The position numbers were made by a program, and so were the translations under genes. From positions 13,516,001-13,580,000 of the forward strand of contig CM114271.1 of the NCBI GenBank assembly GCA_050084515.1: a DNA stretch of 64,000 nucleotides, written 5' to 3'. Positions 1-64,000 of the stretch are shown here, one piece after another. The DNA comes from Blasia pusilla (lineage: Eukaryota). Positions within the stretch are counted from its first letter, which is position 1, and each line of letters begins with the position of its first letter. Under the pieces are notes generated by a model. It did not search any database, was not told the origin of the DNA, and saw only the letters and a program-made list of their open reading frames with translations.

Positions 1-1887
1 GCCCGTGCAGTTTGCAGGGAGACTTGAGGGTTCATTCCGAGGGTCGACCACAGCAGTTGCTACTTATTTTGGCACATTATGTTGGCCTGGATATTTCCTG
101 GAGGGGAACGCCAATGCAGAGGATATTCTTGTAGATGATAGTCTTGAGGAGTGGCATGTGATGACGAGCGTGGCTACATCTGATGGCGATACTCCTTCAA
201 ATTTTTGGGGGACGAGCATCGATTTGCAAAGGAGAGCAAAAATTTCGTGAGGAAGGCGTGGAGCCGAGAATATGCTTTAGAGCGAGACGTGACAGAGTTA
301 CCACGTGCACTAGGAGTGGAGACGTTGACACCCTTGGACGTCACACCGATTGTGTGGTAGTATCCCGAGAAGGATGTACCTATACTAGATCTCTTTGGAG
401 GGATTAGTACAGCGTTGGCTGCAGTGTTGCAAGCCGGAGTACGAATACAGCAGTACTTGTATGTTGAGAGTGATGAGACTGCATGTAGAGTCTCATTACA
501 TCATGTGTCGAGACTAGTCCGGAAGTATCCTCAGTTCCTGCCAATGTTTGTAGGTAAGGGATATCAACATGTATTGTCGACCGACATTTTGTTGTTGGGG
601 GCACGAGATCTGGATAGGGTTGGTCCGATACACTTGGTGGTGGCAGGGTGGCCATATCAGGGTCATTCTTCGGCGGGTCAGGGACTTGGTTTGCAGGACC
701 CGAGATCGGCCATGTTTTGGGAGATGTTGCGTGTTCTTTGTCACTTGCAGACTATCCAACGATGTTCTGCAGCTTACATTTTGGAGAACGTCCCATTGTT
801 AGGTAACACTCGAGCCCGAGTGATGGTGAGTGTACATCAGGTGCGGTTGTGGATAGGACCGGCGATGATGTTGGATGCGGCGAGTGTTGGATCACACACA
901 CAACGTCCACAGTTGTGGTGGACAAACCTTTTATCATCCGAGTTATTGAGGCGGACTTATGATGGAGTCCAGAGACCATCACTTCTTACAATGGATGCGA
1001 TCTTGGATCTAGGGCGGCGATCTCAGGTTGTTACTTGTGATGATATACCACCGTTGGCAATGGCCAATCGGGTGGGCCAGCATAGGGCAACATTTCCTAC
1101 GTTGGTGAGTTTCCCGTCATCTCATGCTTTTTGTTAGGGAGGACCAGGCATGATATGGGATGAGCAGGCAGGTACACTGGTGGAGCCCAACGCCGACGAG
1201 CGAGAGCGAGCTATGGGGTTCTCTAAAGGTATGATGGTGGTGCCTATGATGGTAAAGGCATCCTGCAGACAGGTATTGGGTTAGGCTATAGACCTGAACT
1301 ATCTTACTTGGGTGTTCAGTCTCAGTTTGGCCGAGCAGAGATGGATGCGAAAGGCGTATGTGACATTAAGTCCACTTTGCAACGCAGCATCTACCGGGAC
1401 GGGTGAGATATTGGCTGGGGGCGCAATGGTGATGGAGAGGCATCCATGGACTTCATGGGATATGTCACGAGAGCACAAAGAGATGGGAGCTCATTTTGCT
1501 GATGCAAGACATAGTTGAGTGCCTAGAGAGTTGGTGTTTGAGTTGGGAGTGCATGTTGTTGCTCCAGAGGTTGCTAGTCAGCAACCACCACCCTCCTCTT
1601 CTCCAGAGGTCACGAGAGAGACTTCGGAGCCATTGATTGGTCCTAGGTTGACAAGGGCGGAGAGGAGATGAGTGTTGTAGTTCTTGTGGAGATTCAAGGA
1701 TTGTTTTGCATATAGTATGCACGACTTGGGTATGCTAAAGGGTCCAAGGATTCGGATCGAGTTGGATAGTGATACTCTTATCTTCCGACCACCCTACATA
1801 TATTCTGACATGGAGCGAGCCTTGATTCAGAGTAGAAGTGGAGACTTGGCTGACGTTGAACTGGTGGAGAGATTTCTTGGAGAGTAT
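1..1887 (+). mobile_element. Ty3/Gypsy pol fragment, copy A: linker, C5 DNA methyltransferase domain and N-terminal part of RT; degenerate and interrupted at 1888 by an LTR
   Basis: DNMT motifs are followed by the RT start (CFAYSMHDLG..RIRIELDSDTLIFRPPYIYSDMERALIQSR), homologous to the RT start at 9300-9430 (-). Several in-frame stops. Confidence 0.9.
382..1320 (+). pseudogene. Retrotransposon-borne DNMT3-like C5 cytosine methyltransferase domain (copy A); catalytic Cys replaced by Tyr
   Basis: One frame contains motif I ILDLFGGI (382), II YVESD, IV VVAGWPYQG (TAT at 655-657), VI LENV (781-792), VIII TQRPQLWWTN, IX ERERAMGF (~1198-1221) and X RQVLG*AID (TAG at 1282). Another stop at 1135-1137. 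Confidence 0.9.
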
Positions 1888-3251
1888 TGTCACATCTGAG
1901 TAGCCGATAGGCCGAGATCTATCGTGGATGGGGCATAGGAGCCATCGGACTATCTTGAGTGTAACTTTGTCCCACGGTGTCAGATGAGGTTGAGGATAGG
2001 TCCATTATGTCAAGAACGTCATTTTTTATAACTTTCCATTTGAGGTATTTCACAGCCGGATGATTTGTTGACCAGATCACCCGCCCCTGGTAACCTGTGC
2101 GCGGAGGTTATCAAGGGGATAGTTATTTTTAGGGGAAGAGCTTTTAGACTCTTTCCAACCCTATATAAGAGAGGAAGATGGCTTTCCTAAGCCATCTTTC
2201 TCATGTTGGGCCATTGGAGCACCTCTCTTGTATGTGTGTGAGATAGGACTAGGGTGCTAGCATCCGGATTCCTTGATAGCACAGGGTGGGCAAGGCTCGA
2301 TACGCCGATGTAGATTGAGGAGCGGAGTTTTAGGCCAGGTGTGCCGTTTTTACTACTCTTTATTTTTACATGAGAAAGATGTCAGGGGCAGGTGGGAATT
2401 CATTATTTTTATGTAGGCAAGCGAGTTGCTTTGGTGGGGAGCCCATGGAGACGCTGGTTGGCGTTTTGTTTGTCATATTTTCCATGCGGAAGGCCGTGGG
2501 CGGAAGCGTTGTCCATTTTTCTCAGATTTTGCTAGTGCGGATTCATGGGGGATAGCAGCAGGGTGTAGCATAGGTTGTGACGACGGGTGTTCACGAGTGG
2601 ATCGTCGACCGGTGAGCGGTGAGTGTCGGGAAGGCAAGGGATTTCATGGAGGCGGCCGGGGCACGGAGGCGGGCTAGGTTTAGATCGCGGAGGCAGAGGC
2701 GGCCGGAGGCACACCCCATGTAGTTTGGGAGCCTTCGTTTCGGCTCATTTGGAGTCATATTGAGAAACTTACTATTTTAGGTAAGTACCATTTTGAGTAT
2801 ATGATCGACTTTATATTTTTGGTAAGTAGCCCCTTGACCTCCTACATCAGGTCAAGAGCCAAGGAGGTGACTTGGGAGAATATGTTACCATGGAGAGAGC
2901 TTGGGAGAGGGGAGGGATATACCTCAAGGAGAGAGAACTTGAAAGCTCATTCTCTCTTTGTTGAACCTATTGGCATGAGGCGGCGGAGCTATGGTCCCTT
3001 GCCTTATGATTGTAACTCGAGCCTCTCATTAGGAGAGTGGATTTGGTTTGACATGAGAGAGATTGCACACCTTTGAGAGCTATGGTGTGAGATGGTTTAG
3101 AATGAGATTGGATCTTACTTTTTTGGAGATATTTTAGTACTTCTTGTTTCGTTGTTTAGATGCCATGAGTTAGCATGGGATTGTGTGTGTTTGTGTGTGT
3201 GTGTTTGGTGACAGCAATGTATGTTGTGTAGAGATGTGTATGCGCACAACA
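1888..3251 (+). mobile_element. 5' LTR (~1.36 kb) of a Gypsy element nested in the RT of copy A
   Basis: Starts TGTCACATC and ends GCGCACAACA. TATA-like CTATATAAG at ~2161. Homologous pieces at 12328-12543, 17133-17545, 37235-37335, 49139-49751 and 51440-51640; several share the same termini. Confidence 0.8.
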
Positions 3252-5312
3252 ATACGGACCCCGACACGGTTCAACCCTTTCATGGCATGGAAGGGGTTGT
3301 TCCAACATTTGGAGGGTCCTCCGATGGATGACTACATGGAGTTTCGATCACTATATTTAGTAGAGATCAATTCCTAGAGGATGTATTGGGCTCCAGGTTA
3401 TGTGTCCACTAGTGGTCGCGAGGCATATGATGGGATTGTGAGAGGAGAGAGACCCACACCATCAGCTCGGAGACTAGATGGAGAGGAGGGCAGCGAGACA
3501 GGCGATGTGGTAGAGACCTCTAGTGGTAGAAGGCCATCCAACTTCAGTCCCACAGTGGAGTTCTTCCGACAGTTGGGGAAGAGCTACCAGGGTGTAGGCG
3601 CCAACAAGCTAAAGAGTCTATAGGATTTTCAGCGACGATTGGGTGAGAGTCTGAGAGAGGCATTCATGCGCATGAGGAGGCTGATCATTGCTACGTATGG
3701 GGTGATTGAGGCGCCGTCAGTCCAGTATTGGTACGGGGTTCTGGATTGAGAACTACGGAGGAGAGTCCGAGATGCAGTGTTGATTCACTCAACGAAGCCC
3801 ACATTGAAGGTGGTCTTTGAGTTGTCTGAGCGTATTGAGCTCAACATGAGTGAGGAGCACGTAGTGACCGCTGGATTTTCTGGAGAGTCGATGGGTCCAC
3901 GAGCGACGGTGATCCCACAGGTGCCATAACGAGCAACCGTACCACGGAGCGGGCCAGTGTGCTCAGAGAGCAGGCCGAGTACCGTGAGCCTATGAGGCAA
4001 CGACGCGTACCTACATATGTTGCCCAGCAGGGACCGTTGTTTTCTTGTTGGACGTGTGGAGGAGCCCATAGGCAGAGAGACTGCACACAACATGGGAGAG
4101 GACCACGAGCGCCTCCAATTGCTCATGAGCCACGGAGGATGGCCCCACCACAGTACTAGTGTGACTATTGCCACAAATATGGTCACACTAGGGATAGATG
4201 TTTTGATCTTCTTCGAGAGGCACGTCCAGAGGTAGGCCGAGGGCCAGGGGGCGGTTGTCTTGGAGGAGGTTGGAGAGTTCTTCCTGGACATGGTGGTAGA
4301 GGACCACCATTAGCCAAAGGAGATGGAGCAGGAGCACCAAAGCCGGCACTTCTCTCACGCATTGATCAGTTGGAGCAGAGGATTGTTGCCATGACAATGA
4401 TGCAGCTCAAGGAAGGCACGGAGCCATGAGCAGCTAGTGTGGCTCCAACTTTTACCTCTTACCCCAACCTGGGTAAGGATCTCGCTAGTATGGGGTTTAT
4501 GTGTAGTGCAGCTCAGGTTGAGGCAGCTGCAGTGGTGACTCAGGGTGCTCCGAGAGGCACCGAGCCATCGAGAGGTGGAGTTGAGATTGACCCAACGGAG
4601 GGGACCGATGGGGGCCAGGCCAAGGTTCCACAATCATTCATATTGTTGAAGGCACTACACACACCATCGATGATGCCTCGACGACCAGCGCTGCCTACAG
4701 CTCAGGCACATACGTCGACGTCACGAGGAGTTGGAGTGACAACTCCTATGCCAACTGGAGTGGAGTCTGTGTCGACCATAGTGTTGGAGGTGGCCACTAG
4801 AGTAAGTGAGACTCGGCTATTTTCCGCCAAAGAGTTGGAGACGTTGGGAATTGGACCAGCTGAGGTATTCTGGATGGCCTCCATATTGTGCGAGCGTGGA
4901 GAGGTGACTACTTCTTGTTCAAAGGTAGTTGAGGAGATGGTGGACTTGCCCTCAGAGGCGGTGCTCGGGACGTTCCCCACATAGTCATGGCATGCAGCGG
5001 CGGCAAACTTGGTAGATATGCCAGCTCGACCGGCCATAGAGCGAGCAGTGGTGACACCTAGAGTAGTATCACTAGATAACCGAGCTGGAGTATTTCGCTT
5101 GGTTAGTTTGATGGGGATAGTATACCACCCGCAGCGCATCCTACTTGATTCAGGAGCGTAACCCTTGATGTTAGGGGAGGCCGCGTGTTTAGCGTTGGGA
5201 TTACGGAAGGCCGACATTGAGCCTTGTCCTTTCCAGATATAGACCTCGATTGGGGGCGTGTTACCCACGCAGTATATGACTGACAGGAGATAGTTGTCAG
5301 AGTCCAGCCAGA
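3252..5312 (+). mobile_element. Degenerate Gypsy gag (two CCHC zinc knuckles) and aspartic protease, truncated at ~5312
   Basis: CWTCGGAHRQRDC (~4045-4085), a CDYCHKYGHTRDRC-like knuckle (~4160-4200), and protease motif RILLDSGA*PLMLG (LLDSGA at 5141-5158). Stops and frameshifts present. Confidence 0.85.
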
Positions 5313-7237
5313 GGGGGGCTGGTATTCTGGCAGGAGAGAGGAAGAGAGGAGAGTCTCTCTTTTTAAAAAAAAGGGCCAAATCCGCCTCCTCTCTTCAAAA
5401 CTTTTTTACATATTTGAAATTTTTGATTGCTTTCAAATTCATGAAATCTTTAGAAGAGAGTAGATAGTGGTCCACATTCGGGCCTTAAGAAACTTCCTTT
5501 TTTCAGGGGGAGAGAAACAAGTAGACATCATAAGACCACTACAAACATTTTTCCATCACTCTCCATGTGAGCCAAGTTTTTTCACATTGCGTGTCTCGGT
5601 CTACAGTAAGCTCTGCCTAGGGATTTTTTTTTTTTAGGCCTATTGGCAGAGATTACTACTAGAAGTAGCAATCTCATCTCAATGAAAGGTTCAAATAAAG
5701 ACCAACTTTGTGAAATGTGAACACATGAGACGATAATTAAACCAAAAGATTGTTAGTTGTCTGGAGTAAAGAGAAACTGATGTCCCTTCATTCAGATCCT
5801 AAATCCGATAGACCGAGATGTTGCACCCCTCCCAACCCGTCGTAATTTTATAGGTTCCAACTCTTGCAACCCTTCGGAATCAGCCCCCTTCACTTTTGGT
5901 CTACCAGGGAAAGAGTCCGACCACTCAAGCAGCCAACCTGTCGGAATCCGACAGCTTGCTTGGAAATGGTTGAAAAGTTGCAGTGGTCAAAAAGTGAAAA
6001 GTTGCAACCCGTCGGAATCACACAGGTTGCAAAATAAACATTTTGAGTAGCTAGACGAACACAATCCACAAGTCCAACAAAAATTTCAGCGAACTTTTAC
6101 AAACACCATTATCGGTTGAAAAAATCTCGTTCTTTATTACCTCCGAAGGAACCTCGGAAATGTACATTTGATCTAGTCTATGATTTCATTCAGCCTCGTC
6201 ATCTACAAATTTACTCCTAACTCTCCTAGGTTCCTATACAAAAGGAATGTCCTGGGATACAAGTGGCTCCTTTGGCCGATTGTAGATGGGGATCGAAAAC
6301 ATTTGCGGTCGAGCCTTCCCCCTAGGTACACCATAATGGTCCCATGTAACCTGATTTGAGTCCCACCGCCTTCCTCGGCAGTAATTCTTCTACGCTCTGC
6401 AATGTGGCACCCATCCAATATCAATATGTGCTCCGTCCTTGGAAATACCATGATGGCAATCCCACAGATAGTAGGAATCCAACACGTCTGAGAGAAGAGA
6501 AGAAGCCTACGCCTTGTTTGACGATACTAGGGGAAGGTGCCAAAGTGAAGAAGCCCGCCAGAATGCCTCTTAAGTTGGACCAACAGGGAAAGAGTCCGAT
6601 CACTCACGCAGCCAACCTGTCGGAATCCGATAGGTTGCTTGGAAGTGGTTAAAAAGGTGCAGTGGTCAAAAAGTGAAAAGTTGCAAGCCGTGGAAATCCG
6701 ACGGGTTGCAAAATAGAAGTCCTCGGAGTACATAGACGATCACATTCGAAAAGACATAAAAGATATTCAACAAACTTTTAGAAACACCATCATCGTTCGA
6801 AAAACTCTTGTCCTTTATTAAATCCGAAAGAAGCTCGGAACTGTACATTTCATCTATTCTATGAATTCTTTTGCCCTTGTTATCAAATAAATCCCTACTC
6901 CAAACGCTATGATCAAATAAGGGTCCTTGAGTTCTTTGAACTCACTCGTCATCGTCCGAGAGCTCTTGCAAAATTACTGTCGGCCTTGCCCTCCCAATTT
7001 TTGGAATCGTGGGAAGTGACGATGGTGTCACTACCAATGGTGGGTCTGGAACCCGAGCTCTCGGCTTCGAAGGAGAGTTGTACGCCCCAACTAGCCTGTC
7101 GTAATCTGCCTTTGCCTCCTTGCAAAGGTCAAACATTTGTTGCCTTCCCTCAGGGCAGAGAATGTTCCTGCCACTCTGCCAGGCGCCTCTGATACTCGCC
7201 CCTGAAAGGCCCACTAAGTCGAACACCAAGTCACCCA
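5313..7237. mobile_element. Unclassified, probably non-autonomous DNA-transposon-like repeat with an internal ~290 bp direct repeat
   Basis: The start GGGGGCTGGTATTCTGGCAGG and the following ~500 bp recur inverted at 45505-46386. Direct repeat ~5903-6190 vs ~6580-6865. It interrupts the protease on the left and the integrase on the right. Right boundary approximate. Confidence 0.6.
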
Positions 7238-10200
7238 ACGCCTTGTCACACAAGACCTGAAACTCACCTTGAAACTCTGTACCCTGGTCGGTCAGCACTT
7301 CAGCTGGTGCACCAAAATGACTAAGCACTCTATCAATAAATGCGTACGCCGTTCCCTCACTTGCCTTGTCAGGTAATGCCACCAACTCAATCCACTTGGA
7401 GAAGTGCTCCACCATCACCAACACATATCGATGATGTTGTACAGTCAATGGTAACCGTCCCGCAAAGTCCACACTCCAACCGTAATCCAACCCCATAATA
7501 GGCAAGGGGTGTAATTGTGGTGTAGGGGCATTGAATGATGCCCTCACTCGGTCACAAACCATACAACGTGACACCAACTGCTGCACCTGAGTATGCATGC
7601 CACGCCACCAATACTGACCAAGGAGTAAGCTACACGTACGCTTTACCCCAAAATGTCCCAACTCCTCATGGGCATGTCGCACAATGCGCTCTCTCTGAGC
7701 CAAATGCGGCACTACTCATACTCTACCATCCTCCCACACACGAAGAATATGTGTTCCCTCCAATCGATACCTCTTAGCACGTTGAAGAACACAGTCTTGC
7801 TCCTTGGCACTCACTATGCCTCACACCCTATTGGTCCGTAGGAACTCCAACACCAACGCATCATCATGAATATCACGCTGATCCGTACCACCATCTCCAA
7901 CCTTAGAATCTGAAGGCTGGCCATCTACCCTCTGACTAGAGTAAGATGTCATGTGGTCCTCCATACTAGAGTCCATCCCTAAACAACTTAAAAAGGCGGA
8001 TGCATGCCAACCTGGCACCATCTCCTCATCAACCTCGCCATGCCATCTAGCCCCAGTTGCATCCTCTTGGCTAGTACATGGGTTCCTACTCAACCCATCA
8101 GCATCAAGGTTGGCAACTCCAGGTCTATGTACCACCTGGAAGTCATACTCATGTAAGATAAGAGCCCACCGTGCAAGCTTCCTTGTAAGCTTGTCAGACT
8201 CCATCAACTACTTGAGCGGCTGGTGATCAATAACAAGGGCAAACTGTGTGCCAAACAAGTAACACCTAAAGTGTGCCACAGCCCACACTATTGCCAAGCA
8301 CTCTTCCTCATATGAACTATAGCTCGACTCCGCTGCATTATTCGAACGACTTGCATAGGCCACCACAAACTCCATGTGCTCATCATCATGTTGTGTCAAC
8401 ACCGCTCCAAGTCCCAACCTACTCCAAAAAGTATGTAACTGAAATGGGCGCCCTCTGATAGGTCTCCTCAAGATAGGCGCCGCCACCAATTGGGCCTTAA
8501 GCTCCACAAAAGCTCTCTCCTGATCATCTCCCCAGTGCCACTCTTGATCTGATTTCAACAATTGGTTCAAAGGCTTTGCCATAGCACTAAATCCCTTCAC
8601 ATACCTCCGATAGTATTTCGCCAATCCCATAAATGCCCGAACTCTACTCACATCTACCGGACGCGGAATAAGTGCAATAGCCTCCACCTTTGCTTGCTGA
8701 ACTTCCAAACCACCAGGATAGATCACATGACCCAAGTACTCAACATCCTCATGGAAGAACTTACACTTTCCTGGATGCAAACGTAGACCATGAGCTTTCA
8801 ACCGCTCAAACACCATCTGCAAATATATCTAATGCTCCTCCACCGTGTTACTCAACATCAAGATATCATCAATGCAACATCGAAAAAAATCCAACCCTGC
8901 TGGGATCCTGTCCATCAATCTCTAAAACTCGGCAGGTGCATTCTTCAACCCAAAGGGTAAGAATTTCCACTTGTACAAACAATCCTTGCCATGAGAGTTG
9001 ACACCCCAAAATGTTGTCTTGGCCTTGTCACTCTCCCGAATCGGCAATTGATGGTATTCTGCCCGAAGATCCAAAGTACTGAAAATCTTTGCCTGTCCCA
9101 CCACATCAAAGATCTCCTCAGGTGTAGGCATGGCATACCTAACGGCCTTGGTTTGCCAATTGATAGAACGGTAATCTCCACACATCCGCCTATCCGTGTA
9201 GTTTCCATGCATATCCTTTTTAGCAAGCATGATAGTGGCTGATGTATTCTGTCCATGCGACAACTTCACTAATCCAACCTCCAAAAGGTCCAACGTCCTA
9301 CTCTGAATCAGGTCCCTCTCCATATCACTATATCGGTAGGGACGACGGAAGATTGGCGTATCACTAGCCAAATTAATCCGTATACCGGGTCCAACCAAAG
9401 CACCCAACTCCTTCATGCTAAAGGCAAAACAACTCCTATAAGCACGTAGGAACTATGTCAAGCATCGCTTCTCACCTCCCGTAAGCTTGGGCCCAAGTAA
9501 TGGCTCCCAAGTCTCCTCCACTGGCACACTAGAGGGAGAGGACGATGCCATTGGCTGCTACGCAACCCCCTCACAAGATGGTACACCCTTGGCTACACCA
9601 TCATTTGAGCAAATAACTCCTCCACCACATTGAGCAACCAACTCCACATGCCCAGCGATTACATCCCATTTACTCCAAGGATGCAAAATATTACTCTCCT
9701 CGCCCCCAGTCGATGCCTCTACCGTCCCGGTACCCATCAAGCTCATTACAAGGGATGGAAGACCCACAGACATAGTCTGAAGTCGACGCTGTTCGGCCAT
9801 ACCAAGACTCAAAATCCAAGTCAAACAATTCAGGTCCATGGCCTGACCCAACACATGACGTCGTGAAGCCTCAGAAATGGAAGCAACCACTGTCACACCA
9901 GTAGCAAATCCCATCGCACGCTCTCTCTCATCACCGTTAGGCTCCACCAACTGTCGCACATGAGAATCCCATACAAGCCCGGGACCACCTTCCGTGTAGG
10001 CATGTGACGAGGGAAAACTCACAAATGTGGGTAGTGCCATCCTAGGCTGGCCCACACGGTTCACCACTGCCATGGGTGACCGATCAATAACCCTCACCAT
10101 CGAGAAAGTCGCCCCAAGATCCAAGATACTATCCTTTGTAAAGGCAAGGATCCCCCGCCTTTGCATCATATGCTCGACGTAGAACCTCCCTAGGTAACAA

Positions 10201-10960
10201 GTTTGTCCACCACAAGCATGGACAATGTGCACGCGAGCCAACTCGCGCTACATCCAACAACACCGCTGGTCCAATCCAAGACCGCACCTCATGAACACTC
10301 GCCATCATCCAGGTCCGAGTGTCACCCAACAATGGAACATTCTCCAGAATGTAAGTTGGAGCACGTGTCTGATGAACCTGAAGATATCTTAACATCCTTA
10401 ACATCTCCCAAAACAATCGAGACCTAGGGTCGTGTAATCCCTCACCACGACCAGCACGTGTATGACCCTGACATGGCCATCCAGCAATCACCAAATCCAC
10501 AGGACCAACCCTCTCAAGGTCCTGCGCCCCCAACAATGCAATGTGTGATGGCAAAGCACGCTGGTACCCACGAATAGCTGATGGCGGAAACAACTCAGGA
10601 TATCTCCGCATCAACTGACCAATATGTCGGGATGAGACTCTCTAGGCCGTCTCATCTCGCTCCACATACACGTATCTCCGCACATGAATACCGGCCTGCA
10701 ACACTGCAGCCAAACCAATGCTAATCCCACCAAAGAGATCTAACACACAAATGCCCTCCGGCGGATACTGCCATACAATGGGTGTAGTATCCAAAGGGGA
10801 TAACCCAACTGGACCAGAAGTAGGAGTCCGCCGTGGGGCCTCCTCTTCCTCGTGAGGTATAACAACCTCACACCAAACCTCCTGCACTAAACTTGAGATG
10901 CATAAAGCGCCTAACACCTCTCCGAAAAGCACCAAATGAGCTACACCATTGTGTACATTG
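7238..10960 (-). mobile_element. Ty3/Gypsy pol, copy B: DNMT-RT-RNase H-integrase; degenerate, integrase truncated, no recognisable gag/PR upstream
   Basis: RT motifs RMCGDYR, FSTLDL..YHQL, LPFGLKNAP and CIDD (from YIDD, ~8866-8877). RNase H motifs YASRS..ECLAIVWAV..DHQPL and ARWAL..ADGLSR. Integrase HHCC (HEELGH..CMVC), WSVDF and LTDQGTEF. RT-RH-INT order is Gypsy. Confidence 0.95.
9810..10755 (-). pseudogene. Retrotransposon-borne DNMT3-like C5 cytosine methyltransferase domain (copy B); catalytic PCQ retained
   Basis: Motif I VLDLFGGI, II YVERD, IV GPVDLVIAGWPCQG (Cys codon 10471-10473), VI YILENV, VIII RAHCPCLWWTNL, IX ERERAMGF, X RRHVLGQAMD. One stop (10642-10644) and a frameshift near 10150. 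Confidence 0.92.
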
Positions 10961-11024
10961 GCATAGTTAAGAACTCAGCACTTAAGCGTCTTCCAGGCAC
11001 AATAGCCCAAAGATCGATGACCAG

Positions 11025-12326
11025 TTATGCAACACTCAAATCACAAATCTTGCAAAAATTGCCTCACGCCCAACCAAGCAAGCTTGCTTGCTTGCTCCTT
11101 GCTCCTTGCTCCCTTGCTCCTTACTCCGCCTCTCACGCCCACTCGCCCCGAGCTACCACGAGTTGCCTCGAGTTGCCTCGAAGTCTCAAAACGCCGAGAA
11201 TTGCTCGAGACATGCCGCGTTCGCCACGCTTCACCATGCGTTTCTATGGAGAGAGGCCCAACCAGGGTGCCCCCAACGGGATAGGCGTCTCCAACAATGA
11301 ACGAGTCACCAACCAACCAGCCCCTCCGATCTGCTGTCCACCATAGCCAGACCTTGAGCTAGTCCACAAAATTTTGATCAGCAATTACTTCACAAATACT
11401 TGACCAAAATTGAATTTGTTTCAACCATAATTCAATTGACCACCATAACTATCTCTCCACAAAAAATCAGCTACAACCAAGCTCTGTGCTCCGAACTAAA
11501 AATCAGACAAACTTGTTGTCCATACACCTCCAAAATCGTAAATCCGACAGCGCTTCCGCCCAGATTCATGCACGTAGAAATCCGCAACGCTCCACACACT
11601 CAAGCAGATAGCTTCACATGAGATCACAATACAAGTATAAATAGGAACCTCTCACCCAATCTGGATGAACTTCAACAGAGCTTCCACACTCCAAGCTCTC
11701 CACATTAGAAAACCGTCGAACACGAACCAGAATCTTCAATCCTTGATAACTTCCAACTCCCTTGACGAAATCCGGCGATCTAAAGCGCGTTGGAAAGCTC
11801 TCAGCAAGGCGCTTCTTTCCCAACCAACCATGTACCAGATTCCAAACTAAAAAATAGGCCACAAGCCATGAAAATCCACGGCTAAGTACACAATCAGCCC
11901 TAACCAGATCCTACTGATCCACAATCGAAGCTACCATCGATCTACTCTAGTTTTTTGAGAGAAATCCGTGAAAGACCTATTGTCATAAAACAAGTATAGA
12001 ATCACATACAATGGAGCCAAACCCACTCCACGATGGGAGAATCTACGTCGAAGCTTGCGGGAAACACCATAGCCAAGAGCTCTACTCACTACCAAGGCTA
12101 ACTCCCATCGCAACACGCTCAACTCAAAGAACTGACTGTTCTTTGGGTGCACTCCACACTATATCATCCAACCTAAGAGCGGGCCCTACAAGGAAAGTCA
12201 CCCCCAACTGAGTAACCCCAACCCTATGTATGAAACCGCATCTCGACCTAGCCACTACGGTCCTACATAAGGTATGGCCTCTACTAGCACACTATACTCT
12301 ACGACATAATCCGTATGGTCATGACA
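11025..12326 (-). mobile_element. LTR-like segment of a second family, abutting an LTR fragment of the first family
   Basis: Begins TGTCATGAC on the minus strand at 12326, exactly where homology to LTR 1888-3251 stops. Non-coding. The other end is uncertain. Confidence 0.4.
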
Positions 12327-12327
12327 A

Positions 12328-12543
12328 ATGAGCTCTCAAGCTCTCTCTCTCTTTGAAGTATATCCCTCCCCTCTCCCAAGCTCTCTCCATGGTAACCTAT
12401 GCTCCCAAGTCACTTCCTTGGCTCTTGACCTGATGTAGAAGGTCAAGGGCCACTAACCAAACATATAAAGTCGATCATATACTCAAAATGTTACTTACCT
12501 AAAATAAGAAGTTCCTCAATATGACTCCAAATGAGCCGAAACA
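12328..12543 (-). mobile_element. LTR fragment (same family as 1888-3251)
   Basis: Reverse complement closely matches ~2737-2950 (GTTTCGGCTCATTTGGAGTCATATTGAG...AGCTCATT). Confidence 0.85.
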
Positions 12544-14500
12544 AAGGGGAAACCTGCTCTCATATGTTTCTCAGGGCCTCAACAAGTCATCCTTGACCTA
12601 CTGAGCATGTCTTCCACTACTCATGAAGGCGCTCTACTAGATCTCACCGATCTATCCTAAAAGACTTGACACGGTTGAGGTGAAACCGCTCAAACTTTAT
12701 AAGGTGTTCTTCAACCCTATGGAGAGAGAGAGATAAGTCCCACCCTTACATTGATTACATCGGCACCTCACCCTTTTTATACCCAGCTTACAAGCCAAAA
12801 CCTGCTCCCTTCGCCACAATTTATAATCATATGCTAGTACTCACTGCGGATTATCAAGGGCCAATCTACGTCCGAGAGGAGCTTGGTGGTATCATGGTTG
12901 CTCTAATGAACATACCAACCCAAATAAATGAACAAGGTATTTCGAATGAGATTCCACACAGAGCCACGCATAGAGATGAATATATGTAGATGTAAGTTTT
13001 ACTCTTTCTATCATCATTAAGGAAAGAAAACAAATGGGGAAAAAATATGATGGGTTTTGTGTAGACCCCTGAGGAGATCTATTAGATTGCTAATTTTTAC
13101 CGGATCTTTGGGTTGAGAACAAAGTGTTTCCCTCACACCGTCCTCCGTACGCAACCCTACTGTAATAAAAAATTCCCTACATTCACCTAATTGTTTTTTC
13201 ATATGGGTCTCTCTTTACACAGATGGCCATTTATTCTACTATGATGTAAAATAACTTCATATGTTCTCATGCAGAAGTCTGGTTTCTTTCAAATGTTATA
13301 GAGCCACAAAAAAGGCCGTCCATCATAGAATTCCAGCTCCTATTGTCACTGGCATATTACAAAAAATTAAACCAAAATGTTTAAACGGAATGTTATGAGT
13401 TTTCTTTTCTGTCCCATACACCCAATTGCCTACACAACATGGGCATGCAAACCCTCCAAGAAATGTTCCACTTTTGGAACCTATACAAATCTTCTGGTTG
13501 CATACATACATGTAATAGGATCTTATCCTATATGGCTAACTGGGTATATATTTTCTCGTCCAAGGTCAAGAGTGTACAAGCATCTTAGATGGATGCTTGT
13601 ACCTCTCATCATGTACCATGATGATCCTATATTATGATGACCACATAGCTGATACAAGTATTGGTTCTGTTGTAAGGAGCAAGCAGTGACAAAAATGGTT
13701 GAATATCGAACCGTATAATCAGTTTGTTTTCACACAATTTAAAAGAAAACACGCACTTATGCTCTATTGGAAGAAGTACTTTTAGCAATGTTCATAGCCT
13801 GACATATGACACATCAAAACTCATGCTACGGATCGGACTCGTTGCCATACACCGGCATCACGACATATGTTTAGGCAACATATGCAAACTCTACCTGACA
13901 CTATTCTACGACTTGAACGAATGCATACTAAGTTCCCTAGAGTTACAAATTCCCAAGTATTGCAATATTGAAGAATGACCTTCACTATCAAGCCACCAAT
14001 AGAACGCGCATATTCAACCAGGGCAAATGCCTTCTTGACCATAGGAGAATCCTCCCTAGGGAGCATTCCCCATGCAGCATGACAAATATGAAGGGTGACT
14101 TTTCGAAGTACCCCAAGCATTAGCCATGCTATTAGTGCTCCTCGATCCTCCCTCCACATAATAATGTTTATAAATCCTACATACACAGAGCAATCTTCTA
14201 GACGGAACAACCAATTTATAGTCTGCCTTTGTCGCCTATTTGGGATCCAATAACGCTTAGAGTAAGCATGAAAGTAACAAATATTTGCGCTTGCAGATTC
14301 TTGGAGGGCAAGGGCATGGTCTAAGAGACTAGTAGGCCTACTCATGCCAAAAATCTTGACCTTCACTTCAAAAGGGAGGCTCCTCAATCGAGCCACAAAG
14401 TACCATGATATATTTTGAGCCATATTATATCGTTTGATGGGTGATACCTGATACCATCCACCATCATTATGAACGTTATTTTATTTTAACAATTTATGCA

Positions 14501-14618
<118 letters not shown>

Positions 14619-14699
14619 TGCATGGACAACAAATTGACCATTTACAGGGATAAATATTGATGTGGAGAGGTTCGCAGCAGGCTCAATCTCTTAGGCATT

Positions 14700-15872
14700 G
14701 TACAAGTTTCGAACCCTAATTTCACATGCCTAGGAGAAGTTTATAGCTTTATTAGTCCTTAGAACTCCACTTGTGGCCTTTTATGATGTCGAGTTATCGT
14801 TCTTGCCAACATCTCAATTGAGTTGTATCTTCCCACCATTGGATGATCCTCATACTTTTATGGGTGATGGAAAACATGCTTTTGAAGAGTATGGACGGTT
14901 CAGATCCGCCAATGGGCCACATAGCAACAGATAAAAATTCAGATTCCTCTTTCATCATGTATTTTTAAATCCATCATAGAACCTCAAAATCCTCCCGAAA
15001 AAATGACGCATTCACCTTGAAAAAATCCACCAAGCCTCCAACCCTAGTTTTACATTCCCTCGAAATGTTTCAGGATTTTTTAGTCACCAAGACTTCACTT
15101 GTGGCCTCTTATGATGCCGAGTTACCATTCTTGGCGACATCTCCATTGGATTGTATCTTCCCACCATTGGATGCTCCGATCTTGCTTTTCCATTTCCAAT
15201 TTGAATTTAAAATTACCGATCACAAGAATCATCTTCCAGTTTTTACTCTGTCCTTGGAGGTGCATTCACCTTGAGAAATTTCATCAATCCTAAAACCCTA
15301 ATTTCGCATGCCATGGGAAAAAAAGGATCTAGGGTCTTGGCACTGAGTCCCATCTTTGTGAAAAATTACATGACTTATGGATGTTTGGATATTAGGTTTA
15401 ATACCTATTTATGACTAGATTAAACACTACTTATATTGTTAATATTATGTGTTGAAATTATTCCATATTCTGGATGCCCTATTAAGTGATAGAAAATTTA
15501 CAACATTGTGTGGATTCCTTTATTAATTATCCAAGGAATTTTTTTATTTAATTATTCATATTTTAATGACATCTTTTTATTGTACCTCCTAAGGCTGGTT
15601 TTGTGGGCATATCGATATTTTTTATTTAATATTCTCCAAATTATGTTTCCTAGCATACATGTGTGAGAAAATGACTCAGATCACTGAATGAGTCACGAGA
15701 TATCACTAGAACATGACTAAGTCATTTATAATACTATTTGAGTCATTATATTATGAATGATTTGGTTTTCCAAGTCATAAAAAATGACTGAACCAATAGA
15801 GTTACACTTTGAGTCATTTTGTGCATAAGTCATTCTAAGTCAAGTCATAAAAATCATAGTTTTCTTCTAGTG
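14700..15872. mobile_element. Terminal region of a CACTA (En/Spm)-like element
   Basis: Ends TTTTCTTCTAGTG at 15872 (CACTAGAAGAAAA on -). Dense ATGACT/AGTCAT subterminal repeats at 15670-15850. Internal ~140 bp direct repeat ~14710-14850 vs ~15040-15180. Partner end not found. Confidence 0.65.
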
Positions 15873-15876
15873 TGAT

Positions 15877-16740
15877 GTGGTTAACTTTGTGCTTGAGTTT
15901 ACCCATGTAGCTAAGGCTAATTAGGAAGGTTCTGAAGAAGAGTTATTACAGGTCTTTCCTGGCCTCTTGAAGAAACAAGCCAGGCAATGGTATGACGGGC
16001 TTGAAGCTGAGGCTAGAGAAACTTGGAAGAGGATCTTGCAAGCCTTCTTGAATGAATTCTGGGACTTGGAATTTGAGGACCGTCTTCTAACGAAGCTTCG
16101 TGACTTAAGAAGAAGGAAGAAGGAGACCCTGAGGGAGTACACTCAGAGATTCCGAAGCTTGGTGAACAAATTAGAGCACACCACTACCCCTCAATTGGTA
16201 GATTGGTTTGTGTCGGGACTTTCAAAAGAAATGGACCGGTACTGTCGCCGGGGCCAACAAGACTCGATGGAAGCAGTCATTGCATCCGCGGAAGCATACG
16301 AAGCATCTGAGAAGTCCCGTAAAATACGAAGACGGTGCCATTAACGACGAGGCTCTTCGCCGACCAGCTCTTCGTCCGAGGATGAAATTCCTCAATAGAC
16401 AACGAAGCTTCAACGGACAGTTCACTTGAGTCCTCGGATTCCGGGGAAGACTCCAAAGCTAAGGGAAAGCGAAAAGTGAAGAACCATAAGAGTTCCTCAA
16501 GGCATGGGCGAAAAGCCAAGTCAGCAAAGCAGGTTAGTAGGAAATCTACAAGCCCCGCACGCAAGCCAACAAGGGAAGCGGGGAAGTCTGCCATTGAGGA
16601 GTTAACCAAGCAAATGGTTGAACTGAAAGTGCACTGGCGGCCCAGTAGGACCCCAAAAGGAGACCATGTCTAATTAAGGCCAACCGTGTCGTGCAATGCC
16701 TACGGGAACCAAGGGCATACTGCACAAGAGTGTCACCTTC
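15877..16740 (+). mobile_element. Retrotransposon gag fragment (different family)
   Basis: ARQWYDGL..TWKRILQAFLNEF..ETLREYTQRF..WFVSGL resembles a retrotransposon gag domain. Degenerate knuckle CNAYGNQGHTAQEC at ~16690-16733. Confidence 0.8.
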
Positions 16741-17132
16741 AACGAGATCTTCGCATGACACCTTTGAACACAATTACAAGTATAATATTTTAATCTCTTC
16801 TTGAAATATCATCATAAAATAATTCCATATCTTCCCAATTACCCCAACTAGCGTAGGCTTGACTTATTCACCAACCATGACTAATTTAACTTTGTTTTCT
16901 TATCAAGATACTAATCAACTATTCTACTTTTATGTTTCCCATTATCTATAATATATATACTAATAATAATAATAAATATATCTTAAAAAGATAAATAGTT
17001 ACATTTATAATATCATAACATAATATAGAGTATTCTCAATGCTTCAATAGATAGGATATCTATTATCGATCTCTGAAGTCATATATGGAAAAGGCCTTGG
17101 ATACCTTTTTGTATAGTTTTTTTTTTTGTATT

Positions 17133-17545
17133 TGTCGTGCCCATAGACATCACCACATAATCCACATCGCTGGTCACATTTAAACACCACACAACATTGG
17201 TCTTCCCAATACACTAGTACATTCACACATAAACAAAATATACTCACGCATGTACATCGAGACCACACAACAAAATTAGAGTAAAAATGGCTCACGCGAC
17301 CAACTCCACTCTTGAATCTACATCATCAACATATCGAGCCATATCCACCCTCTGTTGTGAGGAATCCGAACGTTAGCATCCTAGTTCCTAATACACATAA
17401 AGTAAGAGAGGTGCTCCCAATGTCCAACATGAGAAAGATGGCTTGAGAAAGGAACTTAACCCTCTCTTATAACCTCGACTCTTCCCCCAAAAATAATCTC
17501 CAAACGATAACATGAGTGCATAGGTTACTAGGTGACCGTTGACTT
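17133..17545 (-). mobile_element. Degenerate LTR remnant (short variant of the 1888-3251 family)
   Basis: Reverse complement matches ~2170-2350 and ends with the LTR terminus variant TATGGGCACGACA. Similar to 49139-49550. Confidence 0.7.
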
Positions 17546-19059
17546 CTGAAGGACTGTTCTTTTCATATCTCAAATCTATTATCATTCCTTGTCACTACTT
17601 GTGAAGTGAATTTGTACAAAGAACATGTTCTTTAGAGTTATCTCTATTGCACTTGGCTCTAGAGGTTTATTGTTGCTCTCAAATTTCTTGGCCTCATGAA
17701 AACCACACTTGGATTGTGATATTCCTCATGGAAACTTGATCTCAAATATTTGCATGTTATTTGAGTTTCTCTTGTGAATGTAGGTGCACAACATAGTGCG
17801 GGGAATGTGTGACACCAAATATTTATTTGGGTTGTAATGTATGTAACAACAAAGCGAGGTGTTGATGGATTGGGGAAAAATTTCCTCCAAAAAACCTCCC
17901 ATATTGATTTTTATGAGAGAAATAACAAGAATAGCATCTTTGTTTGGAATCCACTTGCTTATCAGAATTAGAGTTGGAAACTTAAATGCCCTTAGATTGC
18001 AACCACACATTTGACATTTCTTGGACAAAAGTTGTACTTCTAGGTTTCCGAAGAAGATGTGTACATTGGTGGATTCCTTTATGGATATGGAGATTCCTCA
18101 AGCTCCTTTAAAGCAATTGCACAATGACACACGATGTGAGAATCAATATCAAATAAAATTAAGTGCACATTTCCATGCATGAATGGTTACATGTGAGAAA
18201 ATGACAAATCCGCTCTACTAGACTCTAATGTCGCAACTCATGGATCTCATTGGGTTCGAAGAAGATATTTATATAGCTTGGGGATATCTCCCTCCCACAT
18301 TCAACATAGTTTAAATGAGGAATCTCAATGGGAAGGCAATCCGATTCACATGCAGTGGAGTAGTTGGTGGCAATGGAGTATTGGGACTCCCATACACCAT
18401 CGAAATAGCATGGTGGGCTCATGTTAAGCCAAATCAATGGCAAGCATCTTAAGCTTGAACAACATTGATGGTCGAACAACTTGTGGGATCTCATGGACTT
18501 GGCCTAACAACAACATGTTAGCAACATAATTCATTCATATAGTTCATGAAGTTATGAATCTACTTTGGCTTGGACACGGGGTTGGGATCCCAAGTCTATC
18601 CCCATTCAAAGAGTGCCATTTTATGACAAGGGTTTAAACCATCCCCAAATATGAATGCAAGATTTGCATGTGTTAGTAAGGGAAGTGAATAGGTTCCATT
18701 CTGATTATTTTTCCAAGAAATGGAAAGCCCAACCATAGTTCTTAAAAACTTTACAAGAGAAAGGCCTTACTGTAACATCATGGAGGCATTTCCATGACGT
18801 GGCCCAATTCATCCCTACCACGTGGAGGACACAAGGCCATGACCTGACATTATAGGATGTTCCTCAAAAGTGAGAAAAAGAGAAAGGAAGATGCCCTTCG
18901 ATAAAAATGAGTGATGGAAAACCCATCGGAAGTACAAAAGAGGGGGACTCAAAGAGTCAAAACCTGAAGGCCACAACAAGACCAGAAAAGGAAGAAGGGG
19001 CATTCCCCCTAACGACAAAACTCACCAACAAAGCAGAGACAATATCAACAACAACAAGA

Positions 19060-20800
19060 GAGCTATGACTACTACTAAGTGGGCCTCTAGCGCGGCGTCT
19101 CCCACGACTGAGCCCGCCGCAAAATCCCATTAGCCTGGGCACGCATTTGCAGCAACGCTATGGAGACCAGCGCCTACAATACACAATCGCAATAGCTAAG
19201 GACAACCCATTTCTCGAGTGGAGATGATGGGCGCGAGTCCGTAATGAACGAAGTCGAACCTCTCCCCCATAGCCCCATACATCTCTATGGCCGAGGGGGA
19301 TGAAGATGTGTCCTCGTGTAGTCGATTTGTAGATATGTGTCTTCTTCACGCCGCCCTTGTGCCGCCGCCGCTCCTTGTAGCATTCGCCCTTGGGCCACCA
19401 CTTGGGCTCGTGACCGCCTCCCGCGTAGGATCTGTGACTACCACGTCGCCACAACCACCTCGGCCTCACGTGTCATGTAGAGATCGGCACGAATGAGGGA
19501 ATCCCGCATGGAGTAGTGCCTCTCTCTCTGCACATGGAAGCCACTCTCCCGAGCAATCTGAACATGATATCCCTCACTGCATCGTGAGTGGCTATCCTCT
19601 CACCCCCAACTAGACAGCGTGCCAAATGCACACCAAGTAGATCCAGGCTCCGGCGACACTCGCAGTGTGTCAAACCAACCACCGATGGTTGGGGGAGGCC
19701 CAAGCGGAACCGCATCATTTGTGGTATAGGTAAGTGGTGCGACACGGAAAGCCTAGAGAGAAGGGGCGCGCCCCTACCCATGAGCATGCCCCTTTCGGAG
19801 CAAGAGCGAATCACGGGCCCTAACCTCCATGGGGATATTCCCGTCGGACATAGTGCCTCTAAAAAACTGCCTCAAAGTGGGCTTCCATCAAGGAAGATTG
19901 GAGCCAGGATCGACCGGAGGTAACTAAGGAGGAGAAAGTGGGGAGAACGGCTTTGGCCTCAACTCGAAGGGAATCTCTACAAGCTGTGAGTGAAGACTGA
20001 AGTGGGAAAGAGCCATCCTCGACCTGGGAGACGTAGTGTAGAAGGAGCGGTCTATCTCTAACCAAAAATCGGGAGCAAAGGAGGGGTGCCACTGTCGCCC
20101 AACTCCCTAAAAAAGCGGAGGGCGCCACTAACTCGGTCGAGAGAAGATCTACTCCACCAAAAGAAATCGGCCAAGAGGCCTGTCTACGAGCTAACTCCCC
20201 CATGGGGCACTCTAAGGAGCCGGGTCCTAGAAGATCCCCAACCACCTGCATGAGCTTCCTATCAAAGGATCTATATAGGGAAGAAAGGTGACTAGATGTC
20301 CAGACAGTTCTAGTGAGGTAACCAGGTCTACGAGCAAAACAAGAAGAGAGAATGCCGAAGGCGACTTGAGGGTCACCAATCCTCATAAGATCATCAACGT
20401 GGAGAAGATCCTCGGTAAGAGCCGGCGCCCTTAAACTCGATACAAAGTCTTGGCTCAGCGGGACTCCCAAGACTCGAAGCCCTCCGACAGGTCGCAAGAA
20501 GCTGTCGGGTAAATGTAGATCATCACGTAGGCCTGATGGAGACCAAGCCTTGCACTTCCCCACCTTCACCGCCAGGCCGACACGTGCCAAGCTGTCTTTG
20601 AAAAGTGCTCGAATGCGGGGACAACCAGATCTCCAGGACCAACAATATGAGTATCATCTGCCAGCGAAGGGAACATGCAACCCGGAAAAGCCTCCACCGT
20701 AGAAAGAACCGCTCGGTAATGAGCCACAGCAAACAACGCGCCACCCAGAGGGTCATCCTGACGAGTCCCGGTAGCAGACTCCAAGACCGTGAAAAAGAAG
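19060..20800 (-). mobile_element. 5'-truncated non-LTR retrotransposon with RT, CCHC and restriction-like endonuclease region (CRE-like)
   Basis: GTRQDDPLGGALF...SLADDTHIVG (RT core), GLRVLGVPL, ASWPISFGGVDL, RFRLGL..CECRRSLDLLGVHLARC..GERIATHDAVRD (CCHC plus RHD-type motif). Frameshifted. Confidence 0.8.
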
Positions 20801-23800
20801 AATATTTGCAAAAGATAGGCATCCGCGGACTGATTGTGCCTCGCTTAGTTATGAAAAGAAGTGAAAAAACAAGATTCATCGTGAACATTGTTGTGCGCTG
20901 GAAATATATTCCCTTGGCTTAATAATGACCTGAGGGTCTTGTGGTTAACTAAGGGTTACCAGTACGTATGGTAGGAGAGCGTTGTAGTCTCCCGAGGACG
21001 GTTTAAAACATGTTTTAGGACATGTTTAATTTTAAAATGAGAACACTTCCGAGCTTGACCTTAAAATATAATGCTCTCCGCTCTAAATTTCTGTATAGTT
21101 CTCACTAATATCTTGTGAAGAGTTTAATCTCTTTGTGAAAATTTGCCGAATAACATCTACTTGCAATTCTTCATTAAAATCTCACCATCGCATTTTGTAA
21201 CTGTATCCCGGATGGTCTCGAGTAATTTTTGAAAAAAAAGAGTGAACGTCTGTAATACAAGAAAGAAAAAAAAGGGTCAACAAGGAATTATCAATTAATT
21301 CATGGTCGGTATGTCTTGGAGTAGGTTTGGTTTCCTCCGTCACGTAGTTTTATATTAGACGAATGACTGTTTTATGATTTTTTTTATCCATTTGAGACGT
21401 TGATGAGTAAACAATACGAAGCATACATCCGTGTATATATTTTATTGTTTTGCTTTAATCCGAAAGATTTCCTATCATCCGCTTCTCTAAGAACCCCACA
21501 AGTGACTAGTAACTGGCATTTTGTTGCCTTTCAACCCAAGAATGGAAAGAGAGAAACCGACTAAAACGCCGAGAGGACCTAAAAACTCGGTAAAAGCTAA
21601 TTTGTTGACATATTATATCATGTACTAGTAATAAGTAACCAGTGAGAATGCCCGTGCGATGCACTGGCATCAAATTTTACACTAAAATAAAATTTTAATT
21701 TATTTTTAAGTAATAGCATACGTCCAATTTCACACCCAACCTGCGTGCACTCAGATTCGAGCATACAACTTCCCAATCCTCTGGCCTTCAACCCACGAAC
21801 GTTCCACACTGTCCACCATGGCTAGAGACGATATAGTCTCTACTTATAAGATCCTATGTGATCCTCAGAAAAAAAGTTTGTAAATTAATGGCGTGCATGG
21901 GACTTTCTTGTGTTCAATCCAAAGGACTTCCACGAATACACTCTCCAACCAATGAAGAATATGACCCTCTCCAACCAATTTTCCCACCTTCGCCTGTCGC
22001 TCATAGAGTTGGAACCATGCTATCAAACCTGCTACCGCGCAACCAAAACACACAGGGCCGTCGCTCGGAAGACCCAATCAGTTGTGAGTAGACTTTCAGG
22101 TGCAGGAGTAATGAAATACATGTGTGCAAGAGGAGGTGAACGTAAGGTCCAAAATTGTAGTCTCACAATTTAGAGAGGGATAGTTGCTAGAGAGCAAGTT
22201 AACTAAATCAGTAGTTGGTAATGACAATGGTAAAGCATGCACCGGACCGGAGAAGAGATAATTTTTGGCTCATAATTACGACAAGATCTGACTTGGCACC
22301 CACCAAGAAAATTTTGTTAGAAGCTAGGATAGGAAAAATGACAACCCGATTGCATAGAAGCATTTTGTGCAATTGCGAATCCCATACTGGCTGACTGCAA
22401 AGTACATTTTACAAGAAACCACAATAAGGATCACCGTGGTGTCACACACATGGAACTTTACGTGCTTGAGTTGGCTCAATTGCTTCTTGAGCGCAGACGT
22501 ATTTCCTTGGCTGGCATTACAGTGGATATTGCTGGTGGGCACGAACTTGAATGTGGACTTGAAGTTGAAGAGAGCATCCATGATCATCTTGACAAAGAAG
22601 GGGGTCATCCACCAAAAGGTGGATTCATCCTGGTTCCGGCTCTGTACGCCTTGGGGCACCGTTAGCCACATGGACATCCATGCGAGGCGCTAGAGGATGA
22701 GGTTGTAAGTGAGGCCGGCGAAGAGTTGGTGACTTCCGAGGTCAGATTCGATTCGGAATCGACTTTGAAGATTAGAGAACTGCACATGGTTGAGACAAGT
22801 ATGATGTTCACAATGGAGAGGAAGTAATATCGTGAGTGCGTAGAGGACTTTGAGGTCAAAGTTGAGTTTTCTTTTCCTATCGACCATGACTTTCGATGTG
22901 GCTTGGGATTTCTGCATTAATTGCTCCTTGGCCCCATCTTGTGCGCTGCTTGATGTATCCTTCAAATGTCCACGGCGTAAGTCCGATTTGCAACTTCTCG
23001 CTTAGGTAGACTGATCCAAGCCTTCTTGACCAGAGCATAAGCGGTGGTGGTGTCTTCGATGATCGATTGAGGTTGGAATCCGCCTATTGGGTTAAGATGC
23101 TCCCGTAGAGCATGTAAGAAATGCACAGAGCTGAAAATTCATAGCTATAGACATCGTTCTCCGATCGTTCCATCAATATGAGCCCCAATATCATCGAGCG
23201 TTCGAAACTGTGGCGTGAGGAGGGTTGTTTGCACAATGCTTCATATTCTTGTTCACGCTAATTATGAGTTGATTGCGTGAATTAAACCAATTCATCTCTT
23301 GGTTAGCCTTCCACTGACCAGATTGCATGTTACAAGTTGAACCCAAGAGCAACCTCGAAATCTTGCTCATTTTTCTAAGATCGGCTATGACGAGCAACTC
23401 AATGATCCAAAGAACCTTATGCGTTCACAATTTTCTCCTCGAGATCAATTCATCTCACGAGAGAGAGAGGACTACATGTTCAAAAGTTGGGATTGCAAGT
23501 ATTCGGAAGCTTTTCTTTGTGTAAAACGTAGTTTTAAGCGTGGTTCGCGAGTGAGAAGACCATGGATGGAGGAGTTTGTTCGGAGGGATGAAGAGGAGTG
23601 TGTTCGGATGCGATTTCGTTGTCTCACGTGTTTGTTAACAGACGGATCGATCCTAAAGCATGGCGCCAAACAATTAGAGGGAAGCCGATGAGAGCTAAAG
23701 GCGGCCTCGAGCTGGTTGGGTGGATCATGGAAAACTCTCCTCCTAGCTTTGATGTCTTTGGTGTTCGCCACAACGCTCATGGTCATCAAGATTTCAAGCC

Positions 23801-26461
23801 GAGTACCTTTCACGGCCCGACGGGCAGAGTAGATTGCATCTAGCCGGATGAGATCTCTCCAGGAAAGAAACGAATCCTCCATCGACTTCTCAATGATCGA
23901 TCATGGAATGAGCGTAAGAGAGTAGGAATGCTCGTTGAAGTCACAGAGAGAGAGAGAGGAGTGTAGAATCGACATCGTGGAACCCTTGAAGCAATTGTGT
24001 TGAATTTCAGCCACCACTGCTGTTTCGATGTAGAAACCCCGCAATCGAATTACTAATAGTGAAGGAACCTGCAATCGAATGAGTAAAAAGTGAGGGCACC
24101 CTACGATCGACCGAGTCATCGATCGGCGCGTCAATCGACCGTGCAGCGAATGATCGCTTGATTGTGCAAACACCGGCACAACTCGTGGAGGGTTGGCATA
24201 TTCGAACTAAAACGGGCAGGCCGCAGCGCGTCCCGGGATCTCATCGAGGATCCCTACCATGTTATCCCCGGCTCGGTGTAGTGACGATTCGAGACATCGT
24301 GGAATTTCCGGATGAAGTTATGTTGTTTGTGAAAACAAAGTGGACAGTCCAATCTGCCCGAGAAAGGGCGCAATCCGATTGCTTGTTTGGTAAGAAGTAC
24401 AAGAGCGGAATCTTCACCGTCGAGTGGAAAGATGACGAAAACGGTCGTGGGTGTGAGGTGGGAGCATCCGAGAGGGGCATTATGTCTCAATCCAAAGAGG
24501 CCACACTCATCTTCACGGACTCTAAGGTCGCCCCGCATTCGACGGCTCGACTGCCGAATTCTTCCTACCAACAACTGGTCTATGAGACCGTGACCCTTTC
24601 CGACCACGTCTTTGTTGTTCGCCAAGGGGCTTGTGGACGACCAAGGGAAACCCAACAACCATTCAAAGATCTGGACCGATTGAGTGCCCGTTTCGGCTGG
24701 CCGGGGCGGAAGTCATCACGAAGGTTCGTTTGATCGCTCAAGAAGTGGTGAGGTGCGAGCTACCGCCGGATCTCATTCCACAATTGAAGGGATCGCTGTG
24801 AGCCTCTTTGTCCCCAAGGTCGGTGTTTTCCGACAACCACGCATTTTCGACACTCCCAAGGCCGCCATGAATCCAAGCCGGGCGCAAAGGAGGTTCCACA
24901 TCAGGCGTGTACCATGCTCGAACGAGGCGCCTTTCTCAAAGAGTGGATCATTTATCATGGATTTCTACGGATAGTGAAATGGTACTGCACGACAACAACA
25001 AAGGATTTACGACATCGTAGAGGTTCTCAAGAGCCTGGAAGGGAAGTAGACATCGATCGATAATCGAATTCCGTGGCCCTGGATCAAGATGCAAGAGGCG
25101 GGTTTCTCCCATCGCACTCTGCGCGAGGGCGGATTGCGAGTGGATTCTCTTCGCAGACGTCGACGAAGTTCGTCTATCCCGCCGAAGGAGTTGCATGACG
25201 TCGTCGCCGGAGCTCATCCACGCAAGGAGGGCGAAAATCCGCTTCCGCCCCGCGAAGACACCACCATCTCTGGATGACCGCGCGGCGTTCGAAGCTCGAA
25301 AACCACCATTCGCTGGAGGCTCATAGACAAAGACGCTGCATCCGGGGTGCAGATGGGGAAGATAGTGGGCGAGGTGCGCCACCTCTTCCCCATCTGCAGC
25401 CCCAAACATCGTAACGATCACACACTATTGTGTGGATACAATAGCCCCTGCCTCCTCACAATGACACATGTAACTAAAAGGAGCAGAAACTGAAACGACT
25501 CCACTTTTAGGTAGCAGATTTGATTGGGACGGGAAAATTAGCGTTGGGTCCCTTATAACAGTATTCGATGGCTTTTTCTTCTCCCTTCCTCCATTTAGTA
25601 ACCCCATGTTAAGAGTATAGATTATTTATGGAGGGCTTCACTTCTTTGGGAATTTTTTTCTTTCCAAAAGAGGTAACCCCCCCTTCCTCGCATTATAGTA
25701 TAGATAAGGTTCCATACGAATGCAGTAAGAGTTTTCTTGCTGTAAAGAAGAGCGATGTGTAGGTTCCGACCGGACGGCGCTGTGTGATATTTTGACCAGG
25801 GATACCGGGATGTCCGGTGAGGAAGGGCCGTATTCTCTACCTATTCCGGCGAGGAGACAGGGCTAGCGGCCATGTTTTCCCGGTATATTTGACGATTTCC
25901 CATCAAGATCTGGAAGTGTAAGGAAATACCGGCGAGAAATGAGGAGTTCCTTGACACAATCTCCCGACATCCGGTAGTCTTTATAGGAAACACGATCACC
26001 GTCGCATACGTATCGAGGCCGCACACAAGAGAGCCGGCCCTGCTTGCAGGGAGGATATTCTCAAGAGATGCTTCCGGTGACGGGGAAGAGAGATCCGGTC
26101 GTGACCCGGGAACCGTGCATTCGTGGCCCAGTGCGATGATGCGTGCGTTGTTGGGTTGCGACAATGCGAAGTTGTGAATGAACTTTTTCCTTTGTTTTTC
26201 ATTGTTTCCCGGGCGGACAAACGAACGAACTCACGCGCAAATGATTGATTGAGCGATGGTGCGGACTATACTGAGGAAGATGAGAGATGGTGGAGCGCAT
26301 GTCGGAAGTAAAGGGGGGTCGTTTGCTGAATCCGCCGATGGCATGCTTTTCTCTCGTGGTCGCGGCCTGAGACGCCGGTGGCATGAGGAGGAGGCGAGCG
26401 TTTTGCGGATGCGATCGTAATCACGAGCAGGGTGGGAGAGAGAGACGCAGGGTGGATTCCT

Positions 26462-26470
26462 AAACCCTAA
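26462..26470 (+). promoter_or_regulatory. Telo-box (AAACCCTAA) in the probable promoter/5' leader of the CLC gene
   Basis: Exact motif in a GC/purine-rich region ~1.55 kb upstream of the CLC ATG. Function is inferred only. Confidence 0.3.
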
Positions 26471-28025
26471 TATCGGGAGGGGAGAAAGTGAGAAGAGAGG
26501 TGTGTTGTATTACGACTGTGGTGACTGCGATCGAGAAGGGGATTCGGAAGGGGTGCAACATCGGAAGCAGAGGTTGGACGGAATGGATTTGAAGGTGTTG
26601 CAATTGATTGGTTACTGCAGCAGGAAAGGCTATGGATGTCGGAGTGGGTGAATCGCGGGAGATTGGAGTCTTTTCTGGTGAGCCGGAGAGATCCAGAGCT
26701 TGGTGTTCTGGACGTCTGAGTGGTGAAGGACAGCTGAGAGGAGTGCAATAATGTGTCCGAGTGGCAGAGGGTTTTAGCGAGGTGGAGCGGAGGTTGCGAC
26801 GGTGGTATGGTTGGATTTCCGAGATAGGGATGGTGGAACAATTTGATCGGATTTTGGAGCTCTGAGAAGCTGCCTTGTGCCACGGCATCCAGGTGAACTT
26901 AAAGCACAGGATTTCAGCATTGTTCATCTCGGAAGGGAGGTTTCGCTTGTGTGTTTTCTGTAGAAAGTCTCCATTTTGTGGGGCGATGTTGCAAAATTGG
27001 AACTGTGTTGAAGATCATTGGTGATTGTAGCGGGAGTCGGTAGTGTAGGTTCGTCGTGCAGGCCTTTGGGAGAAGGAAATTTAGTAACTCAGAATGGGGT
27101 TTGGCGTGTGTAGCTGCATGTAGGGTTCGGGAGGACTTTGAAGATGGACCTTTCACAGTGGGAATCTATGTCAAACTGAAGCATTGTGATCGCGGCCATC
27201 TGCGAAGCTCGCAAAAGACTTCCCAATTGATTTAATCGACAGGCGTTTGCAGTATCGCTCCAATTTTTTTTTCCATTTAGCTGTACACAAAGAGCCGATG
27301 ACATTAGAGCTCAGGAAAGAGCATATCAGAGCTGCGGAGCTGCCAGGGAAGGTGATCTCTTCTCTAGATCACGAAGTACGCAATTGGTTGGTTTGGATCT
27401 CAAGCACGTGGATCTCATCGTTGACTGTTTTTCGCTAGGTCAAGCGAAGCAGACAGGAGAATGTAAAAAGCCGTGTTGTACAGTTGATTTAGGAGGAACT
27501 TGGAAGCGTGCTTTTGAGCGTTTCCCCTTTTCAGATGTATTTAACCATTGCGAATTATGCTATATAAGTTATTTCACTGGATTTCAGCGGGTTGAAGAAA
27601 CCCACTATCATGCTTATCTTAGAACCCTGTCTTCCATTCTGATTTGAAGTAGGGCAGTTGGCTCTGGTCTCTCTAAGTCCTGCCACCTGAAGCTGGGGGG
27701 GGGTGACTGGAAGTTCATCTAGCTGCACAAATGATCAGTTAGGGATCCCAATTGCAAAATTCCTGATATTTGGAGCATTAAGTTGGTTGCGCCTGCAAGA
27801 GTGGATTGGGAGTCTGATATTGCTTACGTAAGATAGACTTTGATGTTCGTTTGGCACTGCAAGTTTTGTTACACTGAAACTCTGCATTGCATACATTGTT
27901 CTTTCCACGTTTCTCATCAAAGAATATTTCTGGTGTCAGATATGTTGCACAATTGATGCTTACTCTGCCAAGCAAAGAATCTCAAACGGGCTTGGAGGGA
28001 AAAGGGTGCATGAGATCTTGGGAAA

Positions 28026-29232
28026 ATGTCTAGTGACCGCAGTGAACGACGATCATTCCTGCATTCTCTCTCAGATACGGAATCTGATGCAGAACAGGGG
28101 TGGACAGAGGAGAGCTTATCTTCAAATCAGAATGGAAGACAGGGTTCTTCAAAATCGGGGGCTGCGGTCCCCGAGAGCTTTGAGTTGAAGCAATGGGGTA
28201 GTGATGAGGAGCAGAAACAAAAAAGATTACCACCCCCAGAGGAATCAGACGTCAGAAGAGCCTCTGTCTTGCAGGATGGGGAAACTGGACATGGAAATAA
28301 TGAGAAGCCATCAGTGCATTTGCTCTCGTCCTACCCAGATGGTGGATCAGAACAATCAAAGGAGGGTACTTCCGATGGGTATAGGTACAGACCACAAATT
28401 GTAACACGTCATTCTCCAGTTTCAGATGACAATTCAGATGAAGGAGCTCACAGTGATTCCGATAGGGGAAAAGAAGGAAGCAGCCACAGTGATAGGAGGT
28501 CATTGCTAAGGCCCCAGCGAGAGGATGGACAGGGTGAGACTTCCAGAGAAAGAGCATCTGTGAGTCGAGGAAGGCGATCTTATTACCCAGCTGCAACATC
28601 AGATGTTGATTTGGAATCACAGATTGATCCTGCAAGAGATAGGGCAAAAACATCCAGCAGGCGAATATCCCGGATTATCTCACCAGAGCCTGATATAGAA
28701 TCGGATTTTGAAGCTAGGGATTCTGATGTAGACAGAACACCACGTCACCCCACACTTCAGAGAAGGCCCTCAATTGCAGCTCAAGTGGGAGAAAGGGTTC
28801 CCCCGGAGTGGGTTCTTCTACTGCTTGGGTGCTTCCTGGGCCTTGCCAGTGGTCTCAGTGTTGTGACATTCAATCGAGGGGTGAGCAGATTCGCATTTTC
28901 TAACAACCATGTACCTTGAAATAGTTCTTGTAGTTCTTGCACCTGTGCAGAAATTCAGTGAGTTAAGTTGCATCAAGTGTGTGTGCAGGATTGTTAGTCC
29001 ATAAACTTGTGCTCTTGGGATGCCTACCTGCCTTATCTTTTTCTGTGTACTAGTTACATGACCACTTGCTGCTTCAACTCCTTGGATGGTTTTTAGTTGC
29101 ACTTAGCTATTCACTTCTTCTTTAGTAGAGTTATAACAGGACAAAAATGTCAATGCCTTGATTTACCATTTTCTAATATGCCATCATAGGTTGTTTATTA
29201 CTCCATTTGATCAGGAGACTCCTGGAAAGGTA

Positions 29233-29292
<60 letters not shown>

Positions 29293-32200
29293 TAATGTAT
29301 TGTGTATATATATGTATATATGTATATATATATATACATTTATGTATTTGTGAACTGTTTGCTCCAATACATTTGTGATCAAGTTTTTGACTACTCACGA
29401 CTTTTTTTGCTGGTGTTTGCTGTATTTTTACCAGGTTCACTTGATACATGATTTGGCCTGGGCAGGAACACCTCATGAAGGAGCAGCATGGTTGCGGCTT
29501 CAAAAACTCATTGATATTTGGCACAGGATCATGCTTATTCCAGTGGTTGGAGGTGTGGTTGTTGGGATGATGCATGCAATTGTTGTAGTTATAGATCAGG
29601 TCAAAGCATCCAGGCCACCACGAAGGCATAGTATTGATTGGCTAGCGGGAACAAAGCCAGCACTCAAAGCTTGTCAGGCGATGGTGACTTTGGGAACAGG
29701 TTGCTCACTTGGACCTGAAGGTCCAAGTGTTGATATTGGGAAGTCGTGGGCTCATGGTCTCGCTACAGTGATGAAAAATAATCGAGAAAGAAGAATTGCG
29801 CTGGTGGCAGCCGGTGCAGCAGCTGGCATATCTGCAGGTTTGATTACTTTTCTATCAATAGGGGATATCTGTCAGATGCTTGACGTTATATTGCCACATT
29901 GTAAGGATGCACTGTAATAAGATTCAATGCAGCTTCAGTAAAGTAAGTGAGGATAGGGGATTCTTCACCTGTCATCTTCCAAGATGGTTCAAGCCACTGT
30001 ATTGCTGTCAGACATGTTGTATACGGGACAGATGTAAACTACTTCTCTATACTCTGTGTCATTCATATCTCCAAAGGAGCATAGTCGGGTAGAGTGTATT
30101 TTCACCTTTATGATGGATAGGATATTTTAAGATGATGGACATGATATGATACTTAGATTGTTCTTTCTCAGTAGTGGATGCTTCCATGATTTGTGCATAC
30201 ATGGAATGTTAAATTAATACTTCGTCTTAATTGGACCTCGAAGTCATGAATGAAACCCATGCGTAAAGTGTCGCATGAGCAGTTTTTCTTTTTGCATCTA
30301 AAGCTTGACGCAATTGTAACATCTGCCTAGAATTGGAATTAGACATGTGAAGTATTGTTGCCTCACTGTCTGTACATGTTTTTCCTAACTGACTTCAGGT
30401 GAATCATTGTTGCAGGATTTAATGCACCTGTCTCAGGATGCTTTTTTGCCATTGAGACAGTGTTGAGGCCGCAACATGCAGAAAATTCTCCACCTCTGAC
30501 AACAGCCATGATTATTTTGGCATCTGTGACATCATCTACAGTATCGCAAGTCCTTTTTGGAGAAACTGCAGCTTTCACAGTACCTACCTATGAATTACGC
30601 TCTGCAGCTGGTACATACGTTCTATCCATAATAAACTTCTGTTAGTTCATTGCATTCAGTCAATCTGTATTAGTACAAAGTTCCAGTGGAAATTCCACTC
30701 CAGGTTTTTGACTGGAACAACCAGAACACTCAGAAATTGCTACCATTTTTTTGTCTTTTTGTCTGTATTGTCTTTGCTAGCTGACTTTTCCGCATGATTT
30801 CTTGCAGAACTTCCACTCTATCTGCTGTTGGGTGGTCTCTGTGGTGTTGTCAGCGTTATATTCACTCGCATGACAGCTTATTTTTCGGATATGTTCGAGT
30901 TTCTAAGGGATCGTATCGGCATACCTGCCACTGTAACTCCTGCAATTGGGGGCCTTGTAACAGGTTTGATTGCACTAAGGTATCCAGGTGTGCTATATTG
31001 GGGTTTCACAAATGTGGATGAAATATTGCACTCAGGAAAATCAGCAACTGCTCCAGGCCAGGGTCTGTTGATACAGTTAATCTGTGCAAAGGTTTTTGCC
31101 ACTTCCTTTGGTAAAGGGTCCGGACTGGTAGGTGGTGTATATGCCCCCAGCTTATTCATAGGAGCGGCAGTTGGTTCCGTATATGGTACAATGGCAGGAA
31201 AGGTGATCAATGCTGCCATGCCTGGTCATGACACTGTCGCACATCCTCAGGCGTATGCATTGGTATAATCATTTGATCCTTGTTTTCAGAAGCTTTGTGT
31301 ACACTCAGTTTTCTGCTTGTCAATTCAATATGCTCCATGTATGTGTACTTGTCTATAGTGAAAGATTTGTTGAGGTACCAGTCTTGGGCTATGAACAACT
31401 GGATTCATCAGATGTGTTAGAACAGGGTTATCTAGACTGTAAAAGGGACTTGGTCGAGCCTATAATAATGAAAAGATTCCCTTGTGAGATTGGCATGGAA
31501 TGCAGTTGTTGATGCCTAAGACATTCCTCAGGTATCAGTAGCATAGCATGTCATAATATTTGCTCCTTGTGTTTGGAGCAATTCATTTAAGAAGAAATCT
31601 ATTTCCTGTTGTCTCCTATGTGCAGGTGGGAATGGCTGCACTACTTGCAGCTGTGTGCTCAGTTCCGCTGACATCTGTCCTACTGCTTTTTGAGTTGACG
31701 AAAGATTACCACATCCTGCTTCCTCTCATGGTATGTTGTGCAGACCTCTTGGAGATTCCGCTAGAGACAGAGGAGGTCCCACAAATCATGGCGTAACTTG
31801 TATCATGTCTGCTTGATTTATCTCAGTGACAATTCCTTTCAACTTGAGTCTCACAGTGAGGTGGAGAAAGAAGAACCTTGTGTAAATGTTATTGTATAGA
31901 TTTTTCATTTCCTTGGTTCTGGATCCGTCTGAGAACTGGCTTGAGCGTGCAATGCTGAATGCACGTTCAAGCCAATTTATGGGTCTAGTAACCATATCAT
32001 CAGAGATCTAAATTCTAGTCAGATTTCATGGAGCAGCAAATAAGCAGTCCAGGACTTGAATTGGACAAATATTCATCATTGAACTTCCTTGCTGTTTAGG
32101 GGAAGCTTTGAAGCTACCGGTAAGGTGTTTCTAGCATAGAATTGGGAAAAGATTTGTCATACTATCCTTAAGTATGATGTATTTATACTGTCAATCCACT

Positions 32201-34070
32201 CAGGGTCACCCCTTATAGAAGTTAAATATAGCATTTCTACGCGAAGTGTATGGTTAAACTTGAACATACCCAGCTAATACACTGTTGAAAATCTCGACCT
32301 TCTCGCACATGAATAATTTTTGTTTTGGGTTCATGTCGTAGTTCACCCTGAACTTTCAGTTAAATTGTGCTCGCGCAGAATTTTGAATAAGTGGCCCTTG
32401 ATTCCTGAAAACAAGTTTGAAGCTAGTTAGCATTCTTTTAATAGAAGTTTGACAATTAGCAGCCCCAGTACTCGATGTAATGGGCATGTGGTGCAAGACT
32501 CCCGTTTTGGAACATCAGTGTGAACAAGTCTTGTAAGATGCCAGACCTCATGAACTTACATAATAGGATTTCCTTTCATTCATTCAACAGGGCGGAATCG
32601 GAGTTGCTATTTGGGTTGCTGCTGTGGCAAAACAAAGTGCAGATAAACAACTCACAGCAGCAGCAGCCAGTGGGGGGAGGTCAGCTCATGTTGCACATGT
32701 TGATGGTATACCGGATCAGGATGCTCCCCGTGAGCAGCAGGTATGGAGGCGGAAAGGGAGTCAGGGGATGGAAGTGGAGCTTTGTACAGTGCAGGACTAT
32801 GTGGGCCCTGATGCGATTTTGGATGATGAGCTTATGGACACTGTGAAGGTTTGTATCTGGATGTGACAGTTTTATCCATACTTCACAAATGGAACTGGGC
32901 TGGGGTCAGAGAATTGGAAGCTTCTGATTTGTTGATTCACTTGATTTTTACCAGATTTTTTCCTGTGCACGTGCTGGGAAGAGAACTGAATAGCATGGGA
33001 TGGGAGAAGTAATTGTCACAACAATTATTGCCACTCTCTTTCCTGGAAAACCTCGAATAAACTCCTAACTTATCTCTGCATATTCCTGTTACAGGTATCC
33101 CAAGCCATGTCAAAAAGTTTTGTAAAAGTCCTACCTATTGCAACAGTGAAGGAAACAATTTCAGCTATTCTGAAAGGTCGGCAAAGATGTGCTCTTGTTG
33201 TGGATGAGAATGACCTGTTAGAGGGCATCTTCACCTTTTCTGATCTTGAGCGTGAAGTCATAAAGGCAGCAGAAGCGTCTGCTCTGGGGGATCAAACAGT
33301 GCTGGAGGTAACCTTGACGTTTTTCATTGAGTGAACATGTTTCTTTAGAGTCAGATGGGTGGTTAAAACGGAGGATACTTTTTTGAGAGCTGGAATATAT
33401 ATCACAAGCTATTATATGCTTACCTTGGACTATTGTGGAAAAGCAGGTGGACACATTGCTGGTTGCTGCACTTTGCAGTGGGAAAGGGGATAACCAGGGG
33501 GAGGACACAGACATTCTGGTCTGCTTTCCTGACATGAGTCTGAAGAGCGTCCAGGATCTAATGGATTCATGTGATTTTGGGCAACTGCCAGTTGTGGCAA
33601 GAGCAGGCAAAAGGTGGCAGGATCAGGGTCGACAGCTTGTGGGCCTTATTGATCGAAATGCAATTCCTCGCTGTATAAAGTACGTTCTTCTGACACATCA
33701 CCATCACATTCCATTTAACGTGTTCACTCTAGAGGAGTTCATTTTCACCTAAGGAATGCTTCAAATGAGTAAGAAGAGATATTAACGTATGCCTCTAATA
33801 CCCTGATAGCTGTCGCATTCTAATACACATTTGTCAAGTTGCAATTGATCCACAGTTAAGAGTGTAGCGCATATCTGATGGTCATTCCTTGAATATTTCA
33901 TGATGGTGCTTCTACTGAGTACTACTTGCTAGGAGAAGGAACAGACTGTGATGCAAGTTTCTCAGTCTTCCGTGGTGATACGATTCAGGGAGGAGGCCTC
34001 CAAAAGGATTGCAGCATTGCTTGCCAAGGAGGATGAAGATGATGATGCGCCGCTCTTGGATTCTCATTGA
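28026..34070 (+). CDS. CLC-f: Chloride channel/transporter, CLC-f-like, 932 aa. Exons 28026-28880, 29435-29837, 30416-30610, 30808-31262, 31626-31730, 32591-32848, 33095-33307, 33447-33679, 33989-34070
   Basis: All introns are GT-AG and the exons sum to 2799 nt in frame. Motifs WAGTPHEGAAWLRLQ, TLGTGCSLGPEGPSVDIG, GFNAPVSGCFFAIE, KGSGLVGGVYAPSLFIG, VCSVPLTSVLLLFELTKDY and C-terminal CBS-like domains. Last exon and start codon are less certain. Confidence 0.93.
29234..29340. repeat. (TA)n microsatellite and TA-rich tail in CLC intron 1
   Basis: TA run followed by degenerate TA/TG repeats. Confidence 0.95.
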
Positions 34071-36029
34071 CAGGGTTGTGGAGTTTTGTAGTCTTTTGAT
34101 CGGTATTGGACAAGTAGGAGGTCGAAGGGAAAACTCTTGAGGATGCAATTGAAGACCTCTAGAGGGCTTTCTGATATTGTACATTTTCCAGGCAAGTAGT
34201 ATAAGAGTGTAAATGATACACCAGTGCAATTAGAGTAGGCATATAGTTGGTAGGAGGGCTGTCAGGCAGTTTGTTGGGTCCGAAGGTTACCCACTAGCCT
34301 CCAGCTATAATGTAAGTTTCACATTCTTGTTCCAAAGATTCTTTTTAGGAGATCTGTCTCACCAAACCATCATCTGGCGGTTAACAGCTTTCAGTGACTG
34401 TTCCTTTCTATGTACAGTTTTGAACACGAGAGTTAGCCAGTATGCCAGTTGTCAGCTCTGAAATGTGAACAATGTGGATTGAAATCTCAAGCTGCGGCTC
34501 AAGTGTCGCAGCCTGTGTCCACCACTCTTGTTAGGAGGCCATGAACTGCATGTGTCCCACATGACCCTTCCCCTTATCCTCTGTGAATGTAAGTGGAAAA
34601 GGCTTGGAGGTATGAAGAGAAGATTTTATACTACTGCATCATATGAATGCAGTTTCTATTGGAACCTTGAACTGTAGGGCATAATGTGGACTAGAAGTCC
34701 AGATTCTTTTGCCGGGGACTGAATGTGATCACACCGGGTCTCTGGAGAGCAAAATTTACAGCTTGGTATATGCCACATTACTTATGGTCTTGACTTGTTT
34801 GCTTGCGGAGTCTCCAAATTGCGTCTTGGAGTGGTGTATGTACCCACAAGTTCAGACTCTAAAGCTGCTAGCACTACCATTATGATCCGCATGTTCCGAT
34901 ATGTATGGATCCAAAGCTGATAGTTAATTACATACACTATCAGAAATGCGTAGGGCTGGATAACCAGTGTACTACATTGTGACGCCGGCATGCGTGACCT
35001 CGCGGAGTAAAAATTCAGGGCCTGGGGTGAGAACAGCTTTGAATTAAAAATATCCAGCCTTTGCCCATGGGGCACGCCGCGTGCGCAGGTGGGCCCACGA
35101 GTAGCAATAAACAATAATCTGTCATTATTACGGGATTGTTTTAGGAGCATGTTTTCATGTGAGAAGTGGATGGTTGTCTTCGGTCCTGACCATGCTTTCA
35201 TAAGAGGTTTTCTTGCTCGTTCCAAAACCAATACAATAAATCCATGCATCTTTAAATGGCTTTGACAAGTTGCTTCCCTATTCTCGACCATTTCTTTTGT
35301 ATGCCCTAAAGAGTGTCCTTCCTATTTGGGGAACCAATGTTGCTAATTATGACCAGCCACGGTATGAATCTTACAAAATTTTTTTCTTGCTGTTTTAAGA
35401 ATAGAATATATTTTTTCCCGGTTATCACATGTCAAACAAAGGTGTTTGTAAATCAAGAAAGCATGTAATTAATAGAGTATTTTTATTAATTTGTTTGTAA
35501 ATATAAAATTTTTATATTTATAAGGTCCATTGTAAGTCGGAGTGTAGAAGGCGAGTGAGAGCACACTCCGAATAAAAAGATGTTATGGCACAATTACTAC
35601 TTGTCATTTAAAAAATCTCAATATATTTGGAGTTGAAAAATAATATATTTATAAAGTTAAAACAATTTACCTTATCTATGGCCTTTTATGGAATTACTCT
35701 CTATGACTATTCAAGTATCTAATTGAAAATATTCTACTATCATACCTACACTAAAGAGAATGTTGAAATATCATTATAAATTTCACCAAAAAAGATATTT
35801 GAAAATAAAAAGATGAATATTATCCTATTAAATTTTTTTCAATCCAAGATAAATCTTTCCTTGACAACCTTGTCTATAAAATTTCCATGGCTTTATCCAA
35901 TTAATAAATTGAGACCTTATATCACAAGGATTAAACTTCATACAAAAGGTTGAGCATGATATTTCATAACCATTCTCCACCTAACGCCTTCTATTCTATT
36001 AATATACTTCCTTGAGATCCTTAGGAAGA

Positions 36030-37335
36030 TGGTAGAGTAGGCGTAGTGCCTCATCCTTTGCAAAGAGCACGTTTAGTACAGAATCCCCACGAGGAGTTGG
36101 AACACTTTGGAGTGAAGTGGACATACAACTTGCTCTAGATTGGTGGCAAGACATGCAGATTGACGTTCAACAATTTTCTGCCACATGCATGGTATGTGAT
36201 CAAGTTCAGACATTATTCAATGCTCTGACTCCACAGTTGTATCCATTTTCGATTGTAGGTTTAGCTTATTGATGGAGTTTGGATTTTTAGGGCCTTTGTC
36301 TTTGAAGAAGCAACATAGTTGTTATGTGTTGGTAATGGTTGAGCATTTCTCGGAGTGCTCGCAAAGCAAGTGATAATTAATCATAAAATTAATACACACA
36401 AAATCACTCTCTAGAAATAAATAAAAAAATATAAATCTCAAATTAGGACATTTCTAGAGAGTGAAGTGCATTAATTTATAATTAATACATTTCTCGGTGA
36501 AGAGAGGATTATGCAAGTATGGCTTGTAGACAGATCACCTAGGAGATTGGGACCTATAATTGCCATGGTTGGTGATGGGATAAAGATTCAATAGGTAGAC
36601 ATCTTTAGGATCGTTCTTACTGTATTTGTTGCTTTATGGCCAAGAGCTTGATTTACGTGTGGCCATTCATCTCGATGCAATTGAGGTGTTGAATCTCGAT
36701 GATCCTGATGTACGGATGCACGGATGTTCTTAGAGGGTTGAGTTGAATTGGAGACTTATGCCCATGGCATTTGAGAGCTTGGTGATTGCACAATATCAGG
36801 ATACTTTGAGGTTTGCGACTATTCAAGGAGGTGGTTATCGATCCACGATCCCTAGGTTTCATTAGATGACACCTACGACCATGGATATGACCATGGGATG
36901 CACCATCTTGAGAAAGCAAGATATTTTGCCATTAGGTGTTCTCTTATTGGAGGGATGTGATGGTATGGTTTGGAAGGATCATGTGCGTAAGTGTGCGCCA
37001 TAACACCTTCCTAACATTGAGGGTATAATTGAGCCAAGCTTAGTAGTGGTTCTTGTAGGCTCACATTGCATGTCGTGTGGTTCAGCCACGATGCTAGGGT
37101 AAATATTAGGTAATCATAGATCCAAACTTTTGTCTTTGGCATCCTAGAGATGTATGTCATAGTAGATAGGGAAAGATGGCTATCCGGAGTTAGAGGGACC
37201 TAACTACAAGCTAGGGGGACAATTGGAGATATTTCAATCGTCTCAATGTTTAGATGGCATGAGTTGGCATGGTATCTTGTGTGTGTATTCGGTGACAATG
37301 ATATATGTTATGTAGCGAAATGTATGCGCACGAAA
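36030..37335 (+). mobile_element. Highly degenerate 3' part of the same Gypsy lineage: integrase, possible start of a PHD finger, and LTR end
   Basis: PHPLQRARLVQNPHEELEHFGVKWTYNLL and YVLVMVEHFS match the copy B integrase. Then VKRGLCKYGL and WKDHVRKCAP*HLPNIEG..HCMSCGSATML. 37235-37335 matches LTR end 3153-3250. Confidence 0.75.
36354..36487. mobile_element. Small AT-rich foldback element (MITE-like) inside the integrase remnant
   Basis: Inverted repeat TCACTCTCTAGAAAT / ATTTCTAGAGAGTGA. Flanked by direct repeat CATTTCTCGG (36344-36353 and 36488-36497). Confidence 0.55.
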
Positions 37336-39454
37336 ACTATGAAATTTTTACTTATATTCTCCATCTAATGGTTCTAACCTGGTCCATGATTACCATATAT
37401 AGTTTGGGCATTACAATGAACCAAATGGCCTTTGGCCAAATTTAGTGCCCATACATCAACAATCGTAGAGAGCAAGTGCACCACATGGTAGTAGAAAAAT
37501 AGTTACTCGAAAAAATCATCCCCATACACCACTTAGCTCATGAACGGTTCATGATTTATAATTTCAATACAAGAGGCTAAGAGGTCCATCGAAAAATCCC
37601 AACCTTCACCATGAAATCAACAAATGGGTGTGTAAAATGGGAAAAAAAAACTTGGAAGGATGATTAGAAACACTACTAAAAATGAATTTGTGATTTATTG
37701 GCTACTCATTCATATTTTTCACGTGGAAGATAGTTCTTTATTTTTGGAATAGGTTATCGTCTTTTAAAATTTTATTTCGTGAGAAAATCCCTTATGTATG
37801 AAAGGAAATATGCACCTCATCATCCCAATTTCACTTATTTAAACATAATCATTTCATAAAAATTACTTTCATTCTATAAAATTCCAAATAGAGGAAATGA
37901 GCAAATAGTTAATTCATAAATAACATATAACTTAGTAGTTACTTTTTCTTTCCATGAAAAAGAATATGACACAACATCTAGATAGGAAGCTAACTTTCTT
38001 TAGAAGAGACTTTCCTCAAGAAGCAACAAGAAGAGGTCGAGTGGATTTTATAGGAGAAACCAAATTTAGTGTCCAAATCCTAATGTGAGATGCCCTACTT
38101 TCTTAAGAACCTTAACTTTGCTTAGTCTTAGAAACAAAAGAAATCTGAATTTTCGTAGGATCTATTTAAGAAATTATCCATGTACGCGTCATTCTCTAGA
38201 AATTTCCTAATTTGAGATACATACTTTCTTAAGCATCATGCTTAATTTTACGATTATTTCCTTAGAGAAAGTTTTTTAAAAATTCATACATATGATCCAC
38301 ACTCCTCATTTCTAGAGAAAAATGTTTTGTCCATAGTAGATTTGTGGATAAACAAACTGTCAATAATTTTTACGTGTTTTATAAAACATCTAATTTTTCT
38401 CTCAATATTTTACATATTGATTTTATTTTCATTTCACATGAAATTGGATTTTTGGCATGATTTTTTAAAATTTACGTATTAAAATGCACAAACACCTTGG
38501 TGCACTGTAAAGATAATTTAAATCACCTACTATTAACGTATGATTTCAACGTTGATTTCTTGAATCAACGTTGAAGTATTGCGAGTTATCATAATATAAA
38601 CGTACAAAAATTAGTTGAAAATAAATAATAATATGAATTAAAAAATATTTATAAAGATATACGTGCAAAGATATAATTATGTTTGGGGTGCTTAAGACCC
38701 AGTCCCGGCTCCTTGCCAAGTCGCCGTCGAGATAGTTGACTCCGTGTTTTGAAGGCGCGAACTAAATTCGAATCCCATAAATGCAATCCGTCGGATTAAG
38801 AAAAATGTGGAAAATACGGGCCGGGTCACCGGGCATGGGACCGGGTCCTTATCCTCAACTAGAGGGAAGTAATGGCGAGAAAGTTGGGGCGTGGCTAACT
38901 ACGACCAACCCAGAAAGTACGGAAACGTATTTTCCTCTCCATTCATACTCTGCAAAGCAGAACTCTGTCACCGTCGACTTCTTGTTGAAATAATATGCTG
39001 TCTCGCTTGTCGATTTCAAAGGGGCGCGTCGAGTTCGTGAGTGGCAGAGGCCGTCTGATTGGTGAGTTATCGTCCTTCTTTGTTTAGTGATTGGATTCCT
39101 GCGAGGTTTCAATTGCGTTTCGATTGGTCTTTCTTCCAGCCGTTCGTCTCTTCAATGAGTGTGTGATTGATTTCTTGCCCGCTGGACGTCTGAGCAGAGT
39201 TCCAGGCAACATCATCATGTAGAAGGTGATATTTAGGAAACTGACTAGGATACATGTGTCTCTTCGCAAAGAAAGCCTCTTTCTCTGCGGCGCTTGGGCT
39301 AGAGATCGAGTGTTGTAAGGTTTTACAAACGCTTGGAGTGGAGCATCTGGACTTAGGGACGGAGACGGCGGAGGATTTGAAGACATACAGAATGGGCGGA
39401 GTTCGGTAAGATTCACTGAAGATTGGAGAAGAGCAACCGGACTGAGGGAAGGCG

Positions 39455-39839
39455 ATGGCAGGTGACGAGAAGGGACAGAGCTTGAGGACAGAAACTACCC
39501 CGTTGCTGGAGGATGATGATTTAGAAAAGTATTCTACATGTGACGTTGAGAAGGAATCGGCGAGGACACTATGGGAATACATAAAGGCAGAAGTTGCCTG
39601 CTACTCAAAGTACATGTGTCCTGTTATACTACTCCTGTCCTGGGATCATAGTTTTATTGCTCCTGGCTTTCTTTCATATTCTGTAGGGGATTTCAATTGT
39701 TATTATCGTCATCAACCCCTCATATGTGAAACTCCTGTGTAACATTTATTACATATCCATTCAATTTCTCAAACATATTCCTCATCATCGCTGATGATTT
39801 CTGCACAGAGAGTGGCGCGATTCCGGGCTCAAATTTTAA
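39455..39839 (+). CDS. Possible small two-exon protein (~61 aa; exons 39455-39609 and 39809-39839) or a truncated gene
   Basis: Good start context GCGATGG. GT-AG intron with CTGAT branch point and CACAG acceptor. Product MAGDEKGQSLRTETTPLLEDDD...KEWRDSGLKF. Upstream leader-like region with a GTGAGT donor at ~39062. Confidence 0.4.
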
Positions 39840-40179
39840 GAATAAAGCGTACACTCCGCAAATTTAAAAATTGTGCTGAGGTTTGGATTGCGGAGATACT
39901 TCATCGAATTGGTGCCATAGCCAAGACCTCAAGGACGGCCGCCTTCCTCAGATTATGAACGCTTTGTCGGTAAACGCGTATAAGATCTGCATTTGCGAGA
40001 CACTATGTGGTTGTCACGCGGCGTATGATAGCTCCTGAAGATGTGTCTTCATTCATTCACCTGCTGAATTCAACTGATAGCTCATGGCCGATCCTTTACC
40101 GAGGACCGTAGGATGTATGCACACTTTCTTTAAGCAGATTAAGTGTATAATAAACTGTCAACCTTTAGTAGGCATCTGG

Positions 40180-40261
40180 GACGCTTTGGCCGAGTGGTTA
40201 AGGCGTGTGCCTGCTAAGTACATGGGGTCTCCCCGCGAGAGTTCGAATCTCTCAGGCGTCG
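40180..40261 (+). tRNA. trnS-GCU: tRNA-Ser (anticodon GCT)
   Basis: Acceptor stem GACGCTT/AGGCGTC, A box TGGCCGAGTGG, anticodon arm TGTGC-CTGCTAA-GTACA, long variable arm GGGG..CCCC, T loop GTTCGAATC, discriminator G, T run ~28 nt downstream. Confidence 0.97.
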
Positions 40262-40303
40262 TCCCAAGTAGTAGTAAATAACCTTCACTTTTGTATTTCT
40301 CAT

Positions 40304-40830
40304 GGAGAGCGAAGTTGCCCACTTCTTTCTCTCCCTAAGCACGCATATATATAATATATTCTACACTCTTAAATATTATTTTTATTATGAAAATAATCTC
40401 AATAGACGAAAAGTAATACTAAAAAAATATTGGATGGACATGAAATTAGGTGGTGATTAAAGAATTATTAGCTTTGATGAAAGCGGTCCCATCCACCTTA
40501 ACTTGACTATTAGCTCATGTTAAACCTTAAACCTACCACATGTCATGTTATTAGCTCATGTTAAACCTTAAACTTGCCACATGTGTTAAGGAGAAGAAAG
40601 CCCTTGCATGAAATCCCATATTCTTTTAATAATATGGATTATACCATAAATAGAGAGCGAAATTGCCCACTTCTTTCTCTCCCTAAGCACGCACGCAAAT
40701 TGTATATGTTATAATGTGTTCTAAATTGTTAAATGTGATTTATTGTTAACATAAAAATAATTCTCAATAGATGAAAAATAAGCCTTAAAATAGTAATAAA
40801 TGGACATGAAAATTAATGGTGATTAAAAAA
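40304..40830. repeat. Diverged direct repeat (~160-180 bp, period ~350 bp) downstream of the tRNA
   Basis: GAGAGCGAA.TTGCCCACTTCTTTCTCTCCCTAAGCACGCA at ~40304 and ~40652 with continuing similarity. Inner repeat TTAGCTCATGTTAAACCTTAAAC occurs twice. Confidence 0.85.
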
Positions 40831-42885
40831 TATAATACCAGAAATAATTCTTGAGGGAATGGTTAACCAATGTTTTATTATAAATGTCAAAAATAATAAC
40901 AATGTATAGAAGGATTAAACGAGGAAGGATAAATGTGTGATTCTTGACGTAATGGTGGACACATGTGTATTATAAATATCAAAAGACAAATCAAATACCA
41001 ACAATAATAACAAATCAACATAAAAATTAGAGATAATGCCAAAAGAAGGACTACGCAAGAAGGGGTGAATTTATGATTCTCAAGAGAATGGTGAACATAT
41101 GTTTTCATAAAAGTATTAAAAGACAAAAGTAAGTAGTCGAAAGCTTACACTGCAAAAGGAATAAATGTATCAATCACAAGCCTCAATATGTAATTAAACT
41201 CCTTGATTCTTTCTGTTGCATCGATACGGAAATGGTGAGCTATTGTTTTCAAGAAAATATCAAAAGATAAATATAAGAACCAAAAAATTGCACTGAAAAA
41301 GGAAGAAATCCATTATATCTCACTACATTACTTAACTCTTTGATTCTTGATGTTGCATTAATCGTGAAATAGTGAGCAAATATTTTCAAGAAAATATCAA
41401 AAGACATATGACATACGCTATGGAAGACAAAATGAAAGAGTAAGAGGATTTGAAATAAGTTAAGCCCGTATTCATGTACCCTTACATGAGCGCATATGGA
41501 CTTGATTAGTTTCTGAGGATGCCTTGGAGGAATGTTGGAAAAGTTGATATGGTTTAAAATTCTTTGAGATAAGCTTTTGAAGTCGATTAGACCCTTCTAT
41601 AATCAAGTGATTGAAAGGGGAGAGAATTCCTTGTCAAGCAAGTGGAAGAAGAGTTCGAGAAATTTTGATTTGTTGTTGAAATGATAAATCCTCCTTCTCT
41701 ACATGGGGCATCTCCTTGGAAAAACCTTGAAGTCATAATGACTCATAATGAGGGCGATCAAAGTCCAATTCCCCAAAGATGCTGATGGTGCACATGCCAC
41801 TATAGAGAAAATCCCCATGCCTCCAAAAGAATAGGCAAGATAGCTTTTTATGAAACCAAGACATCATCATCTCCCTCAAATGTATTTAGACTAAGAAATT
41901 AATAAAAAAAGTAATCATGATAGGAGTGTTGAAAAATGCTATATAAGAACTCTAAGATGGGAGGATAAGTGCAAAGAATATGAGAAGGACATCGTAGAAA
42001 ATTTTAGACAAAATCCAATTAGCGACATGGGCATGCCTTAGAAGAGTTAACAAATGAAGAACTCCCTTGTCTAAGCGCTTGGATACATAATCTATGAAGC
42101 CAGTTAATTCCAAACGGCCTTGTCTAAGAACTTGGATACATAATCTATGAAGCCAGTTGGGACACAAAGAACTTGAACTTGTTCAATACATATTGTAAGA
42201 TCATGAGCAAGTGGGATGAATGTATAAAAATGATCCTACTTGACATTTACTTGTTTGGACTTCAAAGTTTAAGATAGACATTTCCTCCAAAAAATGATCA
42301 TAAGCATTAAATACTTCATGAAGAGGACTTATGATGTGTGTATCATGAAGAATAATAGAGAAGAGTCAAGATGGAAATATTGGGTTAATGCTCAACCTAA
42401 ATTTCTCCCTATTCCAATCTCTCTATAATGTAGGTATGCAATCAAATCACTCTGTGAAGGTAAGATGGTGGTCAAGGTAACACTCCCTCCTTGATATACT
42501 CAAGTGTTGAGGAAGACCCTCCAATAAAATCTATCCCAACCCAAACCTTATGACCTTCTCTAATTGTCTCACCATACTTTATCTTATCTTTATACATTTG
42601 GACCAATTGACTATATTCACTTTACATGCTTGATCTACTTGTCACATGTTATTCTAACCATATGGAGTTACTTGGTCTCCCTTGACCTTGACGCACTTTT
42701 TACATGTTTTCCAAGGTATTTGTGGTTATTGGGTTTTCACTTATCTAGCACTCTACCTACCTTGATTATTCTATGTGCATCTTTAGTTGTAACCAATTTC
42801 TTTTGGTTACACTCGAAGAGCACAAAAATGTGTGATGGAAAAAAGTTGGCCATCCATGGGATCACCTTGATGCATCCCACATGGT

Positions 42886-43243
42886 TAGGGTTGCACACAG
42901 TCAAAGTCTGTATCTGCAGACTTATATCCGTCCCTAGCTAGGACGGACATGTCCGAGCGGACACAATTACCTGTGGCCCGAATACGAGCCCTCCATCCCG
43001 CCATGTTTAAGCCTTGCGCATGACGAACCTACCTTGCGGGCCTAGCTATAGGCCACAAAACCGGTGCAGGCGCGGCCAACTTGTGTCCGCGCTACGGGTT
43101 CGGCGAGCTCTGGGGACGAGCTCGAATGTAGGTTGCAAGTACTTGAGCATCATGTCCGTGGACATGTCTAGACATAGTATGCAGTCATGTCCGTCCGGAC
43201 ACATTGGGACATGGACGGACATATCTGTTTCCGTGCAACCTTG
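42886..43243. mobile_element. hAT-type MITE (358 bp)
   Basis: TIRs TAGGGTTGCAC / GTGCAACCTTG. 8-bp TSD CACATGGT / CACATGCT (7 of 8 match). Internal GGAC/GTCC subterminal repeats. Confidence 0.85.
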
Positions 43244-43599
43244 CACATGCTGATTGGATAATGTATTCTCTAGAAATAACATGCCGAAGGTGAGAATAGA
43301 CAATAGGTGTATCATAGACAAAGACGAAGCAAGAAAATGGATAGACACTCGCTAATGTGAGATTTCTAAGAACATGGTTTTTTTTAAAACTCATATATGA
43401 AAAAATAACCAGGATTTAAAAAAAAGATCACCTCTATTTGAAATTTTTTGAACTACATGGAGATGGTAGAAAAATATAAATTATGCCACTAGTATATTAT
43501 TTTCAACAACATATCACCTGACGTTAGGATAATATGATTCAACAACAGAAAGGGTCATGGTTATTCGAACTTGGCAAAGCTATGTTAGCATCCTTTCAC

Positions 43600-43726
<127 letters not shown>

Positions 43727-43879
43727 TTGTGTGAAGACCAGGGACACTCACCTGGCTCTGAGGACCCCTTAGGCCCTCGCTGGTGCTTGCTCTTTCTCCA
43801 AAATTGTTGTTAAGTCTCAATACTAAGTCCCATGGTCCTATGGGGTCCCCGTGGACAATAAATCTATTCATTCATTCAT

Positions 43880-45440
43880 TCTCTCTCTCGACAACCCATA
43901 TAATGATTGGTTCTCCCTGGCTGAGGTGGGAGCAGCGATCAAAGAACTTGTGAACCACAAAGCAGGCGGTGGTGATGAGCTTGTGAATGAGCTGTTAAAG
44001 TATGGCGATGCTGCTATGGCTTGTTCTCTAGTGAGTCTCTTCAACCAGGTCTGGCGGGCATAATTCATCCCACAAAGATGGCGGGTGGGAGTCATCGTGA
44101 ACCTCTTCAAGAAGGGTGAGCGAGAAGACCCTGGAAACTACAGGGGTATTACATTGTTGAGTGTAGTCGGGAAGCTCCTTTGCCGTATACTCAACAATAG
44201 GATCTCTGTGTACCTGGAGGAGAATTTGCATCAAGGAAGGCCAGGCTGGCTTCCAGCAAGCCCGAGGATGCGTGGACCACATCTTCACCTCCAGTCAGAT
44301 CATCCAGAGTAAGAAAAAAGAGCGAAAACCCACCTATTGCTTCTTCTTGGACCTCAAGAAGGCATATGACACTGTATGGCGTGACAGACTATCTTATAGC
44401 TTGTGGAAGGTGGGGCTGAGAGGGAAAATGTGGAGGGTGGTGGAGAAGATGTACAAGAACATAAGGAGTAAAGTTCTGGTGAATGGCCAAAAGAGTGGGA
44501 CATTCAACATCAAGCAAGGAGTGGCTCAAGGATGCCCGCTCTCCCCCACGCTCTTCAACATTTCGTGAATTCCCTATTGGAAGAAATGGAGGATAGTGGA
44601 CTAGGCATACGGGTGGGCAACAACTCTATTTTTGCCCTCATGTTTGCTGATGACTTTGGTGGCCTCGAGGAAACAGGAGAGAAACTCCAAGAGATGATCT
44701 CCCTGACCAAAATCTGGTGTGACATGTGGGGCATGGAGGCAAATGTACTGAAGTGCGGTGTGATGATTTTCAATGGCAAGGAGGAGGACCAAGACCAACA
44801 ATGGTACTGGGGTGACCAAGAGATCCCCCGTGTGGCTACATACAACTATCTGGGCATAGAATTCTCGGAAGATTCCATGTGGGATGCACACATTAAGAAG
44901 ACCACAAGAAGGTGAATGGTCTGTCCAGATTCCTACACTGTCGGGATATCACATTAGAAGTAAAGCGCTATGTCATTTTGCATACCATTCATCCCTCGCT
45001 GGAATACGGGGCAGCAGTGTGGGATGCCAACACCAAAAAAAAGGATAGGCTTGAAGTTGTGCAGCTGAAGGCGTTTTGAGGTATGATGTCAACCTCATCA
45101 CGAAGAGCCCGAGTTGGTGTGAGATCAGAACTAGGTGTGGAACCCTTGGAGGATAGACGTGACATCGCCAAGTTGAAATGGCGGAGGCAGCTGGAGACAA
45201 TGGACTCCCATTGCTATCCTAAAGAGGTGATGGGGAAAACCTGGACCCAAAGAAGACCCGTAAAGCAGGCCAAATCTTGGACGAATAAGGTGCAAGAGAT
45301 TGTGCAAGCATCCAAGCTCCCAACAGGGCCTGAATTGTGGGAGCAAGATGAGAAAGCATTCGTGGATATCATAACTAAAGAAGTCGTCAAACACTCACAG
45401 GAGAACATCACGGAGGAAGCCATGAAAATGTCTGTCTGAC
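43880..45440 (+). mobile_element. Truncated LINE reverse transcriptase (RTE/RTEX/L2-like; clade not resolved)
   Basis: KAGGGDEL..ELLKYG, LFKKGEREDPGNYRGITLL, FLDLKKAYDTVWR, QGVAQGCPLSPTLFNI, LMFADD, YNYLGI. Stops and frameshifts present. Confidence 0.9.
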
Positions 45441-45504
45441 CTCTCTCTTTTGACGGTATATCCCGAGAGGGCAGAATTGAAGAACTATTTGCGAGGAAGT
45501 AAAC

Positions 45505-46386
45505 GACATGTTGCAAGAGTTGCAATGTGTTGGATTCTAACGGGTTGGAAGGGGTGCAACCTGTCGGATTCCAACATTTAGGGTCTGAATGAAGGGACAT
45601 GGTTGCATCAGTTCCTCTTTACTCTTGACAACTATCAACCTTTTGATTCAATTTTCGTGTCAATTTGATCACATTTTATTCTTGATGCATACATTTCTCA
45701 ATGGCTGAGAGAATGGTGAAACCAAGTTGTCAAACACACATCAATCCATGGTATACTTTATGCACCCATTCATCAGCCAACATCATCCAATGATTTCATG
45801 AAAGTCTTCGGTTACCATCAGTGATGAGTGATTTTTTCTATTGTGGAAAACCCCCTCATGGATGAATATTGATCGGATGGGATATTTAATGCCTTTTGCA
45901 AAAAGAGTCAACAATCCATAATGTCAACCACATCTTCAGAGAAGTTAAACCTTGAAGGGAACAGGAATCTATTGAGACAATAGTTAGTCTTTATTTGAAC
46001 CTTTCATTAAGATGAAATTGCTACTTCTGGTCAAATTATCTGCCGATGGTCCTCCAACAATAATACCCCTCAGCCCGGCTTACTATAGACTTAGACAAGC
46101 AATGTGAAGAAAATTGGGCTCACATGGAGAGTGATGGAAGAAAGTTTCGAGTGGTCTTATGATGTCTACTTTTTTTTCCAAGCCTGGAAAAAGAAGGTTA
46201 ATTTAGGCCCGAATGTGGTCCACTTGCTACTCTCTTCTGAAGATTTCATGAATTTGAAAGCAAACAAAAATGTCAAAATTTTTTGAAGAGAAGAGGCGGA
46301 TTTTGCCCTTTTCTTCTAAGAGAGACTCTTCTCTCTTCCTCTCTTCCACTCCTCTCTTACTCTCTCCTGCCAGAATACCAGCCCCC
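45505..46386 (-). mobile_element. Second, inverted copy of the unclassified repeat starting at 5313
   Basis: Same terminus (GGGGGCTGGTATTCTGGCAGGAGAGAG on -) and colinear similarity to ~5313-5850, with an extra internal segment. Confidence 0.8.
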
Positions 46387-46632
46387 GTCAGAGGGGTGTA
46401 TGTGGTGCACATCTGTTGCTTTCCCACATGTTCTTGTGATGACTTTGTCCAAAGAGAGACAAGTGGGAAAAGGTATTTCCCTTGTAAGCACATAAACTAT
46501 GTGTTGCTTGTAGTTTTAACATGCTTTCTCTGAGAAACAAATAAGTCTATGGTAAAATCCATCTTGCACTATGACCGCCACCTTCATCACCTCCAATTTT
46601 GGATAAGTAGGGTGAATATCATTGTGTGTGCG

Positions 46633-46884
<252 letters not shown>

Positions 46885-49138
46885 TACGTATGTCTTTAAA
46901 ATTGTCTATCATATGTACCCATTTTCCATTATTCTTATTCCACTAGATTATGGTGTATGAAATCCCAATCTTGAAAGCATGGAGTTTACAATCTAAGGCA
47001 TTTTTACAATATAATTACAATGATATTGATCTAACTATAATTATGCATTTTAATCCTTGAATATGCAATAAATTATGTGAGCATAGTACTCCTCTATCGT
47101 GGACATCCACATAACTCAAGAAATAGCTCACAATCAAGAGTGAGGGCTCATCCAAGTCCTATAAGCTATCTAGGGGTTCTAACAGATGTGCCATCAGCCC
47201 CCTTATCATGTTTATCAAGACATATGTTAATTAGAGGAAGAATTGATCAGAGATACAATGTTGGTTCAAGGAAGATAAGGAGGAATCTCTATTAGGGGAT
47301 TCTAAATCTGAGGCACACCAAAGTGGTGATGACGATAATATGAAGAGTTTGTCCAACAAGATTTTGATGTTGGCGATGAAATTGTGATACATATTTTCCG
47401 ATAAGGATGCTCATATTCCATTAAACTCATCCGCTTGTACCTCTCCTTTATTCGTGGGACATTATGCTAGCTTTTAAATAAACTCTCAAAAGAAATATCC
47501 AATACCTAATGTATTCCTGTATGTATTATTTTGGCTCATAGATGATCAGCTCCACCCATAGGGAAATACAATACAATGTTCATATGGTTATACTCAATAA
47601 TGAATGCATTTGCAATTTAAAGGGATAATCAACACATTGAGTCCCAAGATTGCAAGGGATCTCACTATATATATGGAGTCATTACTTTGTATGTTTATGA
47701 TCATCTACTTCAAACTTATCATCACAACTACCATTTTTTTTTACAACCTTGCTATTATACTACTAAGAATAAGAGGCACACATTCACCATCTTAGTTCGT
47801 GAGTCATTTTTTTCCATTTATGACTACTTTGCGACTTTTTTATGGGTCCATTTTATGCAAGGCATTCACGATTCCAATATGGGTAGACCTTAGTTTAAAA
47901 ATATTCCAACTTTTACAAGTCAATTGCAAATAAGCTCCGAGTTACTCAAAATGCAACTGGTTTGAGAACACCTTGAATTGAAATTAACGAGTATGTCTCA
48001 TAAAATAAAAATATCAAGCATTTTAACTGAAAATTGCTATGAGACGTAATAGACTCACACAACTCTTGCAACACAATATTTTAGATGCGCTCGCAAATCA
48101 CTTGCATAACACTTGTAAATAAACTTACAAAGGAACTGACCAAAAAGAATCTTGGCCATAAATTTCCCTCTGATCTCTAAACCACTGCATTTTCACTTTC
48201 CCTCTCAAATTTTGTAGACTCCTATCCTCTCATTGCAACTAGTTTAAGGACAAGTAGATAAGTGAGATTCACAATGTTGGATTTTTTTCAGAATTCTCAG
48301 TTATAGACTATAAGAAATAAATCCCTCCTTGTAAACCCTAAAAAAACTTACACAAAATAGGAAGAAATTACAAAAATAAAGATCGATTCAATTTCAAGGG
48401 TCTTGCAACATAATTGCAAACTAATTGCACAATATTCACGTGCAAAATACTCATAGCATACTCTTAAAGTAGTAGTCCAACCCCAATTAAGACTTGCAAA
48501 AAAAAGAATAATTGTGAGCATCCTTGTATCCATAGTAGTGATATAAGAATGCTAAAGACTAGCTCAAAGGTGAAGATGGAGAGTGATTTGAGGAGCCACT
48601 AATGGTGAATTTAAGAAGTCACATTCTAGTTACCACAATGTTCACTTAGGGAGCAAATCTATTAGCTAGGTGTTACATGCTAGAGAGAGGGAGCCTTTGC
48701 AATTTGGCACATGGCTATATGGAGAGTTGGTAGGAAGGATTCATTTTTATATGCAATGAAATTTTATTTTTTGCTTAATTAGAAGACTAATATATAAGGT
48801 GATTTCATGAATATAGTCTTCGTACAATTGAATTGGTGTTAGACACAAGGTATGCAAAGGATATATAGAGAGTAAGCTTGATGATCATAACCATAAGGAA
48901 AAAAATATTGAGTGGTGAAGCTTCATAAGCTATACCTCCATGAGAGGTTCTCCCATCCATAAATGCAAGTTTGAAAATGGGAAAGAAATATAGTGGGATG
49001 TCTAATATAAAGGATGAAAAAATCAAACCAATTTTTTTTAGGATATGTATTTGAGCATAATTTTTTAACTTGAGAGTAGCCAAAGTAGCTCAGAGAGTTT
49101 AGAGTAAAGTCAATGCTTATAATTAGAAGGACCCGACA

Positions 49139-49751
49139 TGTTGTGCGCATACACATCGCTACACAATCCACATCGTTGGTTACATCTACACACCACACAA
49201 CATCGATCTTCCCAAATCTACTCATAAACAAAATACACTCCCATATAAATATGGAGACCACACATCTTTCTCACGTAAAATCAGAGTAAAAACGGCTCAC
49301 CCGATCTAAAACTCCACTCTTGAATATACATAGGCATATCGAGCCTCTTCCATCTTTCGCTTTGAGGGAATTTGGACACTATCATCCTAGCTCTTACCTC
49401 ACATGAGCAAGAGAGGTGCTCCAACAAGCCAACTTGAGAAAGAGCTTCAAAAAGCCATCTCTCTATCCCTTATAAATCCTTGAGAAGAGCCAAAAGGCTC
49501 TTTCCCTAAAAATAGCCATCCCTTGGTAACTTGTGTTTAGTGGTTAGCAAGGAACCAATGACCTGCTCAATAACTCACCTTGTTGTCAAAGACCAAAATA
49601 GGAAAATTTTCTAAAATATGTTCATGACATAACGGACCTATCCTCAACCTCATTTGACACCTTAGGACGAGGTTATACCCAAGACACTCCGTTGACTCTC
49701 TATGCCATCGACGCGATAGAACTCTACCTATCAATAACCTAAGATGTGATA
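49139..49751 (-). mobile_element. Solo LTR (~610 bp short variant of the 1888-3251 family)
   Basis: Minus strand starts TATCACATCT (TGTCACATCT in the 1888 copy) and ends ATGCGCACAACA. Flanks GACA/TACA may be a decayed TSD. Confidence 0.8.
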
Positions 49752-51439
49752 TACATGAAAGTATAGGATAGATGGAAGTGAAGAGGCTATAAGGATGCAA
49801 GAGAAAGAGAGCAAGTGCCAAAGGAGGTGCATACATTCATATTCAAAACCTAAGGGTTATATCTCATGGTTTTTAGATGAAAGTTTTCTCCTCACATAAA
49901 ATATTAAGCTAAAATGAAGATAATTTGTGAAAGAGAGGTGAAACCATTTGACCCAAGCTAGAGTAGGGGTTAAATTTATATGAATGTTAGTGGAGGAATA
50001 CAATTCAAGCTAGAGATAGGGTAGCAAATATGAGAATGCATAATATAGACAAAGAAATCTAGAAGATTCTTAACACTATGGAATACAAGTATGAAATGTT
50101 GATAAAAGGAACATATGGAAGGTTCAAAACTATGAGCTTCTACTTGGAAGGGACATTTGATCAAGTGTAGGTAAGGAATCCATAAGGTTCTTTAATAAAG
50201 TTATATGATAAACTTTTTTTATCATATATTATGTATAAAAGAGACAATGGATAGGGATCGGTCGACAAGTACATTATATTTTCTACTTCTAAATTATGTA
50301 AATTTGTGTTTAATACATGATTTTCCCCAAAAGGACTAAATTACCAGTCAACTGATCCAATTAAAAGAACAAGGATTCTCTTTTAACAAATCATTTTCCC
50401 TCTTTCATTCTTCTCATTAGAGTTCTCAAAATCCCCTCAAAACTCTATCTCAAGTAAGGATAAAGTCTCTATGTACTAAATGAGTAATTCAATTTATGAA
50501 CAAAGAAAAAGAGATATATTAACAATCTTGTGACTTCTATGATGTCTTCCTAGAGTCAAAACTCAATCTACCTTCAGAGCTTACTCTTTGTAAAAAAATC
50601 CCAACACCACACACAAAGTATATCACTCCTCTTGAGCCACCTACTCACAGGAAGTATATTCATGAATCTTCAATCACATCAACGACATCTCCACATACAC
50701 AATACAAAAAAATATGAACTCATTAAGAAGTTAAGAGATCCTCAAGACTACACACAACTCCTTATGGTTGTTTCTAGTCTGTTCAATTGCATCTCCCACC
50801 AAGATCAAGTAAAATGGTTTCTTAGACTACCGTCTAGTCATATTTGTACATTATCCTTCATAAGAATTTATTTTATATTTTATAAAGATCCCCATGGCGC
50901 ATATCCTATTGTAACTAGGTTTCTCTTCAAATCTTCAAATTGTCAAAATTCATTACTGAGAAACACCCAACTCAATACTTCCTAGCCATTTGGAACTAAC
51001 TTATTACTATGCATGTGGTTCAATATTTCTAAGATCGCCTTTGGTATGCGACTCTAACTACCTATGTATGCTCTCCTAACTAACTATTTACTTTGCATAG
51101 AGTTTCCCAATTAACATTTCTTCAAGGATTTTCTTTACTTTTCCTCATTATTGATGTATGTTCAATCTCAATAAGACATGTTTCCAAGGCTTTATCATGT
51201 CTTTTATGATGGATCGACAAATATCCATAGGGCATCTTTGGAGGGATTGGAAGACAACCACAAGAGGTTGAGGATGACCTACTAAGGCCTTGGATAACCT
51301 AAGAGAGCAAGTTTCCCCTGCGTTTAGGCTCATTTAAAGCCAAATAGAGAAACTTATTGTTTAAGGTAATTTCCTATTATGAGTATAGTTGACTTTCCAT
51401 CTTAAGAGGTGGCCCTTGATCCCCAAAAATAGGTCAAGA

Positions 51440-51640
51440 GCCATGGAGGTAACCTACAAGCATAAATTATCGTGGAGAGAGTTTAGGAGGGGGAAGAAGG
51501 TATATCCAAAGAGAGGGAGTTTTGGAGCTTATTTTCTCTTTGTTGAACCTCTTGGCATGAGACGTTAGAGTTATGGTCCTCCTAGCCTTGTTAGTAATCC
51601 AAGCCTCTCATTAGGAGAGTGGACTTGGTTTGACATAAGA
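51440..51640 (+). mobile_element. LTR fragment (same family)
   Basis: Matches ~2860-3060, e.g. TTTGTTGAACCT.TTGGCATGAG and AGCCTCTCATTAGGAGAGTGGA.TTGGTTTGACAT. Confidence 0.75.
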
Positions 51641-53699
51641 AAGGGAGAGAGAGAGAGAGGAGTTTGTGTGAGAGCTTTTAGGCGATCTTGATTTACAAAG
51701 AGAGAATGAAAGATTGTAAGCTCTACAATGCGGGAGCTCATTGGTTTCTTATTCAAAGACTCATAGGAATGCTCACGGGAGCAAGAGCTGCTCATTTGTA
51801 TCATTTCTTTGTAAATATCTGATAAGGAAGAGAGGTGCATGGAAGCATTGCCCGATTTTGAATAGGATTTAAGTACGCGGGGCATGTTTTCCATTCTAAG
51901 GCTCCCAAGAGTAACCTTTAGCACACTTTTATAACTTTTTATGGGAGAAATCTGTGCAAAAGCGTTGCTAATTTTTTGTAGGAGTGAGGTCGTGGGTTGT
52001 ATAACAATCATTTCCATTTTCAGATGGAAGGTAAGATGAAGGAGTTGATAAAAAATAGTCATAGATTCAAAATTCAAGAATGTTGTGAAAAAAATGGTGT
52101 GCAAATTTGATGCTTGAGTGCAAAGTAACATCCATTTTCGTGGGGCTATCATAGCCATTGTGTGAGTGAGCAATTTTGATTTTGGTAGTAACTCTTTAGA
52201 AGAGTGTGATTGTGTAAAAGTTCTAAAAAACATATTATTTTTAGTGGGTACGTAAGGAAAACTTGTTATTCAAAGGCAAGTGAGTGAAAATTTAATCTAA
52301 TTAGTGTTGGCCCAAAATTTGTGGGGTTTAGTGGAATACTGAGCCAAATTTGAGATAATTTAGTGAGTAGAATGTTTTCAAGGGGCTAGTGGAGTAGACC
52401 AAAAAAACATCAACTTTTGAGTAAGGTTCAAATAGAGCTATATGTACCTATGTGTGAAATGACATATCTATTATTGACCATCACCGACCATCTACTTTTC
52501 AACCATCATCATCTATTTGAAGATCTTAAACTACTGCTCATTGCTACTCAAGTATTGTCGACGATTGCCTTGATTGTTGTTTAATGAGCACTTTGATTTT
52601 TTCAACACCAATTATTGACGTGATTACTAGTAACCGAGTGAAAGGGATGAATTATCGATCACCATTTTATGCCATCAACATCGAAAACACAAATGTATCT
52701 ATCTTATGAAGAATTTTTCCGCATCGATTGACTATAAATACCAACTAGCAATGTTCAATGACCTTGTGGTTGATGGTTTTGAGTTTCAAGTTTATTTTTC
52801 TATGCATAGTGATTGGTAGTTGCTTAACTTTGAGTGAGTATTATGTCATGATGTTCATAGGAACACGTTGCGAAGTGATTCGTCAAGTTTCTTGTGGCCA
52901 CATCACATTGTCTCGATTGCGGAGTCGTACTAGCGTTCAGACGCATAGCATTTATTTCCAATAGAAGAGGGGATGTAGTTTCTTGTTGCATCATGTCATG
53001 GAGTTTTATGCCATTTCATGCCGCCATTGTTGATTGTACAATTGTAATCGCACCACACATCGAGGAGGTTTGAGCACCGTCAACACTAAGGAAGACCTTA
53101 AGGAGGATGACTTGCTAATTAAGGGATATTTTTCCATAATCAAGTTGGGATTAAGTTTGAAGGTTTTGAGGAGAAATATTAGGATTTTTTCCAAGTTATC
53201 CATTGTAGTCTTTTGCCTTGTACATATGAGGGATTAGTGTGTGTTGGATATTTGATATCTTAGGATGTTGAGATCGTCGTTGATGTGTGATGTTAGGGGA
53301 TATCGACCTTTGTGGGATATCCAAAGTTGCTGATATTCTAGGTTGATGACATGATAGACTATACAATTTGTTGCATCACGTCGCTCGCTGCCGCATTGCA
53401 TATGTCTTAGTAGGGAGGGAGTGTAGATAGAATGCTGCACGTTTTAGGTTCGCGTGATTGAGGGATTAATTTCAATATTGAGAGTAATTGTGAGAGGTGG
53501 CACAAGGATCATCATAGCACCCTTTTGGGACTTTAATAGGTGAGTGTTGGAGAGTAGCCCTAGAGGGTTTAGGGTGAGATTTTGAGAGTCTCCATGGGGT
53601 CAGAGGTAGGAGTAGGAATCCACCAACCAATTCTATCCCTCAAAGAAGTGCGAAGTATTTTAAACAAACCACTTTGAGGATGAAAAATGAGGTCTTAGA

Positions 53700-54095
53700 T
53701 TGTACTTTCATTTTCCAAAATGTCCACTATAAGCTTGAACTCTATTCAGCCAAGGGACAATGATAGATTTTTTCCATACCTTGGATGGAAAAAATGATTT
53801 GTTCCACATTTGTGATTCCAATGATTTTTCAGTTTTTTTAATTTTTTGCAAGTTGCAACCTGTCGGATACAGACGGATTTCCAAAATGTGGAAGAGGAAA
53901 AAAACATCTGTGGGAGTGACTAAGCAATGAGAACAAAAGTTCAAAAATATTCACACAACAATTTTCCTCTCTTCAACCCACCGGAAACTCTCTTCAAATT
54001 AGAGGAAACTCTCTTAAAAAAATTATCTCTTTGGATTGAAGGTGGTTTCCTCTCTCCTCTCTTCCTCTCCTCTTACCGCGCCACCAATACGAGAC
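53700..54095 (-). mobile_element. Diverged relative of the 5313/46386 repeat family
   Basis: GTTGCAACCTGTCGGAT motif, CTCTCTTC blocks and a similar purine-rich terminal segment. Confidence 0.45.
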
Positions 54096-54139
54096 AATGA
54101 TGTCCAGGTTGTAAATAAGCTGCATTAGTATGTTACTAC

Positions 54140-56430
54140 CAAAAAATTACATACCTTCAAACAAGGTGTTTGTATTATCAAAGGAACCAAAGATCATCCC
54201 CCATATTGCCGTATGGGATTTCCAACAACCCCCAATTTCCAGACTAAAGCTTCTATAGATCCAAACAACTTGAAATGGAAATACTATAGGCTTGATCATG
54301 AGCAGCGGAATGTTATTCCCTATCATCCAGTTATACTATTGCTTTGGGAGCTCATATGAACCTACAACGTGTCACTGATATGCAATGGTCATTCTACTTG
54401 TTGAAATACGCACTAAATCAAAGTCACAAGGTTCCCTCAACATCACTACTAAATGTGCAAGGTGTCTAGGGCTTGAGGGACTAGATGAGATAAAGCTCCG
54501 GTTTGTCTTTGGTTTGGTGCTACATAAATCGGTCTCTGCAACTCAGATAGCAATAACGACACTCAAAATTCCGATCATCCAAAGGTCCCAAAGTGTTGAA
54601 TATCTTGATTCAAGTCCTCCTCATAGACGAAATACGTTGTACAAAAATGCCACTATGCTATACGTCCATCCAAAAATTTTGCTCTATCCTCTTCTAGTAT
54701 GTCTCTCTAATTTAACTTTGATTAAATTTTGGACTTGATATAAATTATTGAGAACATGCACACAAAGTAATGCCAACTTTATAGGATTTGAGTGAATTGG
54801 CAACCTGATCTATAAGACAGACTGCCTAGACCGTTTTACTGAGTTTCATCCCTTGCATGAGTCAAATGAGTGTTTCTATAATACACTACTACAAACCATC
54901 ACATTTAGACTAGAATCAGAATCTAACTATGGTATCACTCGAGTGGACCTATCTCAATAAGTGTATTTATAGAAAAATATTTCAGGACCCAAGCTCTGCT
55001 ATAGAGGAAATAAAGCAGCACGTTGTAGCAAACCTATGGAGCGAGGTTCACATAAGTGAGATTGAAACAAAATTTATGGACCTTATTGATCCAAATCTCT
55101 CATTCAATGTATGTGTCAACTCACCTGTTATTGAGCAACAACCGCCCACTTCTAGATCTAAGAAAACTTATGTAGATGGTGATAGTGCATTACCTTTTCA
55201 TGTTCTCAACACCGAAAAAGCAACTTTGTATCAAGAATTCAAAACATTACGCTCTGGCTTATTAATGATCACTAGACCACGTGGTTGAATGGAGACGTTC
55301 TTTATCCATTTTATGCAAAAGTATTGGTCGCACAATTGCATTCCTACATTTCTAATAGCAACGACTAGGATTGCTATTGTGAGGCTGCATGAATCAGCAA
55401 CAACCGTCCATTTTGCATTTGCCATACCTGTAATGGGAGACCTTACGTCAATGCACACTACGTCTGACCAATATAACCCCCTAAAACACGCTAAGGTCAT
55501 AGTTGTAGACGAGTGCTCCATGCTTACACCACGGCTTCTACAAATAATTGCAATGAGATTACATCAAGTAAGTCCATCTTCAAATCTGAACCCATTCTCA
55601 CTGAATCTTGTTGTACTATTAAGTGATCTTTGCCAATTGCCACCTGTTTGTCGCCATAACATTACACCAATGTGTCTAGAGTGCCACATCTCCTCGTCTC
55701 CATTTCTTAGAAAAAAATTAAAGTATGAATTACATACACTCATGAGGCATGTTGAGGATCATGATTTTCTCACGTTTTTGTTGCAACTAAGACTAACAAG
55801 ACCTACACAGCAATAGATAGGCGCATGTCTTGAGAAGTGTTTTGTCAAGGAGGATGTTGGTATAGACTTTATACAAGAAGATACCCAGATCATATGTTCA
55901 CATCATGCTGATGTCCAACTTTATAATGTTGTTGCACTTCAAAGGTTATATGGTTCAACTAATATATTTCATGTCCATGTCTCTATTGACACCCCTCCTT
56001 ATGCGCAATTCCATGATTGGATATCTGAACTAAATTTCCATCAACTTTAGTTCCTTGCAATTGGCTGCAGAGTTTTACTTACTTCAAATATAGACCTAAA
56101 AATTCAAATTGCAAATGGTGCATCGGAAACACTTATTGATTGTGGTTACAATGGTTCTCAACTTGCCAATACAACGGTTATGCTACATTCAAATAGTAAA
56201 GTAATTCGGATAAGTCACACTAACTTTGCGATGTTTATGGTCCAAACAAAAAGTACCATAAGCGTACTTCTCCACTTGTCTTAGGTTATGCATTAACTGG
56301 CCATAAGAGCCAAGGTCTAATTGTATGAGGAAAATGCCTTTTTGTGATAAAAGTTGCTTTTGCACCAGGTCTAGTGTATGTTATGTTGTCTATAGTTAAA
56401 ACCAAAGAACACTTGCGCATCATTGTTCAT
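54140..56430 (+). pseudogene. Helitron-type Rep/PIF1 helicase remnant
   Basis: CRMGFP, NVIPYHPVILLLW.AHMNLQ, YLLKY (Rep C-terminal region). Degenerate Walker A ITRPRG*MET, then ATTRIA, TTVHFAFAIP, VIVVDECSML, SDLCQLPPV, LGYALTGHKSQG and FAPGLVYVMLS. Confidence 0.85.
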
Positions 56431-59334
56431 TGTAGCCTACAAATTTTAGTGTATTTGGGCAAATCACATTATATACATTACAATTGCATTCATATACAAC
56501 TGATTTTACCTCCTTGTGAATAGTATGGCATCTACCGAAGGATCAGCTAGAGGGTGAGCAAGGAGACAGTCGGCTTCAAATTCACATCAACCAAATATGG
56601 GTACATCAGTTATCCTTGACGTTCCACTACAACCAAATACCATTCTTCTTAGTGACATCAGTTCAGATGACTACAACAAGCCTATGACAACTCCAATTCA
56701 GTTTACCGGCAATCAAGCTTCACCAAATATTCAAGTTTGTAGCTCACTTTTCTCTACACGCTCTCTCTTTTGCTGACCGTCTTCTTACACATTTGTATGC
56801 TCATAACCAATCAATCCAACCAGGGAAATGATCATACTTGTCTCACACAAAAATAATTTTACATGACATGCCTGAGTTTCCCGAATAAGGTCTTGCATCA
56901 GTAGTCCCACCAACATATGCCCAACTAAAATACGCCAACACTTTAGGCCTTTATCATTCTCATTGGGGTAACGATGTGTCAAGCTGTCAAAGGAGTCAAA
57001 TGATTGATCAGAGGAAAGCGTGGGCAACAAAATTTCGAGATTTGAGAAAACAGCCTCCAGCCACAGGTATGTACTTCCCAATTTGCTTATTGATTCATCA
57101 GTTGTTCACAGCTTCTCTCTATCAGCCAAAAGACATTAATTTCTGCTAACACACATTGTGTGCAATTTTATACACAACTAAATCGAGAAGGAAATCATGA
57201 CTTATATGAATATTAAGTTCAATGAGGACAATCTGACATGTCAAACAAGTTGTGGTACACTACGCTTGTTTGACATGAGGAATAAAGCCCAATCAGTTCC
57301 AAGAACTGAGGGTCATCATGAAGCTGCATGTGGAGATGCTACTCCCATTGTCCTCTGCCAAGGCTGCTAAGAAAAATACTCACACGTTTAAAAAAAACCG
57401 AGATAATGGCGCTATCTCTGATGTATCGAGCGCATAAGTTCACACTATGAGTGATACTCTTTCCCCACCATATGATGAGAAGATACCACCGACCAGAGGT
57501 CTTGCTCCATTCAAGATTTACAATGACATCACATCGTATCAGGGACTCGTGATGCTAGAGTCGCCAAATAATGAAAGTGTAGTTAATTCGCTGTTTCTCA
57601 AGTATATGACAGTGTTTCCCCATTCATGTTACATTCACTATAGTAGATACATTCACATTTGCAGTGCTGCTATATTTGTAGTGGCTTCAAGTTTCTTTGA
57701 ACCACTGAGCTGGTCGACTAAAGTAAACTATAAATCACTTGATATTCTTAATGTACTCTTCTTCTCAAATTCTCTGCCACAATCCCATTAACTAAATTGT
57801 TAATAAACACCTGCTCAACAAAGTTGTACTACTTGATGGCACTCATTTCTGTGCAATAGAGTCTCACTTCTTTAGAATACTTATCCATTATGACAATGTA
57901 ATATTTTTTTTAATTCATTTAGGTCTACTAAGTAGTTTGAGCTTATGATCATTCATGTATATACCGTATTAAAAGTTTCCATTGTAATGTTGACATCTAG
58001 AAGGTGTGTTACTTATCCCATATCTATTTTTCAGTAAGTTTCTCCACCTTACCACCGTGAGTGATGTCTTTACTAAACTGTTGTACTTGCAGGTATAAAG
58101 TACTTATATTTTTATTCAGAATTTCACCACTATATTTCATGGTTTTTAAAAAATAGCACTACCTACCATTGCACGTGTTACCATTAAAACTTTTGATACA
58201 AGTATCTCCTATGATGCATGGACTTGCTATTCCAAAGGAATCAACTAGTGACTACCGCACACCAATGTGTGGCACTTCAGTTCGTGATGCAGGTCGTAAA
58301 AACCAGAAGTTATTCAAGAGTCAGTCGCATGTACTACATGAAGGAAAGTCAGAATGCTCAGTTGATGTTGTACCAGTTTTCTTGTTTGAAGCTACCCTGA
58401 AGAATATTGAAGTTGTTCAAAATCAAGTTGTTCGGCCTGAGGAGCATAACAAATTTTTGAGAGAAGTAATGCATTATGCCGGTGAAAATGACAGACATCG
58501 ATTGGACAAGATAATAAGTGTGCACCGATAGATGAGGGACATCTCTGCTGAATTACATGTCCTTCACTACCCATATGACACACAATTACAAATGTATATT
58601 AAGCAGTTGCAGAGCCTATCTGTTGTGAGATGATGATGTTTTACAACCACAAACTACATTTTGTTGAATATGGTTGGTATAACATGCTCATACCATTCTA
58701 GTGGACTAGGCATGCTTTGATGACTATATATTGCACTCAATTGTTGACATATTTTACCTTACATGTTGACAAACAACCTTTGTGTGCAGTTTACGATTAT
58801 CCATCTATCAGTACTAAAATTTTGCGGTGACTCATACTAGAGCATATGGAAGAGACCAAATGTTGTATTGAAACAATATATCATATTCGTTTCAACAAGT
58901 ACTTGTATTTTATATTATTTGTAGTGTATCAGATGTATTTTCCGTACTCAGGGACACTTCTGACCACTTATAGACTTTTATTCAATGTTTGCATTTTACA
59001 CCACAAGTCGACCCATCTATACAGCTTATTGAATATACCTAGTACATTTTATAAACTGGCTTCCATTCTACGCTCACCACTTGTATATGTATTTTCAACT
59101 TACAATCAAAATTTCTATTCTACTTCCTATTTGTAAAATTTAGATGCATTATCAACTTGGCCAACTCCATTTCATTTTTGCATTGTTTATACTTGTTGCT
59201 CATATATGTTGGAAAGGTATATTCTTGGACCACAATCTTCATGTATGTCATATTCCTGTTTTCAGGTTACATCAATGTTTTAAATGGTATAAAAGAATTT
59301 ATGCATTTTATAATGCAGAATTGAAATAAAAGTC

Positions 59335-59434
59335 TGCATCCGTGTTCCTGAAGTTGCAAATTCATCTTTTGAGTGGCTGATTCTCTTCTACGCTGCACAG
59401 CTGTAGAGTCTACAACTTCAGGAACACGGATGCA
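59335..59434. repeat. Perfect 22-bp inverted repeat (hairpin, 56-nt spacer)
   Basis: TGCATCCGTGTTCCTGAAGTTG (59335-59356) and its exact reverse complement (59413-59434). Confidence 0.95.
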
Positions 59435-60368
59435 TGCCTTGCAGAAATATTGTCATATTATTCTTCTTAGCAATCTTGAGAGGACTATATATCGATGTGA
59501 ACAAATCTGGAGTCAATTTGAATTTTTAGAGAAGTTTCAGAAATTGTAGTGTATTCTCATATCCAAAACAACTGTACACTTCTTTCCAATTCGCATTGTT
59601 TCTTACAATAAGATAGTTCAAATTTTTTCGCCATTTGTGATTAATCAACTAATAACTAGAGACTTTGGCATGATCATTGTTCGTGTTATAAATATTGAGT
59701 GAGGATTTAGATATCCATGTTGTTACATGTACCCTTTGTCTCTATATTGACGTAAATGCTCATCCCAATCACAGGTTTTACAAAGGCAGTAGCTTTTCAT
59801 TTGAACTTTAAAATATGTCAAATTTCCAATTACGAGCCAGACTCATTAGACATAATAATATCATTCAGATATACTACAAACGGTTTGTTATACAAAGTAA
59901 TGTCAATCAAAGTTTGTGACCGTAGTCTATGATTACATATTACACAACAACCACCTCATCAATACCAATATTAGTTGTGTGTGTGCACCCGTTTAATTAA
60001 TAACTTGCTACTTGTTTCGTCATTTAAACGACTAAGAAGCGTTAAATTTCTTTTCTGCAGCTTGCCAAAAGTTCACACCCTATGATTCAACCCATGTCAA
60101 TGCTATTTTGTAATGTTCATACACCTGCACTTTTGATGGAGTTCTGATCTATATGTCGCCATCTTTGAACCTATATTTCCACAATCGTATCAACATCAGT
60201 ATTCTTTGACAAGAGTCTTGTATATTTTCATATATTTGGAAAGAGTCAATATCACATTCCAACATTAATCAATAACAAACTAACAAATTGCACCCATCGA
60301 TCCAATATATCAATTATGCCGTCACACGATCATAGTCTAGATTACTATAATAAATTATTTCATCTTCA

Positions 60369-60400
60369 TCTATACTATTAAGAGAGAGTGACCTCCCGTA
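60369..60400 (+). mobile_element. Possible Helitron 5' terminus
   Basis: A|TCTATACTATTAAG resembles plant Helitron 5' ends (TC start after host A), and sequence composition changes here. No 3' end identified. Confidence 0.4.
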
Positions 60401-61112
60401 GTGCAAACGCCCCATAGTTTGCCACATGTGCTTTTCGACAACTAAAGATAGTTCCTGGTGCAAACGGCAGAACTTATGACGCGTGACATTTTAGGGTTTT
60501 CGAGTTTAGGGGACATGGTGTCTGATGCGTGCGGTTCATAGCTGTTGGAATGTGCAGATTAGCGTTCCGAAAAATTTGCCTCGCTAATTTAACGATTTTG
60601 TAGAAATTCAATTTTTTGTCCTTGATAGTTACGATCTATCGAACAAAGGCAATCCGTCGATCAGAGGAGGCCCTCTCTCTATTTGAAGATGGGAGGAACC
60701 AACTTGTCATCGGGGTTTTAAAACTATGAAGAGGTTGTAGAAGTTGAGTATTTAATGTTGACGACTGAATTACATAACTCCCAAGTTTTGTGCTCCAAAC
60801 AATTCGTGACTTGCTTGGGTAACGTCATAACTACAATTCATGCATGCATTTCTAGAGACTAGGCTTCAACTTCCAACATTTATTGTTGTAGTATTTGGAG
60901 TTTTACAGAAGCAGAAGCAGAGTAGTTGATGGCTGGGAACTACAAGCTCCCCTAATCTCTACTTCTTAATGGTTTTTTCCATAGCAGAGTACTAAGACAA
61001 TTGGCTACTTCCGGAATCGAGCTGCAGGTCAAGCAGCTCACGGAAGACGGAAGCGGACCCTGAGCTACAACTCTATACAAATCCACAGCTCCACCAACTC
61101 CATAAGTCCAAT

Positions 61113-61230
61113 AGCTCCACCAGCTCAGAAGCTCCATCAGCTCAGCAGCTCCACCAGCTCAGTAGCTCCATCAGCTCGGTAGCTCCATCAGCTCAGTAGC
61201 TCCATCAGCTCAGTAGCTCCACCAGCTCCA
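61113..61230. repeat. 17-bp minisatellite, ~7 units (AGCTCCAYCAGCTCAGT)
   Basis: Tandem units read directly from the sequence. Confidence 0.95.
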
Positions 61231-62229
61231 CACCTCCAGCAGCTCCGGAAACTTGCAAAAAAGGTGCAAAACAAGACAAAGCTATCTACACATGGCAACA
61301 AGGATTACAGCAAAAAGTCTACACAAGGGAAGGGGAAAAGTGTCTACAAGGCCGCTTCATCAAAGAAGCATTACAGCGTGAAATCATCCGATCTCCATCC
61401 ATTGGATAGTTCCAAGTGGTCTCCTGTATCCCAAGAGGATTTCATGCGTTTGAGTAAGTGGAAAAATTTGCATTGTGTAGATAGTCCTACTTGGGGACAG
61501 AGACTCAACCCCGAGCATGCGATAAAAGATTCGTTGCCCAATGGAGGGTAACCTACGTTGTCAGATAAGGGGTACTTTCCACAACCAGTTGCTGACTTGG
61601 GAAATGACATTTGTATAGAAATCCAAGGGACATCCCCACATTGGCTTAGAAGGCCGATAAATGAAAGGGACTATACAACAGAGAGGGCATAAGCAAAGAA
61701 GCGTATGAAGTCACCCTAACCCAACGTAAATGAGGTTCAATCACCATCTCATAGGAGATCCCCGATTGACACCGAGGTGCCTACTCAATGAACCCCAGAA
61801 CTAGAGGCGAGTAAGAAGTCACCTAAGAAAAAGCAAAAAGGTAAGGGTGTGGTTATTAACATTCAGACAGTGACATAGTAGTTGTTGAGAGAGCAGGAGT
61901 AGCGTAGCGATGGATACATGTAAATCATCTTTGATAATGAAAGCTACTTTTTTGCATTTTGTGTGAATTCTTGTTTCCCCTCCCGGTCTATCAGTACTCA
62001 TCTCGAGTACTGTAGACTTTGCTCAAAAGGCAACCATGTCTCATAAACTGTAGACTCTACTCAAAAAGTTCTCTCAGAAAACAATAGTAGACATTCCGCC
62101 TACTTGCGGAGTGCACTTAGAGGAATAGTCGCTCTAGTTGTGGACGACTCCCTAGACACTCCACAACCAAGCACGACCTACACATGAGCAAAGCTCATTC
62201 ACATGTCCTAGCCGCATAGGGACAGAAAT

Positions 62230-62372
62230 TGACCCGAATCCAAAAGTAGGCGCGGAACCATCCTCGGAAGCGCATAGTGCTGGAACGTCCTCCCCCTCCT
62301 AGTCACACAAGAACAAAAATCTACCCAAATCTAAAAGTAGGCGCGGAACCATCCTCAGAAGCGCAGAGTGTA
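62230..62372. repeat. ~50-bp direct repeat, two copies
   Basis: ACCC.AATC.AAAAGTAGGCGCGGAACCATCCTC.GAAGCGCA.AGTG at ~62232 and ~62323. Confidence 0.9.
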
Positions 62373-64000
62373 GAAAGCAAGATTGTAGAGCAGAAAACAG
62401 AGTCGGTACTGGCAGAAGATAGAGTCTCAAGGAACTGTCAATCGCCAGAAGACGAAAACGGGAGCGCGGACAAACACAAGAGCAGGATGCTCTCCCCACT
62501 CAAAAACCAACATGGAAAGAGAACGTTTTAGGAGCGGAAAACACTCAAGCACCAGACATGAGAAAAAAACCACGGGCCGCTCTCCCGCTCACGAGGGCAA
62601 TCGCGTCCGAAACAGGTTCTGGCCTTGGAGCGCAAACGAACAGAACAAGATGCCCACGGACGCATACAAGCGGAAATGGAGCAAGAACAAGAGACAAATG
62701 CCAGAGGCGGAGCAACGCAGGAGTGCGGAGGTGCGAATCTGCACTGGCCGAGCAACGCGGGAGTAGCGAAGTGCAGGAGGAGCGAGGGACGAGCACGAAT
62801 GAGGGCGCGCTCACAAATGACAAAAATGGGATGGGATGGGGGATAGACGACAAAGGGTTTGGGTCGAGGGTGCTCGACTTGCGCCTTGGGCCATTGGATC
62901 AAAGATTTAACGGCCAGGATCGTCCGACCCGTTGGATGTGGGGGGCCATTAGATCGGGCCGCACGATCTGGGGAGGCGGCAATGGTGGGAGGGTTGGGCG
63001 GGGTTTTAGGTTAGGCATAGGTTCGGGTGGGTGAACCTAGGCTTATGGCCCGAACCTAGCCAATTAATATTAATTATTTTTATTTAAACTAGTATTTTTA
63101 TTTTTAAAAAGAAATTGGTTTTTCTCTCTAGGACTAATTTTCTCACTACCACTGTTTTTTCTCACTACCACTAATTTTCCCCTTTTTATTCTTCTACTAA
63201 GAAATTCTAACAAACTTATTTTCTTTCCCATTTTCCCCTTTAGGGTTTTCATCAAACTCTATTGTAAGAATAAAAGAAATTAGATTTGTTTTCTCTACTA
63301 CTAATTTACCTTCTTATTATTTACCCTATTCTTTTCTCTTTCATATTTTTTTTAAATTAAAAAAATGGGCATCTATCCTCTATCCTCCAAATTTATGATT
63401 TATTTTTTTGTGTATACACTTTAATTTCATCTATCTCTTTAACCTTTAACCCTAATTAATAGTTCCGTGTTGTATGTTGAAGATGGTGACTTCTAGTGGA
63501 TTATTACCGAACGTGGAGAGACGACCATTTGGTGTCATCACAAATATACCGCAAATTTCAGAGAGACAAATTGAAGTACTGAAGAACACCTCTACAATGT
63601 AAGTATGCAGCTTGCACTACTTATTCGATGTATAAACATATTTTCAAAAATGATCTTTTTTAATCATGCAATTCCTGCAATTGTTGCACAGACTTCCTAT
63701 CCCATTAAATCCTACAAATTTACGTGACTTCCAAAAATTGATGTGTGTGAACGCACAATCAAAAAGGCGTGCACGTCGCAAGGAAATCCTAGCACAACAT
63801 ACACAGTTTAAAGATTAACTCCACCCGGAAACATCTCCAACGTAAGTTCATTGCATTGAAAATCATTTAGCATGTCCAAATTCCCATCCTACATAATCTC
63901 TACTTCTAATTTTCTTTCCTCTTAACATTTTTGTGTTGTTTCAGACTTCCCATTCCATTGAATCATGTTGATATACGTGATTTTTGGAAGGTTCTCCACG

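Follow-up and report, generated by a model that had tools for sequence, protein, structure and literature searches.

A C5 DNA methyltransferase (DNMT) domain followed by a linker and the start of a reverse transcriptase (RT) lies at the 5′ edge of a 64,000-nucleotide stretch of the liverwort Blasia pusilla (assembly GCA_050084515.1, contig CM114271.1, positions 13,516,001 to 13,580,000; hereafter the window), and a second, diverged copy of this arrangement is found on the opposite strand. These two copies, A and B, raise the question of whether the DNMT is a stable trait of a transposon family or the outcome of a single capture or a local duplication. We conclude, with a probability of about 0.88, that positions 2-1890 are a dead, truncated insertion of a Ty3/gypsy LTR retrotransposon belonging to the streptophyte Gypsy-DNMT3 lineage, and that copy B represents another dead insertion, derived from a distinct lineage within that family.

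The window is eukaryotic and repeat-rich, with a GC content of 0.42, and the features discussed here are collected in Table 1. When copy A was used as a tblastn query against the window, the only matches were copy A itself and copy B (10800-9249, minus strand). In copy A the DNMT, the linker and the RT start share one frame that is interrupted by stops alone, six in number; the frame +1 from 328 reads TPLDVTPIVW*YPEKDVPILDLFGGIS, continues to AIDLNYLTW and then enters the RT N-terminus. The preceding spacer is read in another frame, and its homology to the family is already present at position 2, so that the copy continues past the 5′ edge of the window. The extent of 328-1887 given in the preliminary description is corrected accordingly, homology running from position 2 to about 1888-1890. 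On the 3′ side, the RT is interrupted by another repeat after about 85 residues, while copy B retains Ty3/gypsy pol domains (RT, RNase H, integrase zinc domain and integrase core). The family homology of copy B ends at about 7236, inside the integrase core, where loose read ends are also observed, and its lesions amount to eight stops and one frameshift.

Table 1. Features of the two insertions and of the neighbouring repeats (window coordinates).
Feature	Coordinates	Strand	Evidence and remarks
Copy A	2-1890	+	Order: DNMT, linker, RT start
Copy A, spacer between protease and DNMT	2-238	+	tblastn of Marchantia P0004 (aa 267-345) and P0005 (aa 754-832)
Copy A, DNMT3-type C5 DNA methyltransferase domain	328-1335	+	Pfam PF00145, motif columns; stops at 358, 1135, 1282
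Copy A, catalytic codon, motif IV (PCQ)	655-657	+	TAT (Tyr) at the catalytic Cys position
Copy A, DNMT-RT linker	1336-1632	+	Poorly conserved (36% identity to B, dN/dS 0.75); stop at 1516
Copy A, RT start (first ~85 residues)	1633-1890	+	Stops at 1669, 1678; homology ends at ~1888-1890
LTR-like, very abundant repeat unit	1888-3251	+	Reads connect 3251 with 1888 and, on the opposite strand, with 12671
gag (CCHC) and protease fragment of the A/B family, decayed	3252-5317	+	tblastn of P0002, P0004, P0005
Copy B	10890-7230	-	Second DNMT-linker-RT insertion in the window
Copy B, spacer and DNMT domain	10890-9813 (DNMT 10800-9813)	-	Pfam, tblastn; stop at 10644, frameshift near 10141-10150
Copy B, linker and pol domains	9812-7230	-	Pfam, tblastn; seven stops
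Copy B, RT	~9197-8721	-	RVT_1, 1.9e-24
Copy B, RNase H	~8450-8145	-	RT_RNaseH, 1.8e-31
Copy B, integrase zinc domain	~7700-7539	-	Integrase_H2C2, 6e-15
Copy B, integrase core	~7481-7245	-	rve, 4.3e-11

The surroundings of copy A form a mosaic of nested and truncated repeats. The LTR-like unit, which lies outside copy A and shows the highest read depth of the stretch, adjoins the broken RT on its left and the gag-protease fragment on its right. This fragment lacks about the first 33-38 residues of gag, and the first 33 were sought upstream of 3237 and not found there. Positions 2732-2951 match 12547-12327, which lies upstream of copy B, at 91% identity. The LTR-like unit and a related piece at 12673-12327 are the candidates for terminal repeats; none could be attributed to copy A, which is cut at both ends, or to copy B, which is cut at its 3′ end. 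Elsewhere in the window, at about 28-32 kb, lies a chloride-channel CLC-f gene, 94% identical to those of Riccia fluitans and R. sorocarpa and 85% identical to that of Calypogeia over a 156-residue exon. This one gene suggests a host among the complex thalloid liverworts (Marchantiopsida) or near them.

Both DNMT domains scored above the Pfam cut-off for PF00145 (C-5 DNA methylase), with 27.7 bits (E 2.4e-6) for copy A and 36.8 bits (E 3.9e-9) for copy B. In the motif columns of the alignment, motifs I, IV, VI, VIII, IX and X of copy A follow the normal, unrearranged order, with DLFGGIS for motif I, GWPYQGHS for motif IV, ILENVP for motif VI and ERERAMGF for motif IX. The catalytic codon of copy A aligns with 10473-10471 in copy B, where TGT preserves the PCQ motif, exactly the difference that had been noticed from the sequence alone. 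The two conserved arginines of motif VIII read Arg and Gln in copy A, and both read Cys in copy B.

A protein search seeded with copy B retrieved 24 proteins, those with a named source coming from Marchantia polymorpha, Sphagnum fallax and Calypogeia fissa. The full order of these relatives is gag with CCHC knuckles, aspartic protease, spacer, DNMT, linker, RT, RNase H and integrase, which is the order of the single polyprotein of the family, with a DNMT of DNMT3 type. The Marchantia, Calypogeia and Sphagnum polyproteins, annotated as hypothetical (P0001-P0012, P0016, P0021, P0024), share family and domain order with copies A and B, and are 47-71% identical to the DNMT of copy B and 40-56% identical to copy A. 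They are gene models of other species, many of them broken, and none is close enough to belong to the subfamily of copy A. An exhaustive HMMER search with the DNMT of copy A extended the range further: 1818 cluster representatives reached E<=0.001, of which 157 had E<=1e-30, and many are polyproteins of 1000-3400 residues. Five of the 30 representatives looked up had a named source, among them Klebsormidium nitens KFL_013780020, two from Closterium and one 'pol' from Scenedesmus; a third Closterium protein (P0326) and a second Scenedesmus protein (P0186) are further cluster members. KFL_013780020 carries CCHC, protease and DNMT in this order and can be aligned without rearrangement to Marchantia P0005 over the stretch from protease to the end of the DNMT (29% identity, 569 aa, E 1e-54), and one Closterium protein carries CCHC, protease, DNMT and RT.

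The class of the methyltransferase was examined through sequence and fold. Among the PDB sequence matches of a Marchantia relative, the best 25 of 27 were DNMT3A, 3B or 3C, with E values from 1.7e-8. For the Calypogeia relative P0007, an AlphaFold model based on 42 aligned rows gave ten-residue blocks with pLDDT mostly above 90 over about residues 300-640. All the Foldseek matches listed for this model were DNMT3A/3B/3C chains at 22-24% identity; isolated catalytic-domain chains had target TM scores of 0.77-0.84, and longer chains had scores of 0.40-0.54. These matches, at such low identity, suggest that the domain derives from a DNMT3. The catalytic fold and the motif order are common to the family and to host DNMT3 (human DNMT3A/3B/3C structures), which gave the best PDB matches; host DNMT3 forms a gene of its own that has introns and carries reader domains (PWWP/ADD in animals), whereas the DNMT of the A/B family sits between protease and RT. 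In a region made of nested repeats, one could take the DNMT for a piece of a host DNMT3 gene that lies by chance beside retrotransposon debris. Yet the DNMT of copy A is in one frame with linker and RT start, copy B and proteins from five further genera show the same junctions, and no PWWP, ADD or other reader domain was found by Pfam in the relatives, which have gag and protease upstream and RT downstream instead; the chance that we are looking at a host fragment is therefore minute. The DNMT lies inside the polyprotein frame in both copies, with one frameshift in copy B, and the relatives carry it in a single open reading frame.

The comparison of the two copies bears directly on the stability of the fusion. 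The colinearity of copies A and B extends from the spacer that precedes the DNMT, across DNMT and linker, to the RT start; tblastn gave 60.6% identity over aa 1-213 and 47.6% over aa 214-519 of copy A, with a joint E of 3.4e-140, and the alignment holds at the codon level, which bears out the shared layout on opposite strands that had been described. Over 512 aligned codon pairs, the DNMT shows 58% amino-acid identity, the linker 36% and the RT N-terminus 57%, with a total of 54%, so that an earlier estimate by eye of 55-65% fits the domain blocks and is slightly high for the whole. At the nucleotide level, two blocks are alignable, with 67.5% identity over 1005 nt and 70.1% over 221 nt. With an identity of about 67%, and with the order gag, protease, DNMT and RT recurring in Marchantia, Sphagnum, Closterium and Klebsormidium, the assertion that the fusion is neither a local duplication nor a one-off capture stands.

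Analysis of substitution rates by the Nei-Gojobori method (NG86) revealed a dN/dS of 0.23 between the two DNMT domains (bootstrap 95% 0.16-0.31; 332 codons), against 0.17 for the RT start (0.08-0.42; 82 codons) and 0.75 for the linker (0.42-1.24; 91 codons), these ratios being rough, as dS is about 1.3 and near saturation. The DNMT has thus been shown to have evolved under purifying selection during the divergence of A and B, at a strength about like that acting on the RT, in agreement with the selection inferred earlier. Since the decay of both copies after insertion raises dN/dS, the constraint in the active lineages was stronger than these figures indicate.

Both copies are dead, as revealed by their stops and truncation, the frameshift in copy B and the replacement of the catalytic Cys by Tyr in copy A. 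The catalytic column contains Cys in 29 of the 30 other type-I (streptophyte-side) rows of the alignment, the remaining row having a gap, and in 95 of 95 type-II rows. Tyr occurs in copy A alone, against Cys in all 124 other rows having a residue there, which corroborates the proposal that the catalytic codon decayed after insertion. The set of conserved catalytic residues of a functional copy is incomplete in copy A (Tyr for Cys, Gln in motif VIII, stops) and likewise in copy B, and neither copy in the window should now be able to make a DNMT and methylate DNA with it.

The extent of this decay was estimated from the stops. In a simulation with B-like codons, six stops in the 521 codons of copy A fitted about 0.10 neutral changes per site, corresponding to about 19% of residues changed; the same reasoning gave about 0.05 per site for copy B, with 8 stops in about 1220 codons. 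Departures from columns conserved among close relatives reach 24.8% in copy A and 12.2% in copy B, against 1.8-15.1% in six intact relatives, and about half of the extra protein divergence of copy A fits neutral decay. As to the mutation spectrum, 13 of 18 private single-base changes of copy A are C>T or G>A, 11 of these being G>A; the usable sites are few because 35 of 53 departures of copy A differ from the codon of copy B at several bases. The CpG observed/expected ratio, 0.58-0.68 in the copies and 0.60 in the whole window, is uninformative.

Such decay leaves room for a simpler view, according to which A and B are two insertions of one family, A being merely older and more decayed, without two subfamilies. 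The end branch of copy A is indeed long (0.38-0.43, against 0.15-0.17 for copy B), the surplus of changes that it shows at conserved columns roughly equals the one predicted from 0.10 neutral changes per site, and its placement among its closest relatives in the DNMT tree is weakly supported (81-85). Moreover, none of the database proteins is clearly more similar to A than to B. Against this view, the neutral decay of the two copies (about 0.10 and 0.05 per site) accounts for less than half of their nucleotide difference of 0.33, and for a still smaller share of their synonymous difference (pS 0.62), which it cannot explain.

Genomic reads provide the second line of evidence on this point. A whole-genome run, bearing the species label of the run that best matches copy A, was sampled at about 1 in 100 and mapped at >=85% likeness, both orientations being summed. 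Since every depth bin of the mapped stretch is repetitive, the resulting copy numbers are bounds only. Most of copy A had a read depth of about 77-105, compared with about 1200-1750 for copy B and about 950-1020 for the gag-protease fragment. Depth in the bin 869-1302 is raised by reads matching the conserved motif IX stretch alone, with loose ends at 1178. Only 790 of the 112,146 mapped reads were at least 99% alike, which sets the single-copy depth at about 9 at most. A contig identical to 12727-13000 (run X1) has a word depth of 3.6, against 160-180 summed over copy A and 2500-6500 over copy B. Nearly all reads differ from copy A at several sites (at position 445, 211 of the 223 reads do so), and some reads that differ at such sites carry just one other difference. 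Reads that are at least 85% like copy A and still differ from it at these sites imply that other A-like copies exist, A being too unlike B for B-like reads to account for them. A-like copies thus number at least about 10 and probably tens, and B-like copies outnumber them more than tenfold. The evidence for an A subfamily consists of these genomic reads at >=85% likeness, and together with the synonymous difference they make the simpler view unlikely, though it keeps a small share of the probability. We retain two diverged lineages of one family (67% nucleotide identity), whose insertions A and B later underwent neutral decay.

Transcripts of the family were found in two stranded RNA runs. Over the coding stretch 7379-10850 of copy B, the RNA depth was 43-144 with the first mate on the plus strand, against 0-10 on the other strand; if the library is of the usual type, this RNA is of the minus strand and hence sense for copy B. 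Over copy A, the depth was 1-5, in the sense orientation. Most RNA reads are less than 99% alike, and the transcripts therefore come from other copies than those in the window.

To place both copies among their relatives, a DNMT tree was computed from the fetched proteins having one match that covers at least 280 of 340 query positions, 126 of 149 rows being kept after near-duplicates were dropped. The trees presented here are quick searches (LG+G4 or PMSF), unrooted and built without a host DNMT3 outgroup. In the LG+G4 tree, a branch with an SH-aLRT support of 99 separates 31 rows from 95 rows. The 31-row side includes all 7 rows with the DNMT before the RT and none with the RT before the DNMT, and contains Klebsormidium (P0121), Closterium and copies A and B. 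The 95-row side includes all 41 rows with the RT before the DNMT and all 23 rows with the DNMT before the integrase in which an RT was not seen. The PMSF tree of 54 rows (all 31, plus 23 sampled from the other order) recovered the same split with a support of 96. Within the 31-row side, copies A and B fall in an 8-row clade (SH-aLRT 100) together with three Marchantia, one Calypogeia and two unnamed rows. In an RT tree of 47 rows, one change separates the two domain orders. The preliminary description had pointed to congruence of the DNMT and RT trees as a check, and these unrooted quick trees do concur on the single deep split that is open to testing. The 85 RT residues of copy A are too few for a finer comparison; over 78-83 columns they show just that A is about equally far (56-59%) from all relatives.

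The second domain order is that of polyproteins with RT, RNase H, DNMT, integrase and PHD finger (RT-RH-DNMT-INT-PHD), represented by the 'pol' of Scenedesmus sp. PABB004 and by many environmental contigs. They likewise carry a homologous DNMT within a Ty3/gypsy pol, 30-40% identical to copy A with E values down to about 1e-48. Their DNMT stands after the RNase H, a PHD finger follows the integrase, and they occupy the opposite side in both trees, that of the DNMT and that of the RT. The main texts of the literature searched contained no account of this order.

The existence of two orders, together with the recurrent capture of DNMTs by retrotransposons across eukaryotes (PMC5890265; bioRxiv 10.64898/2026.05.21.726589, as far as the parts consulted go), could suggest that the lineages of A and B, or liverworts and Klebsormidium, acquired the domain independently. 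This is very improbable for three reasons. First, A and B keep one and the same order all the way from the spacer that precedes the DNMT to the RT. Secondly, colinearity also links the Klebsormidium protein to that of Marchantia between the protease and the end of the DNMT. Thirdly, all rows with the DNMT before the RT lie on one side of a well-supported branch of the DNMT tree, and the RT tree needs only one change. A broader scenario can be sketched on the side of common descent, to which we attach tentative weight, with the odds against it: a DNMT3-like domain might have been captured once, early in the green lineage, by a Ty3/gypsy element and kept under selection, moving once within pol. 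It would stand between protease and RT in streptophytes (Klebsormidium, Closterium, liverworts, Sphagnum) and between RNase H and an integrase followed by PHD in the chlorophyte Scenedesmus and many environmental contigs, the B-like subfamily ranking among the commonest repeats of this liverwort, with sense transcription continuing, and possibly contributing to the methylome of a land plant.

The kind of element described here is already published. KnitGypsy-Dnmt3 of Klebsormidium nitens, a Gypsy element with a Dnmt3, was reported by de Mendoza et al. 2018 (PMC5890265), in an article on DNMT-bearing retrotransposons of Symbiodinium and Klebsormidium, and the term 'streptophytes (Gypsy-DNMT3)' is used in the part consulted of bioRxiv 10.64898/2026.05.21.726589. 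Like copies A and B, KnitGypsy-Dnmt3 is, according to the main text of PMC5890265, a Ty3/gypsy LTR retrotransposon with an unrearranged DNMT3-type domain in its polyprotein, and section 9 of that article reports purifying selection on the retrotransposon DNMT with Ka/Ks < 0.2, compared with the dN/dS of 0.23 obtained here between A and B. It differs in its host, a charophyte alga, while A and B are dead copies in a liverwort with about 30% identity to the Klebsormidium DNMT; a DIRS-like repeat arrangement is also described there for the Klebsormidium element. KFL_013780020, a candidate for one of the published KnitGypsy-Dnmt3 copies, is colinear with the liverwort family, and its DNMT groups on the A/B side of the tree. 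SymbioDIRS-Dnmt3 and SymbioLINE-Dnmt of Symbiodinium likewise carry the DNMT within the coding region of a retrotransposon, but belong to other classes (tyrosine-recombinase DIRS and LINE) and are described in the same main text as independent acquisitions. Section 10 of the article reports de novo CG methylation in yeast by the SymbioDIRS domains and an inconclusive yeast assay for the Klebsormidium domain. Marchantia, mosses and liverworts go without mention in the main text of PMC5890265, and no description of DNMT-bearing retrotransposons in bryophytes was found in the main texts of the literature searched. The novelty thus lies in the liverwort host group.

In live copies, the DNMT would be made as part of Gag-Pol and is predicted to methylate DNA de novo; its target might be the new cDNA of the element itself, as de Mendoza et al. 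proposed. A retrotransposon that encodes its own cytosine methyltransferase is a rare case of a parasite encoding the mark that normally silences it. A second decayed copy by itself adds little beyond confirming a known trait, and copy A is outweighed by the wider points: the persistence of the lineage from charophytes to bryophytes, the fact that in a liverwort it is transcribed and reaches high copy numbers, and a sister group with another domain order. The published example from the plant lineage is one charophyte alga, and both the lineage and the domain order persist in liverworts and a moss. Bryophytes, among them the transformable model Marchantia, thus offer a setting in which the function of a transposon-borne DNMT3 could be tested. 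If the single-capture scenario is true, a de novo methyltransferase encoded by a transposon could be a real input to the methylome of a land plant.

At the residues otherwise conserved across window positions 328-1335 (+), the dead DNMT-linker-RT copy that is cut inside RT (copy A) carried 18 private single-base changes. Read on the sense strand, this small set included 11 G>A and 2 C>T changes. The sense strands of copy A and of the second dead copy, which extends from the DNMT through the integrase on the opposite strand (copy B), were both G-rich, with a GC skew of about 0.24-0.27.

Further pieces belonging or related to the DNMT-bearing gypsy group were located in the window, together with other features. 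The decayed gag-protease fragment, which is on copy A's strand and downstream of it, lacks the first 33-38 residues of gag. Analysis of the reads covering the LTR-like unit, which includes a (TG)n run at 3175-3212, revealed that its end at 3251 was joined directly to its start at 1888, or to 12671 on the opposite strand, with 1-4 additional letters at these joints, resembling the arrangement of tandem LTRs or of circle junctions.

Features of the window outside the DNMT-RT copies
Feature	Position	Strand	Remarks
LTR-like unit	1888-3251	+	highest read depth in the stretch
LTR-like unit, further site	12673-12327	-	
LTR-like unit, further site	51248-51643	+	
gag (CCHC) and protease fragment	3252-5317	+	decayed; same DNMT-bearing family as copy A
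Integrase fragment	36025-36595	+	isolated; relative of the DNMT-bearing gypsy group; shares 55-68% identity with database proteins P0022 and P0023
Host chloride-channel CLC-f gene	~28000-32000	+	intron-containing
Putative non-LTR (LINE-type) reverse transcriptase	44167-44915	+	two overlapping open frames; resemblance by eye
Open frame with helicase-like motifs (VVDECSM ... CQLPPV)	55289-55816	+	putative PIF1/Helitron kind, by eye
Simple-sequence runs	14504-14615 and 43601-43722; 29233-29347		perfect mutual matches or self-complementary

One exon of the host CLC-f gene shared 94% identity with Riccia proteins and 85% with those of Calypogeia. The simple-sequence runs are ordinary microsatellites.

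A homologous DNMT was also found between RNase H and integrase in other Ty3/gypsy polyproteins (database proteins P0040, P0053, P0057, P0131 and others), which harbor a PHD finger after the integrase. These polyproteins form a second group, larger than the streptophyte group with the DNMT before RT, and Scenedesmus sp. PABB004 ('pol') is their only named host. The RNase H-DNMT-integrase order was split from the streptophyte order in the DNMT and RT trees alike.

Copy B-like sequences were highly abundant, as seen in reads from sequencing runs X12, X15 and X16. Genomic reads of the host at least 85% like copy B (7230-10890, -) reached a summed depth of about 1200-1750, compared to at most about 9 for a single copy, and stranded RNA reads covered 7379-10850 of this stretch in sense orientation at a depth of 43-144. 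Activity of the B-like subfamily may persist today.

Follow-up and report, generated by a model that had tools for sequence, protein, structure and literature searches.

The minus strand of the window, by which we mean the whole 64,000-nucleotide stretch of Blasia pusilla DNA under analysis, carries at 12326-7236 what we consider, at a probability of roughly 0.85, to be a defective copy of a Ty3/Gypsy retrotransposon (hereafter copy B) belonging to a family with a DNMT3-type cytosine methyltransferase, this estimate covering the anatomy of the element together with its presumed mode of working. Cytosine methylation is the main weapon of the host against transposons, and for this reason a transposon equipped with its own de novo methyltransferase presents a paradox.

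The coding part of copy B, 10974-7236 on the minus strand, consists of a C5 cytosine methyltransferase followed by reverse transcriptase (RT), RNase H (RH) and integrase (INT). The methyltransferase motifs I (FxGxG), IV (PC, with the catalytic Cys), VI (ENV), IX and X are arranged in this order, VLDLFGGIS of motif I being located in the stop-to-stop piece 10974-10642, GWPCQG and ILENVP in 10641-10129, and ERAMGF and RRHVLGQAMD in 10247-9558. The Pfam search recommended in the initial annotation detected PF00145 in the piece 10641-10129 with E 2.2e-9 and 37.6 bits, above the gathering cut-off of 22, and matched no Pfam family to the pieces 10974-10642 and 10247-9558, each taken alone. Downstream on the same strand, RVT_1 (E 6.6e-8), RT_RNaseH_2 (2e-30), Integrase_H2C2 (1e-15) and rve (9e-12) were identified, and a single reading frame runs from 10247 to 6944. 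The region 10880-7236 is colinear with 16 metagenome loci for more than 3 kb at 78-80% nucleotide identity and shares 66-70% amino-acid identity with Marchantia proteins, while the methyltransferase domain is 81% identical to the related protein P0196 over 214 columns. The match of the methyltransferase-RT-RH-INT array is well beyond chance. The order of motifs on one strand upstream of RT-RH-INT is confirmed, and the proposed limits of 7238-10960 agree well with the homology limits of 7236 and ~10950. The features in the window are summarized in Table 1.

Table 1. Positions of the element copies and their parts in the window
Feature	Position	Strand	Remarks
Copy A, diverged second copy	2..1890	+	End of PR-DNMT linker, methyltransferase, start of RT; cut at ~1890
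Fragment with Gag (CCHC) and PR from a third, related element	3252..5317	+	Without 5' repeat and everything after PR
RT-RNase H-integrase, copy B	7236..9551	-	Same frame as methyltransferase end; six private stops; truncated at 7236
Integrase zinc finger and core, copy B	7700-7245	-	Pfam
RNase H, copy B	~8534-7900	-	Pfam
RT, copy B	~9200-8720	-	Pfam
Conserved in-frame stop with context TAG CAG CCA, copy B	9552..9560	-	Stop at the same place in 48/48 copies
DNMT3-like C5 methyltransferase domain, copy B	9561..10974	-	Interrupted by TAG (10644-10642) and, near 10141, by a frameshift
Leader remnant, copy B	10975..11959	-	gag-PR part missing before methyltransferase (~2.45 kb in L058)
5' terminal repeat A, copy B	11960..12326	-	Starts TGTCATGACC at 12326; end near 11960 approximate

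Copy B itself is a dead fragment, in which gag-PR is deleted, the integrase and the 3' repeats are cut off, and the frame is interrupted by one frameshift and six stops, called private by comparison with 16 relatives. The 5' A repeat is its sole terminal repeat (72% identical to the A repeats of the metagenome loci L058, L011 and L034), and no repeat pair flanking copy B was detected when the window was searched for LTRs by blastn. At 12326/12327 the reads of other copies depart from the window, their consensus being the junction between B-end and A-start of the metagenome elements, and to the left of 7236 they also continue differently from the window. The leader of L058 was matched in copy B only at 11818-11787, homology restarting at 10880 (position 5614 of L058), and tblastn of the leader remnant gave no gag or PR match; DNA depth over this remnant is still 600-1020.

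Two further fragments of related elements are present in the window. Copy A, which was not listed in the initial annotation, is 67-70% identical to copy B in nucleotide sequence and matches Marchantia and Calypogeia proteins (tblastn); it includes an open methyltransferase frame at 361-1137 (+) with PF00145 at E 5.1e-7 and 29.9 bits, in which the catalytic PCQ is changed to PYQ. The third fragment corresponds to residues 34-694 of the Marchantia protein P0008 and directly abuts the end of a B repeat at 3251. A microsatellite is located at 14504-14615. The locus is a nest of broken repeats, in line with a chance neighbourhood in which a DNMT3 pseudogene of the host, or a contaminant from bacteria, had come to lie beside a Gypsy fragment at this locus only, but the same order and frame are found in copy A, in the 16 loci colinear for more than 3 kb, and in proteins of three liverwort genera, of Sphagnum and of Closterium, the methyltransferase is free of introns, and it has a frame in common with RT. 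By this recurrence elsewhere, the shared frame and the lack of introns, a pseudogene or contaminant is ruled out, its probability being vanishingly small.

The adjacency of DNMT and RT, for which a check in other genomic copies had been proposed, indeed recurs in other genomes, as judged from the colinear loci and from proteins of Marchantia and other hosts. A total of 28 relatives, 409 clusters at E<=1e-30 and 70 metagenome loci were found, the named hosts being Marchantia polymorpha (with many gene models), M. paleacea, Riccia sorocarpa, Calypogeia fissa, three Sphagnum species and Closterium. The scan of IMG/VR gave a single weak locus, L001 (38% over 64 residues), and the dinoflagellate matches are those of Prorocentrum only, distant at E 1e-10 to 5e-14. 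We conclude that the family is real and widespread, occurring commonly among liverworts, peat mosses and the green algae related to them.

In related loci, the complete element is ~9.1 kb in size and is organized in the order of A repeat (~345 bp), leader (1.1 kb), ORF1 for Gag (CCHC)-PR-DNMT, UAG or UAA, ORF2 for RT-RNase H-integrase in the same frame as ORF1, and B-A-B. Gag (CCHC) and aspartic protease thus precede RT-RNase H-integrase as in Ty3/Gypsy elements; the family carries CCHC, D[ST]GA, RT, RH and INT, of which copy B retains only RT-RH-INT. The methyltransferase and RT share the frame in 34 of the 48 match pairings. Two identical long terminal repeats are absent: in six loci the A repeat stands at both element ends and B only on the two sides of the 3' A. 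All three complete elements have TG...CA ends and 4-bp target duplications. Neither a recognisable tRNA-complementary site (PBS) behind the A repeat nor a purine tract (PPT) in front of the 3' A was seen in the family. Among the complete ORF1 proteins from assemblies other than Marchantia (15 proteins of 1228-1451 aa, with Met start), GWPCQ and ENV are conserved in all 15, while CCHC, D[ST]GA and motif X are each present in 14; these proteins end ~110 to 150 residues past motif X. In the ORF1 proteins, Pfam indicated DNA_methylase plus hints of Gag and PR, and no PWWP, ADD or other reader domain. The lack of companion domains is common to many DNMT3s, according to the parts consulted of a 2025 survey (PMC12344493).

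The family profile was compared with PDB sequences, giving the best scores for DNMT3A (7e-20) and DNMT3B (6e-18), followed by tobacco DRM (1e-11), DRM2 (2e-9), HaeIII (2e-7), HhaI (2e-6) and DNMT2 (1e-4). For the AlphaFold model of the methyltransferase (pLDDT 82), the Foldseek matches listed up to rank 50 comprised DNMT3A/B/C only, with E 7.5e-18 and a TM score of 0.83 by target length for the top match. Among solved methyltransferases, the domain of the element is accordingly nearest to DNMT3 as far as sequence and predicted fold can tell. An identity as DRM, which scores 1e-11 to 2e-9 as against 7e-20 for DNMT3A and has a permuted order that the domain of the element does not share, was rejected. 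No named DNMT3, DRM or Klebsormidium protein was among the matches of profile searches in the 5.8-billion set. Taken together, the results of Pfam, PDB profile, Foldseek and relatives bear out the initial annotation of a Ty3/Gypsy element in which PR and RT are separated by a DNMT3-like methyltransferase that has no introns and is not permuted.

Neither the catalytic Cys nor the Glu of ENV varies among 34 representatives whose identity to the first is 26-61%, and for copies A and B, compared over 211 codons, dN/dS is 0.25, indicating from these alignments that the methyltransferase is under purifying selection with conservation of catalytic residues. The same invariance weighs against the view that the domain has lost DNA methylation and either has RNA as its substrate, like DNMT2, or only binds nucleic acid or plays a structural part within Gag-PR. 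This view draws on the behavior of KnitGypsy-Dnmt3 and SymbioLINE-Dnmt, which gave no DNA methylation in yeast, and on RNA methylation as raised by the authors for the LINE case (both in the consulted parts of PMC5890265); a position at the Gag end would also place the domain beside the packaged RNA. Human DNMT3B, however, failed in the same yeast test (same source), and both the sequence and the fold resemble DNMT3, the profile score of DNMT2 (1e-4) being much weaker than the 7e-20 of DNMT3A, so that we regard a role on RNA or in structure as unlikely.

The initial annotation had placed the methyltransferase inside the pol polyprotein. The position between PR and RT was right, but a stop precedes RT in all 48 copies reached by a 90-nt probe (most of which represent one subfamily, and hence are not 48 independent witnesses), and the complete Gag-PR-DNMT proteins terminate shortly after motif X as described above. 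Since this stop is conserved in 48/48 copies, the Gag-PR reading frame most probably closes with the enzyme, which would then not lie within pol; this suggests that it would be made with Gag rather than with RT. The exact context UAG-CAR-YYA, known as a leaky-stop motif (PMC3159437, consulted in part), is present in copy B of the window, L037, L063 and L065. In the other 44 copies the stop is TAG or TAA (TAA in L049 and L064), followed by CAA and then by CCC or CTC, the commonest context being TAG CAA CCC, which is not the canonical YYA. From its conservation and context, readthrough of this stop may be predicted.

Against this reading stands an uninterrupted Gag-PR-DNMT-RT-RH-INT polyprotein, in which the stop between DNMT and RT would be a decay inherited from a dead master copy. 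In line with such a polyprotein, the frame is unbroken over the junction in the distant lineages P0044 (2188 aa, CCHC-DNMT-RT-RH-INT) and P0024, copy A has CAG at the stop site, and most of the stop-bearing copies are supplied by one subfamily. The stop is, however, also conserved in the L037/L063 subfamily (which over its best segment has 53-54% identity with P0007, the protein heading the query alignment), while the next most frequent stop column elsewhere reaches only 8/29. Furthermore, Marchantia P0005, P0006 and P0008 end at the stop, as do the 15 complete ORF1 proteins of other assemblies, and the gene models of Marchantia and Sphagnum that span the junction omit the stop-bearing stretch. 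It would also be hard to derive a transcribed family that numbers about a thousand copies, and has dN/dS of 0.25, from a master that could not produce RT. An inherited decay is thus quite improbable.

ORF2 might instead be reached by splicing out the stop or by reinitiation. In the main subfamily an ATG is located 6 nt downstream of the stop (TAG CAA CCC ATG), and therefore reinitiation is possible; an ATG also follows the stop of copy B, and the common context ends in C and not in A. The L037/L063 subfamily, in contrast, has GTG in place of this ATG, the zero-frame relation between the two ORFs is kept even though neither splicing nor reinitiation needs it, and no joint across 9560 was found among the 15 best-supported RNA joints listed (there being 221 further joints). 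We regard these routes as rather unlikely.

Within Blasia pusilla, DNA depth at 85% likeness reached 1060-1720 across 7201-11040, as compared with 0.66 for the flank bin 12961-13440, indicating roughly a thousand copies of the family by the yardstick of this one 480-bp single-copy bin. The family is transcribed in the sense direction: in three RNA runs, which are raw runs under the same species label, RNA depth was 33-141 with the first mate on the plus strand and 0-9.6 with it on the minus strand. The family RNA derives from other copies, because only 35-58 of the ~4,600-4,900 RNA reads per run are at least 99% like copy B.

Under the readthrough model, most ribosomes would stop past the DNMT domain, so that the enzyme would be produced as the end of Gag-PR and in amounts like those of Gag, and a minority would pass the leaky stop to make the fusion with RT-RH-INT, after which the protease would release the parts of the polyprotein. 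With its catalytic cysteine (PCQ) and the glutamate of ENV, DNMT could then set 5mC de novo on the double-stranded cDNA of the element or on its newly inserted copy, much as the initial annotation had proposed; such activity, this substrate and any benefit to the element are inferred. A more ambitious proposal, which we hold to be doubtful, is that of a living, streptophyte-wide Gypsy lineage with split repeats (Zygnematophyceae, liverworts, peat mosses and probably Klebsormidium), in which an active DNMT3-type enzyme closes Gag-PR, a leaky UAG of tobamovirus type limits RT-RH-INT, and the enzyme serves as a source of de novo 5mC. If this were true, then in hosts like the present one, where some thousand copies are transcribed, the enzyme of the transposon would truly contribute de novo 5mC, on its cDNA and perhaps on host DNA. 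The role of the enzyme becomes more testable with many gene models in the genetically tractable Marchantia polymorpha, as well as in Sphagnum and Closterium, and with a family that at least one host harbors in abundance and transcribes. Production of the enzyme together with Gag, as the stop suggests, matters for the place and time of its possible action.

Split direct repeats in the order A1 - internal - B1 A2 B2 are characteristic of Ngaro/PAT-like elements of the DIRS order, which carry tyrosine recombinase. The present family shares this layout, but differs in having a DDE integrase, TG...CA ends and 4-bp duplications. With respect to the enzyme, DNMT3A/3B/3C are the best match in both sequence and fold, and have in common with it the non-permuted order of motifs I-X and a short target-recognition region, the identity being ~20-22%; unlike host DNMT3, the domain of the element is free of introns, fused behind a retroviral-type protease, and without PWWP or ADD in Pfam searches. 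A locus of its own, Mp5g09290, holds the host gene MpDNMT3b (preprint 10.1101/2021.02.12.428880, consulted in part). The DRMs, the second-best solved relatives, match only motifs I-IV of the profile, with their C-terminal half (profile 83-211 to chain 227-349), a pattern that reflects their known permutation, whereas the domain of the element is colinear with DNMT3A.

Retrotransposons carrying DNMT were reported by de Mendoza et al. in 2018 (PMC5890265), as correctly stated in the initial annotation, and these include KnitGypsy-Dnmt3 of Klebsormidium nitens, a Gypsy-DNMT3 element with DIRS-like repeats, so that the present family widens a known kind. As described in the consulted parts of that report, KnitGypsy-Dnmt3 likewise has an intron-free, non-permuted Dnmt3-type domain in the Gypsy coding region and a streptophyte host, its key residues are conserved with Ka/Ks <0.2 (dN/dS of 0.25 here), and it combines the repeats of a DIRS element with the domains of Gypsy (legend to Fig. 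4), which the A ... B-A-B repeats fit when compared by description. The hosts differ, being liverworts and Sphagnum among land plants, and Closterium, for the present family; the copies are few in K. nitens (PMC5890265) and of the order of a thousand here; and neither a conserved stop after DNMT nor 4-bp duplications are mentioned in the consulted text on KnitGypsy-Dnmt3. Being the sole Gypsy-DNMT3 tested in print, KnitGypsy-Dnmt3 gave no methylation in yeast, a result called inconclusive by its authors (PMC5890265). The literature on transposon-borne DNMT3 in bryophytes and Marchantia, as far as covered by the consulted parts of PMC5784723, PMC6453930, PMC12344493, 10.1101/2021.02.12.428880 and 10.64898/2026.05.21.726589, yielded no land-plant report, though their supplements could hold one. 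New in this study are the conserved stop that parts DNMT from RT, its UAG-CAR-YYN context being TMV-like, and the presence in this host of about a thousand sense-transcribed copies.

SymbioDIRS-Dnmt3 of Symbiodinium is also a retrotransposon-borne Dnmt3-type domain and methylates CG de novo in yeast (PMC5890265, in the parts consulted), but it belongs to a DIRS element with another recombinase and in another host lineage. For the stop, the closest parallels are UAG-CAR-YYA of tobamoviruses and gag-UAG-pol of murine leukaemia virus, each with an in-frame UAG at the border between an abundant and a rare polyprotein (PMC3159437, consulted in part). The present family resembles the tobamoviruses in having UAG, CAA or CAG, and a YYN codon at such a border, with an exact CAR-YYA in the three lineages of copy B, L037 and L063; it departs from them in the CCC of the main subfamily and in that readthrough is here predicted from sequence, and from both viruses in that protease and methyltransferase are located upstream of the stop.

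The initial annotation had placed a Ty3/Gypsy element carrying its own DNMT3-like C5 cytosine methyltransferase (MT) inside pol at 7238-10960. This feature is real and its kind was correctly named, but it is a fossil copy, and the kind is already published. The MT motifs are present on the minus strand of copy B (12326-7236) upstream of reverse transcriptase (RT), RNase H (RH) and integrase (INT), and the limits agree with those of homology, about 10950 and 7236. The middle one of three MT pieces passed the Pfam cut-off for DNA_methylase (E 2.2e-9, 37.6 bits versus 22), the outer two giving no Pfam match when each was searched alone, and RVT_1, RT_RNaseH_2/RT_RNaseH, Integrase_H2C2 and rve were found downstream on the same strand. 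A single frame, interrupted by stop codons only, runs across 10247-6944; the first two MT pieces lie in a frame shifted by one, the frameshift being near 10141, and are interrupted in frame by a TAG at 10644. Copy B retains about 1 kb of leader and lacks Gag-PR (PR, protease), homology passing at window position 10880 from the leader straight to position 5614 of L058, a metagenome locus with a relative of the element; it stops at 7236 within the integrase core, without the B-A-B terminal repeats. Besides the conserved stop at 9560, seven stops were found with two frames read, of which six are private and in frame and the seventh, at 10131, is due to the frameshift. By comparison with 16 relatives, C to T changes are involved in the stops at 9455, 8924, 8831 and 7718, and a G to A change in that at 8210. 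At 7823 the change is a C to G transversion, at 10644 an A to T one.

Copy A, located through an inverted match within the window, shares 67-70% nucleotide identity with copy B; its open frame matches PF00145 (E 5.1e-7), with the catalytic PCQ changed to PYQ. The dN/dS between the two copies was 0.25 over 211 aligned codons, at a dS of 1.27 that is near saturation, and therefore the MT domain was under purifying selection while the A and B lineages diverged. Nested fragments make up this locus (see the table). Another high-copy repeat (DNA depth 880-2940) occupies 12327-12671 on the minus strand and 1888-3251 on the plus strand, with termini at 12671 (TGTCA start) and 3251 (B-like end). Reads join 3251 with 12671, the two lying on opposite strands, and also lead from 3251 back to 1888. 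This repeat would seem to be a second family that shares the B-end/A-start junction, or to represent tandem or circular forms. Within window positions 1-12000 the coding strand is G+T-rich in all three element fragments, the GC skew being +0.25 in the stretches with plus-strand elements and -0.17 to -0.28 in those with minus-strand elements, with matching AT skew.

Features of the window and of the metagenome locus L058 (L058 rows in locus coordinates)
Feature	Position	Strand	Remark
Copy A	2-1890	+	open 258-codon frame 361-1137, motifs I to VIII, then RT start
B-like end	3182-3251	+	
Gag-PR fragment, third element	3252-5317	+	
MT piece 3 of copy B	10247-9558	-	stop-to-stop frame; ERAMGF, RRHVLGQAMD
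MT piece 2 of copy B	10641-10129	-	stop-to-stop frame; motif IV GWPCQG, motif VI ILENVP
MT piece 1 of copy B	10974-10642	-	stop-to-stop frame; motif I VLDLFGGIS
5' A repeat of copy B	12326 to about 11960	-	
Start of another repeat	12671-12327	-	also begins TGTCA; adjoins copy B
Dinucleotide microsatellite, long	14504-14615		
Separate retrotransposon Gag	15925-16344	+	PF03732, E 7e-15
Host gene with introns	28014-31268	+	two exon-sized frames match voltage-gated chloride channel family PF00654, E 1e-12 and 7e-23
PIF1-like helicase fragment	55289-55816	+	PF05970, E 7e-12; presumably Helitron-like
L058 A1	about 1679-2017		
L058 leader	about 1.1 kb		Gag start 3159
L058 methyltransferase	5466-6876		
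L058 stop	6940		
L058 RT-RH-INT	to about 9370		
L058 B1	10238-10350		
L058 A2	10350-10691		
L058 B2	10693-10805		

As a test of the affinity of the enzyme, the relative protein P0007 was searched singly against all PDB sequences, giving DNMT3A at 2e-7, HhaI at 0.012 and tobacco DRM at 0.013. A profile of seven relatives gave DNMT3A at 7e-20, DNMT3B at 6e-18, DRM at 1e-11 to 2e-9, HaeIII at 2e-7, HhaI at 2e-6 and DNMT2 at 1e-4, and no match to DNMT1 at E<=0.01. DNMT3A is colinear with the MT domain of the element, whereas the DRM chains match motifs I-IV only, in the C-terminal half of the chain, which is the known permutation. An AlphaFold model from 34 relatives (mean pLDDT 82, pTM 0.80) found by Foldseek solely DNMT3A/B/C chains among the matches listed up to rank 50, the best listed match having E 7.5e-18, an identity of about 21% and TM 0.83 by target length. 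All 34 aligned sequences, 26-61% identical to the first row, share the catalytic Cys and the ENV Glu without exception. Judged from profile and model, the enzyme is of the DNMT3 type, nearest to DNMT3 among solved methyltransferases, and its catalysis is predicted.

A conserved stop codon separates MT from RT. For the first alignment 29 copies (27 loci plus both window copies), in which the MT end and the RT start are in the same frame, were drawn from the 34 of 48 pairings that are in the same frame. L006, L018, L043, L064 and L065 were left out as duplicate, doubtful or gapped, and so were all pairings with a frameshift. One column is a stop in 27 of the 29 copies, the next commonest stop column reaching 8; copy A carries CAG at the site, and locus L061 has two stops nearby instead. 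With a 90-nt nucleotide probe the site was reached in 48 sources (47 loci and copy B), all of which carry the stop (TAG in 34, TAA in 14). In the main subfamily CAA CCC comes after the TAG or TAA; L037 reads TAG CAA CCA, L063 and L065 read TAG CAA CTA, and the window reads TAG CAG CCA (9560-9552). The tobamovirus readthrough consensus is UAG-CAR-YYA, and MuLV Gag-Pol is made by reading through the gag terminator (both from the text available of PMC3159437).

Proteins of other assemblies support the stop independently: 15 of 1228-1451 aa start with Met, carry GWPCQ and ENV, and end some 110 to 150 residues past motif X, and the same end is seen in Marchantia P0005, P0006 and P0008; CCHC, D[ST]GA and motif X are each present in 14 of the 15. 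The nearly intact locus L037 holds three open stretches in one frame, namely Gag with CCHC, MT, and RT-RH-INT. Further support comes from the public gene models across the junction, P0004 and P0009 of Marchantia and P0026 of Sphagnum fallax: they omit the stop-bearing stretch like a predicted intron and are apparently artefacts of annotating an element with two frames. We propose that the frame before the stop would encode Gag-PR-DNMT, and that RT-RH-INT would be made by readthrough. Alternatively, the downstream frame may be reached by reinitiation at an ATG 6 nt downstream of the stop, or by splicing. The frame is unbroken at the junction in two distant lineages, P0044 and P0024.

A word-indexed search with the copy A frame gave 28 proteins, mostly Marchantia polymorpha gene models of 1000-1330 aa, the rest being from Calypogeia fissa, Sphagnum and other assemblies. 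An exhaustive profile search returned 10,417 cluster representatives at E<=1e-3, 2,009 at 1e-10 and 409 at 1e-30, with many proteins of 1,000-3,400 aa among the best 150 clusters. Hosts named in addition are Marchantia paleacea, Riccia sorocarpa, Sphagnum tenellum, S. troendelagicum, S. fallax, three Closterium strains and Scenedesmus sp. PABB004. A metagenome contig scan gave 70 loci, 16 of which align with window 10880-7236 over >3 kb at 78-80% nucleotide identity. The IMG/VR contig L001 shows a weak MT match at 10001-10177 (38% over 64 residues, E 1e-5), probably to an unrelated viral or bacterial C5 methylase. P0320 (2112 aa, Copia-type RT family PF07727) matches the MT profile at E 4e-21, in agreement with a remark in the available text of PMC12344493 on Copia elements with DNMT3.

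Two architectures were recognized after blastp classing of 325 proteins with the domain pieces of L037: RT-RH-MT-INT (51 proteins, plus partial forms) and GAG-PR-MT (26, plus PR-MT, MT-RT and GAG-MT-RT-RH-INT forms), with MT alone in 162. By Pfam, P0044 is CCHC-DNMT-RT-RH-INT, and P0037, P0040 and P0047 are RT-RH-DNMT-INT with a PHD finger after INT, P0040 carrying also a Tudor domain. A FastTree phylogeny was made of 232 MT domains, each spanning 260 or more profile positions, with 93 of 323 rows dropped as too short; it has local support only and a midpoint root, no outgroup having passed the length filter. On this tree one change separates the two domain orders, all 41 PR-MT-RT rows fall within one clade of 102 rows (support 100), and the window copies belong to a 32-row sub-clade together with Marchantia and Calypogeia. 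The sister clade, with the DNMT3-like domain between RNase H and integrase, includes P0037, P0040, P0047, P0111 and P0297-P0303, a named member being 'pol' of the chlorophyte Scenedesmus sp. PABB004.

In order to estimate abundance and transcription in the host, WGS and RNA reads under the same species label were aligned to window 1-14400 at >=85% likeness, using about 1 in 100 reads of the WGS run. WGS depth, summed over both mate directions, was 1060-1720 across 7201-11040 and 600-1590 across 11041-12480; copy A had 90-240, the Gag-PR fragment about 950-1030, and the three flank bins of 12961-14400 had 0.66, 6.2 and 19.6. With 0.66 as the single-copy depth, a yardstick of one bin, the copy-B subfamily would number roughly one to two thousand copies. 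RNA depth over 7201-11040 in three stranded runs was 33-141 with the first mate on the plus strand and 0-9.6 with it on the minus strand, and the bias was opposite over the plus-strand fragments, which means, given the usual library type, sense transcripts from both orientations. Few RNA reads were at least 99% like the window (35/4591, 51/4879 and 58/4701), and therefore other copies supplied the RNA. At 10889, 49 reads of run X19 depart from the window, and their consensus translates to the canonical linker upstream of MT (compared with P0007), suggesting that expressed copies have coding sequence lost from copy B. In two runs as many as 25-26 RNA molecules share a start at 12167, some 160 nt into the A repeat, possibly the 3' end of family transcripts within the 3' A copy.

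Repeat A, about 340 bp, was found at both ends in L058, L011, L034 and L064, at a spacing of 8.7 kb (10.6 kb in L064). Repeat B (113 bp) lies on either side of the 3' A and is absent beside the 5' A, both B copies being seen in six loci; we take this A ... B-A-B layout to be the 'split direct repeat' of Ngaro/PAT-like elements. All three elements with both ends have TG...CA termini flanked by a 4-bp duplication (AAGG, TCTC and AATC).

No land-plant report of such elements was found in the literature searched, including the available text of Marchantia or moss methylation papers; supplements and figures may hold more. The words 'liverwort', 'moss' and 'Marchantia' are absent from the text of PMC5890265, and in their available text a 2025 survey (PMC12344493) and a 2026 preprint (10.64898/2026.05.21.726589) mention streptophyte Gypsy-DNMT3 only by citing that paper. 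As far as our searches reach, it is new that the family occurs in liverworts, Sphagnum and Closterium, and that in Blasia pusilla it is transcribed and high in copy number. Also new to that extent are the conserved stop, by which the enzyme comes to lie last in the Gag-PR frame, the 4-bp duplications flanking the split repeats, and the sister clade whose enzyme sits between RNase H and integrase. The known system is KnitGypsy-Dnmt3 of Klebsormidium nitens (de Mendoza et al. 2018; available text of PMC5890265), which is intron-free and not rearranged, with Ka/Ks <0.2 and few copies, and gave no detectable activity in yeast, a result called inconclusive by its authors, who proposed cDNA self-methylation, escape from foreign-DNA recognition, deaminase protection or self-restraint. 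The same source describes it as having a DIRS repeat structure with Gypsy domains (Fig. 4 legend), and the A ... B-A-B arrangement fits this description.
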